Positions 1 through 63,261 of a stretch of 63,261 nucleotides of DNA are shown in pieces. The stretch is from contig CAZJZB010000004.1 in the NCBI GenBank assembly GCA_964550425.1, positions 1 to 63,261 of the forward strand, given 5' to 3'. The position numbers and the translations under genes were made by a program. The DNA is from an uncultured Candidatus Saccharibacteria bacterium (lineage in GTDB: Bacteria > Patescibacteriota > Minisyncoccia > Phycocordibacterales > Phycocordibacteraceae). How positions within the stretch are numbered: position 1 is the first letter of the stretch; every line of letters begins with the position of its first letter. Below the pieces are notes generated by a model. It saw nothing but the letters and a program-made list of their open reading frames with translations, had not been told where the DNA came from and searched no databases.

Positions 1-60
1 ACGCCGTTAGAAGTATTTAATCAGGGTGTTGCACTTCAATGTTGAATGTACCTTTCTGAT

Positions 61-98
61 GTTCTTATCAACAACCGGTCGGCAGAGATTAGAATATT
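61..98 (+). repeat. ATTCTTAT / CGGTCGG / ATAAGAAT palindromic element, copy A
   Basis: Left arm gttcttatc (61-69), core cggtcgg (76-82), right arm gattagaatatt (87-98). The arms are inverted repeats with 1 mismatch. The same architecture recurs at 704-743, 21258-21297 and 55491-55527. Confidence 0.55.
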
Positions 99-107
99 TG
101 CATTAGA

Positions 108-698
108 ATGTCAGTGATGGGCAAGCTCGAAGTAGCATCTCAGAAAAGACGGAAGAAACAGAATGTTCAACACGCGGTGCTTGCCGCTGTGGCAGTTACT
201 GGTCTGCTTGTTCTTGCGGCCGTTGCGCCGAACACCTTGCAACTTCTCAAGTATCTGCCTAAAGAAAAATACAATCTCGCCTATCGAGCCAAGACAGCTA
301 CTGTGCGCCTTGTCGCAAAAGGGTACGCAGTGTGGGTCGAGCGGGATGGCAAGAAATATCTGCGTCTGACTCCGGCCGGCCGCAAGGCATTTGAATTTGA
401 ACAAGCGAAGGTTGCGCTCAAGAATCAAAAGATGAAATGGGATGGGCGATGGCGGATGATTGTTTTTGATGTGCCGGAGCGAAGAAGCCGTATCAGGGTC
501 TGCTTGCGTGCCGTCATGCGCGACATTGGGTTTGTTCGGTTACAGGACAGTGTGTGGGTCTATCCGTATGATTGCGAGGACTTCGTCGCGCTTCTTAAGG
601 CGGAGCTCAAGATAGGCAAGGACGTGCTTTATGCAATTGCCGATACAATAGAGCACGATAGGAATCTTCGTCGGCACTTCAATTTGTTGGGTGCATAA
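108..698 (+). CDS. PaaX-like transcriptional regulator (winged-helix N-terminus, PaaX_C-like C-terminus)
   Basis: 196-aa ORF. The motif WDGRWRMIVFDVPERRSRIRVCLRAVMRDIGFVRLQDSVWVYPYDC matches the PaaX-family C-terminal signature as I recall it. Confidence 0.6.
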   Translation: MSVMGKLEVASQKRRKKQNVQHAVLAAVAVTGLLVLAAVAPNTLQLLKYLPKEKYNLAYRAKTATVRLVAKGYAVWVERDGKKYLRLTPAGRKAFEFEQAKVALKNQKMKWDGRWRMIVFDVPERRSRIRVCLRAVMRDIGFVRLQDSVWVYPYDCEDFVALLKAELKIGKDVLYAIADTIEHDRNLRRHFNLLGA

Positions 699-703
699 AT
701 TGT

Positions 704-743
704 AATATTCTTATAAATGACGGTCGGAAGAAATAAGAATATT
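704..743 (+). repeat. ATTCTTAT / CGGTCGG / ATAAGAAT palindromic element, copy B
   Basis: Perfect 11-bp inverted arms aatattcttat (704-714) and ataagaatatt (733-743) flank the core cggtcgg (721-727). It sits between the PaaX-like gene and the methyltransferase gene. Confidence 0.65.
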
Positions 744-799
744 TGTTTGTGCTGTTGATTGCGCGGCCCGCCGCGGGTCGCGTGTGGTATTTTATAGGC

Positions 800-1336
800 A
801 TGAGCGCTTCATTCAGCAGTCCGCACGAGAACGTGTTGCAGCTAGGCTTGCGCGAGGGAATGAAAGTCGGCGATTTCGGAGCGGGCTCCGGCCACTACGC
901 GCGGGCAGCAGCCGCCGCCGTCGGGCACAGCGGGAGAGTGTATGCGATTGATGTGCAGGAGGATGTACTGAAACATCTGAAGCTAAACACCCGCGCTCAT
1001 CATCAGAGCACCATTGACACGATCTGGGGAGACATCGAGAAGCTGGGCGGCACGCATCTGCGCGACGCATCGCTCGACGCCGTTATACTCGCTAATACGT
1101 TCTTTCAAATTGAGAATCGTTTTGGACTCTTGGGAGAGATGAAGCGCACTCTGAAGTCGGGCGGCAAGACCATGATTGTGGACTGGGCTGGCAGCTACGG
1201 CGGCATGGGGCCCACGCAGGAGCAAGTCGTGTCCGAACATACCGCAGAAGAATTTTTCATCAAAGGCGGTTTTCATAAGGTAAAGTCGTTTCGCGCAGGG
1301 CCGCACCATTACGGCATCATTTTTACCTCTCCATGA
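800..1336 (+). CDS. class I SAM-dependent methyltransferase
   Basis: Contains the SAM-binding motif I, VGDFGAGSGHYA. The ATG at 800 is in frame with the 743 ORF, and the upstream part of that ORF overlaps repeat copy B. The stop overlaps the next start (ATGA). Confidence 0.7.
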   Translation: MSASFSSPHENVLQLGLREGMKVGDFGAGSGHYARAAAAAVGHSGRVYAIDVQEDVLKHLKLNTRAHHQSTIDTIWGDIEKLGGTHLRDASLDAVILANTFFQIENRFGLLGEMKRTLKSGGKTMIVDWAGSYGGMGPTQEQVVSEHTAEEFFIKGGFHKVKSFRAGPHHYGIIFTSP

Positions 1337-2640
1337 AAATCTCACTCTTCCAGGGTATTCTGTTTGGCATATTCGGCCTCAGCGCGCTTGTCGGTCTCTT
1401 CGTTTTCGCGACCTATACGAGTACGGGCGATACGAACACGGTCGGCACGGTCGTCATGTGGGGCACACTGCCCTCGGAAGGCATGCAATCCGCGCTTGCC
1501 GCCACAATGCAAATCGATGAAACCCTCAAGAATGTCTCATATGTGCAAAAAGATCCTGCGACGCTACTCTCGAATGTCGCGACCGCGATAGCCACTGGTG
1601 TCGCACCCGACCTCATCCTCGCTTCGCACGAGGAGCTTCATGCGCTTACGAAATTCATCATGCCGATACCGCAATCAACGCTCTCTACAAACACATTCGT
1701 GAATACGTTTGTTGAAGAGGGACGTATCTTTATGATGCCAGACGGATCCGGTTACTACGGCATACCGTTTCTCGTTGACCCGCTCGTACTCTTTTCAAAT
1801 CGTTCCATTCTCGCGAGCAGCGGCATCGCGAAGCCGCCCGCAACCTGGGAGGCGCTTATAGGTCTTGTGCCGAATGTCGCTATACTGACGCCTTCGCGGC
1901 AGATCACTCGCGGTCTCATCGCGCTCGGCACCTACGATAACGTTCGTGATGCGCGCGGCATACTCTCCGCACTCTTTCTGCAACAGGGAATTCCAATCTC
2001 TTCATATTCGGCGAACGGCGTCCTCGCGGCTGATCTTGGCGAGACGTCTTCTGGCAGCGCGTCGCTCGGGTCGGCAGTGCTCGGTTTCTATACCCAATTC
2101 GCCGATCCTTCAAAGGTTTCATATACCTGGAATACTTCATTGCCTGATTCCGAGCAGATGTTTCTTGCAGGCGATCTTGCGCTCTACCTCGGCTATGCGT
2201 CTCGCGCGCGCTATCTGCAAGAGGCAAATCCAAATCTCAACTTCAGCGTAACGCCTTTGCCGCAAAGCGCGACTACAAAGGAGAAAAGCGCCTACGGCCT
2301 CATCTACGCATTTATGATTCCACGCGGAGCAAAGAACCCTTCTGGCGCCTATCAATCCGCCACACTCCTTACTAACTCTGCCGAGCAATCCATCGCGGCG
2401 GGAGCGACAGGGCTTGCGCCCGCAACGTTGAGTGAACTTGCCACTATTCCTCTCACCGATCCTGTTGCTGCGGTCGCATACGCCGAGGCGCTCTACAGCA
2501 AAGGATGGCTATCCCCAATGTCTAGCGATGTCAACCGTATTTTCTCGGGTATGATTGGGGATGTGATAAGCGGTCGTTCAACGGTCGATGATGTGCTTGG
2601 GAGCGCTGCGCGTTCTTTGAATCCGCTTCTGCAACAATAA
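1333..2640 (+). CDS. membrane-anchored extracellular solute-binding protein-like (SBP family 1-like), no ABC permease or ATPase nearby
   Basis: N-terminal TM helix followed by an SBP-like pattern (VVMWGT, APDLIL, GIPFLVDPLVLFSNRSILASSGIAKPPATWEAL). Confidence 0.6.
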   Translation: MKISLFQGILFGIFGLSALVGLFVFATYTSTGDTNTVGTVVMWGTLPSEGMQSALAATMQIDETLKNVSYVQKDPATLLSNVATAIATGVAPDLILASHEELHALTKFIMPIPQSTLSTNTFVNTFVEEGRIFMMPDGSGYYGIPFLVDPLVLFSNRSILASSGIAKPPATWEALIGLVPNVAILTPSRQITRGLIALGTYDNVRDARGILSALFLQQGIPISSYSANGVLAADLGETSSGSASLGSAVLGFYTQFADPSKVSYTWNTSLPDSEQMFLAGDLALYLGYASRARYLQEANPNLNFSVTPLPQSATTKEKSAYGLIYAFMIPRGAKNPSGAYQSATLLTNSAEQSIAAGATGLAPATLSELATIPLTDPVAAVAYAEALYSKGWLSPMSSDVNRIFSGMIGDVISGRSTVDDVLGSAARSLNPLLQQ

Positions 2641-2642
2641 TC

Positions 2643-3164
2643 ATGGGTCTTTTTTTTACCTTTTCGTTCACCACTTTCGTGTTTGTTATAGTCGCGGCGG
2701 GCGCTGCGCCCGCCGCGCTTGCGCAATCCTGTCCGCCTGGATGCAGCGAATCATTTGCTGGCGGCTGTGTTTTGAGCGCGGATCTTATAAAAGGTGTTAT
2801 AACGGCCTGCCCGACACAGTCCGGGGTCTCTAATCTTCCACAAAAACAAACAGGTGTATCAAACACCAATAATTCTGCCTCTAAAACCACCCTCATCAAC
2901 CCGCTTGGTCCAAAAACGACCACCCTTTCCAAATTCCTCGAAAGTATTCTTGATATCATCATTCGTGTCGGTTCCGTTATCGTTATTCTCATGCTGGTTT
3001 TTGTCGGATTCAAATTCGTTACCGCGCGGGGCGAACCGGGAGAAATCTCCGAAGCGAAGCAGATGCTTCTCTGGACCGTCGTTGGCGCTTTGATACTTCT
3101 TGGCGCCAAGGTCATTGCGGCCGGCATTGAGGCGACCGTAAAGGCGCTCTCCACTGGCGGCTGA
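2643..3164 (+). CDS. T4SS-type (TrbC/VirB2-like) pilin family protein, paralog 1
   Basis: Signal peptide, a Cys-containing extracellular segment, then two TM helices separated by a charged loop (TARGEPGEISEAKQMLLW). It is the first of six tandem paralogs. Confidence 0.6.
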   Translation: MGLFFTFSFTTFVFVIVAAGAAPAALAQSCPPGCSESFAGGCVLSADLIKGVITACPTQSGVSNLPQKQTGVSNTNNSASKTTLINPLGPKTTTLSKFLESILDIIIRVGSVIVILMLVFVGFKFVTARGEPGEISEAKQMLLWTVVGALILLGAKVIAAGIEATVKALSTGG

Positions 3165-3165
3165 T

Positions 3166-3453
3166 ATGAATTTGTCCGGCGGCACGACGTTCAGGGAATG
3201 GGTGGGCGGCGGTACTGCCGGCATCATCGGCCTTCTCAATACCGTCATCGTGCCGACTATCTTCGCCTTCGCCTTTGCAGCCTTTATTTGGGGCGTCGTG
3301 AACTATTTCTTTCTCCATGGAGGCGATGAAGGGAAGCGCGCAGAAGGGCGGCAGTTCGTCCTCTGGGGTATTCTCGGAATGGTAGTGCTCTTCTCGGTGT
3401 GGGGATTCGTGCATATATTGTTATCCACGCTCGGCATCGCGCCTGCGAAATAA
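3166..3453 (+). CDS. pilin-like small 2-TM protein, paralog 2
   Basis: TM1, then the loop GGDEGKRAEGRQFVLWGILG, then TM2 ending FSVWGFV. The start is 2 nt after the previous stop. Confidence 0.6.
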   Translation: MNLSGGTTFREWVGGGTAGIIGLLNTVIVPTIFAFAFAAFIWGVVNYFFLHGGDEGKRAEGRQFVLWGILGMVVLFSVWGFVHILLSTLGIAPAK

Positions 3454-3454
3454 T

Positions 3455-3979
3455 ATGCCATACTCTCCGCATATGCGATCAATTGCCCATACTGCTCTCG
3501 TGTTCATCGCACTTCTCGCACCAGCTCCTACATACGCATTAAGTGACGCATCATATACACTCACAACACCGGGCATTAGCTCTCAATCATCGCAATTTTT
3601 CACGACCGGCGTCTTCGGTATGCCATTTGGCGGCGGATTCGGACTCGGCGGATATAGTAGCGGCTGCGCAAATTCCATCTATTGCATCGCGGGGAACGTT
3701 ATCTACATCATCAATAGCGTGTTGGTGCCGGTACTTTTCGCAATTTCTTTTATCGTATTTCTCTACGGCATCACCCGCGCGTATATTTTTTCCGCAGGCG
3801 ATCCGGAGAAGGTGAAGGAGGGGCATAAGATTATCCTCTGGGGCCTCATCGGGTTCGCCGTGATGGTATCCATATGGGGGCTGGTGAATGTCGTCTCCAA
3901 TACTTTCGGCCTTCAGGGCTCGTACGCGCCGTTTCTGCCGATGTCGCCTTCTCCCTTTTTAGGGCCGGCGCCTCGATAA
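3455..3979 (+). CDS. pilin-like protein, paralog 3 (longer N-terminal extracellular part)
   Basis: Signal peptide and a Gly-rich segment, followed by the shared module VLVPVLFAISFIVFLYG...GDPEKVKEGHKIILWGLIGFAVMVSIWGLVN. Confidence 0.6.
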   Translation: MPYSPHMRSIAHTALVFIALLAPAPTYALSDASYTLTTPGISSQSSQFFTTGVFGMPFGGGFGLGGYSSGCANSIYCIAGNVIYIINSVLVPVLFAISFIVFLYGITRAYIFSAGDPEKVKEGHKIILWGLIGFAVMVSIWGLVNVVSNTFGLQGSYAPFLPMSPSPFLGPAPR

Positions 3980-3991
3980 TTATAGAAACAC

Positions 3992-4279
3992 ATGGATTTG
4001 ACAAAACTTAAACAATATTCCGGAGAAATTATCGGTTTCATCAATTCTTTTCTCGTTCCGGCTTTGATGGCGATAGCGTTCATCACCTTCTTATATGGTG
4101 TCTATAAATATTTTATTCTTGGCGCTGCGAGCGATACCGAGCGTGCAGAAGGGCGGCAATTTGTCCTGTGGGGCATTATCGGTCTTGTTGTTATCTTCTC
4201 TGTCTGGGGGCTGGTGTTCCTTGTTAGCGGCACGCTCTATCTCGTGCCGAGAGGTGCGCCCTCGTATCCGCTATTGTGA
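3992..4279 (+). CDS. pilin-like small 2-TM protein, paralog 4
   Basis: Shared module LVPALMAIAFITFLYG...SDTERAEGRQFVLWGIIGLVVIFSVWGLV. Confidence 0.6.
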   Translation: MDLTKLKQYSGEIIGFINSFLVPALMAIAFITFLYGVYKYFILGAASDTERAEGRQFVLWGIIGLVVIFSVWGLVFLVSGTLYLVPRGAPSYPLL

Positions 4280-4367
4280 TTCTCCGATATCCCCACGGGG
4301 TGAGAGGGTATAGTTGACTCTGTTTCCAGGGACGTTACAATTACCCCATTATCCACTTATCAACACT

Positions 4368-4751
4368 ATGAAAAAAGCCCTCGCCCTCGTTTCAGGAACA
4401 TTTGCCGCACTCGCTCTGCCGCTCGTCTCTTTCGCACAAACAGTTAGTAATCTCTCGAGCGCCGGTACTTTGATTATCAATACCATTAATAATGTCCTCG
4501 TCCCTGTTCTTTTTGCCATTGCTTTCATCGTGTTCCTGTGGGGCGCGTTCCAGACCTTCATCGTTGGCGCCAACGACGAGGAAGTGAAGACACATGGTAA
4601 GAATCTCATGCTCTGGGGCCTCATCGGCTTTTTCGTCATGGTCTCTCTCTGGGGTCTCGTGAACATTCTTACCGGCACTGTTAGCTTTGGGACCAGTTCT
4701 GGACCATCGAGCGGCCTTCCAAAGGCAGGTGTCCAAGTAGGTGGTTTTTAA
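4368..4751 (+). CDS. pilin-like protein, paralog 5
   Basis: The ATG at 4368 gives the signal peptide MKKALALVSGTFAALALPLVSFA. Shared module VLVPVLFAIAFIVFLWG...NDEEVKTHGKNLMLWGLIGFFVMVSLWGLVN. Confidence 0.6.
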   Translation: MKKALALVSGTFAALALPLVSFAQTVSNLSSAGTLIINTINNVLVPVLFAIAFIVFLWGAFQTFIVGANDEEVKTHGKNLMLWGLIGFFVMVSLWGLVNILTGTVSFGTSSGPSSGLPKAGVQVGGF

Positions 4752-5021
4752 ATGCCCGTTCTCAACGAGTTTCTCCAGAAAGTCGTCGTGGAGGTCGTCA
4801 ATCCGATTATCCTGCTGCTCGTCGCAGGAGCGTTTATTGTGTTCTTGTGGGGCGTATTTGAGTTTATCCGACAGGCGGGAGATGAAGGGAAGCGCGAGGA
4901 GGGCAAGAGCGCCATTCTCTATGGCCTCATAGGCCTCGTCATCATCTTCGGTGCTTACGGCATTATCAATCTAGCTCTCGGGACCTTCGGTATCCCGACA
5001 ATTCAGAAAATTTCGAAGTGA
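4752..5021 (+). CDS. pilin-like small 2-TM protein, paralog 6
   Basis: Shared module NPIILLLVAGAFIVFLWG...GDEGKREEGKSAILYGLIGLVIIFGAYGIIN. The start directly follows the previous stop. Confidence 0.6.
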   Translation: MPVLNEFLQKVVVEVVNPIILLLVAGAFIVFLWGVFEFIRQAGDEGKREEGKSAILYGLIGLVIIFGAYGIINLALGTFGIPTIQKISK

Positions 5022-5044
5022 TGGTCGTGAAGAGACAAAGAAGG

Positions 5045-5127
5045 TGCTGGGGAGAGGACTCGAACCTCCAATGGATTGCTCCACATGGTCCTAAGCCATG
5101 CGCGTCTACCAATTTCGCCACCCCAGC
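5045..5127 (-). tRNA. tRNA-Leu (anticodon TAG), type II with long variable arm
   Basis: The reverse complement folds by hand: acceptor GCTGGGG/CCCCAGC, anticodon stem CATGG/CCATG, loop CTTAGGA, T-loop TTCGAGT. No CCA is encoded. Confidence 0.85.
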
Positions 5128-5160
5128 GCTTGTGGAACTATAGCAAGCGTAATTACTTTG

Positions 5161-5233
5161 TGCGCCCACCAGGGTTCGGACCTGGGACCTTCTCGTTAAG
5201 AGCGAGCTGCTCTACCAACTGAGCTATGGGCGC
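5161..5233 (-). tRNA. tRNA-Lys (anticodon CTT)
   Basis: Reverse complement GCGCCCATAGCTCAGTTGGTAGAGCAGCTCGCTCTTAACGAGAAGGTCCCAGGTCCGAACCCTGGTGGGCGCA. Acceptor GCGCCCA/TGGGCGC and anticodon loop CTCTTAA. Confidence 0.85.
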
Positions 5234-5964
5234 GCGTCGATATTTACTGACGGTCGTTTAATTGTCTTTAGGTGCGACCAACGCAGCATAGTTGATTCTA
5301 TTGTGGGAACCAAATCCTGTAAAGCAGCATGAATCCACGCGAGCGTTTTATATCGCATATCCGTACCCTTAGGTACATACACCTTAATGGTTCCGTAATA
5401 TAAATTGTTTTTCTTAAATCCCTTATTTGCAGGTTTGATGAAGCTTTTCCCAAAGTTCTCAATCGGAATTCCCGTGATATCCGACCAAAACTTCTTTACT
5501 TCCGCCTCGTTTTGTTGGGAATAGATGTTGAGATGCGCTTTAAGTGTCGAAGGAGGAACATCAAACATTTTTTTGAACCAATGCGTCATGAATACAATAA
5601 GAACAGGATCGGAGTTTGTAATGGCAAAGTTCTTTGTTTTGCTTCCTTCCGCCCAATAAAGGGCCGCACCCAGAAAGCGGTAAGTCTCTGATGAGAGTGG
5701 TAGCAGAATCTCTTTCCGTGCGTTTTCAGTAATCAGTGCAACCTCCTTTTTTCTACGCTCGACCTGGCTCGGTGTCCCGCGCGAGAGGATTTGTATCTGT
5801 TTTGTATAAAGACGCGCACGATGCTTGGGTGAAAGGCGGACGTTCTTAAGCCAAAGGCTAAGCGAGCTTTTCGCGATAGGTACTTGTTGGCGTATTTCGT
5901 TGTAACTTAATCCCTTTTTTCGCAGTGTGATTGCCATCCTGCGCATACCGGTTTTCTGTTTCAT
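5224..5964 (-). CDS. LAGLIDADG-type homing endonuclease-like protein with N-terminal HTH
   Basis: N-terminal HTH (GLSYNEIRQQVPIAKSSLSLWL) and the motif GAALYWAEGSK. The gene is visibly more AT-rich than its flanks, and its last 10 nt overlap the 5' end of tRNA-Lys. Confidence 0.6.
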   Translation of the reverse strand: MKQKTGMRRMAITLRKKGLSYNEIRQQVPIAKSSLSLWLKNVRLSPKHRARLYTKQIQILSRGTPSQVERRKKEVALITENARKEILLPLSSETYRFLGAALYWAEGSKTKNFAITNSDPVLIVFMTHWFKKMFDVPPSTLKAHLNIYSQQNEAEVKKFWSDITGIPIENFGKSFIKPANKGFKKNNLYYGTIKVYVPKGTDMRYKTLAWIHAALQDLVPTIESTMLRWSHLKTIKRPSVNIDARP

Positions 5965-6068
5965 ACCTCTGATTATACGCTATATACCAACTGGTCTAAC
6001 TCTCAAATTCATTACAAAAGTGGATAAAGTAAGTGCGCTTCAGATTCTCAGAGAGGTGTACAAACTAT

Positions 6069-6890
6069 TTATAGGACCGCTTTTTCAACTCGCATCGCTC
6101 TGCCGAAAAGTTTGGCTCCCAAACGTTTGAAATTGTCGGTACTGTCAGTCGAGTAGAAACGGATACTCGACCGCTTACCGAATGTCTTTTCAAGATCGGT
6201 GTGTTTTTCCAAATACCTCTTTAATTTCTTCGGCACAACTCTCGCTTCTGATATAAGGGCGATATCCGGCCCTATGATTTTGCGAATTCTTCTTTCTAGA
6301 ATTCCATAATGCGTACAGCCGAGGATAAGCGCATCAATTTTCTTATGAGTTAATGGTCGCAGATATTTCTCCAATATCGTTTGTATCTCCGGAGAGTTTT
6401 GCCTTCCCGCCTCTACGAGCGGGACCAGAAGCGGGCACGCCTTCTGGAATACTTTTATGCCCGAATCAAGTTTCGTAAGTTCTCGGACGAACGCGTTTGA
6501 TGCGACAGTGGCCTCTGTCGCGATAACGCCCACTCTCTGGCTTTTGGTTTTCCGTGCCGCTTCTTCAGCCGCGGGAATAAGTACGCCAAGTATCTTCTTC
6601 GGACCGCGCGACTTCATATATTCTTGTTGTATTGTGCGAAGTGCGTCGCTCGAAGCGGTATTGCAGGCGATGATCACCATTCCGCACTCGTGCCGGAAAA
6701 GGAATTGCACCGCCTGTTTCGTGAACGCATGTATTGTCTCCTGCGACCGGTGTCCATAGGGAGCGCGGGCGGTATCGCCCAGATATACGTAGTCGTACCG
6801 CGGAAGCATACGCACAATAGAGCGGAGGATATCCAATCCTCCGAATCCGGAATCAAAAATCCCTATGCGCAGATGTTTCTTCTTTTGCAT
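6069..6890 (-). CDS. murI: glutamate racemase
   Basis: Motifs IGIFDSGFGGL, IIACNTASS and LGCTHYG. I chose the start MQKKKHLRIG at 6890 because the longer ORF (to 6941) is a translation of the adjacent tRNA. Confidence 0.9.
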   Translation of the reverse strand: MQKKKHLRIGIFDSGFGGLDILRSIVRMLPRYDYVYLGDTARAPYGHRSQETIHAFTKQAVQFLFRHECGMVIIACNTASSDALRTIQQEYMKSRGPKKILGVLIPAAEEAARKTKSQRVGVIATEATVASNAFVRELTKLDSGIKVFQKACPLLVPLVEAGRQNSPEIQTILEKYLRPLTHKKIDALILGCTHYGILERRIRKIIGPDIALISEARVVPKKLKRYLEKHTDLEKTFGKRSSIRFYSTDSTDNFKRLGAKLFGRAMRVEKAVL

Positions 6891-6896
6891 GTTTTG

Positions 6897-6984
6897 TGCC
6901 GAGGGTGGGAATCGAACCCACAAGAGCCGATTAAAGCTCACAACGTTTTAAGCGTCGCGTGTCTACCAGTTTCACCACCTCGGC
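6897..6984 (-). tRNA. tRNA-Leu (anticodon TAA), type II
   Basis: Acceptor GCCGAGG/CCTCGGC, anticodon stem CGACG/CGTTG, loop CTTAAAA, long variable arm, T-loop TTCGATT. Confidence 0.85.
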
Positions 6985-7459
6985 GAACATTCTTATTTCT
7001 ACCACGATGGGTGGATTTCAAGCTATGACAGTTGGGACAAAGGATTCGTAGGTTTTCAAGTCGATTATCAGAATGATTTCCATTTATATGATCAATTTCG
7101 ATAGGAATACGACCGTCTTCACTCCGTTTTGCCCAACCGCATTCCTCACATTTTGGTCTCTTAAGACCAGCTTGGAACAATCGCTTTTTTAGTTGATAAA
7201 TTGAGAAATTACTGTTTGTAACGAGAATTTCTTCAAGAGTGCGAACAGGTTTTTTAGGAACATTTTTATTTTTACTCCATCCTTTCCCTAAGAAGTGGCC
7301 CGTATCTATCTCGTATTCTTCAACGAACTTTTCGAAATAACGGTAGTTGCCTCCAGCACCCCGTAGATTCATTTTTTGCAAAGCATCACGGATGCTTTGT
7401 GAGGAGGCAATTACTTTTCGTAAGGACTTTTCTTCCCAATGCTTTTTAATGGGTCTCAC
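6938..7459 (-). CDS. HNH homing endonuclease
   Basis: HNH motif EIDHINGNHSDNRLENLRILCPNCHS plus CEECG. The gene is AT-rich, and its 3' 47 nt run into tRNA-Leu(TAA). Confidence 0.75.
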   Translation of the reverse strand: MRPIKKHWEEKSLRKVIASSQSIRDALQKMNLRGAGGNYRYFEKFVEEYEIDTGHFLGKGWSKNKNVPKKPVRTLEEILVTNSNFSIYQLKKRLFQAGLKRPKCEECGWAKRSEDGRIPIEIDHINGNHSDNRLENLRILCPNCHSLKSTHRGRNKNVRRGGETGRHATLKTL

Positions 7460-7524
7460 ACATGTATACTATCATGTGTGCGTCTACCATTTTAGTAAGC
7501 ATAATCAACTGTGTATAACCCGTG

Positions 7525-7596
7525 AGGCCCGGGCGGGAATTGAACCCGCGCATAACAGTTTTGCAGACTGTCGTGTTACCACTTCACCACCGGGCC
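7525..7596 (-). tRNA. tRNA-Cys (anticodon GCA)
   Basis: Acceptor GGCCCGG/CCGGGCC, anticodon stem ACAGT/ACTGT, loop CTGCAAA, T-loop TTCAATT. Confidence 0.85.
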
Positions 7597-7610
7597 GTTT
7601 TCGAATAATA

Positions 7611-7943
7611 CTAACTTTTAGGAGGTTCGCCTAGCTGCTCTCCGTTATCCAGAAGGAAATCAACGCGCGGGAGGCGGAGGTGTGCGTGAGATTTTAAATA
7701 ATCCGAGAACGCTTCGCGCTGCCGCTCAAGAAACGCGAGCGCCGCGCGAGTTTTATCCACGGGGAAAACGCTTACGAAGACCATGATGCGCTCACCGTGC
7801 ACTACGCTCTGTGCCCGGATGACGGTGATGAGGGATTCAGTGCCGGCCTCGCGCGTGATAAATTGCGCGGCCTCGCGCGCGACGATTTCGGCGGCGCGAT
7901 TGCTTTGTCGGCGCGGGCTGCGTGTTCTGTCGGAATGCATCAT
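7611..7943 (-). CDS. rbfA: ribosome-binding factor A
   Basis: 110-aa ORF immediately downstream of infB with a 4-nt ATGA overlap. Size and synteny are typical of rbfA. Confidence 0.65.
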   Translation of the reverse strand: MMHSDRTRSPRRQSNRAAEIVAREAAQFITREAGTESLITVIRAQSVVHGERIMVFVSVFPVDKTRAALAFLERQREAFSDYLKSHAHLRLPRVDFLLDNGEQLGEPPKS

Positions 7944-9409
7944 GATTCGGTAACGACGAAGGCGATTATTTCGTCGCCGTAGGCAGCATTCTCGCGCGCT
8001 TCGATCTCAATGCCGAAGTCACCCTCGGTTTTTATCTCTTTAGCATCCGCGCGCGCCTGCTGCAGGTTCGTGATGCTGCCGCGCGCGATTTCTGCCTCGC
8101 GGCGAAGTATTTTCATGCGATTTCCGACAGCGAGGATGCCGGAAACATAGCGCGCACCGAGGACTTGTTTCTTCCCGCTTGACGAGAAGGATTTCAGCAC
8201 CATCGCGCGCCCCAGTTCTTTCTCGGAGGCGATAACAGGAACACGTCCAACGAGGAGTCCGGCTATTTTCTCAGCAAGTTCGTAAATAATGGAGAAAGAA
8301 AGGATATCGATATGGTCCCGTTCTGCGAGCTCGCTGGCGATAGCATCAATTGATACGTTAAATGCGACGATAACTCCGCCGGCGGCGTACGCGGTCTTGA
8401 CATCGGTTTCCGAGACGCTGCCGACACCGGAAGAAACGATGCGGATGGAAGCCCGTTCATGGGTGATTTTCTTCAGTTCGTGCGCGATGGCATCCACCGA
8501 TCCTGCAACATCCGCCTTCACGATAAGGGGAAGTTCGGTGATGCCTTCGATTGCCGCAGTACGCTCCGGTGCTGTCATAATCGTTTTCGCATATTCATTC
8601 GCAAGAAGTTCCGCCTCCTTTTTATTCTTTGCGATGCTGAAAAGCGAACCCGCCGTGGGGAGTTTGCTGAACCCAGAAATTCGCACCGGTTCCGAAGGCC
8701 CTGCGGTCTCCACGCGCTTGCCGCGAAAATCCTCTATGAATCGTATTGGGGCGAACGCGTCGCCGGCGACAACAAATCCATCGAGCGTTAGTGTCCCGTC
8801 TTTTATGATGAGTGTCGCCGATGCGCCGCGCTTGGCATCCTGCGTCGATTCAAGTATGAAGCCGGTCGCGCTCGCGGCCGGATCGGCAGTGAACTCCGCG
8901 AGGTCAGCGGAGAGGAGGACCAGATCCAGAAGTTCCGGAATACCTTCGCCGGTTTTGGAGGAGACAAGCGCAAATGCGATATCGCCACCCATACCTTCTA
9001 TGAATATGCCGTGCTCAATAAGCGAATTTTTGGTATGGCCGATGTCAGCGTTGTTCTTGTCTATCTTGGTGATAGCCACGATATAGGGAATCTTCGCTTC
9101 GGTGATGGCTGCGAGCGCGTCGAGTGTCTGTGGCATCACACCCTCGTCCGCGGCGACAACGAGGATGGCGATATCTGCTGCTGCCGCGCCGCGAGTGCGC
9201 AGCGCCTTGAAGGCCTCGTGCCCGGGCGTGTCGAGGAAGGTGACCGGCCGGCCGTTGTGGAGCGCAATGTATGCGGCGACATGCTGTGTGATGCCTCCCG
9301 CCTCGCCCGCGACAATATTCGCCTTCCGGATGTAATCCAGAAGCGACGACTTACCATGGTCTATGTGGCCCATCACCGCGATGATGGGCGGTCTTGGGAC
9401 TCGCGCCAT
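7940..9409 (-). CDS. infB: translation initiation factor IF-2 (short form lacking the long N-terminal region)
   Basis: G-domain motifs [20 protein letters not shown] and TKID, followed by C-terminal IF-2 domains. Confidence 0.9.
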
Positions 9410-9484
9410 AATGGTTCTATTTCATCACAAAAATGATACGATTGCAATTTTGTACCAAGCGGCCCTAAGGGATAGAATGAGAAA

Positions 9485-10663
9485 ATGTTTTGGAAGCGGA
9501 GAATATATCTTGATAATGCTGCAGGCGTGATGCCTAACCCGTCATCGCCGCATGAAGAGGGAAGGCGGGCTAAGAACATGTTGGAAGACGCGCGGACGGT
9601 TATCGCGCGCCTCGTCGAGGTACAACCGGACGATGTTATTTTCACGAGCGGCGCGACCGAGAGTAACGCGCTCGCCATTCTTGGGCATGTGCGAGCTCTT
9701 CGTGCGGCAGGAACGAAAGATATTCATATGTTATATCTGCCGAGCGCGCATGCATCTATCGTTGAAAATGCAAAAATGCTTTCTGCGGAAGGTGTAAAGG
9801 TAGATATTCTTCCAGTGAAGGATTATCGCGTTGATATAGAAGAGCTTAAGAAGATGCTTACGCCTGAGACAGTGCTCGTTTCCATGGAGGCGGTGTGCGG
9901 TGAGACGGGAGTCGTGTGGAACACACGCGAGGTCGCGGGGATGTTGAAAAAATTTAGCACGGGCGCACTGAAAAAAGGAAGCGCTCAGGCCGCTAGGCCG
10001 ATTCAACATCCTTTTTTCAGTGCGCCCGTGCTGCATGTTGACGCGAGCCAGGCACCTCTGACCGAGAAAATAACGCGCGCGCATTTCGCCGCGGATATGC
10101 TCACACTTGATGCGGCAAAGGTCTCCACTGCTCGCGGCATCGGCGCGTTTATTGCACACCGCACAATTCCAATCGTTCCTCTCTACGCGGGCGGCGGCCA
10201 AGAACGCGGATTACGTTCAGGAAGCGAGGCGCCGGAACTCGCGAGGAGTTTTGCGGCGGCGGTTGCCGCCGCTGCATCCGGGCGCGAGAAGTTCCGTGCT
10301 TCTGCCGAGCGTGATCGTGCGAACCTTATCAGCATGATTGTTGCCGGTATTCCGAATGTGCAAGTGCAAGAGGGCCGATTTCAGGCACCCCACATTCTCA
10401 ATCTTTCGTTTCCGAACCGTGACACCGATTATCTCGTCGCGCTCCTTGATGAAGCGGGTTTCGCCGTCTCGTCGCGGAGCGCCTGCGAGACGGATTCGCA
10501 GGTGGGTTCGCGGGCCGTTCTGGTCCTGACCGGCGACCCGGAGCGCACCCGTGCGACACTGCGTATATCCTGGGGCCCCAATGTTTCTCCGCATTCGTTT
10601 ACTCGCTTTGCCCGTGCGCTTCAAGAGACCGTTGCGTTTATTGACAGTGACGGCCGAAGGTAG
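9485..10663 (+). CDS. class V aminotransferase / cysteine desulfurase-like (NifS/IscS-like)
   Basis: Motifs IYLDNAAG and FTSGATESNALAI, with the overall class V layout. It carries the in-frame hairpin insertion at 9961-10027. Confidence 0.7.
   Translation: MFWKRRIYLDNAAGVMPNPSSPHEEGRRAKNMLEDARTVIARLVEVQPDDVIFTSGATESNALAILGHVRALRAAGTKDIHMLYLPSAHASIVENAKMLSAEGVKVDILPVKDYRVDIEELKKMLTPETVLVSMEAVCGETGVVWNTREVAGMLKKFSTGALKKGSAQAARPIQHPFFSAPVLHVDASQAPLTEKITRAHFAADMLTLDAAKVSTARGIGAFIAHRTIPIVPLYAGGGQERGLRSGSEAPELARSFAAAVAAAASGREKFRASAERDRANLISMIVAGIPNVQVQEGRFQAPHILNLSFPNRDTDYLVALLDEAGFAVSSRSACETDSQVGSRAVLVLTGDPERTRATLRISWGPNVSPHSFTRFARALQETVAFIDSDGRR
9961..10027 (+). repeat. in-frame hairpin element, copy 1 (19-bp perfect stem, conserved 29-nt loop)
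   Basis: gggcgcactgaaaaaagga (9961-9979) is the exact reverse complement of tccttttttcagtgcgccc (10009-10027). The loop agcgctcaggccgctaggccgattcaaca is identical to 28806-28834. Confidence 0.8.
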
Positions 10664-10675
10664 CATTATGGGAGC

Positions 10676-11449
10676 ATGAATATAGAGGAACTCTCAAAGT
10701 CCCAACTCATTCTTCTCACGATCCTTGTGAACTTTGTGACCTCGGTTGCAACCGGCATCTTGACGATTTCGTTGCTTAACAAGGCGCCGCCTTTTGTTGT
10801 GCAAACAGTGAATCGTGTTGTCGAGCGTACGATCGAGACGGTTGCGCAAGTGGCGCCTGCCGCGGTTCTCCAGGCACCCGCGCCTTCCAATCAAGATCTC
10901 GTCATGAATGCGCTTGGCCTGGACGCATCCCGCATTGTTGCAATCTATGTCGCGGAGAGCGGCACCTCAACGCCAGCCGTCTCCGTCGGCACCTATCTTT
11001 CCAAGACGCGCGCTGTTGTGACCGCGGCGCAGGACGTATTGCCGAAGGAGGCGCTTATCAAGTTCCCGAACGGCGCTTTCATTGCTGCATCTCTCGCACA
11101 CGAAGGCGGCGGCATCACTATTTACGGTTTCGCGGATGATGCAGTATTGCCGAAAGCTACGTCGCCGATCCTCGTCGCTGCGGGCGACTTGAAACTCGGT
11201 CAAACGGCGCTTGCTCTCGGTGCTGACGGTTCTGCTTCTACCGGCATCGTCGCGCGCGTCGGCGATAAAAGTATTCACACGACGCTGCCGGATATAGGTA
11301 CTGGAAGCGCCGCAGTAGATCTTGCAGGTAATCTTATCGGCATTGCCGCCGGAGGGACGCCGGGGCTTCTTATTCCTACGAACAAAATAACCGCGCTTCT
11401 TACTGCGACAACGACCGCTGCAACTTCAACACCAATCGCACTAAAATAA
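10676..11449 (+). CDS. membrane-anchored hypothetical protein with a degenerate trypsin-like (S1C-like) domain
   Basis: N-terminal TM helix. The C-terminal segment GTGSAAVDLAGNLIGIAAGG resembles the GNSGGPL..G.VIGI serine-protease motif, but the catalytic Ser position is not conserved. Confidence 0.4.
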   Translation: MNIEELSKSQLILLTILVNFVTSVATGILTISLLNKAPPFVVQTVNRVVERTIETVAQVAPAAVLQAPAPSNQDLVMNALGLDASRIVAIYVAESGTSTPAVSVGTYLSKTRAVVTAAQDVLPKEALIKFPNGAFIAASLAHEGGGITIYGFADDAVLPKATSPILVAAGDLKLGQTALALGADGSASTGIVARVGDKSIHTTLPDIGTGSAAVDLAGNLIGIAAGGTPGLLIPTNKITALLTATTTAATSTPIALK

Positions 11450-11459
11450 CCTTTCACGT

Positions 11460-14144
11460 ATGATGCCCCCTTTCAATAATTTCACTACCAAAGCCAAAGA
11501 AGCGGTGCGCCGCGCGCATGAGATTGCGATAGAACGCGGACAAAATCACGTTTCGCCGCTCCATCTGCTCGCTGCCCTCGTTCTCCAGGAAGAATCACTC
11601 GTCTTTTCCATGCTCGACAAAATGGAAGTGGATACCAACATGCTTGCGGACGCTGTGCTTGAACATCTTGAGACGCCCGAAAATGCATCAGTTCTCTCGC
11701 CCGCATATCAGATCTATCTTACGCCCGATCTCGCACAGGCGCTTGAAGCATCTGGAAAAATAGCTGCAAGGATGAACGACACGTTCGTCGGCACCGAACA
11801 TCTCTTTCTTGCCGTCATTGAACATCCGGGTAGCGCCGCGGACATTTTCACTCGTTTTTCAATAGGCCGTGACGCTGCAATCGCCATCCTCAAAGAACTC
11901 AAAAGTTCCAAGGATGGACAAATCGTAGAACCAAAGCGTTTCCGCGCGCTCGCCAAGTATGCGCGCAACCTCACCAAGCTCGCCGCCGAGAATAAACTCG
12001 ATCCGGTCATCGGCCGCGATCAGGAGATTAATCGAGTTATTCAAATTCTCGCGCGCCGAACGAAGAACAACCCGGTTCTCATCGGCGAAGCGGGTGTAGG
12101 GAAGACGGCGATTGCCGAAGGGCTCGCTGCGCGCATGGCGGCGAATGACGTTCCCGAATCGCTCAAAAGCAAGGAGCTTCTCTCGCTCGATCTGGGGCTT
12201 ATGATTGCCGGCACCAAATATCGCGGTGAGTTTGAAGAGCGGATGAAGAATGTCATGAAAGAAGTGGAGCGCGCTGAAGGGAAGGTGATTCTCTTCGTAG
12301 ACGAACTCCACACGCTCGTTGGCGCCGGCGGCGCTGAGGGCTCTTTGGATGCGTCAAATATGCTAAAGCCGGCTCTTTCTCGCGGCGAGATTCGTGTGAT
12401 TGGCGCGACGACGCTGAAGGAATATCAGAAATATATTGAGAAGGATGCCGCGCTCACGCGCCGTTTCCAATCGGTATTCGTGCAAGAGCCGTCGGTTGAA
12501 GATGGTATCGCCATTCTCCGCGGACTGCGCGACAAATACGAACTCTTTCACGGCGTGCGTATCACCGATGGCGCCATTGTCGCCGCCGTCGAGCTCTCGT
12601 CGCGGTATATCAGCGACCGCTATCTTCCGGACAAGGCCATCGATCTCATTGACGAGGCGGCATCAGGGCTTCGCATTGCGCTTGAGAACAAACCGCCTCT
12701 CTTGGAAGAGACCGATCGCAAGATACGCCGTCTTGAGATTGAGCGGCAAGCGCTTCAAAAAGACCTGGAGGGCGAACATGCTAAAGAGATTAAAGAACGC
12801 ATCAAGACCATTGATGCAGACATTGCCGACTTTAAGGAGAAAACGAGCGAGCTTGAACTCAAATGGAAAAATGAGAAAGATATATTGGGCGGTATCCGCG
12901 CCGCTAAGACCGAGCTTGAAGCACTGAAAATACAGGCCGATAATGCCGAGGTCGCCGCCGACCTCGGTACGGTCGCAGAGATTCGTTACGGCCGCATCCC
13001 GCATATCCAGAAAGATCTGGAGACGAAGCTGAAGCGCCTGAAGATGCTGCAGAAGTCGCGTCGCGTCCTAAATGAAGAGGTGGCCGAACAAGATATTGCC
13101 GGTGTTGTCTCGCGTTGGACCGGAATCCCGGTCTCGCGCATGCTTGAAGAAGAGGTCGTGAAGCTTACCCGCATGGAGGAAACACTGAGGAGCAGCATCA
13201 TCGGTCAGGATATCGCGGTAAAGAAAGTTACCGATGCTGTGAAGCGCTCGCGCGTTGGCATTAGCGACCCGAATCGCCCTATTGGCTCCTTCCTTTTCCT
13301 CGGCCCCACCGGTGTCGGGAAGACCGAATTATCAAGAAAGCTCGCAGAGTTTATGTTTAATGATACGGATGCTCTGGTGCGTGTGGATATGAGCGAATTT
13401 ATGGAAAAGCATTCGGTCGCTAAGCTTATCGGCGCGCCTCCCGGGTATGTCGGCTACGAGGAGGCAGGTACGCTCACCGAACGTATCCGGCACCGCCCAT
13501 ACGCCGTGGTGCTCTTTGATGAGATTGAGAAGGCGCATCCCGAAGTATTCAATATCCTGCTTCAGGTGTTGGATTCCGGCCACCTGACCGACAGCAAGGG
13601 GCGCAAGGTTAATTTCAAGAACACGATTATCGTACTCACCAGCAACATCGGCGGGGAATTTATCGATCGGCTCGCGCATATCGGTTTTGGTACCGCAGGT
13701 GCGACCGACGCGACTCGTTATGAAGAGACAAAGGAGAAGGTCATGGATGCGCTCAAAGAGCACTTCCGCCCCGAGTTCCTCAACCGGCTCGATGACATCA
13801 TTATCTTCGATGTACTTGCGAAGGAGGCGCTTATCCGAATCGTTGATACCCACATCGAGGAAGTGGTAAAGCGGCTCGCACAGAAACGCATTGCGCTCGC
13901 GCTTGCGCCCGAGCTGCGAACATGGCTTGCAGGGAAGGGGTACAATCCGCAATATGGCGCTCGTCCTTTGCGCCGCACAATTCAGGATAAAATACTCACG
14001 CCGCTTGCTTCACTCATGGTTGATCAGGGTCTGATGGAGGGTGGTACGGTGACGGTCTCCATCAAGAATGACGAACCGCATTTTGAGGTGAGCAAGAAGC
14101 GCGTGTCGAAGATGGCGCGCGCAAAAGAAGCGACAGTTGCTTAA
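11460..14144 (+). CDS. clpB: ATP-dependent chaperone ClpB
   Basis: Clp N domain, two AAA+ modules (GEAGVGKTAI and GPTGVGKTEL), and a long coiled-coil M domain between them. Confidence 0.9.
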   Translation: MMPPFNNFTTKAKEAVRRAHEIAIERGQNHVSPLHLLAALVLQEESLVFSMLDKMEVDTNMLADAVLEHLETPENASVLSPAYQIYLTPDLAQALEASGKIAARMNDTFVGTEHLFLAVIEHPGSAADIFTRFSIGRDAAIAILKELKSSKDGQIVEPKRFRALAKYARNLTKLAAENKLDPVIGRDQEINRVIQILARRTKNNPVLIGEAGVGKTAIAEGLAARMAANDVPESLKSKELLSLDLGLMIAGTKYRGEFEERMKNVMKEVERAEGKVILFVDELHTLVGAGGAEGSLDASNMLKPALSRGEIRVIGATTLKEYQKYIEKDAALTRRFQSVFVQEPSVEDGIAILRGLRDKYELFHGVRITDGAIVAAVELSSRYISDRYLPDKAIDLIDEAASGLRIALENKPPLLEETDRKIRRLEIERQALQKDLEGEHAKEIKERIKTIDADIADFKEKTSELELKWKNEKDILGGIRAAKTELEALKIQADNAEVAADLGTVAEIRYGRIPHIQKDLETKLKRLKMLQKSRRVLNEEVAEQDIAGVVSRWTGIPVSRMLEEEVVKLTRMEETLRSSIIGQDIAVKKVTDAVKRSRVGISDPNRPIGSFLFLGPTGVGKTELSRKLAEFMFNDTDALVRVDMSEFMEKHSVAKLIGAPPGYVGYEEAGTLTERIRHRPYAVVLFDEIEKAHPEVFNILLQVLDSGHLTDSKGRKVNFKNTIIVLTSNIGGEFIDRLAHIGFGTAGATDATRYEETKEKVMDALKEHFRPEFLNRLDDIIIFDVLAKEALIRIVDTHIEEVVKRLAQKRIALALAPELRTWLAGKGYNPQYGARPLRRTIQDKILTPLASLMVDQGLMEGGTVTVSIKNDEPHFEVSKKRVSKMARAKEATVA

Positions 14145-14171
14145 TAGTATCTTTTTTGCTACCTTTTTCAT

Positions 14172-14327
14172 ATGTCACAAGATCGCCTGCTCCGGCTCAA
14201 GTCCACAAAGTCCAAACACGTCATATGGACTCGCAAGAATAAGAAGTCAACTGAACGCAAAATCGAACTCATAAAGTTTGATCCGACACTGCGCAAGCGC
14301 GTTATCTTCAAAGAAGCGAAGAGATAA
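14172..14327 (+). CDS. rpmG: 50S ribosomal protein L33
   Basis: The hand translation is MSQDRLLRLKSTKSKHVIWTRKNKKSTERKIELIKFDPTLRKRVIFKEAKR (51 aa). It falls below the ORF-track cutoff and is followed by a strong terminator. Confidence 0.8.
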   Translation: MSQDRLLRLKSTKSKHVIWTRKNKKSTERKIELIKFDPTLRKRVIFKEAKR

Positions 14328-14331
14328 CATC

Positions 14332-14367
14332 AAAACAGAAACCGCCCGAAAGGGCGGTTTCTGTTTT
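14332..14367. terminator. bidirectional intrinsic terminator hairpin
   Basis: Perfect 16-bp stem aaaacagaaaccgccc/gggcggtttctgtttt with a GAAA loop, flanked by an A-tract and a T-tract. Confidence 0.8.
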
Positions 14368-14369
14368 GG

Positions 14370-14440
14370 CGGGCCCACCAGGGATCGGACCTGGGCTGTC
14401 GGTTTTGGAGACCGATGTACTACCACTATACGATGGACCC
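14370..14440 (-). tRNA. tRNA-Trp (anticodon CCA)
   Basis: Acceptor GGGTCCA/TGGGCCC, anticodon stem TCGGT/ACCGA, loop CTCCAAA, T-loop TCCGATC. Confidence 0.8.
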
Positions 14441-14509
14441 GTGTAAGAAAGATAACAGATAAGGGAGTGGGGGAAAAGCCGCGCACCAGCAGCTGGTGCG
14501 CGGTATGAT

Positions 14510-15676
14510 ATGACCATGCGTTCCCGCGTTCCATTATTTGCACTCCTGTTCGTAGCAGGTTCGCTTGTACTACCTCTTGTCGCGCATGCGGGCGGGATAC
14601 CGTTCCTCGGTCCTATTATTCCGCAGGGCACTTTCATTCCCGAAGGTACTATTGGTCCCACCACTATGTCTCAGGCAACCTGCCCACTCGGCTGGGGAGC
14701 ACTCATAAATGTCATCAACAACATCATCAGTTTTCTCATCACGATCGCTATCGTCTTTATCGCGCCCTTGATGATTGCCTATTCCGGATTCCTCTTCGTC
14801 GTGAATCCGGTAAACCCGAGCGGCAGAGAGGATGCGAAGAATATTCTTAGCCACACGATCGTCGGCATCGTCATCGCGCTTTCCGGATGGCTCATTGTTA
14901 GTGCTGTTATGGCAGTGCTCTACGATTCAAAAGCATTCGGCAAAAACTGGTCGGATCTCATCACTTCGGACGGCGTCTCCTGTCTCGAGCAAGCGGGCGC
15001 ACTTGGAGAAACGTCAAGTCAAGTCAGTCGCGCGCCGACTCTTACTGTCGCACCACAACCAAGCATACCGACTTCTGATATATTGCAAAAGCCACCATCC
15101 GAACCGACTACCGCGCTACCATTTAAGCCCACTATGACCGAGGGAGCAATTAAAAGCGCCGCTCTCGGTGCAAAGGCCTTTAAAGATTTTGCATGTGCCA
15201 CTGCCATGAAGGAAGGTATTCCAGGAGAGTGCAATCAAATTCTCGGAATCATTGCTATCGAATCAGAAGGAAACCAGAACATTATTAGTCCTAAGGGAGC
15301 CATTGGTGTTATGCAACTCATTCCAACCACAGCTGCTGGTGCGGGCGTCTCTGCTTGTAAAGGATCAACAAATATCAACCCATCGCCAGAGTGCGTTTCC
15401 GCACTAAGAGACCCAAAGACCAATATACAGGCCGGTGTAATGGAGTATGCAAAGCTTTATAAAAAGTTCAACAATAATACGACGAATGCCACGGCAGCAT
15501 ATAATGCCGGAAGCGGGAGCGGTTTGACTCAAGATGGAAAGAAAAATGCATTTGCGCCAAGTACCGATTGTCCAGGATTAGTAGCGTGGCAGTGCCCAAT
15601 AAATCCAGGCGGACTTATCGAAACGCAGAGATATGTCCCGAACGTGGCGGCAGCCGCAAAGTTTCTTTCAAGCTAA
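14510..15676 (+). CDS. fusion protein: pilin-like 2-TM N-terminal domain plus C-terminal lytic transglycosylase (SLT, VirB1-like) domain
   Basis: Signal peptide and two TM helices with the loop NPVNPSGREDAKNIL, as in the pilin paralogs. A P/S/T linker follows, then SLT motifs IIAIESEGN, GVMQLIP and AYNAGSG. Confidence 0.7.
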   Translation: MTMRSRVPLFALLFVAGSLVLPLVAHAGGIPFLGPIIPQGTFIPEGTIGPTTMSQATCPLGWGALINVINNIISFLITIAIVFIAPLMIAYSGFLFVVNPVNPSGREDAKNILSHTIVGIVIALSGWLIVSAVMAVLYDSKAFGKNWSDLITSDGVSCLEQAGALGETSSQVSRAPTLTVAPQPSIPTSDILQKPPSEPTTALPFKPTMTEGAIKSAALGAKAFKDFACATAMKEGIPGECNQILGIIAIESEGNQNIISPKGAIGVMQLIPTTAAGAGVSACKGSTNINPSPECVSALRDPKTNIQAGVMEYAKLYKKFNNNTTNATAAYNAGSGSGLTQDGKKNAFAPSTDCPGLVAWQCPINPGGLIETQRYVPNVAAAAKFLSS

Positions 15677-15702
15677 TTCCCATTCTCGGCGTGCAGTAAA
15701 AA

Positions 15703-16575
15703 TTAGGACATCGGATGTCCTAACTTGCGCAGCCAGGCTTTTTGGCGTCTGGCATACTGCCAAAGTTTCGCCGAGAGGGCCGGTAGGAGTACTTCGCTGC
15801 GCTCAGTACCTCCGGCGCGTAGATACTCTCCGATTATGCGATACTCGAGCCCAAATTCGTTGAGCCGTATATCGCCGACCATTTCTCGAATAGTGCGTAC
15901 TTCATCAATAAGTCCGCGCGCAAACGCGCTTTCCAGCCGCGTGTCTATTCTCGCGCGCAACTCTTCTTTTGGCGGGTCAATCACTATCCATTCAACAAGG
16001 TATCCACAACTTGTGCCTATAGGCACATCTTTTGGATACCTTGATGGGACGGTGCCGAGTGAGGCGATTATTTCCAAGGCGCGGATGAGTCGGCGGCGGT
16101 TTTTAGGATCCAATTCTGCCCCTCGGCGCGCGTCCGCCAAGCGGACACGCGCATAGAGTTCGTTCGTGGAAAGCGTTTCAAGTTCTTCGCGAAGCAGGGG
16201 ATTTGCATCAATACCCATCGGCAGGCCGTGAAGAAGTGCATGGAAATAGAAATGCGTTCCTCCGACAAGGATGGGAAGTTTTCCGCGATCCGAAATATCT
16301 TCAATAAGGCGTGTCGCATCCGCCACGAAGTCACCTGCAGAATACGCCTCATGCGGGTCGCGGATATCGATAAGATGATGGGGAACGCCACACATCTCCT
16401 CGGCGGTTATTTTTTCTGTGCCAATATCAAGTTCGTGGTATACTTGTCGCGAATCAACCGAAATAATCTCGCCACCACGCACAAGTGCTTCTTCAATTGC
16501 CCGCGAGGATTTGCCCGAAGCAGTTGGGCCTACTACGCATACAATTTGCCTTGCCATTGCGCACGATGGTATCAT
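15703..16575 (-). CDS. miaA: tRNA dimethylallyltransferase
   Basis: Motifs VVGPTASGKSS, ISVDSRQVYHELDIGTEKIT, VPHHLIDI and PILVGGTHFY. The start may instead be the second Met, at 16554 (codon 16552-16554). Confidence 0.85.
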   Translation of the reverse strand: MIPSCAMARQIVCVVGPTASGKSSRAIEEALVRGGEIISVDSRQVYHELDIGTEKITAEEMCGVPHHLIDIRDPHEAYSAGDFVADATRLIEDISDRGKLPILVGGTHFYFHALLHGLPMGIDANPLLREELETLSTNELYARVRLADARRGAELDPKNRRRLIRALEIIASLGTVPSRYPKDVPIGTSCGYLVEWIVIDPPKEELRARIDTRLESAFARGLIDEVRTIREMVGDIRLNEFGLEYRIIGEYLRAGGTERSEVLLPALSAKLWQYARRQKAWLRKLGHPMS

Positions 16576-16586
16576 GAGAATAGCTA

Positions 16587-16649
16587 TTAGGCGCTAGGCT
16601 TTAGGCATTAGATATAACAAAAAGCTAACGCCTAGTGCCTAACGCTTAA
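16587..16649. promoter_or_regulatory. 25-bp imperfect inverted repeat built from TAGGC units, in the miaA / peroxiredoxin divergent intergenic region
   Basis: ttaggcgctaggctttaggcattag (16587-16611) matches the reverse complement of ctaacgcctagtgcctaacgcttaa (16625-16649) at 20 of 25 positions, with a 13-nt spacer. Confidence 0.45.
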
Positions 16650-16661
16650 CCAACTATTTTT

Positions 16662-17321
16662 ATGAAAGAGACCAAAAGCAATTATTGCGAGAACTGCGGC
16701 GAGTTCCATGATTTCGTGCGCGATCACACTTCACAGGTGAAGGTCGGCGCCCCGATACCCGATTTTGAATTTGAGGCCTATCATCAGGGAACCATTACCA
16801 CCATGAGCATCTCGCAACTGCGCGGGAAGTGGGTGGTTCTCGTTTTCTACCCCGCTGACTTCACCTTCATCTGTCCGACAGAGCTTGAAGAGCTCGCGGG
16901 ACTCTATTCGAAGTTCAAAGAATTGAACGCCGAGATCGTCTCATGCTCCACGGATACCGTCTTTACGCATAAGGCATGGCACGATACTTCCTCCGGTATT
17001 AAAAAGATTTCGTATCCGATGGCGGCGGATCCTTCCGGCAAGCTCGCGTACGCCTTTGGCGTCCTTGTTGAAGGCGGCGAGACAACATTCACTCCGGACG
17101 AGGGATTGGCGCTTCGCGGCACCTTCATCATTGATCCGGCTGGTATTCTGCGTTCGATGGAAATAAACGATAATTCAATCGGCCGTAAGGGCGCCGAGAC
17201 GCTCCGCAAGCTCCAAGCGGCGCAGTATGTGGAAACGCATAAGGGGAAAGTATGTCCCGCTTCCTGGGAGCCAGGGGGCGATACGCTTGAGCCGGGGTTG
17301 GATTTGGTAGGGAAGTTATAG
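16662..17321 (+). CDS. typical 2-Cys peroxiredoxin (AhpC/Prx1 type) with a Cys-containing N-terminal extension
   Basis: Motif FYPADFTFICPTELEE and resolving-Cys region VCPASW. The N-terminal extension is NYCENCGEFHDF. Confidence 0.85.
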   Translation: MKETKSNYCENCGEFHDFVRDHTSQVKVGAPIPDFEFEAYHQGTITTMSISQLRGKWVVLVFYPADFTFICPTELEELAGLYSKFKELNAEIVSCSTDTVFTHKAWHDTSSGIKKISYPMAADPSGKLAYAFGVLVEGGETTFTPDEGLALRGTFIIDPAGILRSMEINDNSIGRKGAETLRKLQAAQYVETHKGKVCPASWEPGGDTLEPGLDLVGKL

Positions 17322-17353
17322 AGGGACAATCTGTTTTTCGACAAAAAGAGAAA

Positions 17354-17383
17354 GGGCGCATCACTCGTGAGAATGATGCGCCC
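17354..17383 (+). terminator. hairpin downstream of the peroxiredoxin gene
   Basis: gggcgcatca / tgatgcgccc forms a 10-bp stem with a 10-nt loop. The following T-tract is weak. Confidence 0.45.
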
Positions 17384-17515
17384 GTGGTTGTTCCTTGGAA
17401 CGAGGGGAGCGGTTCTTGTTCTGTCCACTCCTCCTGCTATGGAGGGAGGTACAATTACCCGTTTAGGAGTCCTCTCAACGAGAACTCACCCCATCGTCCT
17501 TTCGGAACTTGCAGA

Positions 17516-17728
17516 CTAGCTCCGCTTTTTGGGCTTTGCGAATGCTTCCTCGACCAACTCGCGAATGATGTCTTCCGTGAACTCCATGGCTTCCTCGATG
17601 GAAATATCGATGGCCTTGGCGGTGTTACCGACCTCTCGCCGAAGATCCGGCGTGATGCGGATACCTTTCTCGCGGAGATTGTTCTTGAGATAGGCGAAAG
17701 CGATCTGCCCTTTGCGAATATCGTCCAT
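17516..17728 (-). CDS. small hypothetical protein (70 aa)
   Basis: The ATG at 17728 is preceded by a strong RBS (caggaggttcgttATG). The longer ORF start at 17791 has no RBS. Confidence 0.5.
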   Translation of the reverse strand: MDDIRKGQIAFAYLKNNLREKGIRITPDLRREVGNTAKAIDISIEEAMEFTEDIIRELVEEAFAKPKKRS

Positions 17729-17872
17729 AACGAACCTCCTGTGAATGTACTGTTGCCACGAACCCTTCGTAGCCAGGATTCCCAAGTTCATCTTAGGAAC
17801 ACCTTATTTTTAGCAGAAAATGTCTTCTTGTCAAGTTTTTGGCGTCAGGGAGACTCGGTTACGAATTGCGGG

Positions 17873-18445
17873 CTATGCTTTATAGAGCCGTAATGCGCTA
17901 AGAAACTTTTTAGCATCTCGCGAGAGGCGGACAGTGTACTTAAAGTTTTTGCCGTTCAGTATCTTTGAGAAATTCGGCTTGAACCCAAGGTTCTCCATCA
18001 TTCTACGCACATCAAGCGCTAGGATTTCGATATTGTTGGTAAAATTTACCATCCGATAGCCACGATCGCTGTAAATGCATCCATCGGTTTGAATGAGTCC
18101 CCGCAGACATGCCCCTGAGAATTTTTTATCCGCGAGAATCCAATGCGGAACGTGTGCCTGTTGTTTGATTTTCGAACCCTTGCCAGCTTCCCACAGCATC
18201 CATTCTTTTAGCTTGTTTGAGTATACGCTTATATCGAAACAACGACCTTGCCGCTTTACAATCGAGATCTTGTTGCGTGGGAGCAATATCCGAATTGTTT
18301 GCAGAATCTCATCTGCGATTTTCGGATAACCTGAGAAACAGCTGATTCGAAGTCGAATGGCTCGACCATTCGGATTTGAGAGATTACCGTCCCCGAGGGC
18401 TACGCCGATAAGGTACGCAAGCTTTTCTTTCTCGGCTTGATTCAT
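17873..18445 (-). CDS. LAGLIDADG homing endonuclease (two-motif, single-chain type)
   Basis: Motifs LAYLIGVALGDGNL and CLRGLIQTDGCI. The ATG at 18445 lies 3 nt beyond the 3' end of tRNA-Leu(CAA). The upstream part of the 18556 ORF is a translation of that tRNA. Confidence 0.8.
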   Translation of the reverse strand: MNQAEKEKLAYLIGVALGDGNLSNPNGRAIRLRISCFSGYPKIADEILQTIRILLPRNKISIVKRQGRCFDISVYSNKLKEWMLWEAGKGSKIKQQAHVPHWILADKKFSGACLRGLIQTDGCIYSDRGYRMVNFTNNIEILALDVRRMMENLGFKPNFSKILNGKNFKYTVRLSRDAKKFLSALRLYKA

Positions 18446-18448
18446 GAG

Positions 18449-18531
18449 TGGGCGAGGAGGGAATCGAACCCTCACCCCTTGCGGGACACGGTTTTGAGTC
18501 GTGCGCGTATAACCAATTCCGCCACTCGCCC
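18449..18531 (-). tRNA. tRNA-Leu (anticodon CAA), type II
   Basis: Acceptor GGGCGAG/CTCGCCC, anticodon loop CTCAAAA (the stem has one A-C mismatch), long variable arm, T-loop TTCGATT. Confidence 0.75.
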
Positions 18532-18586
18532 ATCCGTGCACAGTACCATTTCGCAATCATATTTTCATCATGTTAGAATTGCGTTA

Positions 18587-19594
18587 ATGAATGATGATGC
18601 GCACTATGTTCCGACCAAGTACGATTCGGTCTTTTGGATTGAGGTTAGTCGGATACAGCCGAACCCATATCAGCCGCGGCGGGACTTCAATGAGGAAGGC
18701 CTCAAGTCGCTCGCGGAGAGTATTCGCCAGTACGGCGTGCTGCAGCCGCTTGTCGTCAGCCGCACTGATGTCGAAAAGCCCGAAGGCGGTCTTGAGAGCG
18801 TCTATGAACTCATCGCCGGCGAGCGGCGTTTGCGGGCGAGCAAACTCGCCGGCCTCACTCAGATACCGGTGGTGATTCGCCATGGGGAAAACAATCTGAC
18901 CAAGCTCGAACTCGCCATTATCGAAAATCTCCAACGGGAAGACCTTAACGCAATTGATCGAGCAAAAGCGCTCAAAAAGCTTATTGAGGAATTCGGCATC
19001 TCGCACGCCGAGACCGCAGCGAAGATTGGCAAAAGCCGCGAATATGTCTCAAACTCGCTCCGCCTTCTTTCGTTGCCCGAGCATATGCAGAGCGCCATCG
19101 TGGGGAAGGAAATGAGCGAGGGTCACGCGCGACCTCTCTTGGCGCTCAACAGTCGGCCGGAGGAGCGCGAAACACTCTTCAAAGAAATTATCTTAAAGCG
19201 GCTCTCGGTCCGCGCCGCCGAATATATTGCACGATCCATCGCGCAAGAGCGTGTGCGAACCTATCATAGGAAAACGCGCGAAATGGTTGAACTCGAGAAA
19301 TCATTGACCGAAACGCTTGGCACGCGCGTTATTATTGAGAGCAATGCTGAAGGCGGCCGTCTCGTTATTGATTTCTTTTCACCAGACGATCTCTTGCATC
19401 TGGCCGCATCGCTTTCCGAGCACTCGGCTATCCGTGAACCGAACGCCCTGCTCACAGAAGCTGTTGCGGAAAAGGGCGCATATATGCCAATCTTTCCGAA
19501 TACAACACAACTCTCGAGCGACCCTGTTCCACCCGCTGCTATTGAAGAATCAAACGATAACGAATTATATTCGGTTAGCGGCTTTACCGTTTAG
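18587..19594 (+). CDS. parB: ParB/Spo0J chromosome partitioning protein
   Basis: ParB box ELIAGERRLRASKLAG and HTH ETAAKIGKSREYVSNSLRLL. The ATG at 18587 lies after the tRNA. No parA is present in the window. Confidence 0.85.
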   Translation: MNDDAHYVPTKYDSVFWIEVSRIQPNPYQPRRDFNEEGLKSLAESIRQYGVLQPLVVSRTDVEKPEGGLESVYELIAGERRLRASKLAGLTQIPVVIRHGENNLTKLELAIIENLQREDLNAIDRAKALKKLIEEFGISHAETAAKIGKSREYVSNSLRLLSLPEHMQSAIVGKEMSEGHARPLLALNSRPEERETLFKEIILKRLSVRAAEYIARSIAQERVRTYHRKTREMVELEKSLTETLGTRVIIESNAEGGRLVIDFFSPDDLLHLAASLSEHSAIREPNALLTEAVAEKGAYMPIFPNTTQLSSDPVPPAAIEESNDNELYSVSGFTV

Positions 19595-19602
19595 ATACTA
19601 CC

Positions 19603-21192
19603 TTACTTCTCTTTTCTCGAGTGTCGCCGCTTTCGCTCTGACGCTTTTGTCGGATCGCTCATGCCGAGTGTTGCGCGGATGTGACGTCTGGCGAGCGCAG
19701 TCCGTGCAATCTCGAGCCATTTGACCGATGGGTGCGCAGCATCGCGCCGCACTATCTCAACGACCTCGCCATTACCAAGTACGGTATCAAAAGAGACAAG
19801 TTTTCCGTTGACCTTTGCCCCTTGAAGATGATCTCCAAGGTCGCTATGTATCGCGTAGGCAAAATCAATCGGCGTTGATTCCGCCGGCAAGTCAATAACG
19901 TCACCTTTGGGGGTAAACACAAACACTCGATGCGAAAAGAAATCTTCTCTAAGTCCGGCAACAAATTCTTTAGAGCCGGCGACTTCCGTATGCGCCTCGG
20001 CAAGCTCGGCAAGCCATGGAGGCACTTTGGCTACACTTTTCACTCCCTCCTCCTTTTTCGAAACCTTCATGAGCGATGGGATGAGCGAGCGGACCCACGA
20101 GAAAGAAAGCGATGAAAATCTGCTTTTTTGAACCTCCTTACCGAAATTTTCAATCCCTTTCCCCAGTTGCTTATATGACATATGCGACGCGATGCCGAAT
20201 TGTGCGCGACGATGCATTTCTTCTGTGCGAATTTGAATTTCGACGATGCCCGCCTCCGGCGTTACGACCGTCGTATGGAGCGATTGATACCCATTCGGCT
20301 TGGGGAAGGCGATATAGTCCTTGAATTCTCCCGGCAGCGGCTTATAGAGCGCATGTACCATGCCGAGTGTCGCGTAACAATCTTCGATAGTCGGTACGAT
20401 GAGGCGCAGTGCGGCAATGTCATGAATGAGGTTGATATCATCACGCTTTCTTTTGAGCTTCTGGTGCATGCTCCACAACCCTTTCATGCGAATATCGGTG
20501 CGAAACATCGTCAGGCCTTTTTTTGCGAGTTCATTCTCGAGTTCTTTTTGTACTTTGGCGAGCCCGTCTTCGGTCTCTTCCGTCTTCAATTTGCGCACTT
20601 CGGCGGTATGGTGCGCGGCATCAGAATCGACAAAGGGAAATGCGAGATCTTCGAGATCGCGTTTCAAGGTGCCCATTCCGAGACGGTCGGCGATAGGGGC
20701 GTAAATCTCCAGCGTCTCGAGCGCGATACGGCTGCGTTTATGCTCCGGCACATGCTTTAAGGTCTGCATGTTGTGGTAGCGGTCAGCGAGCTTCACGATG
20801 AGCACGCGTATGTCGCTTGCCGTTGCGACGAGAAGTCGTCGAAGCGATTCTGCATGGCGCTCGGCACCGCGATATTTATGTTTGCCAAGCTTCGTCACGC
20901 CATCAACGATGAAAAGTAATTCGTTCCCGAATTCTTTTTCAATCTCTTCGCGCGAGACACGCGCGTCTTCGACGGCATCATGCAAGAGACCGGCGGCAAT
21001 CGTGGTCGCATCCATGCCGTATTCAGCGAGAATTTTTGCGGTCGCCGCCGCATGGATGAAATAGGGCTCACCCGAGTAGCGGGTTTGACCCTCGTGCGCC
21101 TTCTGGGAAAACTCGTATGCCTTCTCGACAAATGCGATGTCCTCGGTCGAGGCATCCGACATTTCGCCAATAATCTCCTTAACGGGCGTCAT
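19603..21192 (-). CDS. bifunctional (p)ppGpp synthetase/hydrolase, RelA/SpoT homolog without ACT domain
   Basis: HD domain (HDAVED), synthetase motif DYIAFPKPNGYQSLHTTV, and TGS domain VFVFTPKGDVIDLP. Confidence 0.85.
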   Translation of the reverse strand: MTPVKEIIGEMSDASTEDIAFVEKAYEFSQKAHEGQTRYSGEPYFIHAAATAKILAEYGMDATTIAAGLLHDAVEDARVSREEIEKEFGNELLFIVDGVTKLGKHKYRGAERHAESLRRLLVATASDIRVLIVKLADRYHNMQTLKHVPEHKRSRIALETLEIYAPIADRLGMGTLKRDLEDLAFPFVDSDAAHHTAEVRKLKTEETEDGLAKVQKELENELAKKGLTMFRTDIRMKGLWSMHQKLKRKRDDINLIHDIAALRLIVPTIEDCYATLGMVHALYKPLPGEFKDYIAFPKPNGYQSLHTTVVTPEAGIVEIQIRTEEMHRRAQFGIASHMSYKQLGKGIENFGKEVQKSRFSSLSFSWVRSLIPSLMKVSKKEEGVKSVAKVPPWLAELAEAHTEVAGSKEFVAGLREDFFSHRVFVFTPKGDVIDLPAESTPIDFAYAIHSDLGDHLQGAKVNGKLVSFDTVLGNGEVVEIVRRDAAHPSVKWLEIARTALARRHIRATLGMSDPTKASERKRRHSRKEK

Positions 21193-21257
21193 GCACGATA
21201 TTATACACCTGCTGCTTTGTTTTTGTATTTAGCGTTTCGAAATTTGTCGATACTCAC

Positions 21258-21297
21258 ATATTCTTATTATTGCCGACCGGATGTAGATAAGAATGTT
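21258..21297 (-). repeat. ATTCTTAT / CGGTCGG / ATAAGAAT palindromic element, copy C (core inverted)
   Basis: Arms atattcttat (21258-21267) and ataagaatgtt (21287-21297). The core ccgaccg (21273-21279) is the reverse complement of cggtcgg. Confidence 0.6.
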
Positions 21298-21310
21298 GTC
21301 ATTGAAAAAT

Positions 21311-21339
21311 TTGACAGAATTTAAACGTCGTGATATATA
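21311..21339 (+). promoter_or_regulatory. sigma70-like promoter upstream of the pilin-like gene
   Basis: TTGACA (21311-21316), a 17-nt spacer, then TATATA (21334-21339), about 60 nt upstream of the ATG at 21399, which has the RBS aaggaaggag. Confidence 0.5.
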
Positions 21340-21398
21340 AAAATCAGAACGATCTGCCTAATTTCACCCCCTGATTCTAACTAAGGAAGGAGATACTA

Positions 21399-21707
21399 AT
21401 GTTGAATGATCGTGGCTTTACATTGGTTGAGCTGGTAACGGTAATCATTCTTGTTTTCTTCGTAGTTTTTGGTGTCATCGGGGCATTCCTCATGGGGAAC
21501 CAATGGTTCACGGAGGAGGGGATTCTACGAAAGATACGGCTGAATCACCCCGATATTAGTCGGGCTATAGAGGTTCTAGATTCAGAGCGGAATTTTTTTG
21601 CCCCCTCAGTTATTACTGTGGAGGAGAATGGCGGTCAGCGGAAAAAGTTCTGTTTTGACTCGAACATCTTCTTCAGCTACACGGAAACCAAATGCAACGA
21701 TGAGTAA
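21399..21707 (+). CDS. type IV pilin / pseudopilin-like protein with prepilin N-terminal methylation motif
   Basis: N-terminus MLNDRGFTLVELVTVIILVFF, which is the G|FTLVE prepilin peptidase site plus a hydrophobic helix. Confidence 0.75.
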   Translation: MLNDRGFTLVELVTVIILVFFVVFGVIGAFLMGNQWFTEEGILRKIRLNHPDISRAIEVLDSERNFFAPSVITVEENGGQRKKFCFDSNIFFSYTETKCNDE

Positions 21708-21775
21708 GTGATAATCAACAAAAAAGAGGGCATCCTATGAATTCGAGAGCCGTATGATACGTTCAGCGGCTCTCT

Positions 21776-24202
21776 CTATTTCAGATATTCGGCCGCTTCG
21801 GTAGGGGAGAATGAATCCGCTTTTATTGTCTCGGGCAGATAAATACGGCGCAGGCCTTTTTTCAGGAACAGCCCCTGTTTTGATTTATAGAGTACGAGAT
21901 TCTTTCCGGTGCGTGGATGCTTGCCGATTTCTTTTACGATCTCGACACCCTTTGGTGGAAGTTTCGGCTTAGCGAGGAGTGCTAGAGCATCATCAAGCGT
22001 GATGGTATAGGGATCGCCCACAGTCGCTTTGAGAGAACGGAACTCGCCATCGCTGCCCACGTACGGCCCAAAACGTCCGGTCGAGGCAAATACGGGTTTA
22101 TCAGTTGAAGGATGCATCCCCAGCTCGCGTGGTAGTGAGAGATATTTGAGCGCATCGGCAAGAGTGATTTGGGCGAGGTCGGTCCCGGCCGGGATACTTG
22201 CGCGTTTTGCAACTTTTTTCGGGCGACCCTTACCGCGTTTCTTTTTTTCTTTCTTCTTTTCTGTATTTTCACTGCCTACTGCTTCCTGATTACTACCTTC
22301 TTCCTCTAACGCCATTTCCACATACGGTCCGAAACGTCCGGTCTTTATATAAATCGGTGCGCCTGTCTTTGGATCGTGCCCGATAGGCACATCGCTCTTA
22401 AGTTCAGTGCCTTCCTCGGTGCGCGCGCCGAGGCAGTCAGGATATTTTTTGCAACTCATGAAGACGCCGCCGCGACCAAGCTTGAACTCCATCGGACTCC
22501 CGCAGAGCGGGCAGGGGAATTCCGCTTGAGCATCGCCAAGGGAAGTCGCTTTTGGAAGTTTATCTTTCGCGCGTACGGCCTTCTCAAACGGACCGTAAAA
22601 TTCGACAAGCGTTTCAGTATAGCCGCGTTCGCCTCGCGCTATTTCGTCTAATTCATCCTCCATCTCTGCAGTGAAGGTATCGCTCACATACTTCGGGAAA
22701 TGTTCTTCAAGCCAACCCGAGACAACCATACCGGTCGCTGTCGGCTTCAAGGCGCGCCCGAGTTTCTCCACATAGCCGCGATCCTGGATGGTTTTCATGA
22801 TAGAAGCATACGTTGAAGGGCGGCCGATACCGCGCTTCTCAAGCTCCTTGATGAGACCCGCCTCGGTGTAGCGGTTCGGCGGCTCGGTCTGCTTCTCTTG
22901 CGAGGAGAGTGAAAGAAGCGTGAGCGGATCGCCCGCGACAATCCTCGGCAGCTCCACATCTTCTCCGCGCGCCATTGTGTCGAGCGCAAGCCAGCCGGGG
23001 AAGAGTGTACGGGAACCGTTTGCGGTGAAGAGAGGGATCTGTGCATTCGCTTTTGTCGCAACGTTTGTGCGCATGATGCGCGCGGCAGACATCTGCGAAG
23101 CGAGAGCTCGCGTTCGGATGAGTTCGTACAACTCTACTTCCTCAGGCGTTGAGCCGGCGTGCGTATGAGACGGATCGGTGGGGCGGACGGCTTCGTGTGC
23201 TTCTTGAGCATTCTTGCTGGTCGTTTTGTATGCGCGCACTTGGAGATATTCTTTACCAAATTCTTTTTCAATGATGCTCGCCATTTTTGCGACCGCTTCA
23301 GCCCCGAGGTTTACCGAATCGGTACGCATATACGTTATATGACCCGCCTCATAGAGTTTTTGCGCCGCGCGCATCGTCTTTGACGGAGCGAAGCCGAGAC
23401 GAGTCGACGCGGTTTGTTGGAGAGTAGATGTGGTGAACGGCGGTCGGGGATTACGCTCCTCGGCTTTTTCGCTAACATCGGCGACGCTCCAGTGCGCACT
23501 CCTGCCGGCCCGCACGATCCGTTCAGCATCTTCTTTTGTGGACGGCTGTTCGGTGCAGGTCGTAAGTAACTCACACGTTTTTGATTTTTCGCCGGAGGCG
23601 GATCCGCCTTTGGCGGAGAAAAGTGCTGAAAGCACAAAATACGTTACCGGTAGAAATGCTTTAATTTCCCGCTCGCGTTCTGCGATGATGCGGAGCGCCG
23701 GCGACTGCACCCTGCCTGCTGACAATCCATACCTTACTTTTTTCCAAATCAAGCCAGATAAATCATAACCAACTATTCGATCAAGAACCCGGCGGGCTTC
23801 TTGCGCGCGGCGCAAATGCTCGTCTATCACTCGAGGATGCGCGAGCGCCTCTTTAATGGCGGCTTTGGTAATCTCATGGAAAACGACACGTTTCGGCTTT
23901 TCTAGATTGGCGACTTCTTTAATGTGCCACGCTATCGCTTCGCCCTCGCGGTCGGGGTCGGTTGCAAGATAGATCTCATCGGCCTTTGCCGCAGCATGCT
24001 GTATTTTCTCTATCACTTCCCGTTTCTCGGCGGGGATGACGTAACGGGGGATGAAGCCACCCTCAATATCGACAGCGTCTTTGTTACTCTTCGGCAAGTC
24101 GCGCACGTGCCCGACCGAAGCGAGGACGGTGTAGTCCTTGCCGAGGTAGTGCCCAATAGTTCTCGCTTTGGTGGGCGATTCGACGATAAGCAGTTTTTTC
24201 AT
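21776..24202 (-). CDS. topA: DNA topoisomerase I
   Basis: TOPRIM N-terminus MKKLLIVESPTKARTI...HVRDLP, a type IA core, C-terminal Zn-ribbon Cys pairs, and a Lys-rich insert. Confidence 0.9.
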   Translation of the reverse strand: MKKLLIVESPTKARTIGHYLGKDYTVLASVGHVRDLPKSNKDAVDIEGGFIPRYVIPAEKREVIEKIQHAAAKADEIYLATDPDREGEAIAWHIKEVANLEKPKRVVFHEITKAAIKEALAHPRVIDEHLRRAQEARRVLDRIVGYDLSGLIWKKVRYGLSAGRVQSPALRIIAEREREIKAFLPVTYFVLSALFSAKGGSASGEKSKTCELLTTCTEQPSTKEDAERIVRAGRSAHWSVADVSEKAEERNPRPPFTTSTLQQTASTRLGFAPSKTMRAAQKLYEAGHITYMRTDSVNLGAEAVAKMASIIEKEFGKEYLQVRAYKTTSKNAQEAHEAVRPTDPSHTHAGSTPEEVELYELIRTRALASQMSAARIMRTNVATKANAQIPLFTANGSRTLFPGWLALDTMARGEDVELPRIVAGDPLTLLSLSSQEKQTEPPNRYTEAGLIKELEKRGIGRPSTYASIMKTIQDRGYVEKLGRALKPTATGMVVSGWLEEHFPKYVSDTFTAEMEDELDEIARGERGYTETLVEFYGPFEKAVRAKDKLPKATSLGDAQAEFPCPLCGSPMEFKLGRGGVFMSCKKYPDCLGARTEEGTELKSDVPIGHDPKTGAPIYIKTGRFGPYVEMALEEEGSNQEAVGSENTEKKKEKKKRGKGRPKKVAKRASIPAGTDLAQITLADALKYLSLPRELGMHPSTDKPVFASTGRFGPYVGSDGEFRSLKATVGDPYTITLDDALALLAKPKLPPKGVEIVKEIGKHPRTGKNLVLYKSKQGLFLKKGLRRIYLPETIKADSFSPTEAAEYLK

Positions 24203-24343
24203 TTGCGTTTGGTCACTCGTTCACTCATAGCGCGTCTACCTATATATGGTCAAGTGCTTGCGCTCAAAAATCAATCAAAAAAGAATCCTCACGCGGTAGT
24301 CCGGTGACACCGCGCAAGGATTCGTTCATTTGCGTTTCCATTC

Positions 24344-24697
24344 TCATTTCGAAAAGAGATTTTCCCGCGCGCTCGGTTTTACGCGCACGATAAATCCGTA
24401 CCCGGCCTCCGTTTCGAAAAATCGAACCGGAAAAGAAAATCCGCCCGCGCTCTCTTCCCGAACACCGAACCCATGAAGCACCACTTCATGATACGTTGCA
24501 TGAAGCGATTTTTGGAAACGGCATTCGTAAAAGATTACGAACCAGCCGTTTGCTGTCGTGTCCCACCCGACTTCATTTACGGATGAGAAATGCATAAGTT
24601 CTCCGGAAATGGGTTCAGACCTTGTCGGAAAAGGGTTTCCGATGATGGCACCTATAAACAAAACAAGCGCGATCGCAGCGAGCGACAATCGTTTCAT
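24344..24697 (-). CDS. hypothetical exported protein
   Basis: N-terminal signal or anchor MKRLSLAAIALVLFIGAIIG. I recognise no family. A long imperfect hairpin at 24290-24331 follows. Confidence 0.45.
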   Translation of the reverse strand: MKRLSLAAIALVLFIGAIIGNPFPTRSEPISGELMHFSSVNEVGWDTTANGWFVIFYECRFQKSLHATYHEVVLHGFGVREESAGGFSFPVRFFETEAGYGFIVRVKPSARENLFSK

Positions 24698-24809
24698 CTC
24701 ACACCTCCTTTTTATGCATTGGCCACTCGTTGTCCCGCCCTATGCGAGAATTCGGGGCGGTGAAAGAACAGAGGAACTTATGGAGTGATAAACTTTCCGG
24801 TCGTAAAAG

Positions 24810-25613
24810 TCAATAGTGCGGGATCGTGGCAGGGCTATGTAATGAGAGAGTAACCAGTATTGGGTGATGGTCGGAGCCGATACGATCGGGCAAGACAGAA
24901 GCATCTTTAATCGATAATGAGTGCGAAACGAGGATATGATCAAGCTGTGAGCGCGAGAGCGGATGAGTGTCTTTGCCGCGGAGCGGATTGCTGAGTTCGT
25001 GGGAAATGAAACGTTTTTCAATATGAGTTCGTTCACGCGTCCAGAAAAGCGTATCATTAAAGCGCCCGCCGAGAAGCCAGTTTAAAATAGTAATTTTTGG
25101 TGACTCGAGAATGTTGAAATCGCCGCAGACAATGGTCGGCCGCGTAGTATCGCGCTCGGCCATCGCCATCTCAAATTCCTCCAGACGCCACTTGGGCTGC
25201 GCGAGGATCAGATGGAGATTGAAAACGCGCAGGGCGTGTTCGCCCACCGCAACGTCCGCATAAAGGCCGCCTCGGTTGCGGATCTTTGAGAAATGGAGCG
25301 GCCGCATGAGATATATGAAGAGGTGTGTGCGTAGTGGTACGAGCTCTCCGTAGTCGGGATAGGGTATCTCGCCCTGGGTTTTAATAGGATGCTTTGATAG
25401 GATGACGACAAAGAGATGTTTGGTGCCTTTTGCGAAGAGCCGCTCCACATCGGTGCGGAAAACGATAAAATAGGGGAGCGTCTGCAATCGTTTGAGAAAT
25501 ACTTCGGGCACTTCCTGCAGGCAGAAAATATCGAAATCGCTTTTTGAAATGAACTCAAATGCGCGATCGAGTTCCTTATTACGAAACAGCATGTTCCAGG
25601 AATAAATTTTCAT
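24810..25613 (-). CDS. endonuclease/exonuclease/phosphatase (EEP) family protein
   Basis: Motifs MKIYSWNM, FCLQEV, GDFN and SDHHPI. The ATG at 25613 lies 1 nt after the dprA stop. Confidence 0.7.
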   Translation of the reverse strand: MKIYSWNMLFRNKELDRAFEFISKSDFDIFCLQEVPEVFLKRLQTLPYFIVFRTDVERLFAKGTKHLFVVILSKHPIKTQGEIPYPDYGELVPLRTHLFIYLMRPLHFSKIRNRGGLYADVAVGEHALRVFNLHLILAQPKWRLEEFEMAMAERDTTRPTIVCGDFNILESPKITILNWLLGGRFNDTLFWTRERTHIEKRFISHELSNPLRGKDTHPLSRSQLDHILVSHSLSIKDASVLPDRIGSDHHPILVTLSLHSPATIPHY

Positions 25614-25614
25614 A

Positions 25615-26496
25615 TCATACTTTGCGCCAGGCGCCGAATTCTTCTTTGACAAGTCCACGAAGCTCTAGGGCGACAAGTGCGGTAAGCAGCTCGCCCGCGC
25701 CGGCTAGCTTCCCTTCGGAAGTCCCGATGCGGGAGCCGGCGCGCAGTATCTCATCTCGGGTCTTTGGTTCTGCAAGCATACTCCAAATTTCAAGCTCCAC
25801 ATCCTCAAGATCTGTCGGTGCGGTCGTCGTGGTCGTCTCGCGCGGCACAATATGCAATGCTTCAAGAATATGCAACGGTTCGCTCACGAGCGCCGCGCCC
25901 AGACGGATAAATAAGTGCGGGCCAAACGCGTGTGGATCACCGATACGGTGGGGGATGCAGAGCAGGTCGCGATTATACTCGCCCGCGAGCCGCGCAGTGA
26001 TGAGTGTGCCGGACTTCTCTCCGGCCTCAACGATGAGCACCGCATGGCTCATGCCGACCATCAGACGATTGCGCGATGGGAATTCTTTCAGCCACGGCTT
26101 GTGCAGAGGTTCCTGCTCCGACACGAGCGCTCCGCCCGCTTTCAGAATGTCTTTCGCAAGTCCCACATTGGAGCGCGGGCTGATGACGGAATCGTCGAGT
26201 CCCGAGCCGGGTATGGCGATGGTGTGGAGCCCCGCCGCAAGAGCGGCTCTGTGCGCGCATCCGTCCACGCCGAGTGCGAGACCGCTCACGATGGACACAG
26301 GATAGCCCGCAAGGCCGGTAATAAGTTTCTCACACGCTTCTTGTCCGTAGCGTGTCATCGCGCGACTGCCGACGACTGCGAGAAGTTTTGTTCCCTCTGC
26401 GGGCATAGTGCCGCGAACCCACAGCCGCTCGGGCGGCTGCGGTATCTCGAGTAGTTGCTCCGGCCACTCGCTCTTTTTCAATTCTCGTATTCCCAT
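25615..26496 (-). CDS. dprA: DNA-processing protein DprA (Smf)
   Basis: Motifs SGLALGVDGCAHRAAL, FPSRNRLMVGMS and IVEAGEKSGTLITA, plus a C-terminal winged-helix-like tail. Confidence 0.85.
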   Translation of the reverse strand: MGIRELKKSEWPEQLLEIPQPPERLWVRGTMPAEGTKLLAVVGSRAMTRYGQEACEKLITGLAGYPVSIVSGLALGVDGCAHRAALAAGLHTIAIPGSGLDDSVISPRSNVGLAKDILKAGGALVSEQEPLHKPWLKEFPSRNRLMVGMSHAVLIVEAGEKSGTLITARLAGEYNRDLLCIPHRIGDPHAFGPHLFIRLGAALVSEPLHILEALHIVPRETTTTTAPTDLEDVELEIWSMLAEPKTRDEILRAGSRIGTSEGKLAGAGELLTALVALELRGLVKEEFGAWRKV

Positions 26497-26503
26497 TCAT
26501 GCA

Positions 26504-26509
26504 GTATAA
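26504..26509 (+). promoter_or_regulatory. TATAAT -10 box 10 nt upstream of the serS ATG (short-leader or leaderless transcript)
   Basis: Sequence context is gcagTATAATgtacggcacATG. This is positional only, and no -35 element was assessed. Confidence 0.35.
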
Positions 26510-26519
26510 TGTACGGCAC

Positions 26520-27788
26520 ATGCTTGACATACATTTTATTCGGGAGAATGCGGACATCGTGAAAGCGGGTGCGGTGAAAAAACACATTGACACGGATATT
26601 GATCGCTTGCTCGCGGTCGATGATGAACGCAAGCTCTTGCGGCAGGAACTTGATGCCAAACGTGCGGAACAGAACAGACGGAGTAATGAGATCCAGCGCG
26701 CAAGCGGCTTTGAACGCGAGAAGGTCATTGAAGCGATGCAGCAACTAAAGCGCGGCATGGCCGAGAGCGAAGAGCGTCTGAAACAGGTTATGGTCGAATG
26801 GCAGAGAATCATGCTTACAGTGCCGAACATTCCGGATATGTCGGTGCCGGACGGCGCAAGCGATGCGGACAATATTGAGGTGAAGAAGTGGGGAGAGCCG
26901 GCGGCCTTTGCGTTCGCGCCACAGAACCATGTTGAGCTTATGACCGCTCTCGACATCGCCGATTTCGAGCGCGGCGCGAAGGTTGCCGGCTTCCGCGGAT
27001 ACTTCCTCAAAGGCGACGGAGTTCTCCTCATGAACGCCGTATGGCAGTTGGCACTCAAGCATTTTTCCACAAAAGGTTTAACACTGATGAATGTGCCGTC
27101 TTTGGTGCGCCGGGAGGCATTTCTCGGTACCGGTTACCTGCCGCAGGGCGAAGAGGATCTCTATAAGACGCAAGACGGCGAATATCTCGCGGGTACCAGC
27201 GAGGTCTCTATGATGGGCTATCACATGGACGAGACGCTTGACATGAATGCATTCCCCATACAATTTCTCGCGTTCTCGCCCTGCTTCCGCCGCGAGGCCG
27301 GTGCGCACGGAAAGGATGTGCACGGCCTTATTCGCGTGCACGAGTTTTTTAAATGGGAGCAGGTCGTCCTCTGTAGGGCGGAACATGACGAGTCGGTTCG
27401 TCTGCATGAGCGGCTCAATCGCAACACCGAGGAATTTATCGAGGCACTGAATATTCCCTATCGTACGGTCGTGAATTGTGGCGGCGATCTCGGACTCGGA
27501 CAGGTGAAGAAATATGACATTGAACTCTGGGTGCCGGGAGAGAATACCTATCGGGAAATAAGTTCCGCGTCTTATTTCCATGATTTCCAAACGCGCCGGC
27601 TCAATATCCGGTATCGCGATGCGGAAGGGAATATGCGTTTCCCGCACTCTCTCAATTCCACCGCCATTCCCACGCCGCGCATTCTGGTTTCCATCGTTGA
27701 GAACTATCAGCAGGCGGACGGCACGATCAAAGTGCCGGAGGCCCTCGTGCCGTATGTCGGAAAGAGTGTCATTGGAACCGCGCGGTAG
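26520..27788 (+). CDS. serS: seryl-tRNA synthetase
   Basis: N-terminus MLDIHFIREN, a coiled-coil arm, and class II motifs (FRREAG, GLIRVHEF, GSGLAV-like GDLGLGQ). Confidence 0.9.
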   Translation: MLDIHFIRENADIVKAGAVKKHIDTDIDRLLAVDDERKLLRQELDAKRAEQNRRSNEIQRASGFEREKVIEAMQQLKRGMAESEERLKQVMVEWQRIMLTVPNIPDMSVPDGASDADNIEVKKWGEPAAFAFAPQNHVELMTALDIADFERGAKVAGFRGYFLKGDGVLLMNAVWQLALKHFSTKGLTLMNVPSLVRREAFLGTGYLPQGEEDLYKTQDGEYLAGTSEVSMMGYHMDETLDMNAFPIQFLAFSPCFRREAGAHGKDVHGLIRVHEFFKWEQVVLCRAEHDESVRLHERLNRNTEEFIEALNIPYRTVVNCGGDLGLGQVKKYDIELWVPGENTYREISSASYFHDFQTRRLNIRYRDAEGNMRFPHSLNSTAIPTPRILVSIVENYQQADGTIKVPEALVPYVGKSVIGTAR

Positions 27789-28623
27789 TGAGCGCCTGCC
27801 TGTCGGCAGGCAGGGCCTTTCCGAACGGCGCCGGTTACGGCGCCGCCGAGTCATCATAGTGCTCACTATTCTCATCTTCGTCTGTCTCGGAGCGGTCGCG
27901 CATGGTCTCGGGCAGAGTGCCGTGCGCATCTCACGCATAGATGTTTTTGGAGCCGATGCTACGCTCGCCGCGTATGCAACGAGCGCGATGCAGGGATGGT
28001 ATGGCGGCATCATTCCGCGCGACTCAACATTTTTCCTGCCTGCTGCGCGCATTCGCGCTGGCATCCTTGCTGCGCATCCGGACATAGCCGCCGTTTCAAT
28101 ATTTCGCAACGGACTAACCGGTCTTTCAATCAGAGTGGACAATCGTGTTCCCATCGCGCGTTGGTGCGGTACGCCCTCGGATGCGTCATTCGGCATTAGT
28201 ACCAGTACGCCGCTCGGCAAGGACTGCTATTTTTTTGATGCGAGCGGCGTTATCTACGCGACGACAAGTACCGCGCAGCCGCTAAATTCTTTCACTGTGT
28301 ATCAATCTTTCGCGAATGAGGATGGTCTTATCGGTTCAACGCTTCCGAATATCGGGACATTTTCCGCAGCTTTTGACTTCGCACGACAGCTCGAGACATT
28401 TGGCTCGTCGGTTTCTTCAATCGTTTTTCGCAACGATGAAGTTGATGAGTACCTTCAGAGCGGCACACGTGTTACGTACGTGCTCGGAAATGAACAGAAC
28501 GCTTCCACTGCGCTTGTGTCTGCGCGCGCGAATTTAAATCTCGCGAACGGTTCTATCGAATACATTGATCTGCGCTTTGACGGCAAGGTGTATGTGAAGA
28601 AGAGAAGTGATAAGGTGCAATAA
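27766..28623 (+). CDS. FtsQ/DivIB-like cell division protein (TM helix plus POTRA-like domain)
   Basis: Arg-rich cytoplasmic N-terminus, TM helix VIIVLTILIFVCLGAVA, then a POTRA-like segment VRISRIDVFGA. The GTG start at 27766 is tentative; alternatives are TTG at 27772 or the GTG inside the TM helix. Confidence 0.5.
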   Translation: MSLEPRGSERLPVGRQGLSERRRLRRRRVIIVLTILIFVCLGAVAHGLGQSAVRISRIDVFGADATLAAYATSAMQGWYGGIIPRDSTFFLPAARIRAGILAAHPDIAAVSIFRNGLTGLSIRVDNRVPIARWCGTPSDASFGISTSTPLGKDCYFFDASGVIYATTSTAQPLNSFTVYQSFANEDGLIGSTLPNIGTFSAAFDFARQLETFGSSVSSIVFRNDEVDEYLQSGTRVTYVLGNEQNASTALVSARANLNLANGSIEYIDLRFDGKVYVKKRSDKVQ

Positions 28624-29711
28624 TGTCATTCTGGCAGAAACTCAATAAGCCATTTATTGTGATGGCGCCAATGAAAGACGTGACCGATGTCGCTTTCCGA
28701 CAACTCGTCGCGAAGAGTGGCGCCCCCGACGTATTCTGGACCGAATTCGTTTCGGCTGACGGTCTCTACTACACGCAAGAAATCGCCGGCAAGTCAGAAA
28801 AATCAAGCGCTCAGGCCGCTAGGCCGATTCAACATGATTTTTCTGACTCACCGGCTCATAAAAGCAACAATCCGCTCGTGCGCGATCTGGCGTTCATGGA
28901 GGAACAGCGGCCAATAGTCGCGCAAATTTTTTCAAGCAAGCCGGAGATGATTGCGTATGCGACGAAACTTGTCGCAGGTCTCGGGTTTGACGGCGTTGAT
29001 ATCAACATGGGCTGTCCGGACCGAACGGTTGAGAAGCAGGGCGCTGGCGCCGCGATGATTAAAAATCCGAAGCTCGCTCAAGAGATCATTCGCACCGCCA
29101 AACAAGCGGCTCTCGAAGCGGCAATACCAAATCCGTCCTATAGGACGGATTTGGTACTGTCACGATTTCCGATTCCTGTGTCGGTAAAAACACGCATTGG
29201 CTACAACACTGAATCGCTCGACGAGTGGCTCACGGCGCTTCTGGAAGCAGGCCCCGCCGCCATCACGCTCCATCTGCGCACGCGCAAGGACATGTCGCTC
29301 GTGTCGGCGGATTGGGAACAAATGAAAAAGGCCGTTGAGATTCGCAATCGTGTGAATCCGGACGTGCTCCTCATCGGCAATGGCGACGTGCAGGACCTCG
29401 CTGATGCGCGTGCGAAGGCGATCGAATCAGGATGCGACGGCGTAATGCTTGGTCGCGCGATGTTCGGGAATCCATGGGTTTTCGCTGGCCGAAAAAGCGA
29501 AGACACGCCGCTCGCTGAGAAGCTCGCGGCGCTTATTGAGCTCGCGCATTCCTTTGAGAAAATCTCGCCGCCCAAGAACTTCTCAATACTGAAAAAGCAC
29601 ATCAAGGCATTCGTCACCGGCTTCAATGGTGCCGCCGAACTCCGCGCGCTCCTGATGCAGGCCGAGAATGCATTCGAGCTAGAGCGCATTCTGCGCGAGA
29701 ATCCAGTATAA
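28623..29711 (+). CDS. tRNA-dihydrouridine synthase
   Basis: Motifs MAPMKDVTDVAFRQL, GVDINMGCP and the Dus TIM-barrel pattern. It carries the in-frame hairpin insertion at 28793-28847. Confidence 0.8.
   Translation: MSFWQKLNKPFIVMAPMKDVTDVAFRQLVAKSGAPDVFWTEFVSADGLYYTQEIAGKSEKSSAQAARPIQHDFSDSPAHKSNNPLVRDLAFMEEQRPIVAQIFSSKPEMIAYATKLVAGLGFDGVDINMGCPDRTVEKQGAGAAMIKNPKLAQEIIRTAKQAALEAAIPNPSYRTDLVLSRFPIPVSVKTRIGYNTESLDEWLTALLEAGPAAITLHLRTRKDMSLVSADWEQMKKAVEIRNRVNPDVLLIGNGDVQDLADARAKAIESGCDGVMLGRAMFGNPWVFAGRKSEDTPLAEKLAALIELAHSFEKISPPKNFSILKKHIKAFVTGFNGAAELRALLMQAENAFELERILRENPV
28793..28847 (+). repeat. in-frame hairpin element, copy 2 (13-bp stem, same 29-nt loop)
   Basis: Stem gtcagaaaaatca (28793-28805) / tgatttttctgac (28835-28847). 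The loop at 28806-28834 is identical to 9980-10008. Confidence 0.8.
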
Positions 29712-29718
29712 TCCGCCT

Positions 29719-30855
29719 ATGGCGCATCAGTCCCTTTATCGTATTCACCGGCCTGCCACCTTCGCGGATGTCATCGGGCAGGAGCAGGTGACGAAGCCAC
29801 TTGAAGAAGCGGCAAAAGCGAAGAAGATCGGTCACGCCTATCTCTTTGCTGGCAGCCGCGGTCTCGGGAAGACCTCGGTCGCGCGCATCTTCGCAAGCGC
29901 CATCGGCTGCACCGAGAATGATCTCTACGAGGTCGATGCCGCGAGCAACAACAGCGTGGAAGACATACGCACACTCACAGAGGGTGTTTACACATTGCCG
30001 TTTCAGTCGCCCTACAAGGTCTATATTTTGGACGAGGTGCACATGCTCTCCAAGGGCGCGTGGAATGCATTTCTGAAGACGCTTGAAGAACCGCCTGCGT
30101 ATGCGGTCTTCATCCTAGCGACCACCGAGCTTGAGAAGGTGCCGGAGACGGTACAGTCGCGGTGCCAAGTATTTGAATTCAAGAAGCCGACGCGGGCGGT
30201 GCTAGCTTCGATGACCATGGCGGTAGCTTCGAAAGAAGGGTACACGCTCGCGCATGATTCCGCCGAGCTCATCGCGATACTCGCTGAGGGTTCGTACCGC
30301 GATGCGCTCTCGGTGTTGCAAAAGGTGTTCGCCGCGACAAAAGGGAAGACGTTGTCACGCGAGACAGTGGAAGCGGCGACCGGCGCGCCGCGCCGTGAGC
30401 AGGTGCATGCGCTCGTGAGCGCGCTCGCCGCGGCTCCGCCAGCTGGCGGACGCAGCAAGGCACTTGCCGCCATTGAACAGGCGGCAAAATCCGGTGCGGA
30501 CATGAAGCTCTTCTTGGAACTTGTACTAGAAGCGCTGCGCGCCACACTCCTCATTCGCTACGCACCAGAACTTCGCACCTCGCTCGCGGACGAGCTCGGC
30601 GCGGACGAATTTTCGGCGCTTGAGAAATTTGCCACTTCGACTTCCTTCGATAAAACTCAGGACAAGTCGCTCAGTGCAGGAAAAGGGAACCCCTCGACGG
30701 ATTCGATACACTCACCGCAGGCAGGGCTCGGGGCAGGAGGCATCACCCACGCGACCATGCTCGCTTTCCTTACTGCTGCCGAACGCATCCGCTACGCGCC
30801 CATTCCCGCGCTCCCTCTGGAGCTCGCCGTCTTGGAACTCTTCCCGAACGAATGA
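29719..30855 (+). CDS. dnaX: DNA polymerase III subunit gamma/tau (short form)
   Basis: Motifs YRIHRPATFADVIGQE, HAYLFAGSRGLGKTS, YILDEVHMLS and SRCQVFEF. Confidence 0.85.
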   Translation: MAHQSLYRIHRPATFADVIGQEQVTKPLEEAAKAKKIGHAYLFAGSRGLGKTSVARIFASAIGCTENDLYEVDAASNNSVEDIRTLTEGVYTLPFQSPYKVYILDEVHMLSKGAWNAFLKTLEEPPAYAVFILATTELEKVPETVQSRCQVFEFKKPTRAVLASMTMAVASKEGYTLAHDSAELIAILAEGSYRDALSVLQKVFAATKGKTLSRETVEAATGAPRREQVHALVSALAAAPPAGGRSKALAAIEQAAKSGADMKLFLELVLEALRATLLIRYAPELRTSLADELGADEFSALEKFATSTSFDKTQDKSLSAGKGNPSTDSIHSPQAGLGAGGITHATMLAFLTAAERIRYAPIPALPLELAVLELFPNE

Positions 30856-30868
30856 TAGAGTGTTCTTA

Positions 30869-30990
30869 TTGCCCGATCGTCTAATGGTAAGCCCTATGGG
30901 CTTTCTGCCGGCGCTCGCCTCGCATGAGCAAGTGAAGACACTTACTCATGAACTCGACTCGCTTGGCAGTAGGACAGCGGCCTTTGAAGC
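30869..30990 (+). pseudogene. disrupted duplicate of the tRNA-Gln 5' half (positions 1-39) split by a 79-nt insertion in the D-loop
   Basis: 30869-30889 is identical to 31023-31043, and 30969-30990 is identical to 31041-31062. The triplet gta is present at both junctions. No T-arm or 3' acceptor follows. Confidence 0.7.
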
Positions 30991-31023
30991 GCGGCTAGTA
31001 TGAGTTAGTGTGTTTCAGTACCT

Positions 31024-31094
31024 TGCCCGATCGTCTAATGGTAGGACAGCGGCCTTTGAAGCCGTTAATTGGGGTCCGAATCCCTGTCGGGCAG
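31024..31094 (+). tRNA. tRNA-Gln (anticodon TTG)
   Basis: Acceptor TGCCCGA/TCGGGCA, D-stem GTCT/GGAC, anticodon stem GCGGC/GCCGT, loop CTTTGAA, T-loop TCCGAAT. Confidence 0.8.
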
Positions 31095-31120
31095 CTCGCA
31101 AGTTTGTGTATACTCTTCAT

Positions 31121-31591
31121 ATGGAAAGTTCGACAGTATTAATCCCGTATTCCGATGAGTGGAAATTCCTATATGAAAAAGAATCAACTTTGATAAAAGA
31201 AATCCTCGGATCGTACCTGATCGACATTCAGCACATCGGAAGCACATCAGTACCTGATTTAATTTCTAAACCAATTATCGATATCGCCGCTCAAATAGAA
31301 AAACATACGGACGCCGACAAGTTCATTGAGCCACTACAAACGGTAGGATATACCTACAAACCAGATCTATCTTCGGCGGAAAGACACTTTTTCCAAAAAG
31401 GGAGTCCAGTTCAATTTCACTTATCTATCTCATATCTTGATCGGGGCGGTTATTGGAGGAGACAAATTGCTTTCCGTGATTATCTTGTTGGTCATCCAGA
31501 AGCGCGGAGAGAGTACGAACAAATTAAGCTGAATTCGGTCGATAAGTCTGAATTTATTCAGAAAATCTTAGCTTTGGCCGAATCGAAATAG
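31121..31591 (+). CDS. GrpB-family (UPF0157) nucleotidyltransferase-fold protein
   Basis: Pattern IQHIGSTSVPDLISKPIIDI ... RHFFQKG ... FRDYLVGHPEARREYEQIK is typical of GrpB. The ATG at 31121 lies after the tRNA. Confidence 0.7.
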   Translation: MESSTVLIPYSDEWKFLYEKESTLIKEILGSYLIDIQHIGSTSVPDLISKPIIDIAAQIEKHTDADKFIEPLQTVGYTYKPDLSSAERHFFQKGSPVQFHLSISYLDRGGYWRRQIAFRDYLVGHPEARREYEQIKLNSVDKSEFIQKILALAESK

Positions 31592-31632
31592 GTTCCCACG
31601 TCGTATCAGACGGCCAGCCGGTTTGGTATAAT

Positions 31633-31827
31633 GTGAGTATGAAAATCTTTAGAACGTGGACATTCCAGTGGTGGGAGGTGAGTATAATCAAGCTCTGCCT
31701 CATCTCACTAGGCATTTTATTGGGTCTTTATTTCTACGACTATCTTGTTGACCTTATGTGGTTATGGTGGAGCGTCTTTATTGTTACTTCAATCTATCTC
31801 ATCACACGTTTCGTGAAGGAAGGATAA
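31633..31827 (+). CDS. small 2-TM membrane protein (holin-like by size, topology and position)
   Basis: 64 aa with two hydrophobic helices and a charged C-terminus (RFVKEG). It ends 15 nt upstream of the SH3b-M23 peptidase gene. Confidence 0.45.
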   Translation: MSMKIFRTWTFQWWEVSIIKLCLISLGILLGLYFYDYLVDLMWLWWSVFIVTSIYLITRFVKEG

Positions 31828-31842
31828 TTTCGAAATAAACTT

Positions 31843-32484
31843 ATGAAGTTTAAAGCGACAGACATTATAAATCTTCGGTCTGGCCCGAGCATTGCAAGCC
31901 CTAAAATAGGGAGTATTCCAGCAGGAACTGTTGTAGAAAGCGACGAGTACGTATGGAAGGCCGTAACTCTTCCCAATGACACGAAGGGATTCTGTGCCGC
32001 AAGTTATCTCGAACCTCTGAAGAGTAAGTGGTTTGCTCCAATACGTGCCGATAAATTCAAGGTCTTTCAAAAGTTTTTGCAGCCAGATGCGGATACTTAT
32101 CCTAAAACAGGACACCACCCCGGCGTGGATTACAGCACCAAGCAAGAAAATGGCGTCCCCCTCTATTTTTGTGCCGATGGTGAAGTGATTGAAAGTGGTT
32201 CCCACGCTCAATTTGGAAATTATTTCTTTTTCTACGTTCCTGAGGTAGACAGAACGTTTGTCTACTTCCATTTGCGCGATGCAGCTCCGATAAAAGGTCA
32301 GTACAAGGGTGGAGCTCAGTGCGGCATCACAGGTACTACTGGCAAATCCACCGGTATACATTTGCACTTGGAGTGCATGAAAGGAAGAAAAACATCCGCA
32401 AACCGCTCATCCCTTTATATTTCTAAAGAAGCACTGATGGCTGCCGCAGAAGATGCGGATGCGTTTATACGATCTCGCTTGTAA
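31843..32484 (+). CDS. SH3b-domain M23 (LytM-type) peptidoglycan endopeptidase without signal peptide
   Basis: SH3b-like N-terminus (INLRSGPSIASPKIGSIPAGTVVE). M23 motifs HPGVDY (HxxxD) and GIHLHLE (HxH). No N-terminal signal sequence. Confidence 0.75.
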   Translation: MKFKATDIINLRSGPSIASPKIGSIPAGTVVESDEYVWKAVTLPNDTKGFCAASYLEPLKSKWFAPIRADKFKVFQKFLQPDADTYPKTGHHPGVDYSTKQENGVPLYFCADGEVIESGSHAQFGNYFFFYVPEVDRTFVYFHLRDAAPIKGQYKGGAQCGITGTTGKSTGIHLHLECMKGRKTSANRSSLYISKEALMAAAEDADAFIRSRL

Positions 32485-32561
32485 TTATTGTTTCTACTAT
32501 CGTTCAAGACAATCAGCACTACTTGACTCGGAGGGTTGAACTTGTTTGGTATAATTGACCA

Positions 32562-33194
32562 ATGTCGATAGAAAGCCCACAACAGAAGAAAAACCTTGAA
32601 TCACTAAAAACAACCTATGAACCCCTGCTCTGGCAAAGAGCAGAAGAGCTATCGGAGCTGAGAACTCAATTGAAAGAGCACCAACAAGACGTATATGAGC
32701 AGACATCTGAAATGAAATCCCGCTCACTGAATCTGTACGAACGTGACGTGCTGAATGAAAAGGAAGCTGAATTTTGGCGCATAGAGGGAAAGTTGCAAGA
32801 AATTATAAAATCTGAAGATCAGGTGCAACGGGCGTTGCAACAGCTCGAAGAAGGAACAATCAACGAGTCGGCATTAAAATCTATCACACCCCCAATCCCA
32901 GAGAAGACAGAGCAATTGTCAAAAAGAAAGGCGCGTATCCTGGAAGAACAACAAAGGATTGGTTTGGATCAACGGGAAATTGCTTATGATATGTATGCGG
33001 AATTTGGATATCAACCAACAACTCATTTAACAACGGGCCGCCATCAGAAACGCATCAAAGGGAATCTAAATTCACTAACCGCTGGAAACGAGTTTTTCCA
33101 TCGCACCGCTGATACTCATGGTGGAAAAGTTAACTACGGAAAGAAAAGCGGTTACTTTACGAACGCCAGTGGGAAACGAATACGAAAGAGATAA
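32562..33194 (+). CDS. hypothetical coiled-coil protein with basic C-terminus
   Basis: 210-aa ORF that is Glu/Gln/Lys-rich with a heptad-like composition. I recognise no family. Confidence 0.45.
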   Translation: MSIESPQQKKNLESLKTTYEPLLWQRAEELSELRTQLKEHQQDVYEQTSEMKSRSLNLYERDVLNEKEAEFWRIEGKLQEIIKSEDQVQRALQQLEEGTINESALKSITPPIPEKTEQLSKRKARILEEQQRIGLDQREIAYDMYAEFGYQPTTHLTTGRHQKRIKGNLNSLTAGNEFFHRTADTHGGKVNYGKKSGYFTNASGKRIRKR

Positions 33195-33348
33195 TTTCAA
33201 GTCCTCTGACGAAGAGATTTCTAAAATGAAAAAGCGCACTATTTTCTTCTGATCGCCTATATACGCAGTTAGAAATAGAGGTTGGGAGATATAGCTATCA
33301 ACACCTGTGGCAAGTGTGCAGGGTATAATCCTGTACAATGAAAAGCAT

Positions 33349-33573
33349 ATGGACCAACCGAAACCGCCTTATCTTTTCGTGCTTGTCGGCATCGTTGCCG
33401 GCCTTATCATCGGCATCCCATTAGGGTATGTGGCAGGAACGAAAGTGACACCGGTTCCCCTTGTTGAATCAAACATTGCCGACGAAAATCCTCTAAGCGG
33501 CGTATCGGCCAATCCTCTCGATGACGTGAAGATCAACCCATACGAGGGCGTGAAGTATAACCCTTTCGAATAA
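33349..33573 (+). CDS. small single-TM protein
   Basis: MDQPKPPYLFVLVGIVAGLIIGIPLGYVAG followed by an acidic tail with NP repeats. The stop is 1 nt before the next start. Confidence 0.45.
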   Translation: MDQPKPPYLFVLVGIVAGLIIGIPLGYVAGTKVTPVPLVESNIADENPLSGVSANPLDDVKINPYEGVKYNPFE

Positions 33574-33574
33574 C

Positions 33575-35164
33575 ATGTCCCGCAGAATATTTGCGACGAA
33601 CTTTCTTGCGTTCGCACTGCTTGTCGGAGGCGTAGCGTACGCCGCGGAGGCCGATATCATATTCCCGGTCGCAGAACTTGGCGGTTGCGAATCGAAGGAA
33701 GCATGCAAAACATATTGCGATCTCAAAGCGAACATAAACCAATGTCTCTCTTTCGCTGAAGCGCACGATCTGATTGGCAAGGAGGACGCAGCGATAGCTC
33801 GGAAAATCGGCAGTACCGAAGGCCCGGGGGGCTGCATGGGGGTGGAGTGCCGAGCGTACTGTGAAGTCGAGGAACATTTTGAAGAATGTATCGCCTTTGC
33901 CGAGGAACATGGGATCATAAAAGCGGAGGATGCTAAATATGCGCGGATCCTCAAAGAGAAGTCAGGACCAGGCGGTTGTCGGGGTATTGAATGCAAAGCG
34001 TACTGCGAGAACGATGCACACTTTGACAAATGTCTCGCGTTTGCGGAGGAAAATGGGTTCATCTCAAAAGAGGAGGCGGTCATGGCAAAGAAGATAGGAA
34101 CCGAAGCGGGTCCTGGCGGCTGTAAGAGAGAGGAATGTCGAACGTACTGCGAGGATGTCTCGCACGCGGAGGCGTGTCTTGCTTTTGCAGAAGAGCATGG
34201 ACTCATGTCGCAAGAAGATCTTGTCAAAGCAAAACACTTTATCGGCAAAACCGGTCCGGGAGGTTGCAGAGGCGTTGAGTGCAAAACCTATTGCGAAGAT
34301 TCCACTCATGGCGATGAGTGCCTCGCGTTCGCGGAAGAGAACGGCCTCATTTCGAAAGAGGATGGCGAGCGCGCACGGAAATTCATGAATATCGAGGGTC
34401 CCGGCGGTTGCCACGGAGAAAAATGCCGCACATACTGTGACAATCCAGACAATCGCGAAGTGTGCTTTGCTTTTGCCAAAGAGCACGATCTTATTCCACA
34501 AGAACAGCTCGATCAGTCCGAGAAACTTTTCAATAGTACCGGCCCGGGCGGTTGCAAAGGATTTGAGTGCAAAACGTATTGCGAGGATACATCACATCAA
34601 AGTGAATGTCAGAAATTTGCCGAAGAACATGGCTTCATGCAGCGTTCTGACGGGCCTCTTCCTCCGGAGGGGATGATGCAAGAATTTGAGGGCGAGCAGG
34701 GTTCCCGCGGCACCGAGGAGGGAATAGAGGGCCTTCCCCGCGGGGTGATGCACGGAAGACAAGGAGGCGTACCGGACGGAGCGATGTCTCTTCCTCCAAA
34801 TACCGGGGACTTTCGGAATCAATATCAAGACGAGTATCAGAAGCAATACGGAGAGCAATACCAAAACCAGTACCAGCAGGAATATCAGAAGCAGTATGAG
34901 TCCGAGTATCAGAAATACCAGCAAGATCCAAATGCATACCCGTCACCTTCATATTCTCCGTCTTCAGGAGGTACTGGAACCTACGAAGAAAAGAGTCAGT
35001 CCTCACCGGACAGTTCATACGCGCCACCGCCTTCTGGAAACACCTATTCTGACAGTAGTTCCTATGTATCGTCGCCTTCTCCACTAACCTCCACCAGCTT
35101 TGATCGCGGGCTGTTGATTGGCTCCGCATATGCGGCGGTCTTCAATTTACTCTTTAGTAAATGA
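33575..35164 (+). CDS. secreted repeat protein: seven 48-aa Cys4 repeats plus a Q/Y-rich low-complexity tail and a C-terminal hydrophobic segment
   Basis: Signal peptide, then 7 copies of GPGGC-x4-C-x3-C-x8-C-xFAEEHG-(I/L). Next comes a (E)YQ(K/N)QY-rich stretch, an S/P-rich stretch, and a terminal hydrophobic helix. Confidence 0.7.
   Translation: MSRRIFATNFLAFALLVGGVAYAAEADIIFPVAELGGCESKEACKTYCDLKANINQCLSFAEAHDLIGKEDAAIARKIGSTEGPGGCMGVECRAYCEVEEHFEECIAFAEEHGIIKAEDAKYARILKEKSGPGGCRGIECKAYCENDAHFDKCLAFAEENGFISKEEAVMAKKIGTEAGPGGCKREECRTYCEDVSHAEACLAFAEEHGLMSQEDLVKAKHFIGKTGPGGCRGVECKTYCEDSTHGDECLAFAEENGLISKEDGERARKFMNIEGPGGCHGEKCRTYCDNPDNREVCFAFAKEHDLIPQEQLDQSEKLFNSTGPGGCKGFECKTYCEDTSHQSECQKFAEEHGFMQRSDGPLPPEGMMQEFEGEQGSRGTEEGIEGLPRGVMHGRQGGVPDGAMSLPPNTGDFRNQYQDEYQKQYGEQYQNQYQQEYQKQYESEYQKYQQDPNAYPSPSYSPSSGGTGTYEEKSQSSPDSSYAPPPSGNTYSDSSSYVSSPSPLTSTSFDRGLLIGSAYAAVFNLLFSK
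33677..34670 (+). repeat. 7 tandem 144-nt coding repeats (48-aa Cys4 module)
   Basis: The repeats are seen in translation and have diverged at the nucleotide level. Boundaries are approximate. Confidence 0.7.
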
Positions 35165-35217
35165 TCATTGTTCTAGTGTTGCTCCGAAAGACAAAAGCGT
35201 TTTGCTATACTTCCCTT

Positions 35218-35762
35218 ATGCAGAGCGAGAAACTTAGGCCGCATTTTCTCATGGTTCTTCTTGTTGGAGCGATTATCCTCGTGACGTTTATATTCGCACC
35301 GTTCCTCAAGCCGCTCGCGCTTGCCGCGGTGTTCGCCGTCGTACTGCAAGGGCTCTATGGAAGAATATCAAACATGCTTGGCGATTGGCCGAGCATCGCA
35401 GCATTTTTGGAATTCCAAACGGTTTTCTCTGGGGAACGGTTGCTGCGATTGCGGCCCTTATTCCCGGCATCGGGACGGCGCTTGTGTTCATCCCCGCGAT
35501 CGCCTTTCTTTTTTTTATCGGGAACATACCGCAGGCGCTCGGACTTCTCGCCTGGGGTGCTCTTGCGGTCGGACTTATCGATAATATTCTCGGGCCGAAG
35601 CTTGTCGGAAGAGGGATGCAACTTCATTCACTTCTCGTTCTTCTCTCGGTCCTCGGCGAAATAATATTCTTCGGTCCAAGTGGCATCTTCCTTGGCCCCT
35701 TGTCGCTGAGTTTGCTTTTTGTTCTCCTCTCAATCTATGCTGATGTCTCGCGCAGATTTTAG
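35218..35762 (+). pseudogene. AI-2E family transporter (PerM/UPF0118) remnant with internal deletion and frameshift
   Basis: An N-terminal ~60 aa (MQSEKLRPHFLMVLLVGAIIL...) is in one frame. The C-terminal ~120 aa (GIPNGFLWGTVAAIAALIPGIGTALVFIPA...GPKLVGRGMQLHSL) is in another frame. The middle ~150 aa of a normal family member are missing. Confidence 0.55.
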
Positions 35763-35864
35763 GACTTTATAAAAATAGTCTTCTAAGACCGGTGTATGTT
35801 AGAATTCTACGACAGGGAATTAGGACGGGACTCTTTTTATCAAAAATTCATTTAAACGCAATGT

Positions 35865-36593
35865 ATGGAAACAGGTTCAAAGCAAAATAGTTTATCAATT
35901 TCTTCTGCCATTGTGATCGCCGGAGTTCTCATCGCCGGAGCGATATTTCTTAGCGGCAATCCCAAGACCGTTACCGGCACGCAGCCGCAAGCGGTACCGC
36001 CAGTGGGGGCGGCACAGGCAAGTGACTTGGATAAGATGAGGCCGATCAGCACAGAAGATCACATTCGAGGCAATCCTGATGCCCCGATTAAAATCGTTGA
36101 GTACTCTGATACTGAATGCCCATTCTGCAAACGATTTCACGAGACCATGAAGCAAGTCATGGATGAATACGGCAAAGACGGAAGGGTTGCATGGGTCTAT
36201 CGTAATTTCCCTCTGGATCAACTGCATCCGAAGGCGCGGAGCGAAGCGGTCGCTCTTGAATGTGCCAACGATCAGGGCGGCAACGACTCATTTTGGGCCT
36301 ACACAGATCGTCTCTATGAAGTGACCCCATCCAATAACGGACTTGATCCGGCCGAGCTTCAGAACATAGCCGCATACGTAGGCCTGAATATGGCGAAGTT
36401 CAACACCTGTCTCACGAGCGGGAAATTCACCAAGCATATTGAAGACAGTGTTCAGGATGCTGCTGCTACTGGCGGTAACGGAACGCCATGGAGCATCGTG
36501 GTCGCAAAAAACGGAAAGAAATATCCATTATCCGGTGCACAACCGTACTCCGCGGTGAAGCAACTCATTGATCTAGCACTACAGGGGAAATAA
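35865..36593 (+). CDS. membrane-anchored DsbA-family thiol:disulfide oxidoreductase
   Basis: N-terminal TM helix and the thioredoxin-fold active site EYSDTECPFCKRFH. Confidence 0.8.
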   Translation: METGSKQNSLSISSAIVIAGVLIAGAIFLSGNPKTVTGTQPQAVPPVGAAQASDLDKMRPISTEDHIRGNPDAPIKIVEYSDTECPFCKRFHETMKQVMDEYGKDGRVAWVYRNFPLDQLHPKARSEAVALECANDQGGNDSFWAYTDRLYEVTPSNNGLDPAELQNIAAYVGLNMAKFNTCLTSGKFTKHIEDSVQDAAATGGNGTPWSIVVAKNGKKYPLSGAQPYSAVKQLIDLALQGK

Positions 36594-36595
36594 CT

Positions 36596-37138
36596 ATGAT
36601 CGTTCACGTTTTGCAAAAAGTATTTCAAAAGCCACCATACATACTTATTGCTCTTGCGACAAGCGTTATCGTGTTTGTCTTTGCCGTATGGCTCCCAAAC
36701 ATTCCATTGATTGTGGAAGTTATGGGACATTCAAGCGTGTCCTTTTCACAGAGGATTGATCTGCCGATTAGCTTGCTTGGTTCTATTGCAACCAACTTCA
36801 CGCTACTTTCTGCCTCGTATACAATTGCTATTGCCGTTTTGTTCGGCATCAACCTCGCCATGATTATCTATTTCTTGCGTCGCAGGATAGTTGAAGTGAA
36901 ACAGAGCGGGATCGCAACTGGATTTTTAGGAATAACGAGCGGCGTGGTCGGTATGGGGTGTGCTGCATGCGGATCGCTTCTTCTCATGAGCATTCTTTCG
37001 GTCTTTGGCGCATCTTGGATACTCTCGTTTCTGCCGTTTAACGGTGGCGAATTCGGCATTCTTGGCGTGATACTGCTTGCGACCTCTCTTTCTATGATTG
37101 CAAAACAAATCCAAAATCCTGCGGTATGCAGAATTTAA
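36596..37138 (+). CDS. polytopic membrane protein with an intramembrane CxxC (GMGCAACGS)
   Basis: About 5 predicted TM helices with a single CAAC pair in a Gly-rich helix. The start is 2 nt after the DsbA stop. Confidence 0.5.
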   Translation: MIVHVLQKVFQKPPYILIALATSVIVFVFAVWLPNIPLIVEVMGHSSVSFSQRIDLPISLLGSIATNFTLLSASYTIAIAVLFGINLAMIIYFLRRRIVEVKQSGIATGFLGITSGVVGMGCAACGSLLLMSILSVFGASWILSFLPFNGGEFGILGVILLATSLSMIAKQIQNPAVCRI

Positions 37139-37153
37139 TTATCTTATAAAAAT

Positions 37154-37750
37154 ATGGACTCACAACAGAAACGTAATTTCCAGAAAATTGTCTCATGGGT
37201 TTTGGGCGGCGGTCTGACGATTGCAGCGATCGGAGGTCTTATATGGTTCGTTGCGACACGACCTCCCATTCCGGAATCTGAAATCATTTCGAAAAAAGGC
37301 ATCCACTGGCATTCAGAACTTACTATCTATATGAAAGGAGTAAAACAAGAAATCCCGGCAAATATCGGCATTGGCGCTGTCCATCAGCCGATACATACGC
37401 ATGACGCGATAGGAACGATACATCTTGAGTTCCAGGGACTGGTTCGCAAACAGGATATTACTCTTGGTCAATTCTTCAAAAATTGGGGCAAGGATATGCA
37501 ATCATTCGGATCGAATATGCGACCGAGCGATGAGCGAGGAAGTACTGAGGCCAGCAGGTCGAATATGCGACCGAGCGATGAGCGAGGAAGTACTGAGGCC
37601 AGCAGGTCGAATATGCGACCGAGCGATGAGCGAGGAAGTACTGAGGCCAGCAGGCCGAATGTGAGAATGACCGTCAACGGCGAAGAAAACATTGAGTACG
37701 AGAACTACGTCATGCACGACAAGGACATCATCGAGTTGCGCTTCGAATAA
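37154..37750 (+). CDS. membrane-anchored protein with a His-rich motif and a 3x16-aa tandem repeat insert
   Basis: TM anchor, the motif HWHSELTIY...HQPIHTHDAIGTIHLE, then SNMRPSDERGSTEASR three times. Confidence 0.55.
   Translation: MDSQQKRNFQKIVSWVLGGGLTIAAIGGLIWFVATRPPIPESEIISKKGIHWHSELTIYMKGVKQEIPANIGIGAVHQPIHTHDAIGTIHLEFQGLVRKQDITLGQFFKNWGKDMQSFGSNMRPSDERGSTEASRSNMRPSDERGSTEASRSNMRPSDERGSTEASRPNVRMTVNGEENIEYENYVMHDKDIIELRFE
37511..37654 (+). repeat. perfect 48-bp x 3 tandem repeat (in frame)
   Basis: tcgaatatgcgaccgagcgatgagcgaggaagtactgaggccagcagg is repeated three times without mismatch, followed by a degenerate partial unit. Confidence 0.9.
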
Positions 37751-37771
37751 GGAAGGTTTCCGTGTACTTGT

Positions 37772-39877
37772 ATGAAAAATTCCCACGATACACATTCATA
37801 TACTTGTCCGATGCATCCGGAGATTGTGAGAAATGTGGCTGGCATGTGCCCGGAGTGCGGGATGAATCTCATCCCGACCGATGCAAAGAAAACTGACGGG
37901 CACGAAGAGCACAATAAGCACGCAGGCCATCAAACCGAATCGTTCCTGAGGAAGTTTTGGGTTGCTTTTGCGCTTACTATTCCGATTTTCTTTTATTCGG
38001 AAATGGCGAAAATGATTTTTAACATACAGGCACCGGAGTTCCCCGGATCGCAGTATGTTTTCCTCGCTATTGGAAGTTTCGTCTTCTTCTATTGCGGATG
38101 GATTTTCCTCGCGAGTGCGTACCGCGAACTGCAGGCCCGATTGCCCGGGATGATGACACTCATCGCGATTGCCATCACGGCCGCGTACCTCTACAGTTTC
38201 TTTTCAATACTTCTGGGCGGGCATCACGATCTATTGTTTGAACTCTCATCGCTTATCGCCATCATGCTTCTGGGGCATTGGATAGAGATGAAGTCGGTGC
38301 AGGGCGCCCAGGGAGCGTTACGGGAGTTGGCAAAGCTCTTGCCCGATACAGCAGAAGTCATGAGAGGGAATAAGACCGAGATCATACCTCTCGGCGAACT
38401 TTGGGCGGGCGATGTTGTGTTGATAAAGCCGGGGGCAAAAATCCCCGCTGATGGAAAAATCATCGAGGGGAGATCGGATATCAATGAATCCGTCATTACT
38501 GGTGAATCAAGACCGGTGGAAAAATCTACAGGTGCGATGGTCATCGCCGGCTCCATTAATGGCGATGGAAGCATCAAAGTAGAAATAGAAAAGATAGGCG
38601 AGCACACATTTCTTGCCGGGGTTATGCGACTTGTTGCCGATGCGGAAGCGTCTAAGTCGCGTCTTCAGATGCTCTCGGATCAAGCGGCGTTCTATCTCAC
38701 CATTATTGCGATTGTGGTCGGCACGATTACTTTTGGCGTATGGATTCTAGTCGGAGCGGGAATCGTGATAGCAACCGAGCGGCTTGTCGCAGTTCTTGTC
38801 ATTACCTGTCCGCACGCTCTCGGGCTCGCAGTTCCTCTGGTCGCATCGATTTCAACCACGATGGCAGCGAAGAACGGCTTGCTTGTGAAAGAGCGCCGCG
38901 CGCTTGAAGCGGCTCGAAATATCGATATCGTCTTATTTGATAAAACAGGGACACTTACCAAAGGGGAATTCGGCGTAGATGCAGTCATTGCAAATGGCGG
39001 CGTTACCGAAGATGCTGTTCTCAAGATTGCGGCTTCGATTAACAACAATTCGGAACATCCATTGGCGAAGGCAATGGTGCGGGAGGCAGAAAAAAGAAAC
39101 ATCTCCCCGGTTCCGGTAAAAGATTTTTCCCGAGTCGCCGGTAAGGGAACAAGGGGAATCATTGAACAGAGCGAAACGTATGTCGGTAATGATTATTTTC
39201 TTACAGAAAACAATATAGTAATTTCAAACGAGTATCAAAATCAAATAGATACGCTATCAAAAGAAGGGAAAACGGTCATTCATGTGATTTCGGATAAAAA
39301 ACTTCTCGGCAGTATCGCGCTTGCGGATATTATCAGGGAAGAATCGCGCGAGGCGATTCAAACCCTGAAGAATCTCGGCGTCAAAACAGCGATGATCACC
39401 GGTGATTCGGAGGATGTTGCTTCGTGGGTAGCTGGAGAATTGGGCATTGACGAGTATTTTGCCAAAGTTATGCCAGGCCAAAAGGCCGAAAAAGTCAGAT
39501 TGCTCCAAAGCAAAGGCAAAAAAGTAGCGATGGTTGGAGACGGCATTAATGACGCTCCGGCTCTTACTCAAGCGGACCTCGGCATCGCGATTGGTGCCGG
39601 CACAAATGTCGCTATTGAATCAGCCGGGATTATTTTGGTAAAAAATGACCCTCGAGATATTCCGAAGATCATTAAGCTCTCAAAGCTTACCTACGCCAAG
39701 ATGATTCAGAATCTCTTTTGGGCGACCGGGTACAATGTGGTCGCCATTCCGCTTGCGGCCGGCGTACTGGCATCCAAAGGTATCGTATTGGAGCCGGCAA
39801 TCGCAGCGGTACTCATGAGCGTTTCAACGGTTATTGTGGCAATCAACGCCGTACTTCTTCGCCGCAAAGCGTTATAA
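37772..39877 (+). CDS. copper-translocating P1B-type ATPase, CopB-like (CPH motif)
   Basis: N-terminal YTCPMHPE...CPECGM metal-binding finger and a His-rich stretch. Motifs TM CPH (VITCPHALG), DKTGTLT, GDGINDAP and MSVSTVIVAINA. Confidence 0.85.
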   Translation: MKNSHDTHSYTCPMHPEIVRNVAGMCPECGMNLIPTDAKKTDGHEEHNKHAGHQTESFLRKFWVAFALTIPIFFYSEMAKMIFNIQAPEFPGSQYVFLAIGSFVFFYCGWIFLASAYRELQARLPGMMTLIAIAITAAYLYSFFSILLGGHHDLLFELSSLIAIMLLGHWIEMKSVQGAQGALRELAKLLPDTAEVMRGNKTEIIPLGELWAGDVVLIKPGAKIPADGKIIEGRSDINESVITGESRPVEKSTGAMVIAGSINGDGSIKVEIEKIGEHTFLAGVMRLVADAEASKSRLQMLSDQAAFYLTIIAIVVGTITFGVWILVGAGIVIATERLVAVLVITCPHALGLAVPLVASISTTMAAKNGLLVKERRALEAARNIDIVLFDKTGTLTKGEFGVDAVIANGGVTEDAVLKIAASINNNSEHPLAKAMVREAEKRNISPVPVKDFSRVAGKGTRGIIEQSETYVGNDYFLTENNIVISNEYQNQIDTLSKEGKTVIHVISDKKLLGSIALADIIREESREAIQTLKNLGVKTAMITGDSEDVASWVAGELGIDEYFAKVMPGQKAEKVRLLQSKGKKVAMVGDGINDAPALTQADLGIAIGAGTNVAIESAGIILVKNDPRDIPKIIKLSKLTYAKMIQNLFWATGYNVVAIPLAAGVLASKGIVLEPAIAAVLMSVSTVIVAINAVLLRRKAL

Positions 39878-39889
39878 TTATGAAAACGT

Positions 39890-40273
39890 ATGGAATTTGA
39901 TTACACTACAACCACAACAAAGGCCTTCGACGCGGCGGTCCAAAGCGTACAAGACGAAATCGCCAAAGCCGGCATGCGGGTTTTGTATATTCATGATGTA
40001 CAAAAAACGTTAGCCGAAAAGGGTTTTGAGAGAGAGCCGTTTAAAATCATCGAGTTTTGCAATGCAAAGTTCGCCAACGAGTTTTTGAGTAAAGATATTA
40101 AAATCGGTCTTTGCTTGCCCTGCAAGATAAATGTGTACGTCAAAGACGAACAAACTTTTATTTCCGGCATGCGGCCGATTATTTTGTCACAGTTCTTTCC
40201 GCAGGCCGATTTGGGCGAGAGGCCGAAAGAGATTGATCAGATCATTCAAAACATTATCAATAACGCAAAATAG
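39890..40273 (+). CDS. DUF302 domain protein
   Basis: 127 aa. The pattern FKIIEFCNAKFANEFL...LPCKINVY is typical of DUF302 as I recall it. Confidence 0.6.
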   Translation: MEFDYTTTTTKAFDAAVQSVQDEIAKAGMRVLYIHDVQKTLAEKGFEREPFKIIEFCNAKFANEFLSKDIKIGLCLPCKINVYVKDEQTFISGMRPIILSQFFPQADLGERPKEIDQIIQNIINNAK

Positions 40274-40276
40274 TTT

Positions 40277-41818
40277 ATGAAAAACAAAACACTTTTTATA
40301 TTCATTGGAATGATAATTCTCGGCGTGTTTGCGCTTGGAAATGAAAAGTTTCTAGCGCCTCCTATATCTGCCGTAGAAAGTTCAGTCGTTGATCTAAAGG
40401 ACGGCGATACTTTTGACCTCACCGCCGCATACGTCACAAAAGAAATCAGTGGAAGAAGTCAGAGGATGCTTGCCTATAATGGCTCCATCCCCGGACCGAC
40501 TATTCGTATCACGCAAGGTGCAGAAATTACTATCAACTTCAAAAACAATACCGACCTACCCGCGCTTCTTCACTCGCATGGCGTACGCATGGACAACGCC
40601 TTTGACGGTTCGCAATTACAACAAAAAGAAATGGAGCCGGGCGAGTTATTTTCCTATAAACTCAAGTTTCCTGATGCGGGCGTCTATTGGTATCATCCGC
40701 ACGCAAAGGAAGTATACGGACAGGGTCTGGGGCTCTATGGCGCTTTTATCGTTACCTCAACTGATTCGGCGTATTTCCCGCCTGTGAATCGTGAAGTACC
40801 GCTCTTTCTGTCCGATGTTCCTGTCGAAAATGGCAACATTGCGCTTGATAAAAACAAAACAAGCCATTCTCTGATGGGACACTACGGCAATGTGATGCTC
40901 ATAAACGGAGAAGAAAACTATATCCTTCGCGCAAAGTCGGGAGAGGTTGTGAGAATGTATGTGGTAAACGCGGCAAATGCCCGACCGTTTAATTTTGCGA
41001 TTAATGGATTAAAACTCAAACGCATCGGCGCGGATAGCGGCGCATACGAAAAAGCATCGTTTGTGGACAGTGTGGTACTTGGCCCGTCAGAGAGAGTAAT
41101 CGTTGATGTATTCTTGTCTATACCCGGATCGTACGAAATACAAAACAAAACTCCCGAGAAGACCTATTCTTTAGGGACTATTGTTGTGGGGAATGAAAAG
41201 ACAGACGCTTCTTACAAAAGCGAATTTAGTGTGCTTCAAAATAATGCCGCGACGACACGAAGTGTCGATTCATTCCGCGCATATTTCAACACGGAGCCGG
41301 ACAAACAGATAAAACTCTCGATAAACTTTATGGGAAATATGCAGAGCATGATGGGTGGCGGACATATGATGCCCGACGGCACGGTGATGGGAGGATCTAT
41401 GATGATGAGCGCGCCCAAAGAAGGGATTGAGTGGGAAGACGATATGCAGATGATGAATCAGATGGCAAACGCCAATATGGTGAAGTGGAAAATAATCGAT
41501 CAAGACACAAGCAAAGAGAATATGGATATTGACTGGTCGTTCAAACAAGGCGAACCAGTGAAGATCCGGATTTTCAACGATCCAACATCAATGCATCCAA
41601 TGCAACACCCGATCCACTTCCACGGACAGCGATTTCTCGTGATTGCTCGAAATGGGGTGACACAAACAAATCTTGTATGGAAAGATACGACCTTAGTGAA
41701 GTCGGGAGAAACGGTTGATATCATTCTCGATCCATCAAACCCGGGTACGTGGATGGCACATTGTCACATCTCGGAGCATTTGGAGGCCGGGATGATGTTC
41801 AGCTTCGAGGTGCAATAA
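40277..41818 (+). CDS. multicopper oxidase (CueO/laccase-like) with a Met-rich insert
   Basis: Copper ligand motifs HSHG, YWYHPH, HPIHFHG and HCHISEHLEAGMM. The Met-rich segment is MGNMQSMMGGGHMMPDGTVMGGSMMM. Confidence 0.85.
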   Translation: MKNKTLFIFIGMIILGVFALGNEKFLAPPISAVESSVVDLKDGDTFDLTAAYVTKEISGRSQRMLAYNGSIPGPTIRITQGAEITINFKNNTDLPALLHSHGVRMDNAFDGSQLQQKEMEPGELFSYKLKFPDAGVYWYHPHAKEVYGQGLGLYGAFIVTSTDSAYFPPVNREVPLFLSDVPVENGNIALDKNKTSHSLMGHYGNVMLINGEENYILRAKSGEVVRMYVVNAANARPFNFAINGLKLKRIGADSGAYEKASFVDSVVLGPSERVIVDVFLSIPGSYEIQNKTPEKTYSLGTIVVGNEKTDASYKSEFSVLQNNAATTRSVDSFRAYFNTEPDKQIKLSINFMGNMQSMMGGGHMMPDGTVMGGSMMMSAPKEGIEWEDDMQMMNQMANANMVKWKIIDQDTSKENMDIDWSFKQGEPVKIRIFNDPTSMHPMQHPIHFHGQRFLVIARNGVTQTNLVWKDTTLVKSGETVDIILDPSNPGTWMAHCHISEHLEAGMMFSFEVQ

Positions 41819-41881
41819 TTGCAGCAGAAGGGTTATAATGAACAGAGGTCGATTACTACAGTGAACTAATCATAGCAACTT

Positions 41882-42016
41882 ATGATGGGATATGGATATG
41901 GCTACGAAGGCATGATGGGAGGAGTGGGATCGTTCGGCTTCCTCACATGGCTGGTAGTGTTTGCGGATCTCGTTCTTGTGGGTATCTGGCTCTGGCAGCA
42001 GGTTTCAAAGAAGTAA
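41882..42016 (+). CDS. small Gly/Tyr/Met-rich single-TM peptide (44 aa)
   Basis: Hand translation MMGYGYGYEGMMGGVGSFGFLTWLVVFADLVLVGIWLWQQVSKK. It falls below the ORF-track cutoff and lies directly after the multicopper oxidase. Confidence 0.4.
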   Translation: MMGYGYGYEGMMGGVGSFGFLTWLVVFADLVLVGIWLWQQVSKK

Positions 42017-42078
42017 GGACGCTTCACTATTTAGCGTTTCCATACATCTGTTTTGAACTTTGTGTTTTTACGCAAATA

Positions 42079-42104
42079 AAAGACCACCCCGTAAGGTGGT
42101 CTTT
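42079..42104 (-). terminator. intrinsic terminator for the minus-strand gene 42133-42492
   Basis: aaagaccacc / ggtggtcttt forms a 10-bp stem. On the minus strand it is followed by ttttatttg. Confidence 0.65.
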
Positions 42105-42132
42105 GTCGGACGATACTTCGCTTGGCGCATCA

Positions 42133-42492
42133 TCAATCGACAGTGATGATGCTTCCATTCGGGGCGGGCTTTTTCTCGCAGACGGGACAGTAGGGAACGT
42201 TCTCATAGGAACATTGCCCACCTCCCGAGAGCGGGAATGGTCCGTCGTGAATCGGATGCTCGACTCTCGCTCCGAGTATGACTGTCGCGCACTTCACACA
42301 TTTCCAACTGGCGTCATGTTTTGCTTTTGCCACATAGATGTGGTTCTGGTTGTACTTTTTGCGGACGTAGAAAAATCCGGCTCGGCTCGGTAAATCCGCC
42401 CGCTCAAGCTTGTGATCGTCATTGGGAGATCCAACGTCGGACCAACGTGCCTGAGCGAGTTCTTGCAGTAATGCAAAAGTTGTTTCCATCAT
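42133..42492 (-). CDS. hypothetical protein with two Cys pairs (CVKC ... CPVC)
   Basis: 119-aa ORF followed by a terminator. The Cys pairs suggest a Zn-ribbon-like fold. I recognise no family. Confidence 0.45.
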   Translation of the reverse strand: MMETTFALLQELAQARWSDVGSPNDDHKLERADLPSRAGFFYVRKKYNQNHIYVAKAKHDASWKCVKCATVILGARVEHPIHDGPFPLSGGGQCSYENVPYCPVCEKKPAPNGSIITVD

Positions 42493-42642
42493 TGCGCCTC
42501 CCTTGGGTTATGTGTACTTCCAGTAGCGAAACTACCATGTGTTCTGAACATTATCAACGATATGCACCCAATCAAAATAAGAACCAATTGCAGAGTATTT
42601 TGTTTGGCTCTTTCGGCGCGTTTCAGCTAGAATAACTCCTGT

Positions 42643-43704
42643 ATGTCATTATTGATACGAGATGCAAGTATGGGTATTGTTGCACTCGCACTTATTTACG
42701 CCGCCAGCTTCTCAAACCTCTTTGCAACGGAATACCGATCAGAGGCGGCCGACGCGCCGGAACGTTTTATTCCGCTGCCAGTACTGGACAAGGCCGATTA
42801 TGATGCGCGACTCCTCGCGCTTGCACATGTCGCGACGTCTACTATGGCGACCTCGACCGCGGACATGGCGTCAAGCACGCCGCGCCTCTGGCCGGTAAAG
42901 ACGGTCTATCCGAACGCCGACGCCATACTGCCATTCAAACGCATCGTCGCCTACTACGGCAATTTTTATTCTAAAGGGATGGGAGTATTGGGAGAATATC
43001 CGACCGACCAAATGCTCGCGATGCTCGCAAGCACAACGGCGAAGTGGGCCGTAGCCGATCCAACGACGCCAGTGGTGCCGGCCATTCACTACATCGCAGT
43101 GGTGGCGCAGGCGACTGCGGGTAAGGAAGGAAAATATGTTCTACGGATGCCGGACGACCAGATAGAGCACGCGCTCGATCTCGCGGACCGGATACACGGC
43201 ATCGTATTTCTCGATGTGCAGGTGGGGAAGAGTACTCTGCAACATGAGCTCCCGATGCTTGAGAAATATCTGAAGATGCCTCAGGTGCATCTCGCCATTG
43301 ACCCGGAATTCTCAATGAAATTCGGCAACCGGCCCGGTACGGTCATCGGCACCTTTGACGCGGATGATGTGAACTACGCCGCCGAATATCTCGCGGGTCT
43401 CGTGCGGGACAATCATCTGCCGCCGAAGATTCTCGTCATACATCGCTTTACGCAGAAAATGGTGACCAATTACAAAAAGATACAGCCGCTACCGGAGGTT
43501 GAGATAGTGATGGATATGGACGGTTGGGGATCGCAGGAAAAGAAAAAGGGAACCTATAACCGGGTCATCGCGCCGGAACCGGTGCAATTCACGGGCATCA
43601 AGCTATTTTATAAAAACGATATTAAGCCGCCTTCCACCGGTCTCTTGACGACCGAAGAAGTGCTTAACCTCACCCCAGCACCAATCTATATTCAGTATCA
43701 ATAA
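42643..43704 (+). CDS. hypothetical exported protein
   Basis: N-terminal hydrophobic anchor or signal and a 353-aa globular region. I cannot assign a family with confidence. Confidence 0.5.
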   Translation: MSLLIRDASMGIVALALIYAASFSNLFATEYRSEAADAPERFIPLPVLDKADYDARLLALAHVATSTMATSTADMASSTPRLWPVKTVYPNADAILPFKRIVAYYGNFYSKGMGVLGEYPTDQMLAMLASTTAKWAVADPTTPVVPAIHYIAVVAQATAGKEGKYVLRMPDDQIEHALDLADRIHGIVFLDVQVGKSTLQHELPMLEKYLKMPQVHLAIDPEFSMKFGNRPGTVIGTFDADDVNYAAEYLAGLVRDNHLPPKILVIHRFTQKMVTNYKKIQPLPEVEIVMDMDGWGSQEKKKGTYNRVIAPEPVQFTGIKLFYKNDIKPPSTGLLTTEEVLNLTPAPIYIQYQ

Positions 43705-43732
43705 TCTTACCGCATGGTATCATCGTTCCCAT

Positions 43733-44431
43733 ATGGAGACCAATGAAACGGAAAGTAATTTTTTACCAATAGTAGTTGTAATCACCGGACTTCTTATTGT
43801 TGCGGGTGCGGTCGTCTGGAACGGGTTGCGTCCGGCAGGATCACCGCAAGAAGATAATGGAGCAGCACAAAAAGTTGATATTAAAAATGTGAAGACCGAT
43901 GGCGATGCTTTCATCGGCGCTGTTGATGCACCGGTCACAATCGCATCATGGAGCGATTTTCAGTGTCCAAGATGCAAACAATTTGAACTCGATACTCTAC
44001 CGCAAATAATCACAGAGTACGTAGATACAGGGAAAGTAAAACTCGTGTTTATGGACTTCGCGTTCTTGGGTAACGATTCCATCACCGCCGCTCTGTATGG
44101 CCGTTCGATATGGAAACTCTATCCGAGCCAGTACCTCGCATGGCGTACCGCGATGTACATTGCACAGGACGAAGAGGGCGATAAAGGATTTGGCAATGCC
44201 GAATCAATCGACACATTGAATGCTACAATCGCCGGCTTCGATGCTGTGAAGATTGCCGCTGACGTGAAGGAGAATACGAATATTTATCGGGCAGCGATAG
44301 ATGCCGACCGTGTCGAAGTCAAGAAAGCACACATCACAGGGACGCCTTCTTTCGTGATTGGCACGCAACTCATTCAGGGTGCCCATCCTTATCCGACGTT
44401 CAAAGACGCAATCGATCCGCTCTTGAAGTGA
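43733..44431 (+). CDS. membrane-anchored DsbA-family thiol:disulfide oxidoreductase (second paralog)
   Basis: TM anchor and the active site WSDFQCPRCKQF. Confidence 0.8.
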   Translation: METNETESNFLPIVVVITGLLIVAGAVVWNGLRPAGSPQEDNGAAQKVDIKNVKTDGDAFIGAVDAPVTIASWSDFQCPRCKQFELDTLPQIITEYVDTGKVKLVFMDFAFLGNDSITAALYGRSIWKLYPSQYLAWRTAMYIAQDEEGDKGFGNAESIDTLNATIAGFDAVKIAADVKENTNIYRAAIDADRVEVKKAHITGTPSFVIGTQLIQGAHPYPTFKDAIDPLLK

Positions 44432-44451
44432 CCTCGGTATATCATTTCTGA

Positions 44452-45165
44452 ATGAATATCCTCTTTATTGCTCTCGCCGCTTCAGCCGCTACGTTTGTTG
44501 GCGGATTTTTCGCGCTGCGGTTCCGCGACAAACTCCATCTTATCCTCGGTTTCTCGGCGGGTGCAGTCGCGGGCGTCGCGCTCTTTGACCTCCTGCCTGA
44601 GGCAATTGAACTTGGCGCGCAGTATCACGACGCTTCGACCATCGCGCTTTTCATCGCGTTTGGCCTCTTCGGTTATCTTATCCTCGACCGGCTCATTTTT
44701 TTGCATACGCATGAGGAAGATGAGGAAGCGAATACTCCGCGCGGCTCTTTCGGCGCGCTAACGCTCTCGGCTCATAGTTTTCTTGACGGTGTTGCCATTG
44801 GCGTCGGCTTCCAGGCCTCCGTTGTAGTGGGAGTCGTGGTGACTGCGGCGGTCTTGACGCATGATTTCTCGGACGGCATCAACACGGTGAATCTCGTCCT
44901 GCGTAATGGTGGGAGCTGGAAACAGGCGTTTCAATGGCTTCTTGTCGATGCGGCAGCGCCAGTGCTCGGCGTGGCTTCCACGCTATATTTGCGCATTCCC
45001 GAATCGGCTATCGGGCTTGTACTCGCCGTATTTGTCGGCACATTCCTTTATCTCTCTGCAAGCGATCTCATTCCTGAGAGTCATCATCGGCATCCCCGCG
45101 CGCTTACGACCATCATGACGCTTCTCGGAGCGGCGCTAATCTATCTCGTCGTACATCTCGTATAA
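44452..45165 (+). CDS. ZIP family divalent metal transporter (ZupT-like)
   Basis: Motifs HSFLDGVAIGVGF and THDFSDGINT, with about 8 TM helices. Confidence 0.8.
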   Translation: MNILFIALAASAATFVGGFFALRFRDKLHLILGFSAGAVAGVALFDLLPEAIELGAQYHDASTIALFIAFGLFGYLILDRLIFLHTHEEDEEANTPRGSFGALTLSAHSFLDGVAIGVGFQASVVVGVVVTAAVLTHDFSDGINTVNLVLRNGGSWKQAFQWLLVDAAAPVLGVASTLYLRIPESAIGLVLAVFVGTFLYLSASDLIPESHHRHPRALTTIMTLLGAALIYLVVHLV

Positions 45166-45186
45166 TTTTCAATAAAAACTTCTCGA

Positions 45187-45804
45187 TTAGACCGCGCTTT
45201 TTTTGCGAGCGAGATTTATGAGGATAGGGGAGAAAGAGAGTACGATGATAACCAGCGAGAGTGGGAGTATGTATTTTTCACTATTCGGAATCACCGAACC
45301 GAGAAAGTATCCGAGCGCTATCATACCCATGCCCCAGAGGAATCCGCCGAGTATGTTATAGGCGAGAAATACTCGATATTTCATAGAGCCGGCGCCAGCG
45401 AGAATCGGCGCGATAGTACGCACAATAGGGACAAATCGCGCGAGTATAATCGCGCGTCCGCCATACTTCTGGTAGAAAAGCTCGGTGCGTTTCAGATATT
45501 CCTGTTTGAAAAAGCGTGAATCCTCGCGTAAGGAAAGGCGGTTGCCCGCCTTGGCGCCGAACCAATATCCTACCGAGTCGCCGAGTATCGCCGCGACTAC
45601 TACCACTAGTATAAGAGAACTCGGAGCAAGAAATCCTCCGGCAGATAGGAGACCGGCTGCGAAGAGGAGAGAATCACCAGGAAAGAATATGCCGATAAGA
45701 AGTCCGCTCTCGGCGAAAACAATCAATGCGATGCCAAGATAACTCCCCGTCTTCACTATGGCGAGCGGGTCGAGATGCACAGTTGCGAGTAGAAAGTCGA
45801 GCAT
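45187..45804 (-). CDS. DedA family membrane protein
   Basis: FAESGLLIGIFFPGDSLLFAAGLL and RFVPIVRTIAPILAGAG are typical of DedA. I chose the start at MLDFLL (45804). Confidence 0.75.
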   Translation of the reverse strand: MLDFLLATVHLDPLAIVKTGSYLGIALIVFAESGLLIGIFFPGDSLLFAAGLLSAGGFLAPSSLILVVVVAAILGDSVGYWFGAKAGNRLSLREDSRFFKQEYLKRTELFYQKYGGRAIILARFVPIVRTIAPILAGAGSMKYRVFLAYNILGGFLWGMGMIALGYFLGSVIPNSEKYILPLSLVIIVLSFSPILINLARKKSAV

Positions 45805-45827
45805 TCCGATGCAGTATACTAGAACGA

Positions 45828-48602
45828 ATGGAATCGACACCAAAGTTGTCCACGCCCGAGGAGGAGCTCGCGTATTTACGCGAGCAAGTAGCGCGCAAGG
45901 AAGCGGAGCTTGCCGAAAAGGGAAGGGTGCCTGACTTGCTCGAGCGCACACACATCATTTCCGAACAGATCAAGGAGCATCATGCCGCACCCGAGGACAT
46001 ACTCGTACCCGAGTATCGCATCAGCGAAGCGACGAAGCGCGGCGAGGCGGATGCGATACTTACCGAACTCAATCTCGACGGAAGCGAGAAAGCGATAAAG
46101 GGTCTGCAGCAAACGATGGAAGAGAAGGGAATAAAGAACGCGCTTTCAGTGCTCGAGAAACTCCATGACCCGCATATCGCTGACGACTTCCATCGCTACC
46201 TCGTGCGCTATGTCGCGGCAGGGCTCACCGCTCCCGGCATTGACGAGAAGGCGCCGCGCTTTCAGGCGCTTAAAATGACGCTGTATGAAATCGCGCTTCC
46301 CGAGCCCAAAAGTGCGGAACAGGGCGGACGTACGAAAACGCTCAAAGAGCTTATTTCCGGCATGGAACAATTCTACGCGGGACTCTTATCAGTTGAGGAT
46401 GCTGCGAGCGGCGAGCCGCACTACTATGCGCTCGAGCTCGCGGTGCCGGCAAACAGTCCCGAGCTCCAGTTCTACGCGGCGGTGCCAAATGGAAAATGCA
46501 ATCTTTTTGAGAAACAACTCCTCGCCATATTTCCCGATGCGCATTTGACGCAGCAACCCTTTGACTACAACGTCTTCGCTCAGGGCAGAGTCGCGCTCGC
46601 TTCGGTCGCGCGCTTCGCCGAGAATCCCTCCCTCCCCTTGAAAGATTATGGAGATTTTGATTATGATCCTTTGAACGCCATAACCAATGCTTTTGCAAAA
46701 ATAGAGCGCCAAGGGGAGGGAGCGGCGCTTCAGATTATCATTGAGCCGAGGGCGGAGCGGCATGTCAAGCATTACCGAAAAATTCTTCAGGCCCTGCGCA
46801 AGGGAGAGAAGCATTCGTCGGCATTCAGTACACCAGAGACCATGCTCGGTGAATTTGCACGCGATATTGGTCGAACTCTTTTTTCAAACAAACCGAAGGA
46901 CGAACAGAAAGCGAAGGAGGCCGAGACCCGCCAGATAGAGGCGAACAAGATATACATAGAACAGGTGGAGAAGAAAACCGCAGCGCCTATCGTCGGCGCG
47001 ACGATACGGCTCGTTGTTTCTTCGAGCAACGAGCGCAAGGCGGGGCAAGTGCTTGGCGAGCTTGAGGCGGCGTTTAATCAATTTGCGAATACGCAAGGGA
47101 ACAAGTTGCTGTTTACGCGTCCGTCTGCCGGCAAACAGGCGCAGAACGTTTTCAACGACTTTTCCTTTCGTCTGCCCAGTTCTTCAGCTCTTCCTTTGTC
47201 GCTGCGCGAACTGACGACTATGTATCATTTCCCGCCCTCCGGTATCGAGTCCTCGCCGCATCTGAAACAAGCGCGCTTCACCCATGCGAGCGCGCCGCTC
47301 TCGCTGCCGCACACAGGCGTACTTCTCGGTATCAATAATTATCGCGGACAGACGACAAACATCTATCTCGATCCTGAAGACCGTTTGCGCCATCTCTACA
47401 TCATTGGCCAGACCGGTACCGGCAAGACCGGACTTATGAAGTCGATGATTATTCAGGACATCAAACATGGAGAGGGATGCTGCTTTATTGATCCGCACGG
47501 TTCCGACATCTTGGATGTTCTCGCTGCGGTGCCGCCCGAGCGGTACAAGGACGTTATTTATTTCGACCCCGCTGATCTCTCGCGCCCATTCGGTCTTAAC
47601 TTCCTCGAATACGATCTCTCGCGGCCGGAGCAGAAGACCTTTATCGTGAACGAACTCCTGATGATTTTCCGGCGGCTCTACGGCGATGTGCCGGAGAGCA
47701 TGGGTCCGGCTTTTGAACAATATTTCCGCAACGCGACTCTTCTCGTGATGGAGGACCCGGGCAGCGGTTCGACCATTCTCGATATTGCGCGTGTGCTTAG
47801 CAACAGCGAATTCCGTCGCGAGAAGCTCGCAAAAAGCATGAATCCGGTCGTGAACCAATTCTGGAACGAGATAGCGACGAAGGCCGGCGGCGATGCCGCG
47901 CTCGAAAATATCGTCCCGTACATCACCAATAAGTTTGATGATTTCACGGCGAACGACTTTATTCGTCCCATAGTAGGGCAGCAAGAATCGTCGTTTAAGT
48001 TCCGCGAAGTGATGGACACGAAGAAGATACTGCTTATCAATCTCTCCAAAGGCCGCCTCGGCGAAAAGAACGCGAACCTTCTCGGGCTCATCATCGTCGG
48101 GAAACTCTTTATGGCGGCGCTTTCTCGTGCGGATAATCCGCGTGCCGCGCATATACCCTTCTATCTCTACATCGACGAGTTCCAGAATGTTACAACCGAT
48201 TCCATTCCCGGCATTCTCTCCGAAGCGCGCAAGTACAAACTCTCGCTTTCCATGGCGCATCAGTTTCTTGCGCAGATAGAGGAAAAGACGCGCGAGGCGG
48301 TATTCGGCAACGTGGGCAACATTGCGGTCTTCCGCGTGGGCGAAGAGGACGCAGAATTCTTTGCGAAGCAATTCGCGCCGGTTTTTGAAACGCTCGATTT
48401 CGTCAACATAGAAAACCGCAATGCGTATGTGAAGATTCTTGCTGGCGGCGTACCGCAGAAGCCGTTTGATATGAAAACGCCGGATTTGCCGCAGGCAAAT
48501 CCAGCGCAAATAGACGACCTTATTCACCTCTCGTCACTCACCTACGGCCGCAATCGTGCTACAGTTGAGAACATGATTCGGGAACGTTACCTTTCGCAAT
48601 AA
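45828..48602 (+). CDS. VirD4/TraG/TraD-like (T4SS coupling protein-type) P-loop ATPase with a ~480-aa N-terminal domain of unknown function and no TM segment
   Basis: Walker A IIGQTGTGKTG, then FIDPHGS, Walker B FYLYIDEFQN, and SLSMAHQFLAQI. The ATG at 45828 is 23 nt from the divergent dedA start. Confidence 0.6.
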   Translation: MESTPKLSTPEEELAYLREQVARKEAELAEKGRVPDLLERTHIISEQIKEHHAAPEDILVPEYRISEATKRGEADAILTELNLDGSEKAIKGLQQTMEEKGIKNALSVLEKLHDPHIADDFHRYLVRYVAAGLTAPGIDEKAPRFQALKMTLYEIALPEPKSAEQGGRTKTLKELISGMEQFYAGLLSVEDAASGEPHYYALELAVPANSPELQFYAAVPNGKCNLFEKQLLAIFPDAHLTQQPFDYNVFAQGRVALASVARFAENPSLPLKDYGDFDYDPLNAITNAFAKIERQGEGAALQIIIEPRAERHVKHYRKILQALRKGEKHSSAFSTPETMLGEFARDIGRTLFSNKPKDEQKAKEAETRQIEANKIYIEQVEKKTAAPIVGATIRLVVSSSNERKAGQVLGELEAAFNQFANTQGNKLLFTRPSAGKQAQNVFNDFSFRLPSSSALPLSLRELTTMYHFPPSGIESSPHLKQARFTHASAPLSLPHTGVLLGINNYRGQTTNIYLDPEDRLRHLYIIGQTGTGKTGLMKSMIIQDIKHGEGCCFIDPHGSDILDVLAAVPPERYKDVIYFDPADLSRPFGLNFLEYDLSRPEQKTFIVNELLMIFRRLYGDVPESMGPAFEQYFRNATLLVMEDPGSGSTILDIARVLSNSEFRREKLAKSMNPVVNQFWNEIATKAGGDAALENIVPYITNKFDDFTANDFIRPIVGQQESSFKFREVMDTKKILLINLSKGRLGEKNANLLGLIIVGKLFMAALSRADNPRAAHIPFYLYIDEFQNVTTDSIPGILSEARKYKLSLSMAHQFLAQIEEKTREAVFGNVGNIAVFRVGEEDAEFFAKQFAPVFETLDFVNIENRNAYVKILAGGVPQKPFDMKTPDLPQANPAQIDDLIHLSSLTYGRNRATVENMIRERYLSQ

Positions 48603-48605
48603 CGT

Positions 48606-51194
48606 ATGAAAGAACCAGGATTCCCGCCGCCCGGAGGTAAAAAAAAGCTCGAAGACGCAGATACAGTCGACTATAAACGTGCCGCACATCGCCTTGCGGA
48701 AACACTCTATCGCAAGCCGCAGGAAAAGGGTGCTGCCGTTAATAATGCCGCCGAAGGGGGAATTATTGAACCCAAACAGAATGAAGAGTCAAAAGTTAGC
48801 CAAATGCCCGACTCTATCCAGAGTTTGCGGGCGGAAATACGAGATTTAGAAGCAGAGGCGACGCAGCCGGGGGCGGATAAGAATATTGAGCCGGAAATTC
48901 TCAAGCGTGAGGATAAACTCCGTACACTCGAAACGGCAAAACATGCGTCCGCAAAACATGAAGCAAAAGCCAATCGGATAAAGGAAATTCGTCAGCGCCT
49001 CTCGACGCTTGAATACCAAGCGGCGCATCCGGCCGAATATTCGCGCAATCACGATGAATTGGAAAATGAAGTCCTGACGGCTGAAAAAGAGTTGAGAGAT
49101 TTGGAATCGGCCGGGCGGCCTGTAGAGGGTACGCCGAAAGAGTTGCGTAATAAGTTTCGCGACAAATTACGCAAACTCATCGGTGGTGTGACAGAACGTC
49201 TCAACATGGGTGAGCGCGCCGGACGTTTACAAGCATATTTCGCAGAACGTTCGAAAAGTTTGAATGAGAAAGCGGAGGGGTATGGACCGAAGATTGCGGC
49301 ATTCATCGGTTCAGGGATCGAAAAATACAATAAGCTGCATTGGCTGACGAAACTTACCATCACGGGCGGTCTTGTCGCCGGCGTTTCGCTCACCTCGATG
49401 GTTGCACCGATCGTCTCCGGGATACTTGCTACAACTCTTTATGGCCAGCGCGTCGTCGGTGCGGCCGGTTTCGCCATAAATAAACGTAAGAAGATTGACG
49501 CGAAAATCGCAGAGAACTCTAAATATTGGCTAGCGAACAAATCGGAGACCATGAAAAATACCTATGCGACCGTATTCGCTGCGGTATATATGGGAGGTAC
49601 GGCTTTTGCCGTGCACGAAGGTGTCGAGGCGCTCAATGCGCTCGGAGTGAATGAATGGTTTGGCAACGCGCCTGGACCCGACGCTCCTCCACAGGTCGTC
49701 GCGCCCACAAAACCGGAAATTCCTGATGCATCACCGGCTCCAGCACCGACGGAAACACCAGCGCCCGAAACGCTTGTTCCTGATGAATCAGCCACCGAAT
49801 TGACAGAAGCACGAGCCGTCACAGATCGCGCGTTTGCTAATCTTAAAGAACGTGTAGCTGAAGCTCAAAAGTTGGCTTCCGAACAACAAGTCGCCATCGA
49901 CAAGGCGCTTGAAGCAGCCAATCCACCTGAAACGACTGGAGTTCCCGATGATTTGGGTACAACCGGAGCCGTTGCGGGTCTTGATGCAGACCAGAGACCA
50001 AGTGATGCTCTGGATAAAATCAAAGCGGAGAAGTTTGAAATTGAACAACATGTAGCTGAATCCGATGCTGCTTTGGATAGATATAATGCAGCTAACGATC
50101 TTACTGACGAATTCAATGCACGTGTCGCGGAACTTGATACTAAAATTGAAGACGCCTTGGGGCGGCACAATGCTCTTTTGGATGAATATGGAGCGGCTGG
50201 ACGCGAGGCCATAGAATCAAACCAAAGAGCCAATCAACTTCATACTGATGCAAATAGTGCGTTTGAGAATGCCAAAGAACATATGGAAAAGTATAAAGAT
50301 ATAATAAAAAATACAAAGGATAGTGACATCGATGCGAACGAAGCGCAAATACGCGCGGAAATACGGGGAGATCAAGAGGTGCTTGAACGTGATGCTGAAG
50401 AAGCGGCGAAGGCCTATGACGATGCTGAAGCCATCATTGACGATAAGTTTAAGCGCGCCGAATATCTTAAATCTCAAGCCGCAGATGCCAAGAACGCTTA
50501 TGAAGATCTCGCGGCTCAAAAGAAAGCCGCTTTTGAAGCATTAAATGCCGACAAGCCGTTAGAAAGTATCTTGCCTGCTTCGCCGGCTGAACAGCAGAGT
50601 GACAGTGGGGATATATCCGGAGCAGAGCAAGCAGGTAGAACTTCAGAGTCCCCATTCGGACGCGACGCCAATGGACATCCTTTCCCGTCTGAGCAAGAGG
50701 CAAAGGATTATGACGATCTCATACATAAAGGGATACGCGATCCGAGAGAAACGGGTGCGTGGCCTCCCGAACCCTCACAAGAAAAAGGATTTCTCGATAA
50801 AATTTCAGATTGGTTTAAAGAAGATAAGAATACAACAGAAATGAGCGATACTCATTTTGAAACAAACGCATCAGGATTAGCGGTCGATACCGCCCACGCA
50901 AATGCGTATCTTGATGCACAAGGCAATCACATCATTTTCGGCGGTTCCCTTGAAGATCGGATGAAAACGGCGCTTCAATTAGCCGCCAAAGATCGTTCCA
51001 TCGCCGTGTATTTCGACTCAACACGGCCCGGCGGCCTATTCGGATGGTTCCAGGAGCATCATTTAAGCAAAGCATATTCTCCTGAAGGTTCAGCCCTGCC
51101 GCAAATTGTAGACGACATAGCCGATGCAACACTGCGAGGTGTCAATCTCCCAAGCATTGATGATCTTAAAGAAGTGTATAAACCTATTAAATAA
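48606..51194 (+). CDS. large membrane protein: cytoplasmic coiled coil, ~3 TM helices, Pro-rich linker, long acidic coiled coil, C-terminal globular domain
   Basis: 862-aa ORF starting 3 nt after the ATPase stop. TM region at about aa 245-345, a PAPAPTETPAPE linker, and Asp/Glu/Ala-rich heptad-like segments. Confidence 0.6.
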   Translation: MKEPGFPPPGGKKKLEDADTVDYKRAAHRLAETLYRKPQEKGAAVNNAAEGGIIEPKQNEESKVSQMPDSIQSLRAEIRDLEAEATQPGADKNIEPEILKREDKLRTLETAKHASAKHEAKANRIKEIRQRLSTLEYQAAHPAEYSRNHDELENEVLTAEKELRDLESAGRPVEGTPKELRNKFRDKLRKLIGGVTERLNMGERAGRLQAYFAERSKSLNEKAEGYGPKIAAFIGSGIEKYNKLHWLTKLTITGGLVAGVSLTSMVAPIVSGILATTLYGQRVVGAAGFAINKRKKIDAKIAENSKYWLANKSETMKNTYATVFAAVYMGGTAFAVHEGVEALNALGVNEWFGNAPGPDAPPQVVAPTKPEIPDASPAPAPTETPAPETLVPDESATELTEARAVTDRAFANLKERVAEAQKLASEQQVAIDKALEAANPPETTGVPDDLGTTGAVAGLDADQRPSDALDKIKAEKFEIEQHVAESDAALDRYNAANDLTDEFNARVAELDTKIEDALGRHNALLDEYGAAGREAIESNQRANQLHTDANSAFENAKEHMEKYKDIIKNTKDSDIDANEAQIRAEIRGDQEVLERDAEEAAKAYDDAEAIIDDKFKRAEYLKSQAADAKNAYEDLAAQKKAAFEALNADKPLESILPASPAEQQSDSGDISGAEQAGRTSESPFGRDANGHPFPSEQEAKDYDDLIHKGIRDPRETGAWPPEPSQEKGFLDKISDWFKEDKNTTEMSDTHFETNASGLAVDTAHANAYLDAQGNHIIFGGSLEDRMKTALQLAAKDRSIAVYFDSTRPGGLFGWFQEHHLSKAYSPEGSALPQIVDDIADATLRGVNLPSIDDLKEVYKPIK

Positions 51195-51220
51195 AAAAAT
51201 TAGTAATAATTGACTATGCT

Positions 51221-51529
51221 ATGATGTCACCTATGCACGATGAATTGACAGCTGCGATTGCCACCGATCTCGGTATTGCGGATCTCCCGTCCGAGGAGCA
51301 GCAGGCGCTCATCGCGCAGTTCGGCGAGGTGGCGCTCAAGGCAGCGACGCTTGCGGTCGTGGGCAAGCTCGAGGGCGGCAAGCAAGAAGAATTCGTGAAG
51401 ATCTCCGAAGCGGGCGATGCGACGGCGCTCAGAGCGTTCCTTGATCGCGAGGTTCCCGCTCATGAGGCAATCGCGAAGCAGGCGGTTGCCGAGGAGGTCG
51501 GGCGATTTAAAGATTTTCAAAAACCATAA
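51221..51529 (+). CDS. small acidic helical protein (resembles the CPR-restricted DUF5663 type; from memory, unverified)
   Basis: 102 aa containing LGIADLPSEEQQALIAQFGEVALKAATLAV. Confidence 0.45.
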   Translation: MMSPMHDELTAAIATDLGIADLPSEEQQALIAQFGEVALKAATLAVVGKLEGGKQEEFVKISEAGDATALRAFLDREVPAHEAIAKQAVAEEVGRFKDFQKP

Positions 51530-51556
51530 TATAATCAAGGCATAACATCACACCTT

Positions 51557-52084
51557 ATGAAACCAACCCAGACAGGCATTGCTGTGGCACTCGCACTCGT
51601 AGTGGTCGCCATACTCTTCTTTTCTCAGGACTTTTCGCCTTTTAGTCAATTGCCGTCGCAAACAGGGACGACCGAACAAGGTCAGGCATTACAAGCTGCT
51701 GCTATCCAATATCAACCTACATCAATCACTATGCCTACCGATGCTACACAACTCCAGACGACCGATGATGTTATCGGTACCGGTGCCACTGCCGCAGTAG
51801 GCGATAGCGTAACTGTGAACTATGTCGGTTCGCTCACCAACGGAACCGTCTTTGACGCTTCCGCCAATCATGGAACGACTGGCTTCACATTCAATCTCGG
51901 CGCAGGGCAGGTTATCAAGGGTTGGGACCTCGGCATCGTCGGTATGAAAGAAGGAGGCAAGCGCACACTTGTCATTCCCGCGCCGCTCGCATACGGCGAC
52001 CAGGCAGTCGGCCCAGTCATTCCCGCAAATGCAACGCTCATCTTCCAAGTGGAACTCTTGAAAGTGCAAAAACCGACTCGCTAA
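51557..52084 (+). CDS. membrane-anchored FKBP-type peptidyl-prolyl cis-trans isomerase
   Basis: Motifs GDSVTVNYVGSLTNGTVFDAS, GAGQVIKGWDLGIVGMKEGGKR and LIFQVELLKV. Confidence 0.85.
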   Translation: MKPTQTGIAVALALVVVAILFFSQDFSPFSQLPSQTGTTEQGQALQAAAIQYQPTSITMPTDATQLQTTDDVIGTGATAAVGDSVTVNYVGSLTNGTVFDASANHGTTGFTFNLGAGQVIKGWDLGIVGMKEGGKRTLVIPAPLAYGDQAVGPVIPANATLIFQVELLKVQKPTR

Positions 52085-52102
52085 CGCTGTATATAAAAGT
52101 AG

Positions 52103-52146
52103 AATCGCATGGCCCCCAGAGGGAACCATGCGATTTTGTTTTTGAG
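52103..52146. terminator. bidirectional terminator between convergent genes
   Basis: aatcgcatgg / ccatgcgatt forms a 10-bp stem, followed by ttttgttttt. Confidence 0.65.
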
Positions 52147-52152
52147 CCCGCA

Positions 52153-52752
52153 CTATCGTTGCGCAGGGCTCCCAGAGGAGACCGGCCCATGCCAGTTCAT
52201 CTGCTGGGCGAGCTTTGGTGCCGGATCGTCCTGGTTGTTGCGACTCCGGATGAACGCCGCAACAACGTGGAGCCGACGGAACAGCTTCTTCCCGTCGCGC
52301 TCTTCGTCTCGCAACGTGTCCTCGACCGCTTTGCCGAGGGCATACACGTTCGCATACGAAGCCGTTACGGCTCCATTTACACCGCCACCAAGCCCATACA
52401 CCGTGGCGGTGATGACGGTCCCGGGAACTGTCAACCCGGGGAAATAGAGTCCCTGTGTTGCCCCGCCTCCCGCGCCAGCGGCGGCGTATGGGACAGCCGA
52501 CGACAAGATCGCCTCAGCCGTCGAGGACAGTTGCCCATCTATCCTCGCCCCCATTTTTTTGGCGATTTTCTGAATCGCCACATACTGCTCCTTTGTAGGA
52601 GCAGTATCATCAGTCCGATAGATGACGAGCTGTGTCATCCTATCGTCTGCAAGTCCGTTGAAAATGCCGGGTGCCGTCGTGCACCCTGCAGCAAGCATCG
52701 CGAGGATCGCGATGCTCACAATAAGCGCCAATGCACGTCGCACATCCACCAT
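52153..52752 (-). CDS. hypothetical lipoprotein
   Basis: Signal peptide with the lipobox LAAGC, and a Gly/Ala-rich mature protein. The overlapping plus-strand ORF (51922-52815) is Arg-rich nonsense. Confidence 0.6.
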   Translation of the reverse strand: MVDVRRALALIVSIAILAMLAAGCTTAPGIFNGLADDRMTQLVIYRTDDTAPTKEQYVAIQKIAKKMGARIDGQLSSTAEAILSSAVPYAAAGAGGGATQGLYFPGLTVPGTVITATVYGLGGGVNGAVTASYANVYALGKAVEDTLRDEERDGKKLFRRLHVVAAFIRSRNNQDDPAPKLAQQMNWHGPVSSGSPAQR

Positions 52753-52891
52753 GGCAGGGCTCCTTTCATTGAGCCGGCTCGCAGCGAGCCGGCGGGTTGT
52801 GTCGGTTTTTGTTGAAACATCTGTCCGGACATAAGGATACTCAATTATTCTAGTTTGTCAAGCCATACAAAACACGATAAGGTAGAGCATA

Positions 52892-54121
52892 ATGAGTGCG
52901 ATTGATTTTAAAATAGAGAAGCGCGCGGCGCGAAGCGCCGCGCGTGCGGGCGTACTCGCTACGTCTCACGGCGATATTCACACACCCGCTTTTGCGCCGG
53001 TGGGTACCAAAGCAAATGTAAAAGGCATTCTTCCCGAACAATTGAAGCGGCTCGGCGCCGAAGTCGTACTTGCGAACACCTACCATCTCTATCTTCAACC
53101 GGGCGAGAAAATCGTGCATGGGGCCGGCTGGCTCGGAACATTCATGGGCTGGGATGGTCCCACCATGACCGATTCGGGAGGTTTCCAGGTCTTCTCGCTT
53201 GGTGCCGCGTTCGGAAAGACCATCTCAAAGTTCGTTAAAGAGGACGCTCCCGAAGTCGAGTCGGTTGCCGTGTATGACGAAAATGTTGCAAGTCAACATG
53301 GGCAACTCGCCATTATTGATGACGAGGGTGTTTCGTTTACCTCGCACCTTGATGGCTCGCTCCACCGCTTCACTCCCGAGCGTTCGGTGGAGATCCAGCA
53401 TGCGCTTGGCGCGGATATTTTCTTTGCGTTTGATGAATGCACTTCGCCGACAGCCGCGTATGAGTATCAGCGGGAGGCGATGGAGCGCACGCACCGCTGG
53501 GCGGCGCGTTCCCTTACGGCGCATCGGCAGAATATAGACGCGAACAAGCGACAAGCATTGTTCGGCATCGTGCAGGGAGGTCGGCACGAGGACCTGCGCA
53601 GGGAATCAGCGCGCGAGATTTCCTCGCTCGGTTTTGACGGCATCGGCATCGGCGGTTCTTTCTCTAAGGAGGATATGCGCGGCGCGCTTACCGCCGCGGT
53701 AACTGAGCTTCCCGAAGAGTTGCCACGGCATTTTCTCGGCATCGGCGAGCCGTGTGACATTCTGGAAGGCATCGCGAACGGCATGGATCTCTTTGACTGC
53801 GTCGCCGCAACCCGGCTCGGCCGCCATGGTTCCATCTACACAAAGCATGGTCTCATTCACTTAAAGAATGAAAAATATCGCACCGACTTCACCTCACTTG
53901 AGGAACATGTGGACTTACGAAGTCCACATTTCACACGGGCGTATGTGGCGCATCTTTTGCGTTCAGGGGAAATGCTTGGGGCCGTCATCGCCTCCATGCA
54001 CAATGTTGGCTTCATTCTGAACCTCGTCTCCGGCGCGCGGCAGGCCATCCTCGATGGACGATTTGACGAATATCGTGCAGATTTCATTCGCAATTACTCC
54101 AATACCAACTCTGTCCTATAG
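52892..54121 (+). CDS. tgt: tRNA-guanine transglycosylase (queuine tRNA-ribosyltransferase)
   Basis: Motifs TPAFAPVGTKANVKG, TMTDSGGFQVFSL and FAFDECT. Confidence 0.85.
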   Translation: MSAIDFKIEKRAARSAARAGVLATSHGDIHTPAFAPVGTKANVKGILPEQLKRLGAEVVLANTYHLYLQPGEKIVHGAGWLGTFMGWDGPTMTDSGGFQVFSLGAAFGKTISKFVKEDAPEVESVAVYDENVASQHGQLAIIDDEGVSFTSHLDGSLHRFTPERSVEIQHALGADIFFAFDECTSPTAAYEYQREAMERTHRWAARSLTAHRQNIDANKRQALFGIVQGGRHEDLRRESAREISSLGFDGIGIGGSFSKEDMRGALTAAVTELPEELPRHFLGIGEPCDILEGIANGMDLFDCVAATRLGRHGSIYTKHGLIHLKNEKYRTDFTSLEEHVDLRSPHFTRAYVAHLLRSGEMLGAVIASMHNVGFILNLVSGARQAILDGRFDEYRADFIRNYSNTNSVL

Positions 54122-54186
54122 GACGAAATTGGTATTTTGAATGCGGTATGTTCAATTATCCTATACACTCCCCTCACACGCGCATC

Positions 54187-56286
54187 ATGACCAACTTTAA
54201 ACTCCACACGCCGTGGGCGCCTGCGGGCGATCAACCGAAGGCCATCAAGGCGCTTGCGCAGGGCCTTGAGCGCGGATTGCGGCATCAAACCCTTTTTGGC
54301 GTGACCGGAAGCGGGAAGACCTTTACCGTAGCGAATGTCATAGCTTCGCATGACAAACCGACGCTTGTGCTCGCGCATAATAAGACGCTTGCGGCGCAGC
54401 TCGCGCAAGAATATCGGGAATTTTTTCCCGAGAACGCGGTGCACTATTTCGTTTCCTACTACGATTACTATCAGCCGGAAGCGTATATCGCGCACTCGGA
54501 TACGTATATTGAGAAGGAAGCGATGATAAATGCCGAGATAGACCGTCTGCGGCACGCCGCGACACAAGCGCTTCTCACAAGGAAAGACGTCATCATCGTC
54601 GCATCGGTCTCCGCCATCTACGGCCTCGGCTCGCCAGAGGAATACGAGAAGGTGCATGTGAAGATCGAAAAAGGCGGTGTTGAAAATCGCGCGGCTTTGA
54701 TACGCAAACTCGTCAATATCTATTTTGAACGCACGAATGCCGACCTTAATCCCGGGCAGTTGCGCGCCATCGGAAACTCTCTTGAATTCATGCCGGTCAA
54801 CGAGCGCGCGATCTATCGCGTTACCTTTGACGGCGACGATATTGCGCATATTGATCAGCTTGATCCGATTTCGCGCGCAAAGATAAGAGAACCGAAATCG
54901 GTTTTCGTTTTTCCGGCGAAACACTTCATCACGAGCAAGGATGAGCGCGAACGCGCGATTGAAGATATCAAGCTGGAACTTGAAGAACAGCTTGCGAAGT
55001 TCAAGCGCGAGGAGAAACCCTTGGAAGCCGAACGGCTGAAGCGCCGCACGCTCCATGACCTTGCACTTATCCGCGAGCTCGGCTACACAAGTGGTATTGA
55101 GAATTATTCCCGCCATTTCGACGGACGGAAATCAGGGCAACCGCCGCACACACTCCTGTCCTATTTTCCCCATAAGAAAGACGGTTCAGCGGACTTTCTC
55201 ACGGTCATTGATGAATCACACGTTACCGTCCCGCAGATAGGCGGCATGTATGCGGGCGACAAGTCGCGCAAGGACGTGCTGGTTGCATACGGCTTTCGTC
55301 TTCCTTCGGCGCGCGATAATCGCCCGCTCCGCTTTGAAGAGTTTGAGGAACGCATTGGACAAGTATTGTATACGAGCGCGACACCAGGGCCGTACGAACG
55401 CAAGCATTCCGAACAGATAGTGGAACAGGTCATCCGCCCAACCGGCCTCATTGACCCAGAGCTTACCACTCGTCCCGTTTCCGAAGGGGCGTTCTTATCT
55501 TTAACGGTCGGAAATAATAAGAATATTGAATCGCAGGGATACCGGGGGCAGATTGTAGATTTTATCAGTGAGGCAGAGATGGTCATCAAACGCAGCGGTC
55601 GCGCGCTTGCAACAACGCTCACGAAGCAGATGGCAGAAGATCTTTCTTCATTTTTGCGTGAAAAGGGGATTAAAGCCGAATATCTTCATTCGGATGTAAA
55701 AACAATAGACCGCATCGATATCCTTACCAATTTCCGTAAAGGCATATTCGATATTCTGGTCGGCGTAAATCTATTGCGCGAAGGACTCGATCTGCCGGAA
55801 GTTGAGCTTATTGGAATATTGGATGCCGACAAAGAAGGATTCCTCCGAAGCGAAACATCACTCATTCAAACCATCGGCCGTGCGGCGCGTAACGTGCTCG
55901 GACGCGTCATTCTCTATGCCGATGTCATGACCGGTTCACTCGAAAGAGCTATCGGCGAGACGAATCGCCGTCGCTCTCTCCAGCTCGCGTATAACGAGAA
56001 GCATGGCATCACTCCGCAAACAATCAGAAAAGAAATTCATGACATCGCCGCATCGATGCGCACGGAACATCAACGGACCATTGATGAACTTCTCGTGCTT
56101 GATACGCTTGCGTACAGGGAAGATCCAAAATCGTTTATTAAACGGAAAAGAGAAGAGATGGAAGAGGCGGTAGAAAAACTCGATTTCGAAACCGCCGCGC
56201 TCATCCGTGATGAGATATACAAATTGGAAGGCACCGGCCCGAAGGCCCGTAAGCCCCGCGCTCGCAAACCGCTTTCAGGCGCATAG
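54187..56286 (+). CDS. uvrB: excinuclease ABC subunit B
   Basis: Motifs GDQPKAI, GVTGSGKTFT, DESHVT and a C-terminal UVR domain. It contains palindromic element copy D in frame. Confidence 0.9.
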   Translation: MTNFKLHTPWAPAGDQPKAIKALAQGLERGLRHQTLFGVTGSGKTFTVANVIASHDKPTLVLAHNKTLAAQLAQEYREFFPENAVHYFVSYYDYYQPEAYIAHSDTYIEKEAMINAEIDRLRHAATQALLTRKDVIIVASVSAIYGLGSPEEYEKVHVKIEKGGVENRAALIRKLVNIYFERTNADLNPGQLRAIGNSLEFMPVNERAIYRVTFDGDDIAHIDQLDPISRAKIREPKSVFVFPAKHFITSKDERERAIEDIKLELEEQLAKFKREEKPLEAERLKRRTLHDLALIRELGYTSGIENYSRHFDGRKSGQPPHTLLSYFPHKKDGSADFLTVIDESHVTVPQIGGMYAGDKSRKDVLVAYGFRLPSARDNRPLRFEEFEERIGQVLYTSATPGPYERKHSEQIVEQVIRPTGLIDPELTTRPVSEGAFLSLTVGNNKNIESQGYRGQIVDFISEAEMVIKRSGRALATTLTKQMAEDLSSFLREKGIKAEYLHSDVKTIDRIDILTNFRKGIFDILVGVNLLREGLDLPEVELIGILDADKEGFLRSETSLIQTIGRAARNVLGRVILYADVMTGSLERAIGETNRRRSLQLAYNEKHGITPQTIRKEIHDIAASMRTEHQRTIDELLVLDTLAYREDPKSFIKRKREEMEEAVEKLDFETAALIRDEIYKLEGTGPKARKPRARKPLSGA
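55491..55527 (+). repeat. ATTCTTAT / CGGTCGG / ATAAGAAT palindromic element, copy D, inside the uvrB coding sequence
   Basis: Arms gttcttat (55491-55498) and ataagaatatt (55517-55527) with core cggtcgg (55505-55511). It is translated as FLSLTVGNNKNIE. Confidence 0.65.
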
Positions 56287-56371
56287 CAGAGGTATAGTGA
56301 GAGTGATATACTCATCCCGTACCTGCCCCGCCACGGGCAGGAGGTCGCGTTTCAATCGACATAAACGCGAC

Positions 56372-59116
56372 ATGATTTCGCAAAATCAAATGAAAAAGCA
56401 GACCAAACAAGAAGAACATAAGCATAAGCACGGGAGCGATTGGCTCACTGTGAAGGGTGCGCGTACTCATAACTTGAAGAATATTTCAGTCGAGATGCCG
56501 CGCGGCGCTATGACCGTCATCACCGGCCTTTCGGGGAGCGGGAAGTCATCGCTCGCGTTCGATACTATCTTTGCTGAAGGACAGCGGCGGTATGTTGAAT
56601 CACTCTCCGCGTATGCACGGCAATTTCTCAATCAGATGGCGAAGCCGGATGTGGACGAGATTATCGGCCTCTCTCCGGCGATTTCTATAGATCAGAAGAG
56701 CCGCTCGAACAATCCGCGTTCCACAGTGGCGACCGTCACCGAGATTTACGACTATTTGCGCGTTCTCTATGCGCGCGCGGGGCAACCGTACTGTATTCAT
56801 CACGATGTGCCCATCGTACGGCTCTCAAAAGAGGAGATGATAAAAATGGTATTCGCACGTGTGGAAGCCCGACACACTTCGCCCAGTGTGGCGGGTCCTA
56901 CTCCACGCGCTGGAAGCGTCATGGGTGTGGCAGTAGATAAGAGTGTCGTTACTATTTATGCGCCAGTCGTGGTCGGCAGGAAAGGCGAATACTACCAGTT
57001 GCTCTACGACCTTCTTGGTAAGGGCTATGAAAAAGTTGTCATAGACGGCAAGATCCAGTCGCTCCGCGAGAAAATCGTGCTTGATCGGAATAAGCGCCAC
57101 AGCATTGATGCGGTTGTTGATTCTATTTTTATTTCTGAATTTACGAGGGCAAGCGTTGGAGCTCGCGAACGGCTCTCGGAGGCGCTCGAGCTCGCACTCA
57201 AACAAGCAGATGGTTTGGTGAAGATTCAGCACGCCGACGGCACACTTGAAACGCTTTCTTCCAAATTCATTTGTCCGGAAGACGGCGCGTCTTTTCCAGA
57301 AGTAGAACCGCGTCTCTTTTCTTTCAATTCACCCTACGGCGCATGTCCGGCGTGTCACGGCCTCGGCACCGAATCGCTCTTTTCAGAAGAAGTGTGTCCC
57401 ATATGTGAGGGTAAGCGTCTTCGTCCCGAGGCGTTGCGTGTTTATCTCAAAAGCAACCCTACTTCGCGTAAAGCTTCGAAGGGTCAAGAAAAAGACAAAG
57501 ACCTACCTGCCGGCAGGCAGGCGCTCGGAAAGAGCATCGTTGACTTCACCGATATGTCGATACGGGAGGCGAAAGAGTTTGTAGATACCATCGAGCTCTC
57601 CGAGATGAAGAAAGATATCGCCGCACCCATTTTGAAAGAAATAGACAGTCGTTTGTCATTTATGTTAAACGTCGGACTTGATTATCTGACGCTCAACCGC
57701 TCTGCCGCGACGCTCTCCGGCGGGGAAGCGCAGCGCATCCGCCTCGCTTCGCAGCTCGGCAGCGGACTGACCGGTGCACTCTATGTGCTTGATGAGCCCA
57801 CGATCGGGCTGCACCAACGCGACAATGATCGTCTCATTAAGACGTTGCTTGTCTTGAAGGAACTCGGGAACACTATCATTGTCGTGGAGCATGATGAAGA
57901 GACCATTTTCTCTTCCGATTACATCGTTGATATCGGTCCGGGCGCTGGCATCCATGGAGGAACGGTCGTCGCTTCCGGATGGCTGGATGATTTATTGACT
58001 TCCGAAAAAAACGAAAGCGATTCCCTCACGCTCTCGTATTTGCGACAAGAAAAAGAAATACCCGTTCCCGAGGCGCGTCGCACAAGCGAAAAGGGTTGGA
58101 TACAGGTGCGTGGCGCAACGCTTCACAATCTGACGAACCAGAACATTGATGTGCCTTTGGGAAAACTCGTCTGTATCACGGGCGTTTCTGGGAGCGGAAA
58201 ATCAACATTTTTGTACGATATTCTGCATCGCAACATTGCCGGGCGATTTGCGCGCCGTGAAGCAAAACTTGAACACATTGCATCAATGACAGGAACCGAA
58301 TATGTCGGCCGCGCAGTTCTCATTGACCAATCGCCTATCGGTCGTACACCGCGCTCCAATCCCGCGACGTATACTGGCGCCTTTACGCATATCCGCGACC
58401 TCTTCGCCGCGACTCCCGAAGCGCGCGCTCGAGGGTGGAAACCCGGACGATTCTCATTTAATGTCCCTGGCGGGCGCTGCGAAGCGTGTCAAGGAAACGG
58501 CTCCATCGCGGTAGAAATGCACTTCTTACCAACGGTGTATGTGACATGTGATATTTGTACGGGCAAGCGTTTTATGAAGGAGACGCTCGAAATTACCTTT
58601 CGCGATAAGAATATTTACGAAGTACTTCAGATGACTATTGAAGAAGCGGAAACATTTTTCGGTGATATTCCGGCGATTGCCGAGCGTTTGATGAGTTTGA
58701 ACTCAACGGGACTTCAATACCTTACACTTGGGCAAAGTGCGACGACGCTCTCCGGCGGAGAAGCACAGCGTGTGAAGATATCTAGTGAACTGTATCGTTC
58801 TCAGACAATGAAGACGATATATCTCCTGGACGAGCCGACGGTCGGTCTCCACTACGAGGATGTACGCAAGCTTATTGAGATTCTTCAGGAGCTCGTGCTC
58901 CGCGGCAACACGGTGGTTGTCATCGAGCACAATCTTGATGTGATAAAAAGTTCCGATTATCTTATTGACTTCGGTCCCGAGGGCGGTGCGGGTGGTGGCA
59001 AAGTTATCGCACAAGGGACACCGGAAGAAGTTGCGAATACTGAGGGCTCGTACACCGGCGAATATCTGTCAAAAGTGTTACAACGCCATGCAAAAAAACG
59101 ATCTACAAAAATATAA
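56372..59116 (+). CDS. uvrA: excinuclease ABC subunit A
   Basis: Two ABC modules ([12 protein letters not shown] and [11 protein letters not shown]), LSGGEAQR twice, and Zn-finger Cys pairs. The ATG at 56372 lies after the uvrB stop. Confidence 0.9.
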
Positions 59117-60344
59117 TCTGCCGGAGGTGCCGGGCGTGTATCTGTTCAAACAGGGGCGGAACGTATTGTATGTCGGCAAAGCGACGAATCTGCGCGACCG
59201 CGTACGCTCTTATTTTGACGATGATCTGATAGCGACTCGGGGGCCGCGCGTGGTGGATATGGTGACAAAAGCCGATCGGATAGTCCATGAGCCGACACCG
59301 ACCGTGCTCGAAGCGCTCGTGCGCGAAGCGGCGCTCATCAAGAAATATCATCCGCCTGCGAACGCGGAGGGGAAAGACGACAGAACGTTCCTCTATGCAA
59401 TCATCACGGAAGAAGAAATCCAGCGAGTGCTCGTCGTGCGCGGTAAAGACCTTGATTTCAAGGCGAAACGTATAAGTGGTGGCCAAAAAATAAAAGCGTC
59501 CTACGGCCCATTTCCTTCCGGGGCTCAGTTACGCGAGGGTTTGCGGCTCATACGGCGCATCTTTCCATTTTTTGATACCCCCAAACCGATCGGGACGAGG
59601 AGCAAACATCAGGCGGCAAAGATAGAATTCAATACACAGATCAAGCAGTATCCACGGATATTTTCAGTAAAGGAATATGGCCGCACGATACGCCGCATTA
59701 TGCTTTTTCTCAGCGGCCGCGGGAAGGAATTGCGCGCAATGCTTGAGAAGGAGATGCGGCAGGCAGCCACAGAAGAACGTTTCGAGGATGCGTCGCAAGC
59801 GCGTCGGGAACTGTTCGCGCTCGACCATATTCAGGACGTCTCGCTTATCAAGGACGAAAACCGGTATCCCAATAATAACGCTATAGCAGGAAATAGTGGA
59901 TATCGGATAGAGGCCTATGACACCGCGCATCTCTCGGGCACCAATGCTATTGGCGTGATGACCGTTCTAGTCGGCAGTGCTCCGCATAAAAATGAATATC
60001 GGACGTTTCGTATCCGCGGTATGAAGAAAAATGACGACATCGCTTCGTTGAAAGAAATTCTCTCACGACGACTAAACCACCGAGAGTGGCCGTTGCCGAA
60101 AATAGTCGTTGTGGATGGCGGCACGACGCATAAAAAGGTCGCAGAGAGCGTGCTCACAGTGGCAGGTATACACATCCCCGTTGTCGCGGTAGTGAAGGAT
60201 GAGCGGCACCGTCCGCGCGAAGTCATCGGCGCGCTGCGCGCCGGCATCACCGAAGCGGACGCTGTGTTAGCAAACAGTGAAGCGCATCGTTTTTCACTGT
60301 CACGGCACCGGATTGCTCGCTCAAAAAGTTTACGGGCAAAATAG
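59088..60344 (+). CDS. uvrC: excinuclease ABC subunit C, short form (GIY-YIG, UVR and endonuclease domains; no C-terminal HhH2)
   Basis: GIY-YIG motif PGVYLFKQGRNVLYVGKATNLRDRVRSYF, UVR segment EERFEDASQARREL, and RIEAYDTAHL. It overlaps the uvrA end by 29 nt. Confidence 0.8.
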   Translation: MQKNDLQKYNLPEVPGVYLFKQGRNVLYVGKATNLRDRVRSYFDDDLIATRGPRVVDMVTKADRIVHEPTPTVLEALVREAALIKKYHPPANAEGKDDRTFLYAIITEEEIQRVLVVRGKDLDFKAKRISGGQKIKASYGPFPSGAQLREGLRLIRRIFPFFDTPKPIGTRSKHQAAKIEFNTQIKQYPRIFSVKEYGRTIRRIMLFLSGRGKELRAMLEKEMRQAATEERFEDASQARRELFALDHIQDVSLIKDENRYPNNNAIAGNSGYRIEAYDTAHLSGTNAIGVMTVLVGSAPHKNEYRTFRIRGMKKNDDIASLKEILSRRLNHREWPLPKIVVVDGGTTHKKVAESVLTVAGIHIPVVAVVKDERHRPREVIGALRAGITEADAVLANSEAHRFSLSRHRIARSKSLRAK

Positions 60345-60380
60345 AAACTTCTTTCCACTGTGCATAGTTGTTATTGGGGC

Positions 60381-60650
60381 ATGACGATGATAAAAATTGT
60401 TACCGTTATTTTATCTTTAGCGGTCACCTGTTTAGGGCTCACCGCACAAGTACAAAAGAATTACAAAAATAAAAGCGTAGAAGGCCTCTCGTTTTTCTAT
60501 TTTATACTCCTAGCAATTTCGTATTCATTTTGGAGCATATATGGTTTTTTGCAACAAGATCTCGTTCTTATTGTGCCTATGTCACTAGGGATGATAATGA
60601 GTTGGATAGTCGTGGGCCAATTTGTTAGATATAGAGTTAGACCAATCTAG
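60381..60650 (+). CDS. SemiSWEET / PQ-loop family small transporter
   Basis: 3 TM helices and the motif AQVQKNYKNKSVEGLS (PQ-loop-like). Confidence 0.6.
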   Translation: MTMIKIVTVILSLAVTCLGLTAQVQKNYKNKSVEGLSFFYFILLAISYSFWSIYGFLQQDLVLIVPMSLGMIMSWIVVGQFVRYRVRPI

Positions 60651-60668
60651 CTTTGCTATACTATCCGC

Positions 60669-61640
60669 ATGCAAACCATCGTCGGCGTGCTGCGGGGCGG
60701 GCCGTCGCGCGAGCATGAGGTCTCGCTCAAGACGGGTGCCGCTATTCTTGCAAATCTGCCAGCCGAGCGATACATCGCGCACGATATTTATATTGATAAA
60801 AATGGGCAGTGGCACGATCGAGGGCGGCCCATTTCTCCCGAGCGCGTGCTACGACAACTCGACGCCGTCCTCATTGGTCTTCATGGCGAATATGGGGAAG
60901 ATGGGGAAGTACAGAAGATTCTCGAGCGTTTCGGCGTGCCGTATGCCGGTGCGGACTCATTCGGTTCCTACCTCGCAATGCATAAACTCATGGCGAAGAT
61001 CCGTGCGAAGGAGGCCGGACTGCTCACGCCGGAATCCCGCTATATTGAAAGGAGTGAAGACAGTGCGGAAGTCGCGCGCGACGTCATCCGCAGTTTCCAT
61101 CAGCCGGTCGTCGTGAAGCCCGTCGGGTGGGGTTCCTCCGTTGGCGTCTCCATTGTTGGCGGGTACGCTCCGGTACTTACCGCTATCGAACGGCTTTTTA
61201 CCGACGGTGCGCAGAGCGTCCTCGTCGAAGAATACATTCAAGGGAAAGAGGCGACCACTGGTGTCGTGGAGGGATTGCGCGGCGAAGCGCTCTACACGCT
61301 CCCATCAGTCGAAATTATTCCGCCCGCAGACGATTTCTTTTCCTACGATGCGAAATATTCCGGCGAAACGCGCGAAGTGTGTCCCGGTAATTTTTCCCGC
61401 GTTGCTGCCGAGGAGTTGCAACGGTCTGCGAAAGTGATACATCGCGCCCTCGGTTTGCGCCACTATTCGCGCAGCGACTTCATCGTTACCCCGAAAGGCA
61501 TCTATTATCTGGAAACCAACACCTTGCCCGGACTCACAGCCGAATCGCTCTTGCCGAAATCCCTCGCCGCTGTCGGTGTCCCGTTTCCCGCTTTTCTGGA
61601 CCATCTGGTCAATCTCGCGCTTGGAAGAGAATCAAAATGA
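60669..61640 (+). CDS. ddl: D-alanine--D-alanine ligase
   Basis: N-terminus VLRGGPSREHEVSLKTG and the ATP-grasp pattern (HGEYGEDGEVQ, VVKP..GSSVGV, ETNTLPG). Confidence 0.85.
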   Translation: MQTIVGVLRGGPSREHEVSLKTGAAILANLPAERYIAHDIYIDKNGQWHDRGRPISPERVLRQLDAVLIGLHGEYGEDGEVQKILERFGVPYAGADSFGSYLAMHKLMAKIRAKEAGLLTPESRYIERSEDSAEVARDVIRSFHQPVVVKPVGWGSSVGVSIVGGYAPVLTAIERLFTDGAQSVLVEEYIQGKEATTGVVEGLRGEALYTLPSVEIIPPADDFFSYDAKYSGETREVCPGNFSRVAAEELQRSAKVIHRALGLRHYSRSDFIVTPKGIYYLETNTLPGLTAESLLPKSLAAVGVPFPAFLDHLVNLALGRESK

Positions 61641-62053
61641 ATAAAAAAGTTGATATACATAAAGCAGGTGGAATTTTAATCAGAGATCGAAAATTTCTTG
61701 TGGGAAGATCGAAAGGTAAAAGTTCCTTTATAAGTCCAGGAGGGAAATTGGAGCCGGGTGAAACCGCCGAGAAGGCACTGGTGCGAGAGTTACATGAAGA
61801 GTTTAGTATTGAAGTAGCAGTATCAGATTTGAAAAGTTTCGGAACATTCTATGCGCCTGCTACCGGGCAAGAAGATAAATACTTGCAGATGGATGTATTT
61901 CTCGTCTCTCGATGGAAAGGTGATATACAGGTAAACAATGAGATAGAAGAAATCATGTGGATTAGTTCGCGCATACCGGATAAAATAAATCTAGGTTCCA
62001 TATTTGAGCATGATGTGCTTCCTCGACTCAAGAAGATGGACCTGATAGATTGA
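61637..62053 (+). CDS. NUDIX hydrolase
   Basis: Nudix box GGKLEPGETAEKALVRELHEEFSIEV. The gene is AT-rich. Confidence 0.8.
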   Translation: MNKKVDIHKAGGILIRDRKFLVGRSKGKSSFISPGGKLEPGETAEKALVRELHEEFSIEVAVSDLKSFGTFYAPATGQEDKYLQMDVFLVSRWKGDIQVNNEIEEIMWISSRIPDKINLGSIFEHDVLPRLKKMDLID

Positions 62054-62067
62054 AGCAGAAGACACAC

Positions 62068-62140
62068 GGGCCTGTAGCTCAATTGGTAGAGCGCCTCATT
62101 TGCAATGAGGAGGTAACCGGTTCGAAACCGGTCAGGTCCA
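62068..62140 (+). tRNA. tRNA-Ala (anticodon TGC)
   Basis: Acceptor GGGCCTG/CAGGTCC with the G3:U70 identity pair, anticodon stem CCTCA/TGAGG, loop TTTGCAA, T-loop TTCGAAA. Confidence 0.9.
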
Positions 62141-62142
62141 CA

Positions 62143-62844
62143 ATGAACGGCATTGCGATTATAGGACCAACTACGTCGGGGAAGACTGAAATTGCCTACG
62201 AAGTGGCAAGACGGCTTAATGGAGAGGTTATTAATTTTGATCTCACACAAACATATAAATATTTCGAAATAAGTTCTGGTGCATCAGATGCACACAAGGA
62301 GAATGACGTTATCAAACATCTTTATTGTTTCTTGAATCCAGACGAAAATCCACTTACTCCAAAACAATATGTAATAAAGGTAATACAAACAGCAAAACAA
62401 ATTCTCAGTCGCGGAAAGATTCCTATTATAGAAGGAGGGGCGGTAAAATATTTTAAATCTCTGTTTGAAGAAAACAAAAAGATAATGCTATTTAATCCAA
62501 TCTTTTGTGTACACAGGGAAATCGATACCGTACTCAAGCATGCCATATTGAAAAGAGTTAACGCCATGATCGATGAAGGATTGTTTCTTGAGATTAAACG
62601 AAATCTAGCGAAAGGTTATCAAAATACTAAGTTCATGAAGGAAAGCAAGGTCATTGTGCCGGCCATTGCATATCTAGAGGGGAGGATAAGTCTCTCTGAT
62701 ATGAAAAAGGAGATTGTTTACGGCACTTTGGAGTTAAAAAAGTATCAGGAGCAGGCATTTTCTCGTTACCCCGGATTGATCAGGGTGGTGAATAAGGGAA
62801 TCAGCGGATCAGTTAAGGAAATCGCCGAACGCGTAAAATGCTAG
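62143..62844 (+). CDS. divergent MiaA/IPT-family P-loop protein (second isopentenyltransferase-like paralog)
   Basis: IIGPTTSGKTEIA, VINFDLTQTYKYFEISSG, KHLYCFL and IPIIEGGAVKYF run parallel to the miaA motifs at 15703-16575. The ATG lies 2 nt after tRNA-Ala. The gene is AT-rich. Confidence 0.55.
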   Translation: MNGIAIIGPTTSGKTEIAYEVARRLNGEVINFDLTQTYKYFEISSGASDAHKENDVIKHLYCFLNPDENPLTPKQYVIKVIQTAKQILSRGKIPIIEGGAVKYFKSLFEENKKIMLFNPIFCVHREIDTVLKHAILKRVNAMIDEGLFLEIKRNLAKGYQNTKFMKESKVIVPAIAYLEGRISLSDMKKEIVYGTLELKKYQEQAFSRYPGLIRVVNKGISGSVKEIAERVKC

Positions 62845-62845
62845 G

Positions 62846-63199
62846 ATGCGTTATATACTCTTTTTGTATACGAATATGAATAAAACCTACCAAATTTTTC
62901 TAAACTCAATTCCGGTCTTGCTGATGATTGGGTTGATATCATTCGTACCGGACGATTATGTTCTTACTCTTCTGTACGTTGTTATTATCGCCGTCGCGTT
63001 TGCTTTAAGGCGAGACCCGAATGAGTTGCTTGTCTTTGTATTTGGATTTGTGGTGATGATCGTTTCTGAATATTTGTTTATCAGTACCGGCGTTGAAACA
63101 TTCAATAGAAATAGCTTATTTGGACTCATGCCGCTTTGGCTCCCATTTTTATGGGGATACGGGTTTGTGGCTATAAAACGCTCTGTCGAAATACTATAA
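62846..63199 (+). CDS. hypothetical polytopic membrane protein
   Basis: 117-aa ORF with 3-4 hydrophobic helices. The start may instead be MNKTYQ at 62876. Confidence 0.45.
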   Translation: MRYILFLYTNMNKTYQIFLNSIPVLLMIGLISFVPDDYVLTLLYVVIIAVAFALRRDPNELLVFVFGFVVMIVSEYLFISTGVETFNRNSLFGLMPLWLPFLWGYGFVAIKRSVEIL

Positions 63200-63217
63200 C
63201 TCTAGCGTTTGTTTTTG

Positions 63218-63261
63218 TCGGGCCGCCGGGAATCGAACCCGGTCTACACGCACCCGAAGCG
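63218..63261 (-). tRNA. tRNA-Arg (probable anticodon TCG), 3' part only, truncated by the window end
   Basis: The reverse complement shows the T-arm CCGGG TTCGATT CCCGG, the 3' acceptor CGGCCCG plus A, and the anticodon loop CTTCGGG at the window edge. Confidence 0.6.

What the first reader, a model, noticed from the sequence alone, without database searches (positions are those of the whole stretch)
9961..10027. Hairpin element read through in frame inside a cysteine desulfurase-like gene: conserved 29-nt loop, covarying stem (copy 1 of 2)
A perfect 19-bp inverted repeat (gggcgcactgaaaaaagga / tccttttttcagtgcgccc) encloses the loop agcgctcaggccgctaggccgattcaaca. The same 29-nt loop recurs at 28806-28834 inside the unrelated dus gene. 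There it is enclosed by a different stem that is again fully self-complementary (gtcagaaaaatca / tgatttttctgac). Both copies are translated, so two unrelated enzymes share the peptide SAQAARPIQH. Between the copies, the left-arm change GG to TC is matched by the right-arm change CC to GA, so pairing is preserved while sequence drifts. A conserved loop with compensating stem changes is the opposite of the usual MITE pattern of conserved terminal repeats and a variable interior. It points to selection on a DNA or RNA hairpin. The closest known analogy is the Rickettsia palindromic elements that insert in frame into ORFs, but I do not know of this having been described for a CPR-like genome.
Basis: partly seen in the sequence, partly recalled or inferred. 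Interest (0 to 1): 0.8.

Follow-up and report, generated by a model that had tools for sequence, protein, structure and literature searches.

The report
Mobile hairpin repeat translated inside genes
A 71-base hairpin repeat, found so far only in a group of ultra-small groundwater bacteria, sits in spacers between genes and in frame inside housekeeping enzymes, where it is read as a floppy surface loop. Its loop sequence and the pairing of one DNA strand are kept far better than the surrounding genes.

Summary
The exact 29-nt loop lies at 9980-10008 and 28806-28834, enclosed by a 24-bp and a 21-bp stem. Both copies are in frame in a cysteine-desulfurase-like and a Dus ORF.

Scans of public genomes and metagenomes, plus orthologue look-ups, gave about 30 distinct copies at about 17 loci, all in Patescibacteria (Paceibacteria/Kaiserbacteria-like) assemblies. 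Sites include intergenic positions 0-10 nt after stop codons, a LigD linker, and C-terminal fusions that use a TAG from the loop. Most orthologues of both enzymes lack the insert, and some carry decayed copies, nested insertions or short palindromic footprints.

- All 21 stem pairs covary.
- In orthologues chosen without regard to the loop, the loop is 92% identical, against 78-88% at codon positions 1+2 and 37-49% at position 3 of the host genes.
- Mismatches are mostly G·T wobble on the strand antisense to the two ORFs (36 vs 10).
- All copies on one contig point the same way.
- Loop variants are shared between loci of one genome.

Best reading: a non-autonomous mobile hairpin element, comparable to Rickettsia palindromic elements or REPINs, recognised as a single-stranded hairpin by an unidentified trans factor and tolerated in disordered protein loops. 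It matches no Rfam family, and I found no report of it in these bacteria.

The parts
9956..9979 (.). Copy 1, left arm of the hairpin. The core family arm is 9959-9979; here pairing extends three more bases, to 9956.
   Evidence: 24 perfect base pairs with 10009-10032. Aligned as columns 1-24 of A1/A4. Contains the conserved A6 tract.
9980..10008 (+). Copy 1, 29-nt conserved loop AGCGCTCAGGCCGCTAGGCCGATTCAACA, with an inner GGCC/GGCC 4-bp hairpin. It is translated as SAQAARPIQH.
   Evidence: Exact match. Covariance model R1 scores 95.8 bits, E=9e-23. The loop is 86-100% identical in orthologues chosen without regard to the loop.
10009..10032 (.). Copy 1, right arm. Its outer part encodes the A-P-V-L that leads into the conserved LHVD strand.
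9485..10663 (+). Host gene 1: class-V aminotransferase / cysteine-desulfurase-like ORF. The element-coded residues are about 158-182.
   Evidence: Pfam PF00266. The alignment to PDB IscS2 4r5f breaks at query residues 155-178. The AlphaFold model shows coil at 160-181 with pLDDT<50 at 165-177. About 90 of 120 orthologues lack the insert.
28785..28805 (.). Copy 2, left arm (GCCGGCAAGTCAGAAAAATCA).
   Evidence: 21 pairs with 28835-28855. There are two A.C mismatches on the + strand, and the stem is fully paired with G.U on the - strand.
28806..28834 (+). Copy 2, identical 29-nt loop, translated as SAQAARPIQH.
   Evidence: Exact match. R1 scores 92.3 bits, E=7e-22.
28835..28855 (.). Copy 2, right arm (TGATTTTTCTGACTCACCGGC).
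28623..29711 (+). Host gene 2: tRNA-dihydrouridine synthase ORF. The element-coded residues are about 55-78.
   Evidence: Pfam PF01207. Most orthologues read ...YHTREIKKMKDEENPL... without the insert. AlphaFold pLDDT is below 50 at residues 59-79.

Best explanation
The two hairpins are copies of a lineage-specific family of about 71-nt non-autonomous mobile hairpin repeats in Paceibacteria/Kaiserbacteria-like Patescibacteria. Each copy has 21-bp arms, with a variable outer part, a conserved A5-6/T5-6 tract and two hypervariable paired positions, around a 29-nt conserved loop. Flanks are usually TC on the 5' side and T(C/T) on the 3' side.

Shown: the element occupies many unrelated sites. Most are intergenic, just after stop codons. 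Some lie inside genes, where only reading frames without a stop survive and the element is translated as a roughly 24-residue passenger peptide in a disordered surface loop or linker. Copies are lost by internal deletion, which leaves short palindromic footprints.

Inferred: the element is copied or maintained by a trans-acting protein that reads the loop and the proximal A/T tract presented on a folded single strand. That strand is the one complementary to the two ORFs here. This would explain why pairing, with G.T/G.U wobble, is kept on that strand only. It would also explain why the loop is the best-conserved sequence, why all copies on a contig share one orientation, and why loop variants are shared by different loci of the same genome. 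The enzyme is unidentified. A HUH/Y1-type (RAYT/IS200-like) or other ssDNA-acting recombinase is the model. Template switching between the arms probably helps to keep them complementary.
For: Mobility and repeat nature:
- The exact loop occurs in 7 places in 4 GTDB species genomes, and 16 metagenome contigs also carry it, all Patescibacteria-like apart from one chance hit.
- There are about 17 non-orthologous loci with diverse neighbours: cysteine desulfurase (CD), Dus, LigD linker, class I aaRS C-terminus, miaA C-terminus, after xerC/D-like, murA-like, rpsB and clpB, and between topA and xth.

Presence/absence and decay:
- Most of 120 orthologues of each enzyme lack the insert. Others carry variant, nested-insertion, partly deleted or footprint forms.

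Translation:
- ORFs are intact in dozens of orthologues, including ones with in-frame indels inside the element.
- All three stop-free frames are used, and the stop-containing frame provides a C-terminus.
- The inserts are modelled as low-confidence coil and are absent from the solved IscS structure.

Structure:
- 21/21 stem pairs show double changes, and 0/500 shuffles reach the observed values.
- In orthologous copies the arm differences are compensated 2/2, 4/4 and 5/5.

Strand specificity:
- The minus-strand arms fold better in 20, equally in 7 and worse in 2 of 29 loci scored, one of them the chance hit L004 (p=4e-4).
- There are 36 minus-wobble cells, 10 plus-wobble cells and 23 other cells. 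This holds whatever the orientation of the neighbouring genes.

Orientation:
- Copies on one contig all point the same way: 2/2, 2/2 and 4/4.
- GC skew is positive on the element's + strand in 13 of 14 independent loci with a non-zero skew (the CD locus is about zero).

Loop constraint and genome-level variants:
- The loop is 240/261 identical, against 0.37-0.49 identity at third codon positions.
- The T24G variant is shared by the CD and Dus copies of one contig. The SAPAARPIQL and SARAARPIQL loop haplotypes occur in both genes.
Against: - No transposase, HUH, RT or integrase gene is present in the 63-kb window. None of the neighbours listed in the fetched loci was called as a transposase, HUH or RT protein; one xerC/D-like tyrosine recombinase abuts a copy (L003b/L017). 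No whole genome could be scanned.
- No clean empty site was found, so insertion boundaries and any target-site duplication are unresolved.
- A 71+2-nt insertion would not preserve the reading frame.
- In-situ conservation of the loop and compensated arm changes in clearly orthologous copies are not what a purely selfish, decaying insertion predicts. They fit a host-level function equally well.
- The better-pairing strand appears to be the leading-strand template, the opposite of the IS608 paradigm. The GC skews are weak.
- Copy numbers seen are low (2 in 63 kb, 4 in 31 kb).
Confidence: 0.6

Rival explanations
1. The hairpin is a host-beneficial cis-acting signal, not merely a selfish repeat. 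It would be a strand-specific ssDNA or RNA hairpin whose 29-nt loop is bound by a host protein or RNA, for example a replication or repair-related ssDNA signal, or a 3'-end or antisense RNA element. It would be kept at each locus by purifying selection, and the loop would co-evolve with its partner in each genome.
For: - The loop is more conserved (92%) than codon positions 1+2 of two housekeeping enzymes, and far more than position 3.
- All arm differences between orthologous copies are compensated, even where both arms are coding.
- The wobble bias is on one strand.
- Loop haplotypes are shared between loci of a genome.
- Orientation is uniform along contigs.
- Intergenic copies sit 0-10 nt after stop codons.
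Against: - Closest relatives do without the element at both genes.
- Copies are seen decaying (L031), partly deleted (P0142, P0203) or reduced to footprints (L025).
- The sites are unrelated genes with no common theme.
- Other, unrelated hairpins occupy the same sites in other genomes.
- No complementary partner of 10 nt or more exists in the window.
- There is no U-tract after the stem, so it is not a canonical terminator.
- It matches no Rfam family.
Confidence: 0.25
2. The element is an intron-like or bypassed sequence. The hairpin would be removed from the mRNA (cleavage and ligation at the stem) or hopped over by the ribosome, so the enzymes would be made without the extra residues.
For: A long, stable stem (-54 kcal/mol) inside a coding region would be an obstacle to translation and a natural RNase III-type substrate. 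Mitochondrial byp elements and T4 gene 60 are precedents (own knowledge).
Against: - The reading frame is open through every in-gene copy, including variants with in-frame indels within the element (P0011, P0015, P0089, P0144).
- Only stop-free frames are found within genes, and the frame with TAG terminates proteins.
- Deletion derivatives differ by multiples of three (57 and 60 nt).
- Pairing is preserved on the antisense strand, not on the mRNA strand.
- There is no internal stop and no take-off/landing codon pair.
Confidence: 0.05
3. There is no mobility. The palindromes would be generated locally by replication template switching and only look alike.
For: Template switching can create and maintain perfect hairpins and compensatory changes without selection (PMC8794818, PMC8604942). 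Different hairpins recur at the same sites in this lineage.
Against: A 29-nt loop, together with the flanking A/T tract, that is the same or nearly so at about 17 unrelated loci cannot arise independently. Template switching gives Watson-Crick perfection, not a one-strand wobble bias.
Confidence: 0.03

Closest known systems
Rickettsia palindromic elements (RPE; Ogata et al. 2000, as summarised in PMC10969869)
   Same: Both are short palindromic repeats without coding capacity of their own. Both are scattered in a reduced genome and are frequently inserted in frame into unrelated housekeeping genes. Both are translated as extra peptide segments that are compatible with the fold, and both also occur between genes.
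   Different: RPEs are about 100-150 bp, occur in Alphaproteobacteria, and are conserved along their whole length. This element is 71 nt and occurs in Patescibacteria. Only the loop and an A/T tract are conserved, while the arms covary. Pairing is kept on one strand. Sequence homology to RPE families was not tested.
REP/REPIN elements with RAYT transposases (PMC3116915, PMC8049555, PMC5581495, PMC3479197)
   Same: Both are hairpins of roughly 70-100 nt present in several copies, placed just after genes. REPINs are recognised as single-stranded DNA with tolerated G.T mismatches, have genome-specific 'master' sequences, persist for a long time, and have no transposase inside the element.
   Different: REPINs are extragenic. 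Their conserved part is the stem (REP with 5' GTAG) and the loop is variable, the reverse of the pattern here. No RAYT or other HUH gene has been linked to this element. REPINs are not known from Patescibacteria.
Bacterial MITEs (Correia/CREE, ERIC, BOX, QMITE; PMC10969869, PMC3184786)
   Same: Both are small and non-autonomous, have inverted-repeat ends, are sometimes intragenic with in-frame fusions, and can supply stop codons or C-termini.
   Different: MITE terminal inverted repeats are conserved in sequence because a transposase binds them, and MITEs have defined target-site duplications and a parent IS. Here the arms drift with compensation, the interior is conserved, and no parent IS or clear duplication was found.
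Integron attC sites and IS200/IS605 end hairpins (ssDNA-recognised structures; PMC6006769)
   Same: Recognition of a folded single strand, strand specificity, structure conserved more than stem sequence (attC), and an orientation bias relative to replication.
   Different: There is no integrase or cassette context and no R/L boxes. attC loops are variable. IS200/IS605 hairpins flank a transposase gene and sit on the lagging-strand template, whereas this element's better-pairing strand appears to be the other one.
Coding palindromes in Nematomorpha mitochondrial genes (PMC6649704)
   Same: Long, perfect inverted repeats embedded in protein-coding genes, with both arms translated.
   Different: Those are locus-specific palindromes without a shared loop sequence, and they are organellar. 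Here a common loop marks one dispersed family.

Membership tests
Rickettsia palindromic elements (RPE) | Multi-copy palindromic repeat inserted in frame in unrelated ORFs and translated | tested here: met
   In-frame copies occur in CD, Dus and LigD, with C-terminal fusions in a class I aaRS and miaA. ORFs are intact in many orthologues.
Rickettsia palindromic elements (RPE) | Sequence homology to RPE-1..10, with a size of about 100-150 bp, in Rickettsia | not tested
   No RPE sequences were compared. The size (71 nt) and the host phylum differ (PMC10969869 for RPE size).
MITE | Terminal inverted repeats conserved in sequence across copies | tested here: not met
   All 21 arm pairs vary with double changes. 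Only the A-tract columns 17-21 are at least 90% conserved.
MITE | Target-site duplication of fixed length | tested here: inconclusive
   By my reading of alignment A4, the flanks are TC on the 5' side in 21/27 copies and T on the 3' side in about 23/27. No pristine empty site was found to define the junctions.
MITE | Parent IS with the same ends encoding a transposase | tested here: inconclusive
   None is present in the window (Pfam), and none was called among the neighbours listed in the fetched loci. Whole genomes were not available.
REP/REPIN-RAYT | Strictly extragenic location | tested here: not met
   Copies lie inside three ORF families.
REP/REPIN-RAYT | Conserved REP stem sequence with 5' GTAG and a variable loop | tested here: not met
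   The pattern is the opposite: the loop is conserved, the arms are variable, and there is no GTAG.
REP/REPIN-RAYT | Single-copy RAYT (Y1 HUH) gene in the same genome | not testable with these tools
   Only 63 kb of this genome and fragments of at most 21 kb of its relatives could be read. None was found there.
REP/REPIN-RAYT | Genome-specific master sequence shared by dispersed copies | tested here: met
   The window's two copies are identical. T24G is shared by the CD and Dus copies on one contig. The same loop haplotypes occur in both genes.
Integron attC | R''/L''-L'/R' boxes (RYYYAAC...GTTRRRY), cassette context, and IntI | tested here: not met
   The arms end in GCCGGC-like sequence. Neighbours are housekeeping genes, and there is no integrase next to the window copies.
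Intrinsic (Rho-independent) terminator | GC-rich stem immediately followed by a U tract | tested here: not met
   The T5-6 run lies inside the 3' arm, next to the loop. The stem is followed by TC/TT and then unrelated sequence.
Any described RNA family (Rfam 15) | Score at or above the gathering threshold | tested here: not met
   Only tRNAs reach the threshold in the window. The hairpin gives sub-threshold generic matches to miRNA-precursor models.
Translational bypass / byp elements | Coding gap with an internal stop and matching take-off and landing codons, with no need for the frame to be kept | tested here: not met
   The frame is open through all in-gene copies, and in-frame indels are tolerated.

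The most novel reading that the evidence does not exclude
The hairpins are the cis sites of an undescribed, long-lived partnership in Patescibacteria between a trans-acting single-strand-specific protein and a small population of loop-defined hairpins. Each genome's loops would co-evolve with that factor, pairing would be selected on one strand in situ, and the sites would be allowed to reside inside essential genes. This would be a REPIN/RAYT-like or attC-like system with inverted architecture (the loop as the specificity determinant), possibly with a host function tied to replication direction.
Probability: 0.25. Interest if true: 0.75.

Novelty: new variant of a known kind. Interest (0 to 1): 0.62.

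Why it matters
Patescibacteria have tiny, tightly packed genomes and are thought to carry few mobile elements. This work shows a dispersed repeat family that colonises spacers of a few bases and even essential enzymes, adding about 24 disordered residues to them. Several other hairpin families do the same at the same sites.

The conservation pattern differs from that of MITEs and REPs. The loop is fixed, the arms are free but paired, wobble pairs lie on one strand only, orientation is uniform, and loop variants are genome-wide. This predicts a specific, still unknown protein that reads a folded single strand, and that prediction can be tested directly by phylogenetic profiling and biochemistry.

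Practically, such inserts inflate protein length variation, can confuse gene calling and metagenome assembly (one likely chimeric join at a copy was seen), and could serve as lineage markers.

Tried and rejected
1. Viral contigs scan with the loop core gave 0 hits.
2. Rfam at the gathering and E-value thresholds gave only tRNAs and generic hairpin noise.
3. Covariance model R1 run over the whole window with filters off found no third copy. Other hits are unrelated hairpins.
4. A 31-residue profile of the element-coded peptide, run against 1.84 billion representatives to list further host proteins, gave only 2 irrelevant repetitive hits.
The census of host proteins therefore rests on DNA hits.
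6. I looked for a target-site duplication using 'empty' orthologues. The apparent empty sites (L025, P0194) still hold both stem bases and are deletion footprints. The intergenic spacers are too diverged to compare.
7. I tested the idea that the outer arms are inverted copies of the target. It fits the window's desulfurase copy, whose right arm encodes the native-looking APVL. It is rejected as a general rule because GCCGGCAG-type arms recur at unrelated loci.
8. A search for a complementary partner of the loop (k>=10) in the window found none.
9. The minus-strand motif ATGTTGAAT resembles the XerD arm of dif, and one copy abuts a xerC/D-like gene. No dif-like site or further support was found, so I left this as an untested lead.
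10. A CRISPR-repeat reading is rejected, because no locus has tandem copies.
11. Mutational strand bias as the cause of the wobble asymmetry is unlikely. The bias is independent of neighbour-gene orientation, and it is opposite to what C-to-T deamination on the G-rich strand would give (reasoning).
Full report
**1. The observation**

The window contains the 29-nt sequence AGCGCTCAGGCCGCTAGGCCGATTCAACA exactly twice, at 9980-10008 and 28806-28834. There are no other matches with up to three mismatches, and none is expected by chance.
- Copy 1 is closed by 24 perfect base pairs (9956-9979 with 10009-10032).
- Copy 2 is closed by 21 pairs (28785-28805 with 28835-28855) with two A.C mismatches.
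- Folding energies are -54 and -38 kcal/mol, with z-scores of -10.2 and -7.7.

Both copies lie in frame in long ORFs. The first is a class-V aminotransferase / cysteine-desulfurase-like gene (CD, 9485-10663). The second is a tRNA-dihydrouridine synthase gene (Dus, 28623-29711). Both copies are read as SAQAARPIQH.

**2. It is a dispersed repeat family in Patescibacteria**

A scan of one genome per GTDB species, with the loop core and the tetraloop left free, gave eight loci. Seven are hairpin copies in four Patescibacteria MAGs (Minisyncoccia JBAQWN01, JBBTWA01, Nomurabacteria CALRBA01, and a 'Saccharibacteria'-labelled MAG). One Planctomyces hit has no hairpin and is a chance match. A metagenome scan gave 16 more contigs, many from Hainich groundwater. 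Viral contigs gave none.

Look-ups of orthologues added further copies. These include a related sub-family, F2, with the loop CGCTCCAGGCCGCTCGGCCAAGTCTTA. In all there are about 30 distinct copies at about 17 non-orthologous loci. Identical copies in independent assemblies exclude an assembly artefact.

The covariance model R1, run with filters off, finds only the two copies in the window. A related 31-kb contig holds four copies: two F1 and two F2.

**3. Anatomy**

An ungapped alignment of 27 copies shows the following layout:
- a 5' flank that is usually TC;
- a 21-nt arm made of a variable outer 12-13 nt (often GCCGGCAG-like), a conserved A5-6 tract, two hypervariable positions, and then A;
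- the 29-nt loop, with an invariant inner GGCC-GCTA-GGCC hairpin;
- the complementary arm;
- a 3' flank of T(C/T).

All 21 stem pairs show changes on both sides. On the strand complementary to the ORFs, 94% of cells pair, against 67% in shuffles and about 50% for slid partners. None of 500 shuffles reaches any of the five measures. Rfam has no matching family.

**4. Where the copies sit**

Most copies are intergenic and start 0-10 nt after a stop codon:
- after a xerC/D-like integrase and before exonuclease III;
- after a murA-like gene, after rpsB and after clpB;
- between topA and xth;
- between a PD-(D/E)XK nuclease gene and a DsbA-like gene;
- upstream of gatA.

Three host families carry the element in frame inside the ORF. 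CD and Dus use frame 0 (SAQAARPIQH). A LigD-type ligase carries it in the linker between its phosphoesterase and ligase domains, in frame +2 (ALRPLGRFN).

In two genes on the opposite strand, a class I aminoacyl-tRNA synthetase and miaA, the ORF runs into the element and ends at the TAG within the loop (...VESA*). So every stop-free frame is used inside genes, and a frame with a stop makes a C-terminus. This is what selection on translated insertions predicts.

**5. Presence, absence and decay**

Among the 120 best homologues of each enzyme, all Paceibacteria/Kaiserbacteria-like by the names their sources give, most lack the insert. Dus reads ...YHTREIKKMKDEENPL..., and CD reads ...K-x4-6-APVLHVD.

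About 12 Dus and 30 CD orthologues carry the insert. They show:
- loop-peptide variants (SARAARPIQH, SAPAARPIQL, SAQAARPMQH);
- strongly decayed forms (SAEATAPIPY, and L031);
- secondary in-frame insertions within the element (P0011, P0015, P0089, P0144);
- partial deletions (P0142, P0203).

Two apparent 'empty' alleles are footprints that still hold the stem bases. One is L025, with GCACGGGTGCGCCCGTGC, 57 nt shorter (shown at DNA level). The other is P0194, inferred from its protein to be 60 nt shorter. The closest CD relative (81% identity) has no insert.

The same protein loops carry other, unrelated hairpin-coded inserts in other genomes. Examples are EVRL..KSDF and FSLARGTAATREE in CD, and VRDKESETPG..GVSNGTSEI in Dus. 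The miaA 3' end and the clpB-rpmG spacer hold different hairpins in different genomes. Hairpin colonisation of tolerant sites is therefore a general habit of this lineage.

**6. The protein side**

A sequence alignment to the solved IscS2 structure (4r5f) splits exactly around query residues 155-178.

AlphaFold models built with orthologue alignments are confident overall (mean pLDDT 83-84).
- In CD, the insert is modelled as coil between helix 147-159 and strand 182-186, with pLDDT<50 at 165-177.
- In Dus, the insert (59-79) has pLDDT<50.

These are predictions. They fit a passenger peptide in a surface loop.

**7. Conservation in place**

L006, L008 and L001 were found by their exact loop, so they cannot be used to measure loop conservation. 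I therefore used only orthologues fetched through protein similarity.

| Sequence class | Identity to the window copy |
|---|---|
| Loop | 86-100% (240/261 overall) |
| Host-gene codon positions 1+2 | 78-88% |
| Host-gene codon position 3 | 37-49% |
| Arms | 55-90% |

Within the CD clade that shares the outer arm GCACGGGC, all arm differences from the window copy are compensated: 2/2 for L028, 4/4 for L006 and 5/5 for L038. L030 adds further compensated pairs plus wobble positions. Several of these changes are synonymous on one arm and are matched on the other arm.

**8. One strand matters**

I joined the arms with a neutral GAAA loop and folded both strands. The strand complementary to the loop orientation given above, which is antisense to CD and Dus, is more stable in 20 of the 29 loci scored (one of them the chance hit L004), equal in 7 (perfect stems) and less stable in 2 (Wilcoxon p=4e-4).

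By cell counts, 36 non-Watson-Crick cells are G.U/G.T on the minus strand (A.C on the plus strand), 10 are the reverse, and 23 are neither. The window's copy 2 is an example.

The bias holds whether neighbouring genes lie on the plus or the minus strand, so it follows the element and not transcription. Deamination on the G-rich strand would give the opposite bias. Template switching between arms can create and maintain perfect hairpins without selection (PMC8794818, PMC8604942) and probably contributes, but it cannot produce a one-strand wobble preference.

I infer that pairing is selected on the minus strand as ssDNA or RNA. The mRNA hairpin is then not the selected form.

**9. Orientation and genome-level loop variants**

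All copies on a contig share one orientation: 2/2 in the window, 2/2 in L003, and 4/4 in SRR26786822_4732. In the last contig the neighbours include genes on both strands.

GC skew of the surrounding DNA is positive on the element's plus strand in 13 of the 14 independent loci with a non-zero skew (the CD locus is about zero), although the skews are small. This hints at a link with replication direction.

Loop variants travel with genomes rather than with loci. The window's two copies are identical. The CD and Dus copies of one contig share T24G. The complex haplotypes A8C+G21A+A29T (SAPAARPIQL) and A8G+G21A+A29T (SARAARPIQL) are found in both genes, although I could not show that those cases come from the same genome.

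This points to recognition by a trans factor that co-evolves with the loop, to continuing replacement from a genomic master, or to conversion between copies.

**10. Interpretation**

*Best supported (0.6).* This is a non-autonomous mobile hairpin repeat whose loop and proximal A/T tract are read on a folded single strand by an unidentified protein. It lands mostly in the few bases between genes and survives within genes only in tolerant loops, where it is translated.

*Weaknesses.*
- No transposase-like gene is present in the window. In the neighbouring genes listed for the fetched loci the only recombinase seen is the xerC/D-like integrase next to one copy.
- There is no resolved target duplication.
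- The in-place conservation would also fit a host-level function (rival, 0.25).
- By the IS608 model (PMC6006769), the better-pairing strand is not the one expected on the lagging-strand template.

*Rejected or unlikely.* Removal from the mRNA or translational bypass (0.05) is contradicted by frame conservation and by the strand result. Purely local palindrome formation (0.03) is contradicted by the shared loop.

**11. Comparison with known systems and novelty**

In behaviour the element is closest to the Rickettsia palindromic elements, which are in-frame passengers in housekeeping genes (PMC10969869). In population features it is closest to REPINs, which are genome-specific masters recognised as ssDNA hairpins (PMC3116915, PMC8049555, PMC3479197).

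It fails defining features of MITEs (conserved terminal repeats), REPs (extragenic location; conserved stem with GTAG), attC sites, terminators and every Rfam family.

Full-text searches found no report of such elements in Patescibacteria. That shows only that nothing turned up in that library. I file the element as a new variant of a known kind. Its distinctive architecture, a conserved loop with free but paired arms and pairing kept on one strand, makes a concrete prediction about an unknown partner protein.

Noticed in passing
window 29123-29158 and 54101-54136: A second, unrelated palindrome family (AATACCAAATCCGTCCTA|TAGGACGGATTTGGTA). One copy is translated in frame inside the same dus ORF (..AIPNPSYRTDLVL..). 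That segment is absent from the orthologue in L001 and is modelled as low-confidence coil. The other copy overlaps the end of the tgt ORF (52892-54121), and its central CCTATAGG supplies the TAG stop.
   Followed up: partly
window 15703-15723; L032 about 8620-8645; L021; L028: A 21-nt palindrome, TTAGGACATCGGATGTCCTAA, forms the last codons and the stop of miaA (..LGHPMS*) in the window and in L032. At the same junction L021 carries the 29-nt-loop element (..VESA*), and L028 carries no hairpin. Different hairpins therefore replace each other at gene ends.
   Followed up: partly
relatives' CD and Dus proteins (P0139, P0146, P0148, P0152, P0135, P0118 and others): The same protein loops carry other inserts in other genomes: EVRLxxQxxKSDF, FSLARGTAATREE, FSAPSG..QPVAxKI and HVGRTTSYMG in CD, and VRDKESETPG..GVSNGTSEI in Dus. 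Their two halves look like reverse-complement translations of each other, so they are probably further coding hairpin families. The DNA was not fetched.
   Followed up: no
L038 6943-7021 and L034 6131-6209 (one contig, SRR26786822_4732): A sub-family, F2, of the element has a diverged loop (CGCTCCAGGCCGCTCGGCCAAGTCTTA) and different arms. One copy lies 5 nt after the clpB stop and the other between topA and xth. Both have the same orientation as the two F1 copies on that contig, and both pair better on the minus strand.
   Followed up: partly
L015 1584-1654 versus L014 435-505: L015 has the right arm and right flank of L014, but a left arm and left flank from another locus, and the two arms do not pair. 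This is either recombination between two copies or a metagenome mis-join at the shared 45-nt core.
   Followed up: no
window 63-98, 708-743, 55492-55527 (+) and 21255-21293 (-): A repeated motif of about 36 nt, TTCTTATnnnnnACGGTCGGnAnnAATAAGAATATT, itself partly palindromic. The first two copies lie in the short gaps beside ORFs 108-698 and 743-1336. It could be a promoter or operator-like site, or another small repeat.
   Followed up: no
window 37511-37660, 33818-34638 and 34807-34914: Three sets of tandem repeats lie inside ORFs without Pfam matches. One is 3.1 copies of a 48-nt unit (99% identical) in ORF 37154-37750. Another is six diverged 144-nt units, and the third is a 12-nt periodicity (QYQ-like); both of these are in ORF 33575-35164.
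   Followed up: no
window 2643-5000, 14510-15676 and 45726-48602: Several paralogous T4SS-pilin-like small genes (sharing a conserved C-terminal LWG..G motif region), an SLT transglycosylase fused to a pilin-like domain, and a TraG/VirD4-like ATPase. This secretion or DNA-transfer gene set is syntenic in the relatives.
   Followed up: no
L031 just after clpB (about 14690-14830): The clpB-rpmG spacer is about 27 nt in most relatives. In L031 it holds a different long hairpin (a stem of about 27 bp, cgaaacggaaaaggttatttttgag / ctcaaaaataaccttttccgtttcg), and L032 holds yet another.
   Followed up: no

What the first reader, a model, noticed from the sequence alone, without database searches (positions are those of the whole stretch)
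28793..28847. Copy 2 of the conserved-loop hairpin element, in frame inside tRNA-dihydrouridine synthase
A 13-bp stem (14 bp with one flanking A-T pair) encloses a loop identical to copy 1. It adds a KSEKSSAQAARPIQHDFSDS-type segment to a Dus TIM-barrel enzyme. This second host gene shows the element is a repeat, not native coding sequence. The different stem length (13 versus 19 bp) shows the copies are independent and have diverged.
Basis: seen in the sequence. Interest (0 to 1): 0.7.

Follow-up and report, generated by a model that had tools for sequence, protein, structure and literature searches.

The report
In-frame hairpin repeat inside Dus gene
A 72-base hairpin-forming repeat sits in frame inside a tRNA-modifying enzyme gene of a tiny "candidate phyla" bacterium, and the tip of the hairpin is kept more constant than the gene around it, so the DNA or RNA shape, not the extra protein loop, is what matters.

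Summary
Window 28785-28855 is a hairpin: 21-nt arms (13 bp perfect core) around a 29-nt apex identical to one at 9980-10008. It occupies exactly 24 codons (A55-A78) of an intact Dus gene. Most Dus orthologues lack it (…TREIKKMKDEENPL…), and AlphaFold models the extra peptide as a disordered surface loop.

It belongs to a low-copy family found only in CPR/Patescibacteria (about 30 distinct copies recovered). Copies lie in frame in Dus, cysteine desulfurase and a LigD-like linker, or a few bases after stop codons, in either orientation.

The stems differ but stay paired: 19/23 pairs show double-sided changes, and 16/23 do so among eight orthologous Dus copies. The 25-nt loop (CGCTCA-GGCC-GCTA-GGCC-GATTCAA) barely changes. 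Codon identity at identical residues is 91-92% in the loop against 46% in the rest of the host gene, in both host genes. Rare loop variants are shared by different copies within one genome.

Best reading: a palindromic repeat of the Rickettsia-palindromic-element kind, inserted once in a Dus ancestor and translated as a harmless loop. Its single-stranded hairpin tip is under nucleotide-level selection, probably as a docking site for an unknown trans-acting factor. No transposase, target duplication or Rfam family was found.

The parts
28785..28805 (+). Left arm of the hairpin (GCCGGCAAGTCAGAAAAATCA). The outer part matches the family consensus CGCCGGCA. The inner A-tract GAAAAA is nearly invariant in the family.
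28806..28834 (+). Apical 29 nt identical to copy 1. G28807-C28833 is the closing pair. The 25-nt loop is 28808-28832 (CGCTCAGGCCGCTAGGCCGATTCAA). The mini-helix is GGCC 28814-17 / GGCC 28822-25 with tetraloop GCTA.
28835..28855 (+). Right arm (TGATTTTTCTGACTCACCGGC).
28785..28856 (+). The 24 codons (Dus residues A55-A78, AGKSEKSSAQAARPIQHDFSDSPA) contributed by the element. They stand where orthologues have about 3 native codons (KKM), a net gain of 21 aa.
   Evidence: AlphaFold pLDDT is below 50 for residues 58-80.
28623..29711 (+). Host gene: tRNA-dihydrouridine synthase. The ORF is intact and the TIM barrel is modelled with confidence apart from the two inserts.
9956..10032 (+). Copy 1 of the same family: 24-bp perfect stem and identical apex. 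It lies in frame in the class-V aminotransferase / cysteine desulfurase ORF 9485-10663.

Best explanation
The segment is one copy of a low-copy family of ~72-nt hairpin (palindromic) repeats native to Paceibacteria-like CPR bacteria. It is the same kind of thing as the Rickettsia palindromic elements.

Shown: It is not native Dus sequence. It sits at a permissive surface loop. It is read through in the one frame used by all sense-oriented coding copies, giving …SAQAARPIQH…. It has been inherited vertically in a set of Dus orthologues. During that descent the arm sequences were largely replaced while base pairing was kept, and the 25-nt loop stayed almost unchanged even at synonymous positions.

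Inferred: The unit that matters is the folded single strand (ssDNA or RNA), not the peptide. The stem presents an apical loop with a GGCC-GCTA-GGCC mini-hairpin, and this loop is the sequence-specific docking site of an unidentified trans-acting factor, either a mobilising enzyme or a host protein. Copies lie in both orientations relative to genes, so a DNA-level or orientation-independent role is more likely than a sense-RNA signal. The original arrival was by insertion of a mobile or copied repeat. The insertion mechanism is not resolved.
For: Repeat, not native:
- An identical 29-nt apex occurs in two unrelated genes of the window.
- There are 7 genome loci and 16 metagenome loci, all CPR, and none in viral contigs.
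- Most Dus orthologues have an empty site.
- There is an empty site at the miaA 3' end in the window, where L019 is filled.
- Partial-deletion derivatives exist in cysteine desulfurase.

Permissive sites:
- The element peptide has pLDDT below 50 and lies between regular barrel elements.
- The LigD-like copy lies in the inter-domain linker.

Structure kept:
- 19/23 stem pairs show double-sided changes. 89% of cells are paired, against 70% in shuffles and 37-50% when the partners are slid.
- Among 8 orthologous Dus copies, 16/23 pairs show double-sided changes and 88% of cells are paired.

Loop constrained at nucleotide level:
- Codon identity at identical-residue columns is 91% in the loop against 46% in the rest of Dus. 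Nucleotide identity is 92% in the loop, 72% in the gene and 56% in the stem.
- Cysteine desulfurase repeats this: 92% against 46-48%.

One ancestral Dus insertion:
- The inner stem GAAAAATCA/TGATTTTTC is shared by most Dus copies only, and all filled sites lack the native KKM.

Trans factor or concerted evolution:
- The rare tetraloop change GCTA>GCTC occurs in three copies from one sample, including a sub-family E1b copy.
- The rare ATT>ATG change occurs in both the Dus and the Cys copies of proteins whose longest recorded contig is the same length (50,322 nt), so probably one contig.

Both orientations:
- Copies lie antisense at the valS and miaA 3' ends, between xth and xerC, and inside valS.
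Against: - No transposase, recombinase or HUH gene was seen next to any copy, and no target-site duplication could be defined.
- The copy number is low (2 in 63 kb), which is unlike a proliferating element.
- The loop invariance seen in the DNA scans is partly built in by searching with the loop. Only the orthologue sets chosen by protein similarity are free of this bias.
- Stem pairing could be kept by templated quasi-palindrome correction rather than by selection.
- The trans-acting factor is purely inferred.
- The NJ tree of Dus is too poorly resolved to prove a single insertion.
- That the copies sharing rare variants come from one genome rests on sample and contig-length identity, not on proof.
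Confidence: 0.65

Rival explanations
1. It is a sense-RNA cis-regulatory hairpin, for example an mRNA 3'-end stabiliser, a factor-dependent terminator or attenuator, or a binding site for a regulator of translation- and tRNA-related genes. The host uses it, and in Dus and cysteine desulfurase it happens to be embedded in coding sequence.
For: - Intergenic copies lie 3-28 nt after a stop codon, often between convergent genes.
- The neighbours are rich in tRNA and translation genes: Dus, cysteine desulfurase, miaA, valS, cca, gatC/gatA, rplI/rpmA, rpmE, rpsB.
- The loop and the pairing are under constraint.
- At the miaA 3' end the window has a small terminator-like hairpin where L019 has the element.
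Against: - Copies that are antisense to both flanking genes (valS 3' end in L004/L023, xth-xerC in L015/L003) keep the same loop.
- There is no U-tract after the stem, and the terminator scan does not call it.
- No Rfam family matches.
- In coding copies the wobble-type mismatches are mostly C.A on the sense strand (21 against 6 G.T), which weakens rather than preserves the mRNA hairpin.
Confidence: 0.17
2. It is a neutral fossil of a selfish MITE-like element. The similarity between copies only reflects recent spread or gene conversion between copies, and the hairpin is kept by mutation bias (quasi-palindrome correction).
For: - The distribution is patchy, with partial deletions and nested insertions inside the loop.
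- Other unrelated palindromic inserts occupy the same permissive sites in other lineages.
- Sharing of rare loop variants within a genome fits gene conversion.
Against: - Orthologous copies in hosts whose synonymous sites are saturated (46% codon identity) keep 91-92% codon identity in the loop, in two independent host genes.
- The loop is the same in genomes from aquifer, lake and soil samples with GC content from 44% to 61%.
- Conversion tracts would have to be confined to about 25 nt, and between sub-families E1 and E1b to about 12 nt.
Confidence: 0.12
3. It is an intervening sequence that never reaches the protein, being removed from the mRNA or bypassed by the ribosome (as with archaeal bulge-helix-bulge introns, T4 gene 60, or mitochondrial 'byps').
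For: - It is a compact, stable hairpin inside a coding sequence.
- Its length is a multiple of three (72 nt).
- The peptide is dispensable.
Against: - All sense coding copies at three independent host sites use the same stop-free frame, and the antisense copy uses the only open reverse frame. This is expected if the element is translated.
- There is no bulge-helix-bulge geometry and there are no take-off/landing codon pairs.
- Intergenic copies are the majority.
Confidence: 0.04
4. It is native Dus coding sequence whose palindromy is a coincidence, or a protein motif under amino-acid selection.
For: The ORF is intact and the peptide SAQAARPIQH is conserved among the orthologues that have it.
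Against: - Most orthologues and all PDB Dus proteins lack it.
- It is identical at the nucleotide level in an unrelated enzyme and in intergenic DNA.
- Synonymous sites are frozen.
- It is predicted to be disordered.
Confidence: 0.01

Closest known systems
Rickettsia palindromic elements (RPE; Ogata et al. 2000, as summarised in PMC10969869)
   Same: Both are dispersed palindromic repeats found in intergenic DNA and also inserted in frame in unrelated housekeeping genes. Both are read in a fixed frame as an extra peptide that is compatible with the protein fold. Neither has an associated transposase, and both occur in small-genome bacteria.
   Different: - RPEs are ~100-150 bp and occur in Alphaproteobacteria with tens of copies. 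This element is 72 nt, occurs in CPR/Patescibacteria and is low copy.
- Here the arms are poorly conserved but co-vary.
- Here the loop is the most conserved part, more so than the host gene's synonymous sites.
- Rare loop variants are shared between copies of one genome.
MITEs with in-frame insertions (e.g. Coxiella QMITE1, ERIC; PMC5896051, PMC10969869)
   Same: Both are short, non-autonomous-looking inverted-repeat elements that can fuse to ORFs.
   Different: No conserved terminal inverted repeats, no target-site duplication and no parent IS were found. The conservation pattern is inverted, with the loop more conserved than the ends.
REP / REPIN-RAYT systems
   Same: Both are hairpin repeats placed just after genes, often between convergent genes, that persist for long periods in a lineage. 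Recognition of a folded single strand by a dedicated protein is a plausible model.
   Different: There is no GTAG/CGTC head. The copy number is far lower. Copies occur inside genes. REP stems are conserved and REPIN loops vary, which is the opposite of what is seen here. No RAYT gene has been identified.
Stem-loops with a conserved loop and a variable stem that are read by a protein (origins of rolling-circle replicons with a nonanucleotide loop, IRE, SECIS, integron attC as a structure-read site). These are cited from general knowledge.
   Same: All have a sequence-specific loop presented on a stem whose sequence is free but whose pairing is kept. Some lie inside coding sequence (bacterial SECIS).
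   Different: There is no sequence similarity. No Rep, IntI or SelB context was found. The 25-nt loop with an internal mini-helix is unlike any of these, and copies are dispersed in both orientations.

Membership tests
Rickettsia palindromic elements (kind: in-frame palindromic repeats) | A dispersed palindromic repeat present in several unrelated loci | tested here: met
   There are two copies in the window, 7 genome loci and 16 metagenome loci, and extra copies found with the covariance model.
Rickettsia palindromic elements (kind: in-frame palindromic repeats) | Inserted in frame in unrelated ORFs, read in a constant frame, at sites compatible with the fold | tested here: met
   Copies lie in Dus, cysteine desulfurase and a LigD-like linker, all in the frame giving SAQAARPIQH. 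The peptide is modelled as a disordered surface loop.
Rickettsia palindromic elements (kind: in-frame palindromic repeats) | Sequence homology to RPE-1…RPE-10 of Rickettsia | not testable with these tools
   No RPE sequences were on hand. The taxon (CPR) and the size (72 nt against ~100-150 bp) differ, so this is filed as the same kind, not the same family.
MITE | Conserved terminal inverted repeats shared by all copies | tested here: inconclusive
   The arms pair, but their sequence is only loosely conserved (consensus TCGCCGGCA…, 56-60% identity among orthologous copies).
MITE | Target-site duplication flanking the element | tested here: not met
   No consistent direct repeat was found at the borders of about 20 copies. 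Filled and empty comparisons in Dus, cysteine desulfurase and miaA gave no duplication.
MITE | A parent IS with matching ends, or a transposase in the genome | tested here: inconclusive
   None was found in the loci held. The ORFs between or next to copies are xth, xerC-like, cca and ribosomal proteins. Only part of the window was scanned against Pfam. Whole genomes were not available.
REP / REPIN | A 20-40 nt imperfect palindrome with a GTAG or CGTC head, extragenic, in high copy number | tested here: not met
   The ends read TCGCCGGCA…TGCCGGCT. There are 2 copies in 63 kb, and several copies are intragenic.
Integron attC | R''/R' boxes (RYYYAAC…GTTRRRY) at the base of the stem, extrahelical bases, and position at the end of cassettes in arrays with intI | tested here: not met
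   ATTCAAC occurs only inside the loop, with no partner box. Copies are solitary, with no array and no intI nearby.
Intrinsic (Rho-independent) terminator | A G+C-rich stem with a 3-8 nt loop followed by a U-tract | tested here: not met
   The scan of 28300-29900 does not call it. The loop is 25 nt and no T-run follows the stem.
Any Rfam family (ribozymes, riboswitches, tRNA-like, etc.) | A match to a curated covariance model | tested here: not met
   At gathering threshold the window gives only 8 tRNAs. The permissive search of 28700-28940 gives only a chance snoRNA match at E = 1.1.

The most novel reading that the evidence does not exclude
The 25-nt loop is a genome-wide cis-acting signal read on a folded single strand by a CPR-specific protein or RNA, and the cell, not only the element, depends on it. 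In that case Paceibacteria maintain a second, nucleic-acid code inside the coding sequence of housekeeping genes (Dus, cysteine desulfurase, LigD-like) and at the 3' ends of tRNA and translation genes. The signal and its reader co-evolve, which would explain rare loop variants changing together in all copies of a genome.
Probability: 0.3. Interest if true: 0.8.

Novelty: new variant of a known kind. Interest (0 to 1): 0.6.

Why it matters
In-frame palindromic repeats are textbook only for Rickettsia. Finding the same phenomenon in CPR/Patescibacteria, with several families competing for the same permissive protein loops, shows it is a more general way in which small genomes acquire protein insertions.

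This family also has an unusual signature. Its stems are free but paired, its loop is frozen beyond synonymous-site conservation, and rare loop variants are shared across copies of a genome. That signature points to an unidentified factor that recognises a hairpin in an uncultivated lineage with very few known regulatory or mobile systems. The 25-nt loop is a ready-made bait for finding that factor. The element is also a caution for annotation and structure prediction of CPR proteins.

Tried and rejected
- Rfam at gathering and permissive thresholds gave nothing.
- A scan of viral contigs for the loop gave 0 hits.
- A census of in-frame host proteins failed three ways. The profile of 14 element peptides found 92 word-sharing candidates but only one hit. 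phmmer of the 30-aa peptide against 1.84 billion representatives gave 0 hits. The host range of coding copies therefore remains unknown.
- I considered that the stems are copied from the target, either by inverted duplication of a flank or by insertion into the tip of a pre-existing hairpin. The residual palindrome GCACGGG-TGCG-CCCGTGC in the element-less cysteine desulfurase of L031 suggested this. I rejected it as the general rule because the outer arms of copies at at least 7 unrelated sites share the consensus CGCCGGCAnAC. It stays possible for that one site.
- I considered a tRNA-like or hammerhead-like reading of the loop (GCUCAG…GAUUCAA). No covariance model supports it.
- The HNH_3 endonuclease ORF of the window was tested as a possible partner. 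It has no homologue in any other locus.
- The NJ tree of Dus, meant to test single against multiple insertions, came out star-like and unresolved.
- The ORF between the two copies in L003 was hoped to be a transposase. It is exodeoxyribonuclease III.

Full report
**1. Observation**

Window 28785-28855 is an inverted repeat with 21-nt arms that are 90% complementary. The core is 13 bp perfect (28793-28805 / 28835-28847). The arms surround 29 nt that recur exactly at 9980-10008, with no such match in 100 shuffles. The strand folds far better than shuffled controls as RNA (-38.2 kcal/mol, z = -7.6) and as DNA (z = -6.2).

Comparison of all copies shows the true loop is 25 nt, CGCTCAGGCCGCTAGGCCGATTCAA. 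It is closed by a G-C pair, usually next to an A.A mismatch, and it holds a GGCC/GGCC mini-helix with tetraloop GCTA.

**2. Host gene**

The element occupies exactly codons 55-78 of ORF 28623-29711, which matches Pfam Dus at 6e-56. PDB Dus proteins have no counterpart for residues ~51-86.

Of the 120 closest orthologues, all Paceibacteria/Minisyncoccia/Kaiserbacteria-like, about 100 read …GLYHTREIKKMKDEENPLMRDL… with no insert at this point. About 16 carry the element at the same position, and all of those lack the native KKM. The net gain is 21 residues.

An AlphaFold model (pLDDT 84.6, pTM 0.85) gives a confident TIM barrel. Residues 58-80 fall below pLDDT 50 and form an unstructured excursion between helix 45-54 and helix 86-89. 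Catalytic and other invariant residues are intact.

**3. Family**

Exact-loop scans found 7 loci in species-representative genomes and 16 in metagenomes, and none in viral contigs. All 7 genome loci are named CPR/Patescibacteria MAGs; the metagenome contigs carry no taxonomic label, though some are identical to those genome loci. A covariance model built from 19 distinct copies found further copies with variant loops. These include a sub-family, E1b, with loop CGCGCTCCGGGCCGCTAGGCCAAGTCTTACC.

The contexts are as follows:
- In frame and sense in Dus, in cysteine desulfurase, and in the inter-domain linker of a LigD-like protein.
- Antisense and in frame inside valS (E1b).
- About ten intergenic sites 3-28 nt after a stop codon, seven of them between convergent genes (rplI/rpmA, rpmE, rpsB, cca, gatC-gatA and others).
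- Three sites antisense to both neighbours: the valS 3' end, xth-xerC, and the miaA 3' end.

There is therefore no fixed orientation relative to transcription. The element is not terminator-like and matches no Rfam family.

**4. Evolutionary signature**

Across 19 copies, 19 of 23 stem pairs show changes on both sides. 89% of cells are paired, against 70% in shuffles and 37-50% when the partners are slid.

That comparison mixes independent insertions, so I fetched DNA for Dus orthologues chosen by protein similarity. These are loci L024, L025 and L027-L030, with L026 as an empty site. Most Dus copies share the inner stem GAAAAATCA/TGATTTTTC, which copies at other sites do not have. They also share the same junctions. 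Both points indicate one ancestral insertion.

Within this orthologous series:
- 16/23 pairs changed on both sides and 88% of cells remain paired.
- Nucleotide identity is 56% in the arms, 72% in the rest of the gene and 92% in the loop.
- At columns where the amino acid is identical, the codon is identical in 91% of comparisons in the loop against 46% in the rest of the gene.

Cysteine desulfurase repeats the result, with 92% against 46-48%, including the pairs not ascertained by the loop. The loop is therefore constrained at the nucleotide level, the peptide is not (30% identity in the arm codons), and pairing is actively kept.

Loop variation is concentrated at the two bases flanking the mini-helix. 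The combinations seen are A.G, G.A, C.A, A.A and G.G, never a Watson-Crick pair. Other variable points are the tetraloop and the closing bases.

**5. Co-variation within a genome**

The rare tetraloop change GCTA>GCTC is seen only in contigs from the paired samples Ga0247841 and Ga0247842. There it occurs in the rplI/rpmA copy, the valS 3' copy and the E1b copy inside valS.

The rare ATT>ATG change (ARPMQH) occurs in Dus P0004 and in cysteine desulfurase P0134. Both proteins have a longest recorded contig of 50,322 nt, so they probably lie on one contig.

Either the copies exchange sequence or they follow a common reader. Exchange limited to a ~12-nt core between E1 and E1b seems less likely than the second option.

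**6. Turnover**

The family shows gains, losses and decay:
- The window lacks E1 at the miaA 3' end, where L019 has it.
- The window lacks E1b at the Dus 3' end, where its closest relative (P0002, 76% identical) has it.
- Cysteine desulfurase orthologues include a derivative that keeps only the left arm (L032), one that keeps only the right half (P0204), and decayed forms.
- Other small inserts are nested inside the loop in P0011, P0015, P0089 and P0145.
- No target-site duplication, transposase or recombinase partner was found.

**7. Interpretation**

In kind it is closest to the Rickettsia palindromic elements (PMC10969869), but it is not a member of that family.

It differs in being short and low copy, and in the inverted conservation pattern, where the loop is more conserved than the gene and the gene more than the arms. 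That pattern, together with the within-genome co-variation, argues that the folded single strand with its apical loop is a recognised signal.

Which molecule reads the loop, and whether that serves the element (mobilisation) or the host, is inferred and not shown. The sense-RNA regulatory reading is weakened by the antisense copies. It is also weakened by the excess of C.A over G.T mismatches on the sense strand of coding copies (21 against 6). The neutral-fossil reading is contradicted by the frozen synonymous sites. Excision or bypass is unlikely given the constant stop-free frame.

**8. Limits**

- The DNA scans used the loop as the query, so loop invariance among those hits is built in.
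- The host-range searches failed.
- No whole genome was available, so copy number, strand bias relative to replication and partner genes remain open. Flank GC skew is positive in 17/20 loci when oriented on the element strand, which is only a hint.
- Literature searches found no description of such elements in CPR.

Noticed in passing
window 29122-29159 (and 54101-54136): A second, unrelated palindrome family (CAATACCAAATCCGTCCTA|TAGGACGGATTTGGTACTG, centre CCTATAGG) is also inserted in frame in the same Dus gene. It encodes IPNPSYRTDLVLS, with pLDDT ~53. Nearly all orthologues lack it, including the closest (P0002). A similar …SSYRTDL… insert sits at the same site in P0027, P0037, P0040, P0049, P0054 and P0058. 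The sibling copy at 54101-54136 supplies the TAG stop of ORF 52892-54121.
   Followed up: partly
L024 2498-2581, L029 1334-1417, L023 9800-9883: Sub-family E1b has a variable stem and the loop CGCGCTCCGGGCCGCTAGGCCAAGTCTTACC, sharing the GGCCGCTAGGCC core. At the Dus 3' end of two relatives it supplies the C-terminus …RLHERAPGR and the TAG stop. In L023 it lies antisense and in frame inside valS. The window's Dus 3' end lacks it.
   Followed up: partly
Dus residues ~50-85 and cysteine desulfurase residues ~155-185 in orthologues (P0003, P0035, P0083, P0113, P0118, P0028, P0042, P0093; P0149, P0152, P0153, P0140, P0136 and others): The same two permissive loops carry several other, mutually unrelated inserts in other lineages. 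Examples are VRDKxSExPGLxxAGVSNGTSE, GAPFF…KNGAP, FSLARGTAATRE, FFAPSGLIGMSQPV, EVRLPYQVRKSDF and HVGRTTSYMGER. Some look palindromic at the peptide level. These sites are hot spots for small insertions in Paceibacteria.
   Followed up: partly
sample Ga0247841/2 (L013/L014, L023); P0004 + P0134 (same-length 50,322-nt Logan contig): Rare loop substitutions are shared by different copies of what is probably one genome. GCTA>GCTC occurs in three copies, including an E1b copy. ATT>ATG occurs in both the Dus and the Cys copies.
   Followed up: partly
stems of ~23 copies (window, L001-L035): Transition-type mismatches in the stems are asymmetric: 29 C.A against 12 G.T on the element strand. The bias is confined to coding copies (21 against 6) and is absent from intergenic copies (8 against 6). 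The complementary strand would therefore pair better than the mRNA. This is unexplained (the minus-strand RNA fold is -44.7 against -38.2 kcal/mol).
   Followed up: no
flanks of 20 loci: The GC skew of up to 5 kb of flanking DNA on each side, oriented on the element strand, is positive in 17 of 20 loci, including the copies antisense to their genes. This is a weak hint of an orientation bias relative to replication. Many of these loci are orthologous and so are not independent.
   Followed up: partly
window 15993-16046 and 15700-15726: A third palindrome (CAACAAGGTATCCACAACTTGTGCCTA|TAGGCACATCTTTTGGATACCTTGATG) lies inside the miaA-like ORF 15703-16575(-), in a segment that is variable and 6 aa longer than in the L019 orthologue. 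A small terminator-like hairpin, TTAGGACATCcGATGTCCTAATTTTT, covers the miaA stop where L019 has the E1 element.
   Followed up: partly
neighbours of copies in L003, L004, L006, L009/13/21, L010, L019, L022, L023 and the window: Host or adjacent genes are strongly weighted to tRNA and translation functions: Dus, cysteine desulfurase, miaA, valS, cca, gatC/gatA, rplI/rpmA, rpmE, rpsB. This may only reflect the gene content of tiny CPR genomes. It was not tested statistically against a whole genome.
   Followed up: no
P0011, P0015, P0089 (Dus); P0145 (Cys): Further short inserts are nested inside the loop of the element, for example SAPQEYFHFSKPEYGQEKLVAQAARPIQH. The loop is itself a target for secondary insertions.
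   Followed up: no
window 6941-7459 (-): A free-standing HNH_3 endonuclease ORF (173 aa) has its 3' end overlapping tRNA-Leu (6896-6984). It has no homologue in any fetched locus.
   Followed up: partly
window 49102-49122 (-): There is a weak partial match to the loop only (ACAGGCCGCCCGGCCGATTCC, E = 0.16), without flanking arms, inside ORF 48606-51194. It may be a decayed copy or chance.
   Followed up: no
window 3455-3976, 4314-4748; 108-695: Two adjacent ORFs match the T4SS_pilin domain and one ORF matches the PaaX Cas2-like middle domain. They are not related to the finding.
   Followed up: no
L031 (P0168) around codons for FRTGAPVL: An element-less cysteine desulfurase has the same length as pristine orthologues but carries a residual palindrome, GCACGGG-TGCG-CCCGTGC, exactly where others have the element. 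It could be a near-precise excision product or a pre-existing small hairpin that was the target. This is unresolved.
   Followed up: partly

What the first reader, a model, noticed from the sequence alone, without database searches (positions are those of the whole stretch)
33575..35164. Secreted protein built from seven 48-aa Cys4 repeats plus a Q/Y-rich tail, next to the redox/copper island
After a signal peptide come seven tandem modules with the pattern GPGGC-x4-C-x3-C-x8-C-x-FAEEHG-(I/L)I. The C-x8-C interval is acidic and usually includes a His. That gives 28 regularly spaced Cys. A YQ(K/N)QY-type low-complexity stretch follows, then an S/P-rich region and a terminal hydrophobic helix. 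I do not recognise the repeat as a known family. Its position upstream of two DsbA paralogs, a CopB-type ATPase and a multicopper oxidase suggests either a disulfide-rich surface scaffold that needs the DsbA system, or a metal-binding (Cu/Zn) buffer.
Basis: partly seen in the sequence, partly recalled or inferred. Interest (0 to 1): 0.65.

Follow-up and report, generated by a model that had tools for sequence, protein, structure and literature searches.

The report
Cysteine-repeat surface protein with conserved NPF partner
The gene is real and encodes an exported protein built from seven small cysteine-stapled helical modules; it belongs to a large, undescribed family of ultra-small (Patescibacteria) bacteria and is always paired with a tiny membrane protein ending in NPF motifs, not with the neighbouring copper genes.

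Summary
ORF 33575-35164 (+) encodes 529 aa with a signal peptide, seven Cys4 modules (six at an exact 48-aa period, 28 Cys), a Y/Q-periodic helix, an S/P-rich stretch and a hydrophobic C-terminal tail.

- **Family:** it has at least 1,639 clusters at 50% identity, and every hit that carries an organism name is Patescibacteria/Parcubacteria. It has no Pfam, NCBIfam, PDB-sequence or Foldseek match.
- **Structure:** AlphaFold2 gives a confident (pLDDT >90) string of three-helix modules.
- **Cysteines:** all four Cys are invariant in 1,085 repeats. Cys counts are even in 228 of 233 relatives, and 23 of the top 120 relatives carry Kazal domains. This favours two disulfides per module over metal sites. 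The "usual His" is Asn in 31% of repeats.
- **Context:** the DsbA/Cu-ATPase/multicopper-oxidase neighbourhood is kept only in one 89%-identical relative.
- **Conserved partner:** the gene directly upstream (33349-33573) is present in 28 of 28 assessable loci. It encodes a 74-aa single-pass membrane protein ending in tandem NP(F/Y/L) motifs and "NPFE".

Best reading (confidence about 0.5): a two-gene envelope module, a disulfide-stapled helical rod on a wall-spanning linker that works with the NPF protein. Direct binding is inferred, not shown.

The parts
33349..33573 (+). Partner gene: a 74-aa single-pass membrane protein. The TM helix is about residues 9-30 (nt 33373-33438). The acidic C-terminal domain carries four NPx motifs (NPL, NPL, NPY, NPF; nt 33487-33570) and ends ...KYNPFE-stop. 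An alternative GTG start lies at 33307.
   Evidence: Found directly upstream on the same strand in 23/23 repeat-gene loci that have upstream DNA. Found in 5/5 loci reached from the small protein. Alignment A4 has invariant NP...NPF. Of 120 relatives, 119 end in NP[FYL] within 3 residues of the C-terminus. One nt separates its stop from the repeat gene's ATG.
33575..35164 (+). Cys4-repeat protein gene (529 aa plus stop).
   Evidence: Homologs. dN/dS 0.14.
33575..33643 (+). Signal peptide (residues 1-23, ...VAYA|AEA). The n-region SRRIF looks Tat-like, but the family is Sec-type.
   Evidence: Sequence. Only 9/233 relatives have an RR-type n-region. Low pLDDT, helix 11-21.
33653..33820 (+). Conserved N-terminal cap 'IIFPVAELGGC' plus module 1 (residues 27-82; C-x5-C-x3-C-x8-C).
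   Evidence: P31, L35, C38, C44 and C48 are invariant in 121 sequences. HMM domain 1.
33821..34648 (+). Modules 2-7 (residues 83-358). Six 48-aa units, GPGGC-x4-C-x3-C-x8-C-xxFAEEHG..., each with three helices. The last unit lacks the third helix.
   Evidence: AF2 pLDDT >90 with helices of 8/13/11 residues per unit.
34649..34825 (+). Disordered G/E/P/R-rich linker (residues 359-417).
   Evidence: pLDDT <50.
34826..34924 (+). Y/Q tract with an aromatic residue every 4th position (residues 418-450), predicted as a single long helix.
   Evidence: Helices 418-424 and 427-450, pLDDT about 85. A similar tract occurs in the closest relatives P0019 and P0022.
34925..35089 (+). S/P/Y-rich disordered spacer (residues 451-505), of the wall-spanning type.
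   Evidence: pLDDT <50. Relatives carry P-rich spacers of variable length.
35090..35161 (+). C-terminal tail (residues 506-529), ...FDRGLLIGSAYAAVFNLLFSK. A 16-residue hydrophobic segment ending in a basic residue; a candidate membrane anchor or sorting signal.
   Evidence: Of 120 relatives, 66 have a hydrophobic 13-mer in the last 30 aa, usually amphipathic and ending in R/K. No known CTERM/LPXTG model matches.

Best explanation
The locus is a conserved two-gene cell-envelope module of Parcubacteria-type Patescibacteria.

- Gene 2 (33575-35164) is exported by the Sec pathway. Its N-terminal two-thirds fold into a string of seven small three-helix modules. Each module is most likely locked by two disulfides formed by its four invariant Cys. 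C2-C4 and C1-C3 is the most plausible pairing, suggested only by analogy.
- A long disordered G/E/P, Y/Q and S/P spacer follows, of the kind that spans a cell wall. A short hydrophobic, basic-ended C-terminal tail then anchors or sorts the protein at the membrane.
- Gene 1 (33349-33573) is translationally coupled to gene 2. It encodes a small bitopic membrane protein whose exposed acidic tail ends in tandem NP(F/Y/L) motifs and a free ...NPFE carboxy-terminus.
- I infer that this tail is the membrane-proximal receptor or assembly partner for the repeat array, through a multivalent motif-repeat contact.

Shown: the anatomy, the fold confidence, the family size, the obligate gene pairing, purifying selection, and the non-conservation of the copper/Dsb context.

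Inferred: the disulfides, the outward topology of the NPF tail, the direct NPF-repeat binding, and the anchoring role of the tail.

The neighbouring DsbA probably can oxidise this protein, but it is not a dedicated partner.
For: - Anatomy and repeat statistics.
- AF2: pLDDT >90 over residues 30-355, with a helix-helix-helix unit per 48 aa. The two-repeat model has pLDDT 87.
- Family: at least 1,398 hits among the scored candidates, and every hit that carries an organism name is a Patescibacterium. There are 1,639 / 1,340 / 786 50%-identity clusters at E<=1e-3 / 1e-10 / 1e-30. Proteins carry 5-12 repeats, most often 9.
- Disulfide reading: the four Cys are 100% conserved in 1,085 repeats. The mature Cys count is even in 228/233 relatives, including 68 with 4n+2 Cys, so extra Cys also come in pairs. 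Kazal domains, which are obligately disulfide-bonded, occur in the same chain in 23 of the top 120 hits. The signal peptides are Sec-type. Dsb genes exist in these genomes.
- Pairing: the small NPF gene is directly upstream in 23/23 loci, and the repeat gene is directly downstream in 5/5 loci reached from the small protein. Gaps run from -43 to +84 nt, with one exception that contains an assembly gap. No other neighbour family recurs in more than 4 of about 22 independent loci.
- The small-protein family has at least 272 members; 119/120 end in NP[FYL] and 86/120 end in NPFE.
- Purifying selection: omega 0.14.
- Tail.
Against: - No experiment or co-fold supports NPF-repeat binding.
- Both partners are acidic, which argues against a simple electrostatic fit. 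The repeat region has pI 4.9, and the NPF tail has a mean net charge of about -2.8.
- Topology of the small protein is not settled by K/R counts. The N-side is more positive in 59, the C-side in 24, and 37 are tied.
- Invariant Cys4 is equally what a tetrathiolate metal site would show, and I could not read Cys-Cys distances from the models.
- The tail is missing or weak in about 45% of relatives, some of which are fragments.
- No expression data were found.
Confidence: 0.5

Rival explanations
1. Extracytoplasmic metal buffer or chaperone. Each module's four Cys, with the nearby His and acidic residues, bind a soft metal (Cu(I) or Zn). The protein would store or scavenge metal for, or protect against, the adjacent Cu-ATPase/multicopper-oxidase system.
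For: - Four invariant Cys per module, including a helical C-x3-C. From my own knowledge, C-x3-C also ligates Cu in CuA sites, in Sco proteins and in Csp1-type copper storage proteins.
- His follows C3 in 65% of repeats, and the loop is acidic.
- In this lineage the gene lies 0.7-5 kb from DsbA, a Cu-type P-ATPase, a multicopper oxidase and a ZIP transporter. That arrangement is kept in L006.
Against: - The metal-gene context is absent from the other assessable loci.
- The His is Asn in 31% of repeats.
- Extra Cys in relatives come in pairs and sit within Kazal domains, the signature of an oxidising, disulfide-forming compartment.
- No match to Csp/DUF326, HMA, MopE or any metal-binding model in the repeat.
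- The conserved NPF partner has no obvious role in metal handling.
Confidence: 0.2
2. Host- or prey-contact adhesin and protective coat. The N-terminal repeat rod is displayed at the cell surface and binds a ligand on the partner organism or in its wall. In some relatives it also carries Kazal protease inhibitors. On this reading the NPF protein is only an export or assembly helper.
For: - The layout is that of a surface protein: signal peptide, repeats, Pro-rich spacer, C-terminal tail.
- Repeat number is variable (5-12), and accessory domains (Kazal, a MopE-like motif, an extra beta-type domain) are shuffled at the ends.
- Neighbours loosely include type IV pilus genes (T2SSE/F plus a faint pilin-type N_methyl hit in L001; a T2SSE in L003) and wall-remodelling genes (M23, SLT, FtsW/MurG, YceG, S41).
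- Patescibacteria are largely episymbionts (abstract of PMC11665869, listed).
Against: - Repeat sequences are under fairly strong purifying selection and are well conserved across orders. Adhesin tips usually diversify.
- No ligand, lectin or Ig-like fold was detected.
- This reading does not explain the strict pairing with the NPF protein.
Confidence: 0.2
3. Spurious or decaying ORF, or a low-complexity artefact.
For: The adjacent AI-2E transporter gene is broken in this window. No sigma-70-type promoter or terminator stands out.
Against: The ORF is intact, with omega 0.14 against an ortholog. There are thousands of relatives. The predicted fold is confident.
Confidence: 0.01

Closest known systems
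Euplotes raikovi mating pheromones (Er-1; PDB 1ERC/2ERL; Pfam PF06360)
   Same: A secreted three-helix bundle of about 40 aa held by disulfides. Four of Er-1's six Cys have exactly the spacing C-x4-C-x3-C-x8-C, and hhalign aligns all four Cys of the module onto Er-1 Cys10/15/19/28. Two of 18 single repeats give weak Pfam hits to PF06360. It is a useful structural analogy for a disulfide-stapled mini helical bundle. It suggests a C2-C4 bond, because Er-1 pairs Cys15 with Cys28. That connectivity is from my own memory. The Cys contact order of 0.46 in PMC4030967 does not contradict it, but it does not discriminate between the possible pairings.
   Different: Not homologous by any test: hhalign probability is 2%, and the Pfam hits are below threshold (best E 0.0067). 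Er-1 is a eukaryotic single domain with six Cys and no GPGGC, FAEEHG or third-helix motifs. It is not arrayed in tandem and has no NPF partner.
Gram-positive wall-anchored repeat surface proteins (sortase/LPXTG type)
   Same: The order of parts: signal peptide, tandem functional repeats, Pro/Ser-rich wall-spanning spacer, then a C-terminal hydrophobic stretch ending in basic residues.
   Different: No LPXTG or any known CTERM sorting model (sequence). The hydrophobic stretch is short and often amphipathic. The repeats are helical and Cys-rich. There is an obligate small partner gene.
Eukaryotic NPF-motif / EH-domain recognition (e.g. the Rabenosyn-5 NPF repeats, Pfam PF16601)
   Same: The partner protein carries 3-5 tandem NPF-type motifs flanked by acidic residues. 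One relative gives a sub-threshold hit to PF16601 (E 0.002, 19 bits against a cut-off of 27.6).
   Different: No EH or EF-hand domain was found by Pfam in the repeat protein. The bacterial motifs are probably extracytoplasmic and the last one is always at the free C-terminus. This is a compositional resemblance only. Binding is untested.
Copper storage proteins Csp1/Csp3 (Cys-lined four-helix bundles; Pfam DUF326)
   Same: Helical, with Cys on helices including C-x3-C. Csp1 is exported. This window has a copper-gene neighbourhood.
   Different: No Pfam or structural match. The unit here is a three-helix module of 48 aa with only four Cys. The copper context is not conserved across the family.
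Kazal-type inhibitor domain proteins (PF00050/PF07648)
   Same: 23 of the top 120 relatives carry a C-terminal Kazal domain in the same chain, and one is named 'Kazal-type serine protease inhibitor' by its source.
   Different: The window protein has no Kazal domain. The Cys4 module itself is not Kazal: it has 4 Cys rather than 6, and is all-helical.

Membership tests
Any Pfam-A / NCBIfam family (whole protein and single repeats) | Score above the curated threshold to a family model | tested here: not met
   Pfam: best E 0.76 for the whole protein. Single repeats give only noise. NCBIfam: 0 families at E<=10.
Any solved structure or fold (PDB, BFVD) | Significant sequence or Foldseek match | tested here: not met
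   phmmer and a repeat profile against PDB sequences: 0 hits at E<=10. Foldseek with the full model: best E 1.0. Foldseek with the two-repeat model: best E 3.6 and TM<=0.29 (PDB), best E 2.8 (BFVD). Small helical domains are hard for Foldseek, so a distant fold relative is not excluded.
Kazal-type inhibitor | Six-Cys Kazal domain (PF00050/PF07648) | tested here: not met
   No hit in the window protein. Present only as an accessory domain in 23 of the top 120 relatives.
Csp-type copper storage / DUF326 Cys-rich helical bundle | Pfam DUF326 repeat; four-helix bundle with many inward-facing Cys | tested here: not met
   No Pfam hit. The AF2 unit is a three-helix module with 4 Cys. No Foldseek hit.
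Csp-type copper storage / metal-binding protein in general | Stoichiometric Cu(I)/Zn binding by the Cys | not testable with these tools
   Needs ICP-MS or ITC on purified protein. The indirect evidence is mixed.
Euplotes pheromone family (PF06360) | Six Cys in three conserved disulfides; score above the Pfam threshold | tested here: not met
   Four Cys only. 2/18 repeats give sub-threshold hits, best E 0.0067. hhalign probability 2%. Analogy only.
Sortase (LPXTG) or other known C-terminal sorting-signal substrates | LPXTG / PEP-CTERM / GlyGly-CTERM or similar motif, then a TM segment and a basic tail | tested here: not met
   No NCBIfam sorting-domain hit. No LPXTG in the last 40 residues. A hydrophobic segment plus terminal K/R is present, so a new type of signal is not excluded.
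Tat-exported cofactor protein | Twin-arginine S/T-R-R-x-F-L-K n-region conserved in the family | tested here: not met
   The window protein has SRRIFATNF, but only 9/233 relatives have any RR-type n-region.
EH-domain / NPF recognition system | NPF motifs in the ligand | tested here: met
   Tandem NP[FYL] motifs and a terminal NPF are invariant in the partner.
EH-domain / NPF recognition system | EH (paired EF-hand) domain in the receptor | tested here: not met
   No EF-hand or EH hit in the repeat protein.
Dedicated DsbA-substrate operon / copper-resistance island component | Conserved linkage to dsbA, copA/B or multicopper-oxidase genes across relatives | tested here: not met
   Linkage only in L006, which is 89% identical. 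A DsbA lies 7 kb away on the opposite strand in L018, and a DsbB lies 1.6 kb away in L027. None in the other loci.

The most novel reading that the evidence does not exclude
The 48-aa Cys4 module is a previously undescribed extracytoplasmic peptide-recognition repeat. It would read the tandem, C-terminal NPF(E) motifs of its co-encoded membrane protein. That would make it a bacterial counterpart of motif-repeat systems such as EH/NPF or TPR/EEVD. Together the two proteins would form a Parcubacteria-specific tether between the membrane and the outer envelope or host-contact layer.
Probability: 0.25. Interest if true: 0.75.

Novelty: new variant of a known kind. Interest (0 to 1): 0.58.

Why it matters
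Patescibacteria (the CPR) make up a large share of bacterial diversity, yet their envelope and attachment biology is almost unknown.

This locus defines a widespread two-gene unit with no annotation. It has at least 1,600 clusters at 50% identity. It has a confidently predicted fold that matches nothing solved, and a strictly co-inherited partner that carries a short linear motif.

That gives a concrete, testable handle. A synthetic NPFE peptide can be tested against a small recombinant repeat. The same handle applies to surface organisation, disulfide chemistry in organisms often regarded as anaerobes, and possibly a new C-terminal anchoring signal.

It also shows that the copper/DsbA neighbourhood, which made the gene look like a metal protein, is a lineage-specific accident of gene order.

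Tried and rejected
- **DNA tandem repeats:** Tandem Repeats Finder found none in the gene.
- **The search for related loci:** the family alignment had no stretch conserved enough to search with. The single protein worked.
- **First context script:** it printed nothing because my regular expression demanded the wrong Phe position. Fixed.
- **AF2 co-fold:** I tried a linker fusion of the NPF tail and the repeat array, with 13 paired sequences (A2).
- **Fold and profile searches:** Foldseek with the full and two-repeat models against PDB and BFVD gave nothing significant. A repeat profile against PDB sequences gave nothing.
- **Literature:** searches on 'GPGGC', on Patescibacteria/Parcubacteria with cysteine-rich, Kazal or disulfide, and a read of a Paceibacteria metatranscriptome paper found no description of this family and no expression data.
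- **Promoter/terminator scan:** uninformative.
- **Disulfide connectivity from paired Cys loss:** impossible, because no repeat lacks a Cys.
- **Tat export:** rejected.
- **ORF 37154-37750 as a DsbA paralog:** rejected.
- **A third conserved neighbour:** none found. ABC ATPases, T2SSE and one unknown family each recur in only 3-4 loci.
Full report
**1. Observation**

The ORF at 33575-35164 (+) is present and encodes 529 aa. Its 28 Cys lie only in seven modules. Module 1 has Cys at 38/44/48/57 (C-x5-C-x3-C-x8-C). Six further modules begin at G83 with an exact 48-residue period and the pattern GPGGC-x4-C-x3-C-x8-C-xxFAEEHG.

An HMM built only from repeats of other proteins recovers all seven modules, with domain E-values of 5e-18 to 5e-23. 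The C3-C4 interval is acidic in all seven and holds His in five.

There is no repeat at the DNA level. The modules are 34-68% identical to one another, so the array is old.

After the array come:
- a G/E/P-rich segment;
- a Y/Q tract with an aromatic residue every fourth position (418-450);
- an S/P/Y-rich segment;
- a 16-residue hydrophobic stretch ending in ...LLFSK.

Compared with an 89%-identical ortholog (L006), dN/dS is 0.14 at dS 0.37, so the gene is under purifying selection.

**2. What the protein looks like**

With a 121-sequence alignment, AlphaFold2 gives pLDDT >90 for residues 30-355. Each 48-aa unit has three parts:
- a short helix carrying C2 and C3;
- a 13-residue helix carrying C4 and the FAEEHG motif;
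- an 11-residue helix (KEEAxxARK).

C1 sits in the GPGGC loop before the first helix. The Y/Q tract is a single helix with pLDDT about 85. The rest is disordered. A separate 110-residue, two-repeat model has pLDDT 87.

Nothing known matches:
- Pfam best E 0.76; NCBIfam none;
- PDB sequences none, either with the protein or with a single-repeat profile;
- Foldseek best E 1.0 (full model) and 3.6 (two repeats, TM<=0.29) against PDB, and 2.8 against BFVD.

The n-region SRRIF resembles a Tat motif. Only 9 of 233 relatives have anything similar, so the family is Sec-exported. The repeat region is strongly acidic, with pI 4.9.

**3. The family**

A word-indexed search found 1,398 relatives among the scored candidates. 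The best are 42-55% identical. Every hit that carries an organism name is Patescibacteria/Parcubacteria (Kaiserbacteria, Sungbacteria, Azambacteria, Yanofskybacteria, Wildermuthbacteria, Kuenenbacteria), and nearly all are called hypothetical.

An exhaustive HMMER search of 1.84 billion cluster representatives gave 1,639 hits at E<=1e-3, 1,340 at <=1e-10 and 786 at <=1e-30.

Relatives share these parts:
- a signal peptide;
- a conserved cap, 'xIxFP(I/V)xELGxC';
- the repeat array;
- Pro-rich spacers of variable length;
- sometimes extra degenerate Cys4 units and a Kazal domain (23 of the top 120 hits);
- usually a short hydrophobic or amphipathic C-terminal segment ending in R/K (66 of 120 by a simple hydropathy cut).

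The 121 sequences hold 1,085 repeats, 5-12 per protein and most often 9. This window's protein has 7.

**4. Disulfides or metal?**

All four Cys are 100% conserved in the 1,085 repeats. Y13 (87%), F26 (89%), A27, G31 and the GPGG loop are also conserved. The 'usual His' is His in 65% of repeats and Asn in 31%. That fits a helix-capping or hydrogen-bonding role better than an obligate metal ligand.

Because no repeat lacks a Cys, paired loss could not be used to read connectivity. Three observations favour disulfides:
- The mature Cys count is even in 228 of 233 relatives. This includes 68 with 4n+2 Cys, so Cys outside the modules also come in pairs.
- Kazal domains, which need three disulfides, occur in the same polypeptide.
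- Export is by Sec, and Dsb genes exist in these genomes.

The spacing C-x4-C-x3-C-x8-C is also found within the six Cys of the Euplotes pheromone Er-1, a 40-aa three-helix bundle held by disulfides. My remembered Er-1 sequence is exactly PDB 1ERC/2ERL. hhalign aligns the four Cys one to one, but without statistical support (probability 2%). Two of 18 repeats give sub-threshold Pfam hits to that family.

This is an analogy, not homology. From my memory of Er-1's connectivity it suggests C2-C4, and therefore C1-C3. The Cys contact order of 0.46 reported for Er-1 in PMC4030967 does not contradict that connectivity, but it cannot discriminate between the possible pairings.

A tetrathiolate metal site cannot be excluded from sequence alone.

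**5. Genomic context: what is and is not conserved**

- DsbA-like, 35865-36593;
- a 4-TM protein with a CAAC motif, 36596-37138;
- a P-type ATPase with a heavy-metal-binding domain, 37772-39877;
- a multicopper oxidase, 40277-41818;
- a second DsbA, 43733-44431;
- a ZIP transporter, 44452-45165.

Searching the window's proteins against 23 related loci finds this set only in L006, the 89%-identical relative. Elsewhere there is one DsbA 7 kb away on the other strand, in L018. One of the five further loci has a DsbB 1.6 kb away.

All-against-all clustering of neighbours found no family recurring in more than 4 of about 22 independent loci, with one exception. That exception is a small ORF directly upstream on the same strand.

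- The small ORF is present in all 23 loci that have upstream sequence. Gaps run from -43 to +66 nt. One case has a 723-nt gap and contains an assembly gap.
- In the window it is 33349-33573, and its stop is one nt from the repeat gene's ATG.
- Its product has a short N-terminus, one TM helix and an acidic tail with typically four NP(F/Y/L) motifs spaced 6-10 residues apart. The last two motifs are invariant, and the chain ends ...K(T/V/Y)NPFE.
- A profile search found 272 relatives, 73-139 aa long. Every one that carries an organism name is a Patescibacterium. Of the 120 listed, 119 end in NP[FYL] within three residues of the C-terminus, and 86 end in NPFE.
- Going the other way, five small proteins chosen on long contigs all have a Cys4-repeat protein immediately downstream.

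The pair therefore holds in 28 of 28 assessable loci.

Wall-remodelling genes appear nearby in several loci, but not consistently. These are M23, SLT, FtsW with MurG, YceG and S41.

**6. Mechanism proposed**

The parts follow the order of a wall-spanning surface protein: signal peptide, functional repeats, Pro/Ser-rich spacer, short hydrophobic basic-ended tail. The strict, translationally coupled pairing with a membrane protein suggests a further step. That protein's tail carries multivalent short motifs and a fixed free C-terminus, which suggests that the repeat array binds the tail.

I therefore read the locus as a two-gene envelope module. It consists of a disulfide-stapled helical rod tethered at or near the membrane by its own tail and by the NPF protein.

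Points against, or still open:
- Both partners are acidic.
- The topology of the small protein is only weakly indicated. Many members start MNKK or MKK followed by a hydrophobic stretch, like a signal anchor, but the K/R counts are ambiguous.

Confidence in the overall reading is about 0.5. Confidence in direct NPF-repeat binding is about 0.25-0.35.

**7. Rivals**

- **Metal buffer or chaperone (0.2).** It is kept alive by the invariant Cys4 with a helical C-x3-C and by the local copper island. It is weakened by the non-conserved context, the His/Asn exchange and the Cys parity.
- **Adhesin or protective coat (0.2).** It fits the architecture, the shuffled accessory domains and the lifestyle. 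It does not explain the pairing, and the repeats are conserved rather than diversifying.
- **Artefact.** Excluded.

**8. Comparison with the known, and novelty**

No defining feature of any named family was met (see the membership table). The nearest analogies are:
- Euplotes pheromones, for the module;
- LPXTG-type surface proteins, for the layout;
- EH/NPF or TPR/EEVD systems, for the inferred logic;
- Csp proteins, for the metal rival.

One small-protein relative gives a sub-threshold hit to the eukaryotic NPF-repeat model PF16601. That reflects composition only.

I found no paper describing the family.

I rate it a new variant of a known kind. It is a bacterial surface repeat protein, but with an undescribed domain and an undescribed obligate partner. 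Interest is 0.58. It is not a surprise in kind. It is, however, a large, clean, experimentally tractable unknown in a poorly understood major lineage.

Noticed in passing
window 35161-35762: The AI-2E family transporter gene just downstream overlaps the repeat gene's stop and is split over two frames. Compared with L006, whose copy is intact (360 aa), the window lacks about 496 nt (L006 11821-12316). It is either a frameshifted pseudogene or an assembly error.
   Followed up: partly
window 33444-33533 (and the whole small gene 33349-33573): The NPF-coding stretch is 100% identical in nucleotides between the window and L006, while the flanking genes differ by 7-12%. dS of the small gene is 0.04 against 0.37 for the repeat gene. 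This could reflect selection on the RNA or on translational coupling, or a recent recombination patch.
   Followed up: partly
window 36596-37138: A 180-aa, roughly four-TM protein with a GCAACG motif inside a TM helix and a C-terminal Cys starts 3 nt after the DsbA-like gene. It has no Pfam or NCBIfam match and is conserved in L006. It is a candidate non-canonical redox partner (DsbB/VKOR substitute) for DsbA.
   Followed up: partly
window 37154-37750 (repeat at 37517-37660): A membrane-anchored, His-rich protein (HWH...HQPIHTHD) lies between the DsbA unit and the Cu-ATPase. It is not a DsbA. It contains an exact threefold 48-nt tandem repeat (SNMRPSDERGSTEASR x3). No family match.
   Followed up: partly
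window 41882-42016: A 44-aa ORF just after the multicopper oxidase begins MMGYGYGYEGMMGG and is followed by a TM helix. The region aligns with L006 at 81% identity. It may be a Met-rich small membrane peptide of the copper island.
   Followed up: no
L010: 262-2994, 3704-4000, 6485-7006, 7668-9491: Four other ORFs just upstream of the pair in this Parcubacteria genome share a near-identical C-terminal tail (...LTALESALKAILQLLGQ). This hints at a shared C-terminal sorting or assembly signal in these organisms.
   Followed up: no
L023 9318-9890; N-terminus of the L025 repeat protein (4262-6211); C-terminal part of P0001: A recurrent accessory domain (...SGLFxLxMxDxQGIxSFALVxPTDKxPYSGDLxGCP...) is attached to, or encoded next to, the Cys4-repeat protein in some relatives. 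It was not identified.
   Followed up: no
window 31100-32530: The M23 peptidase/SH3 gene (31843-32484) lies in a segment that does not align with the otherwise syntenic L006. The tRNA at 31024-31094 is 100% identical between the two.
   Followed up: no
window 43733-45165: A second DsbA-like gene is followed directly by a ZIP-family zinc transporter gene.
   Followed up: partly
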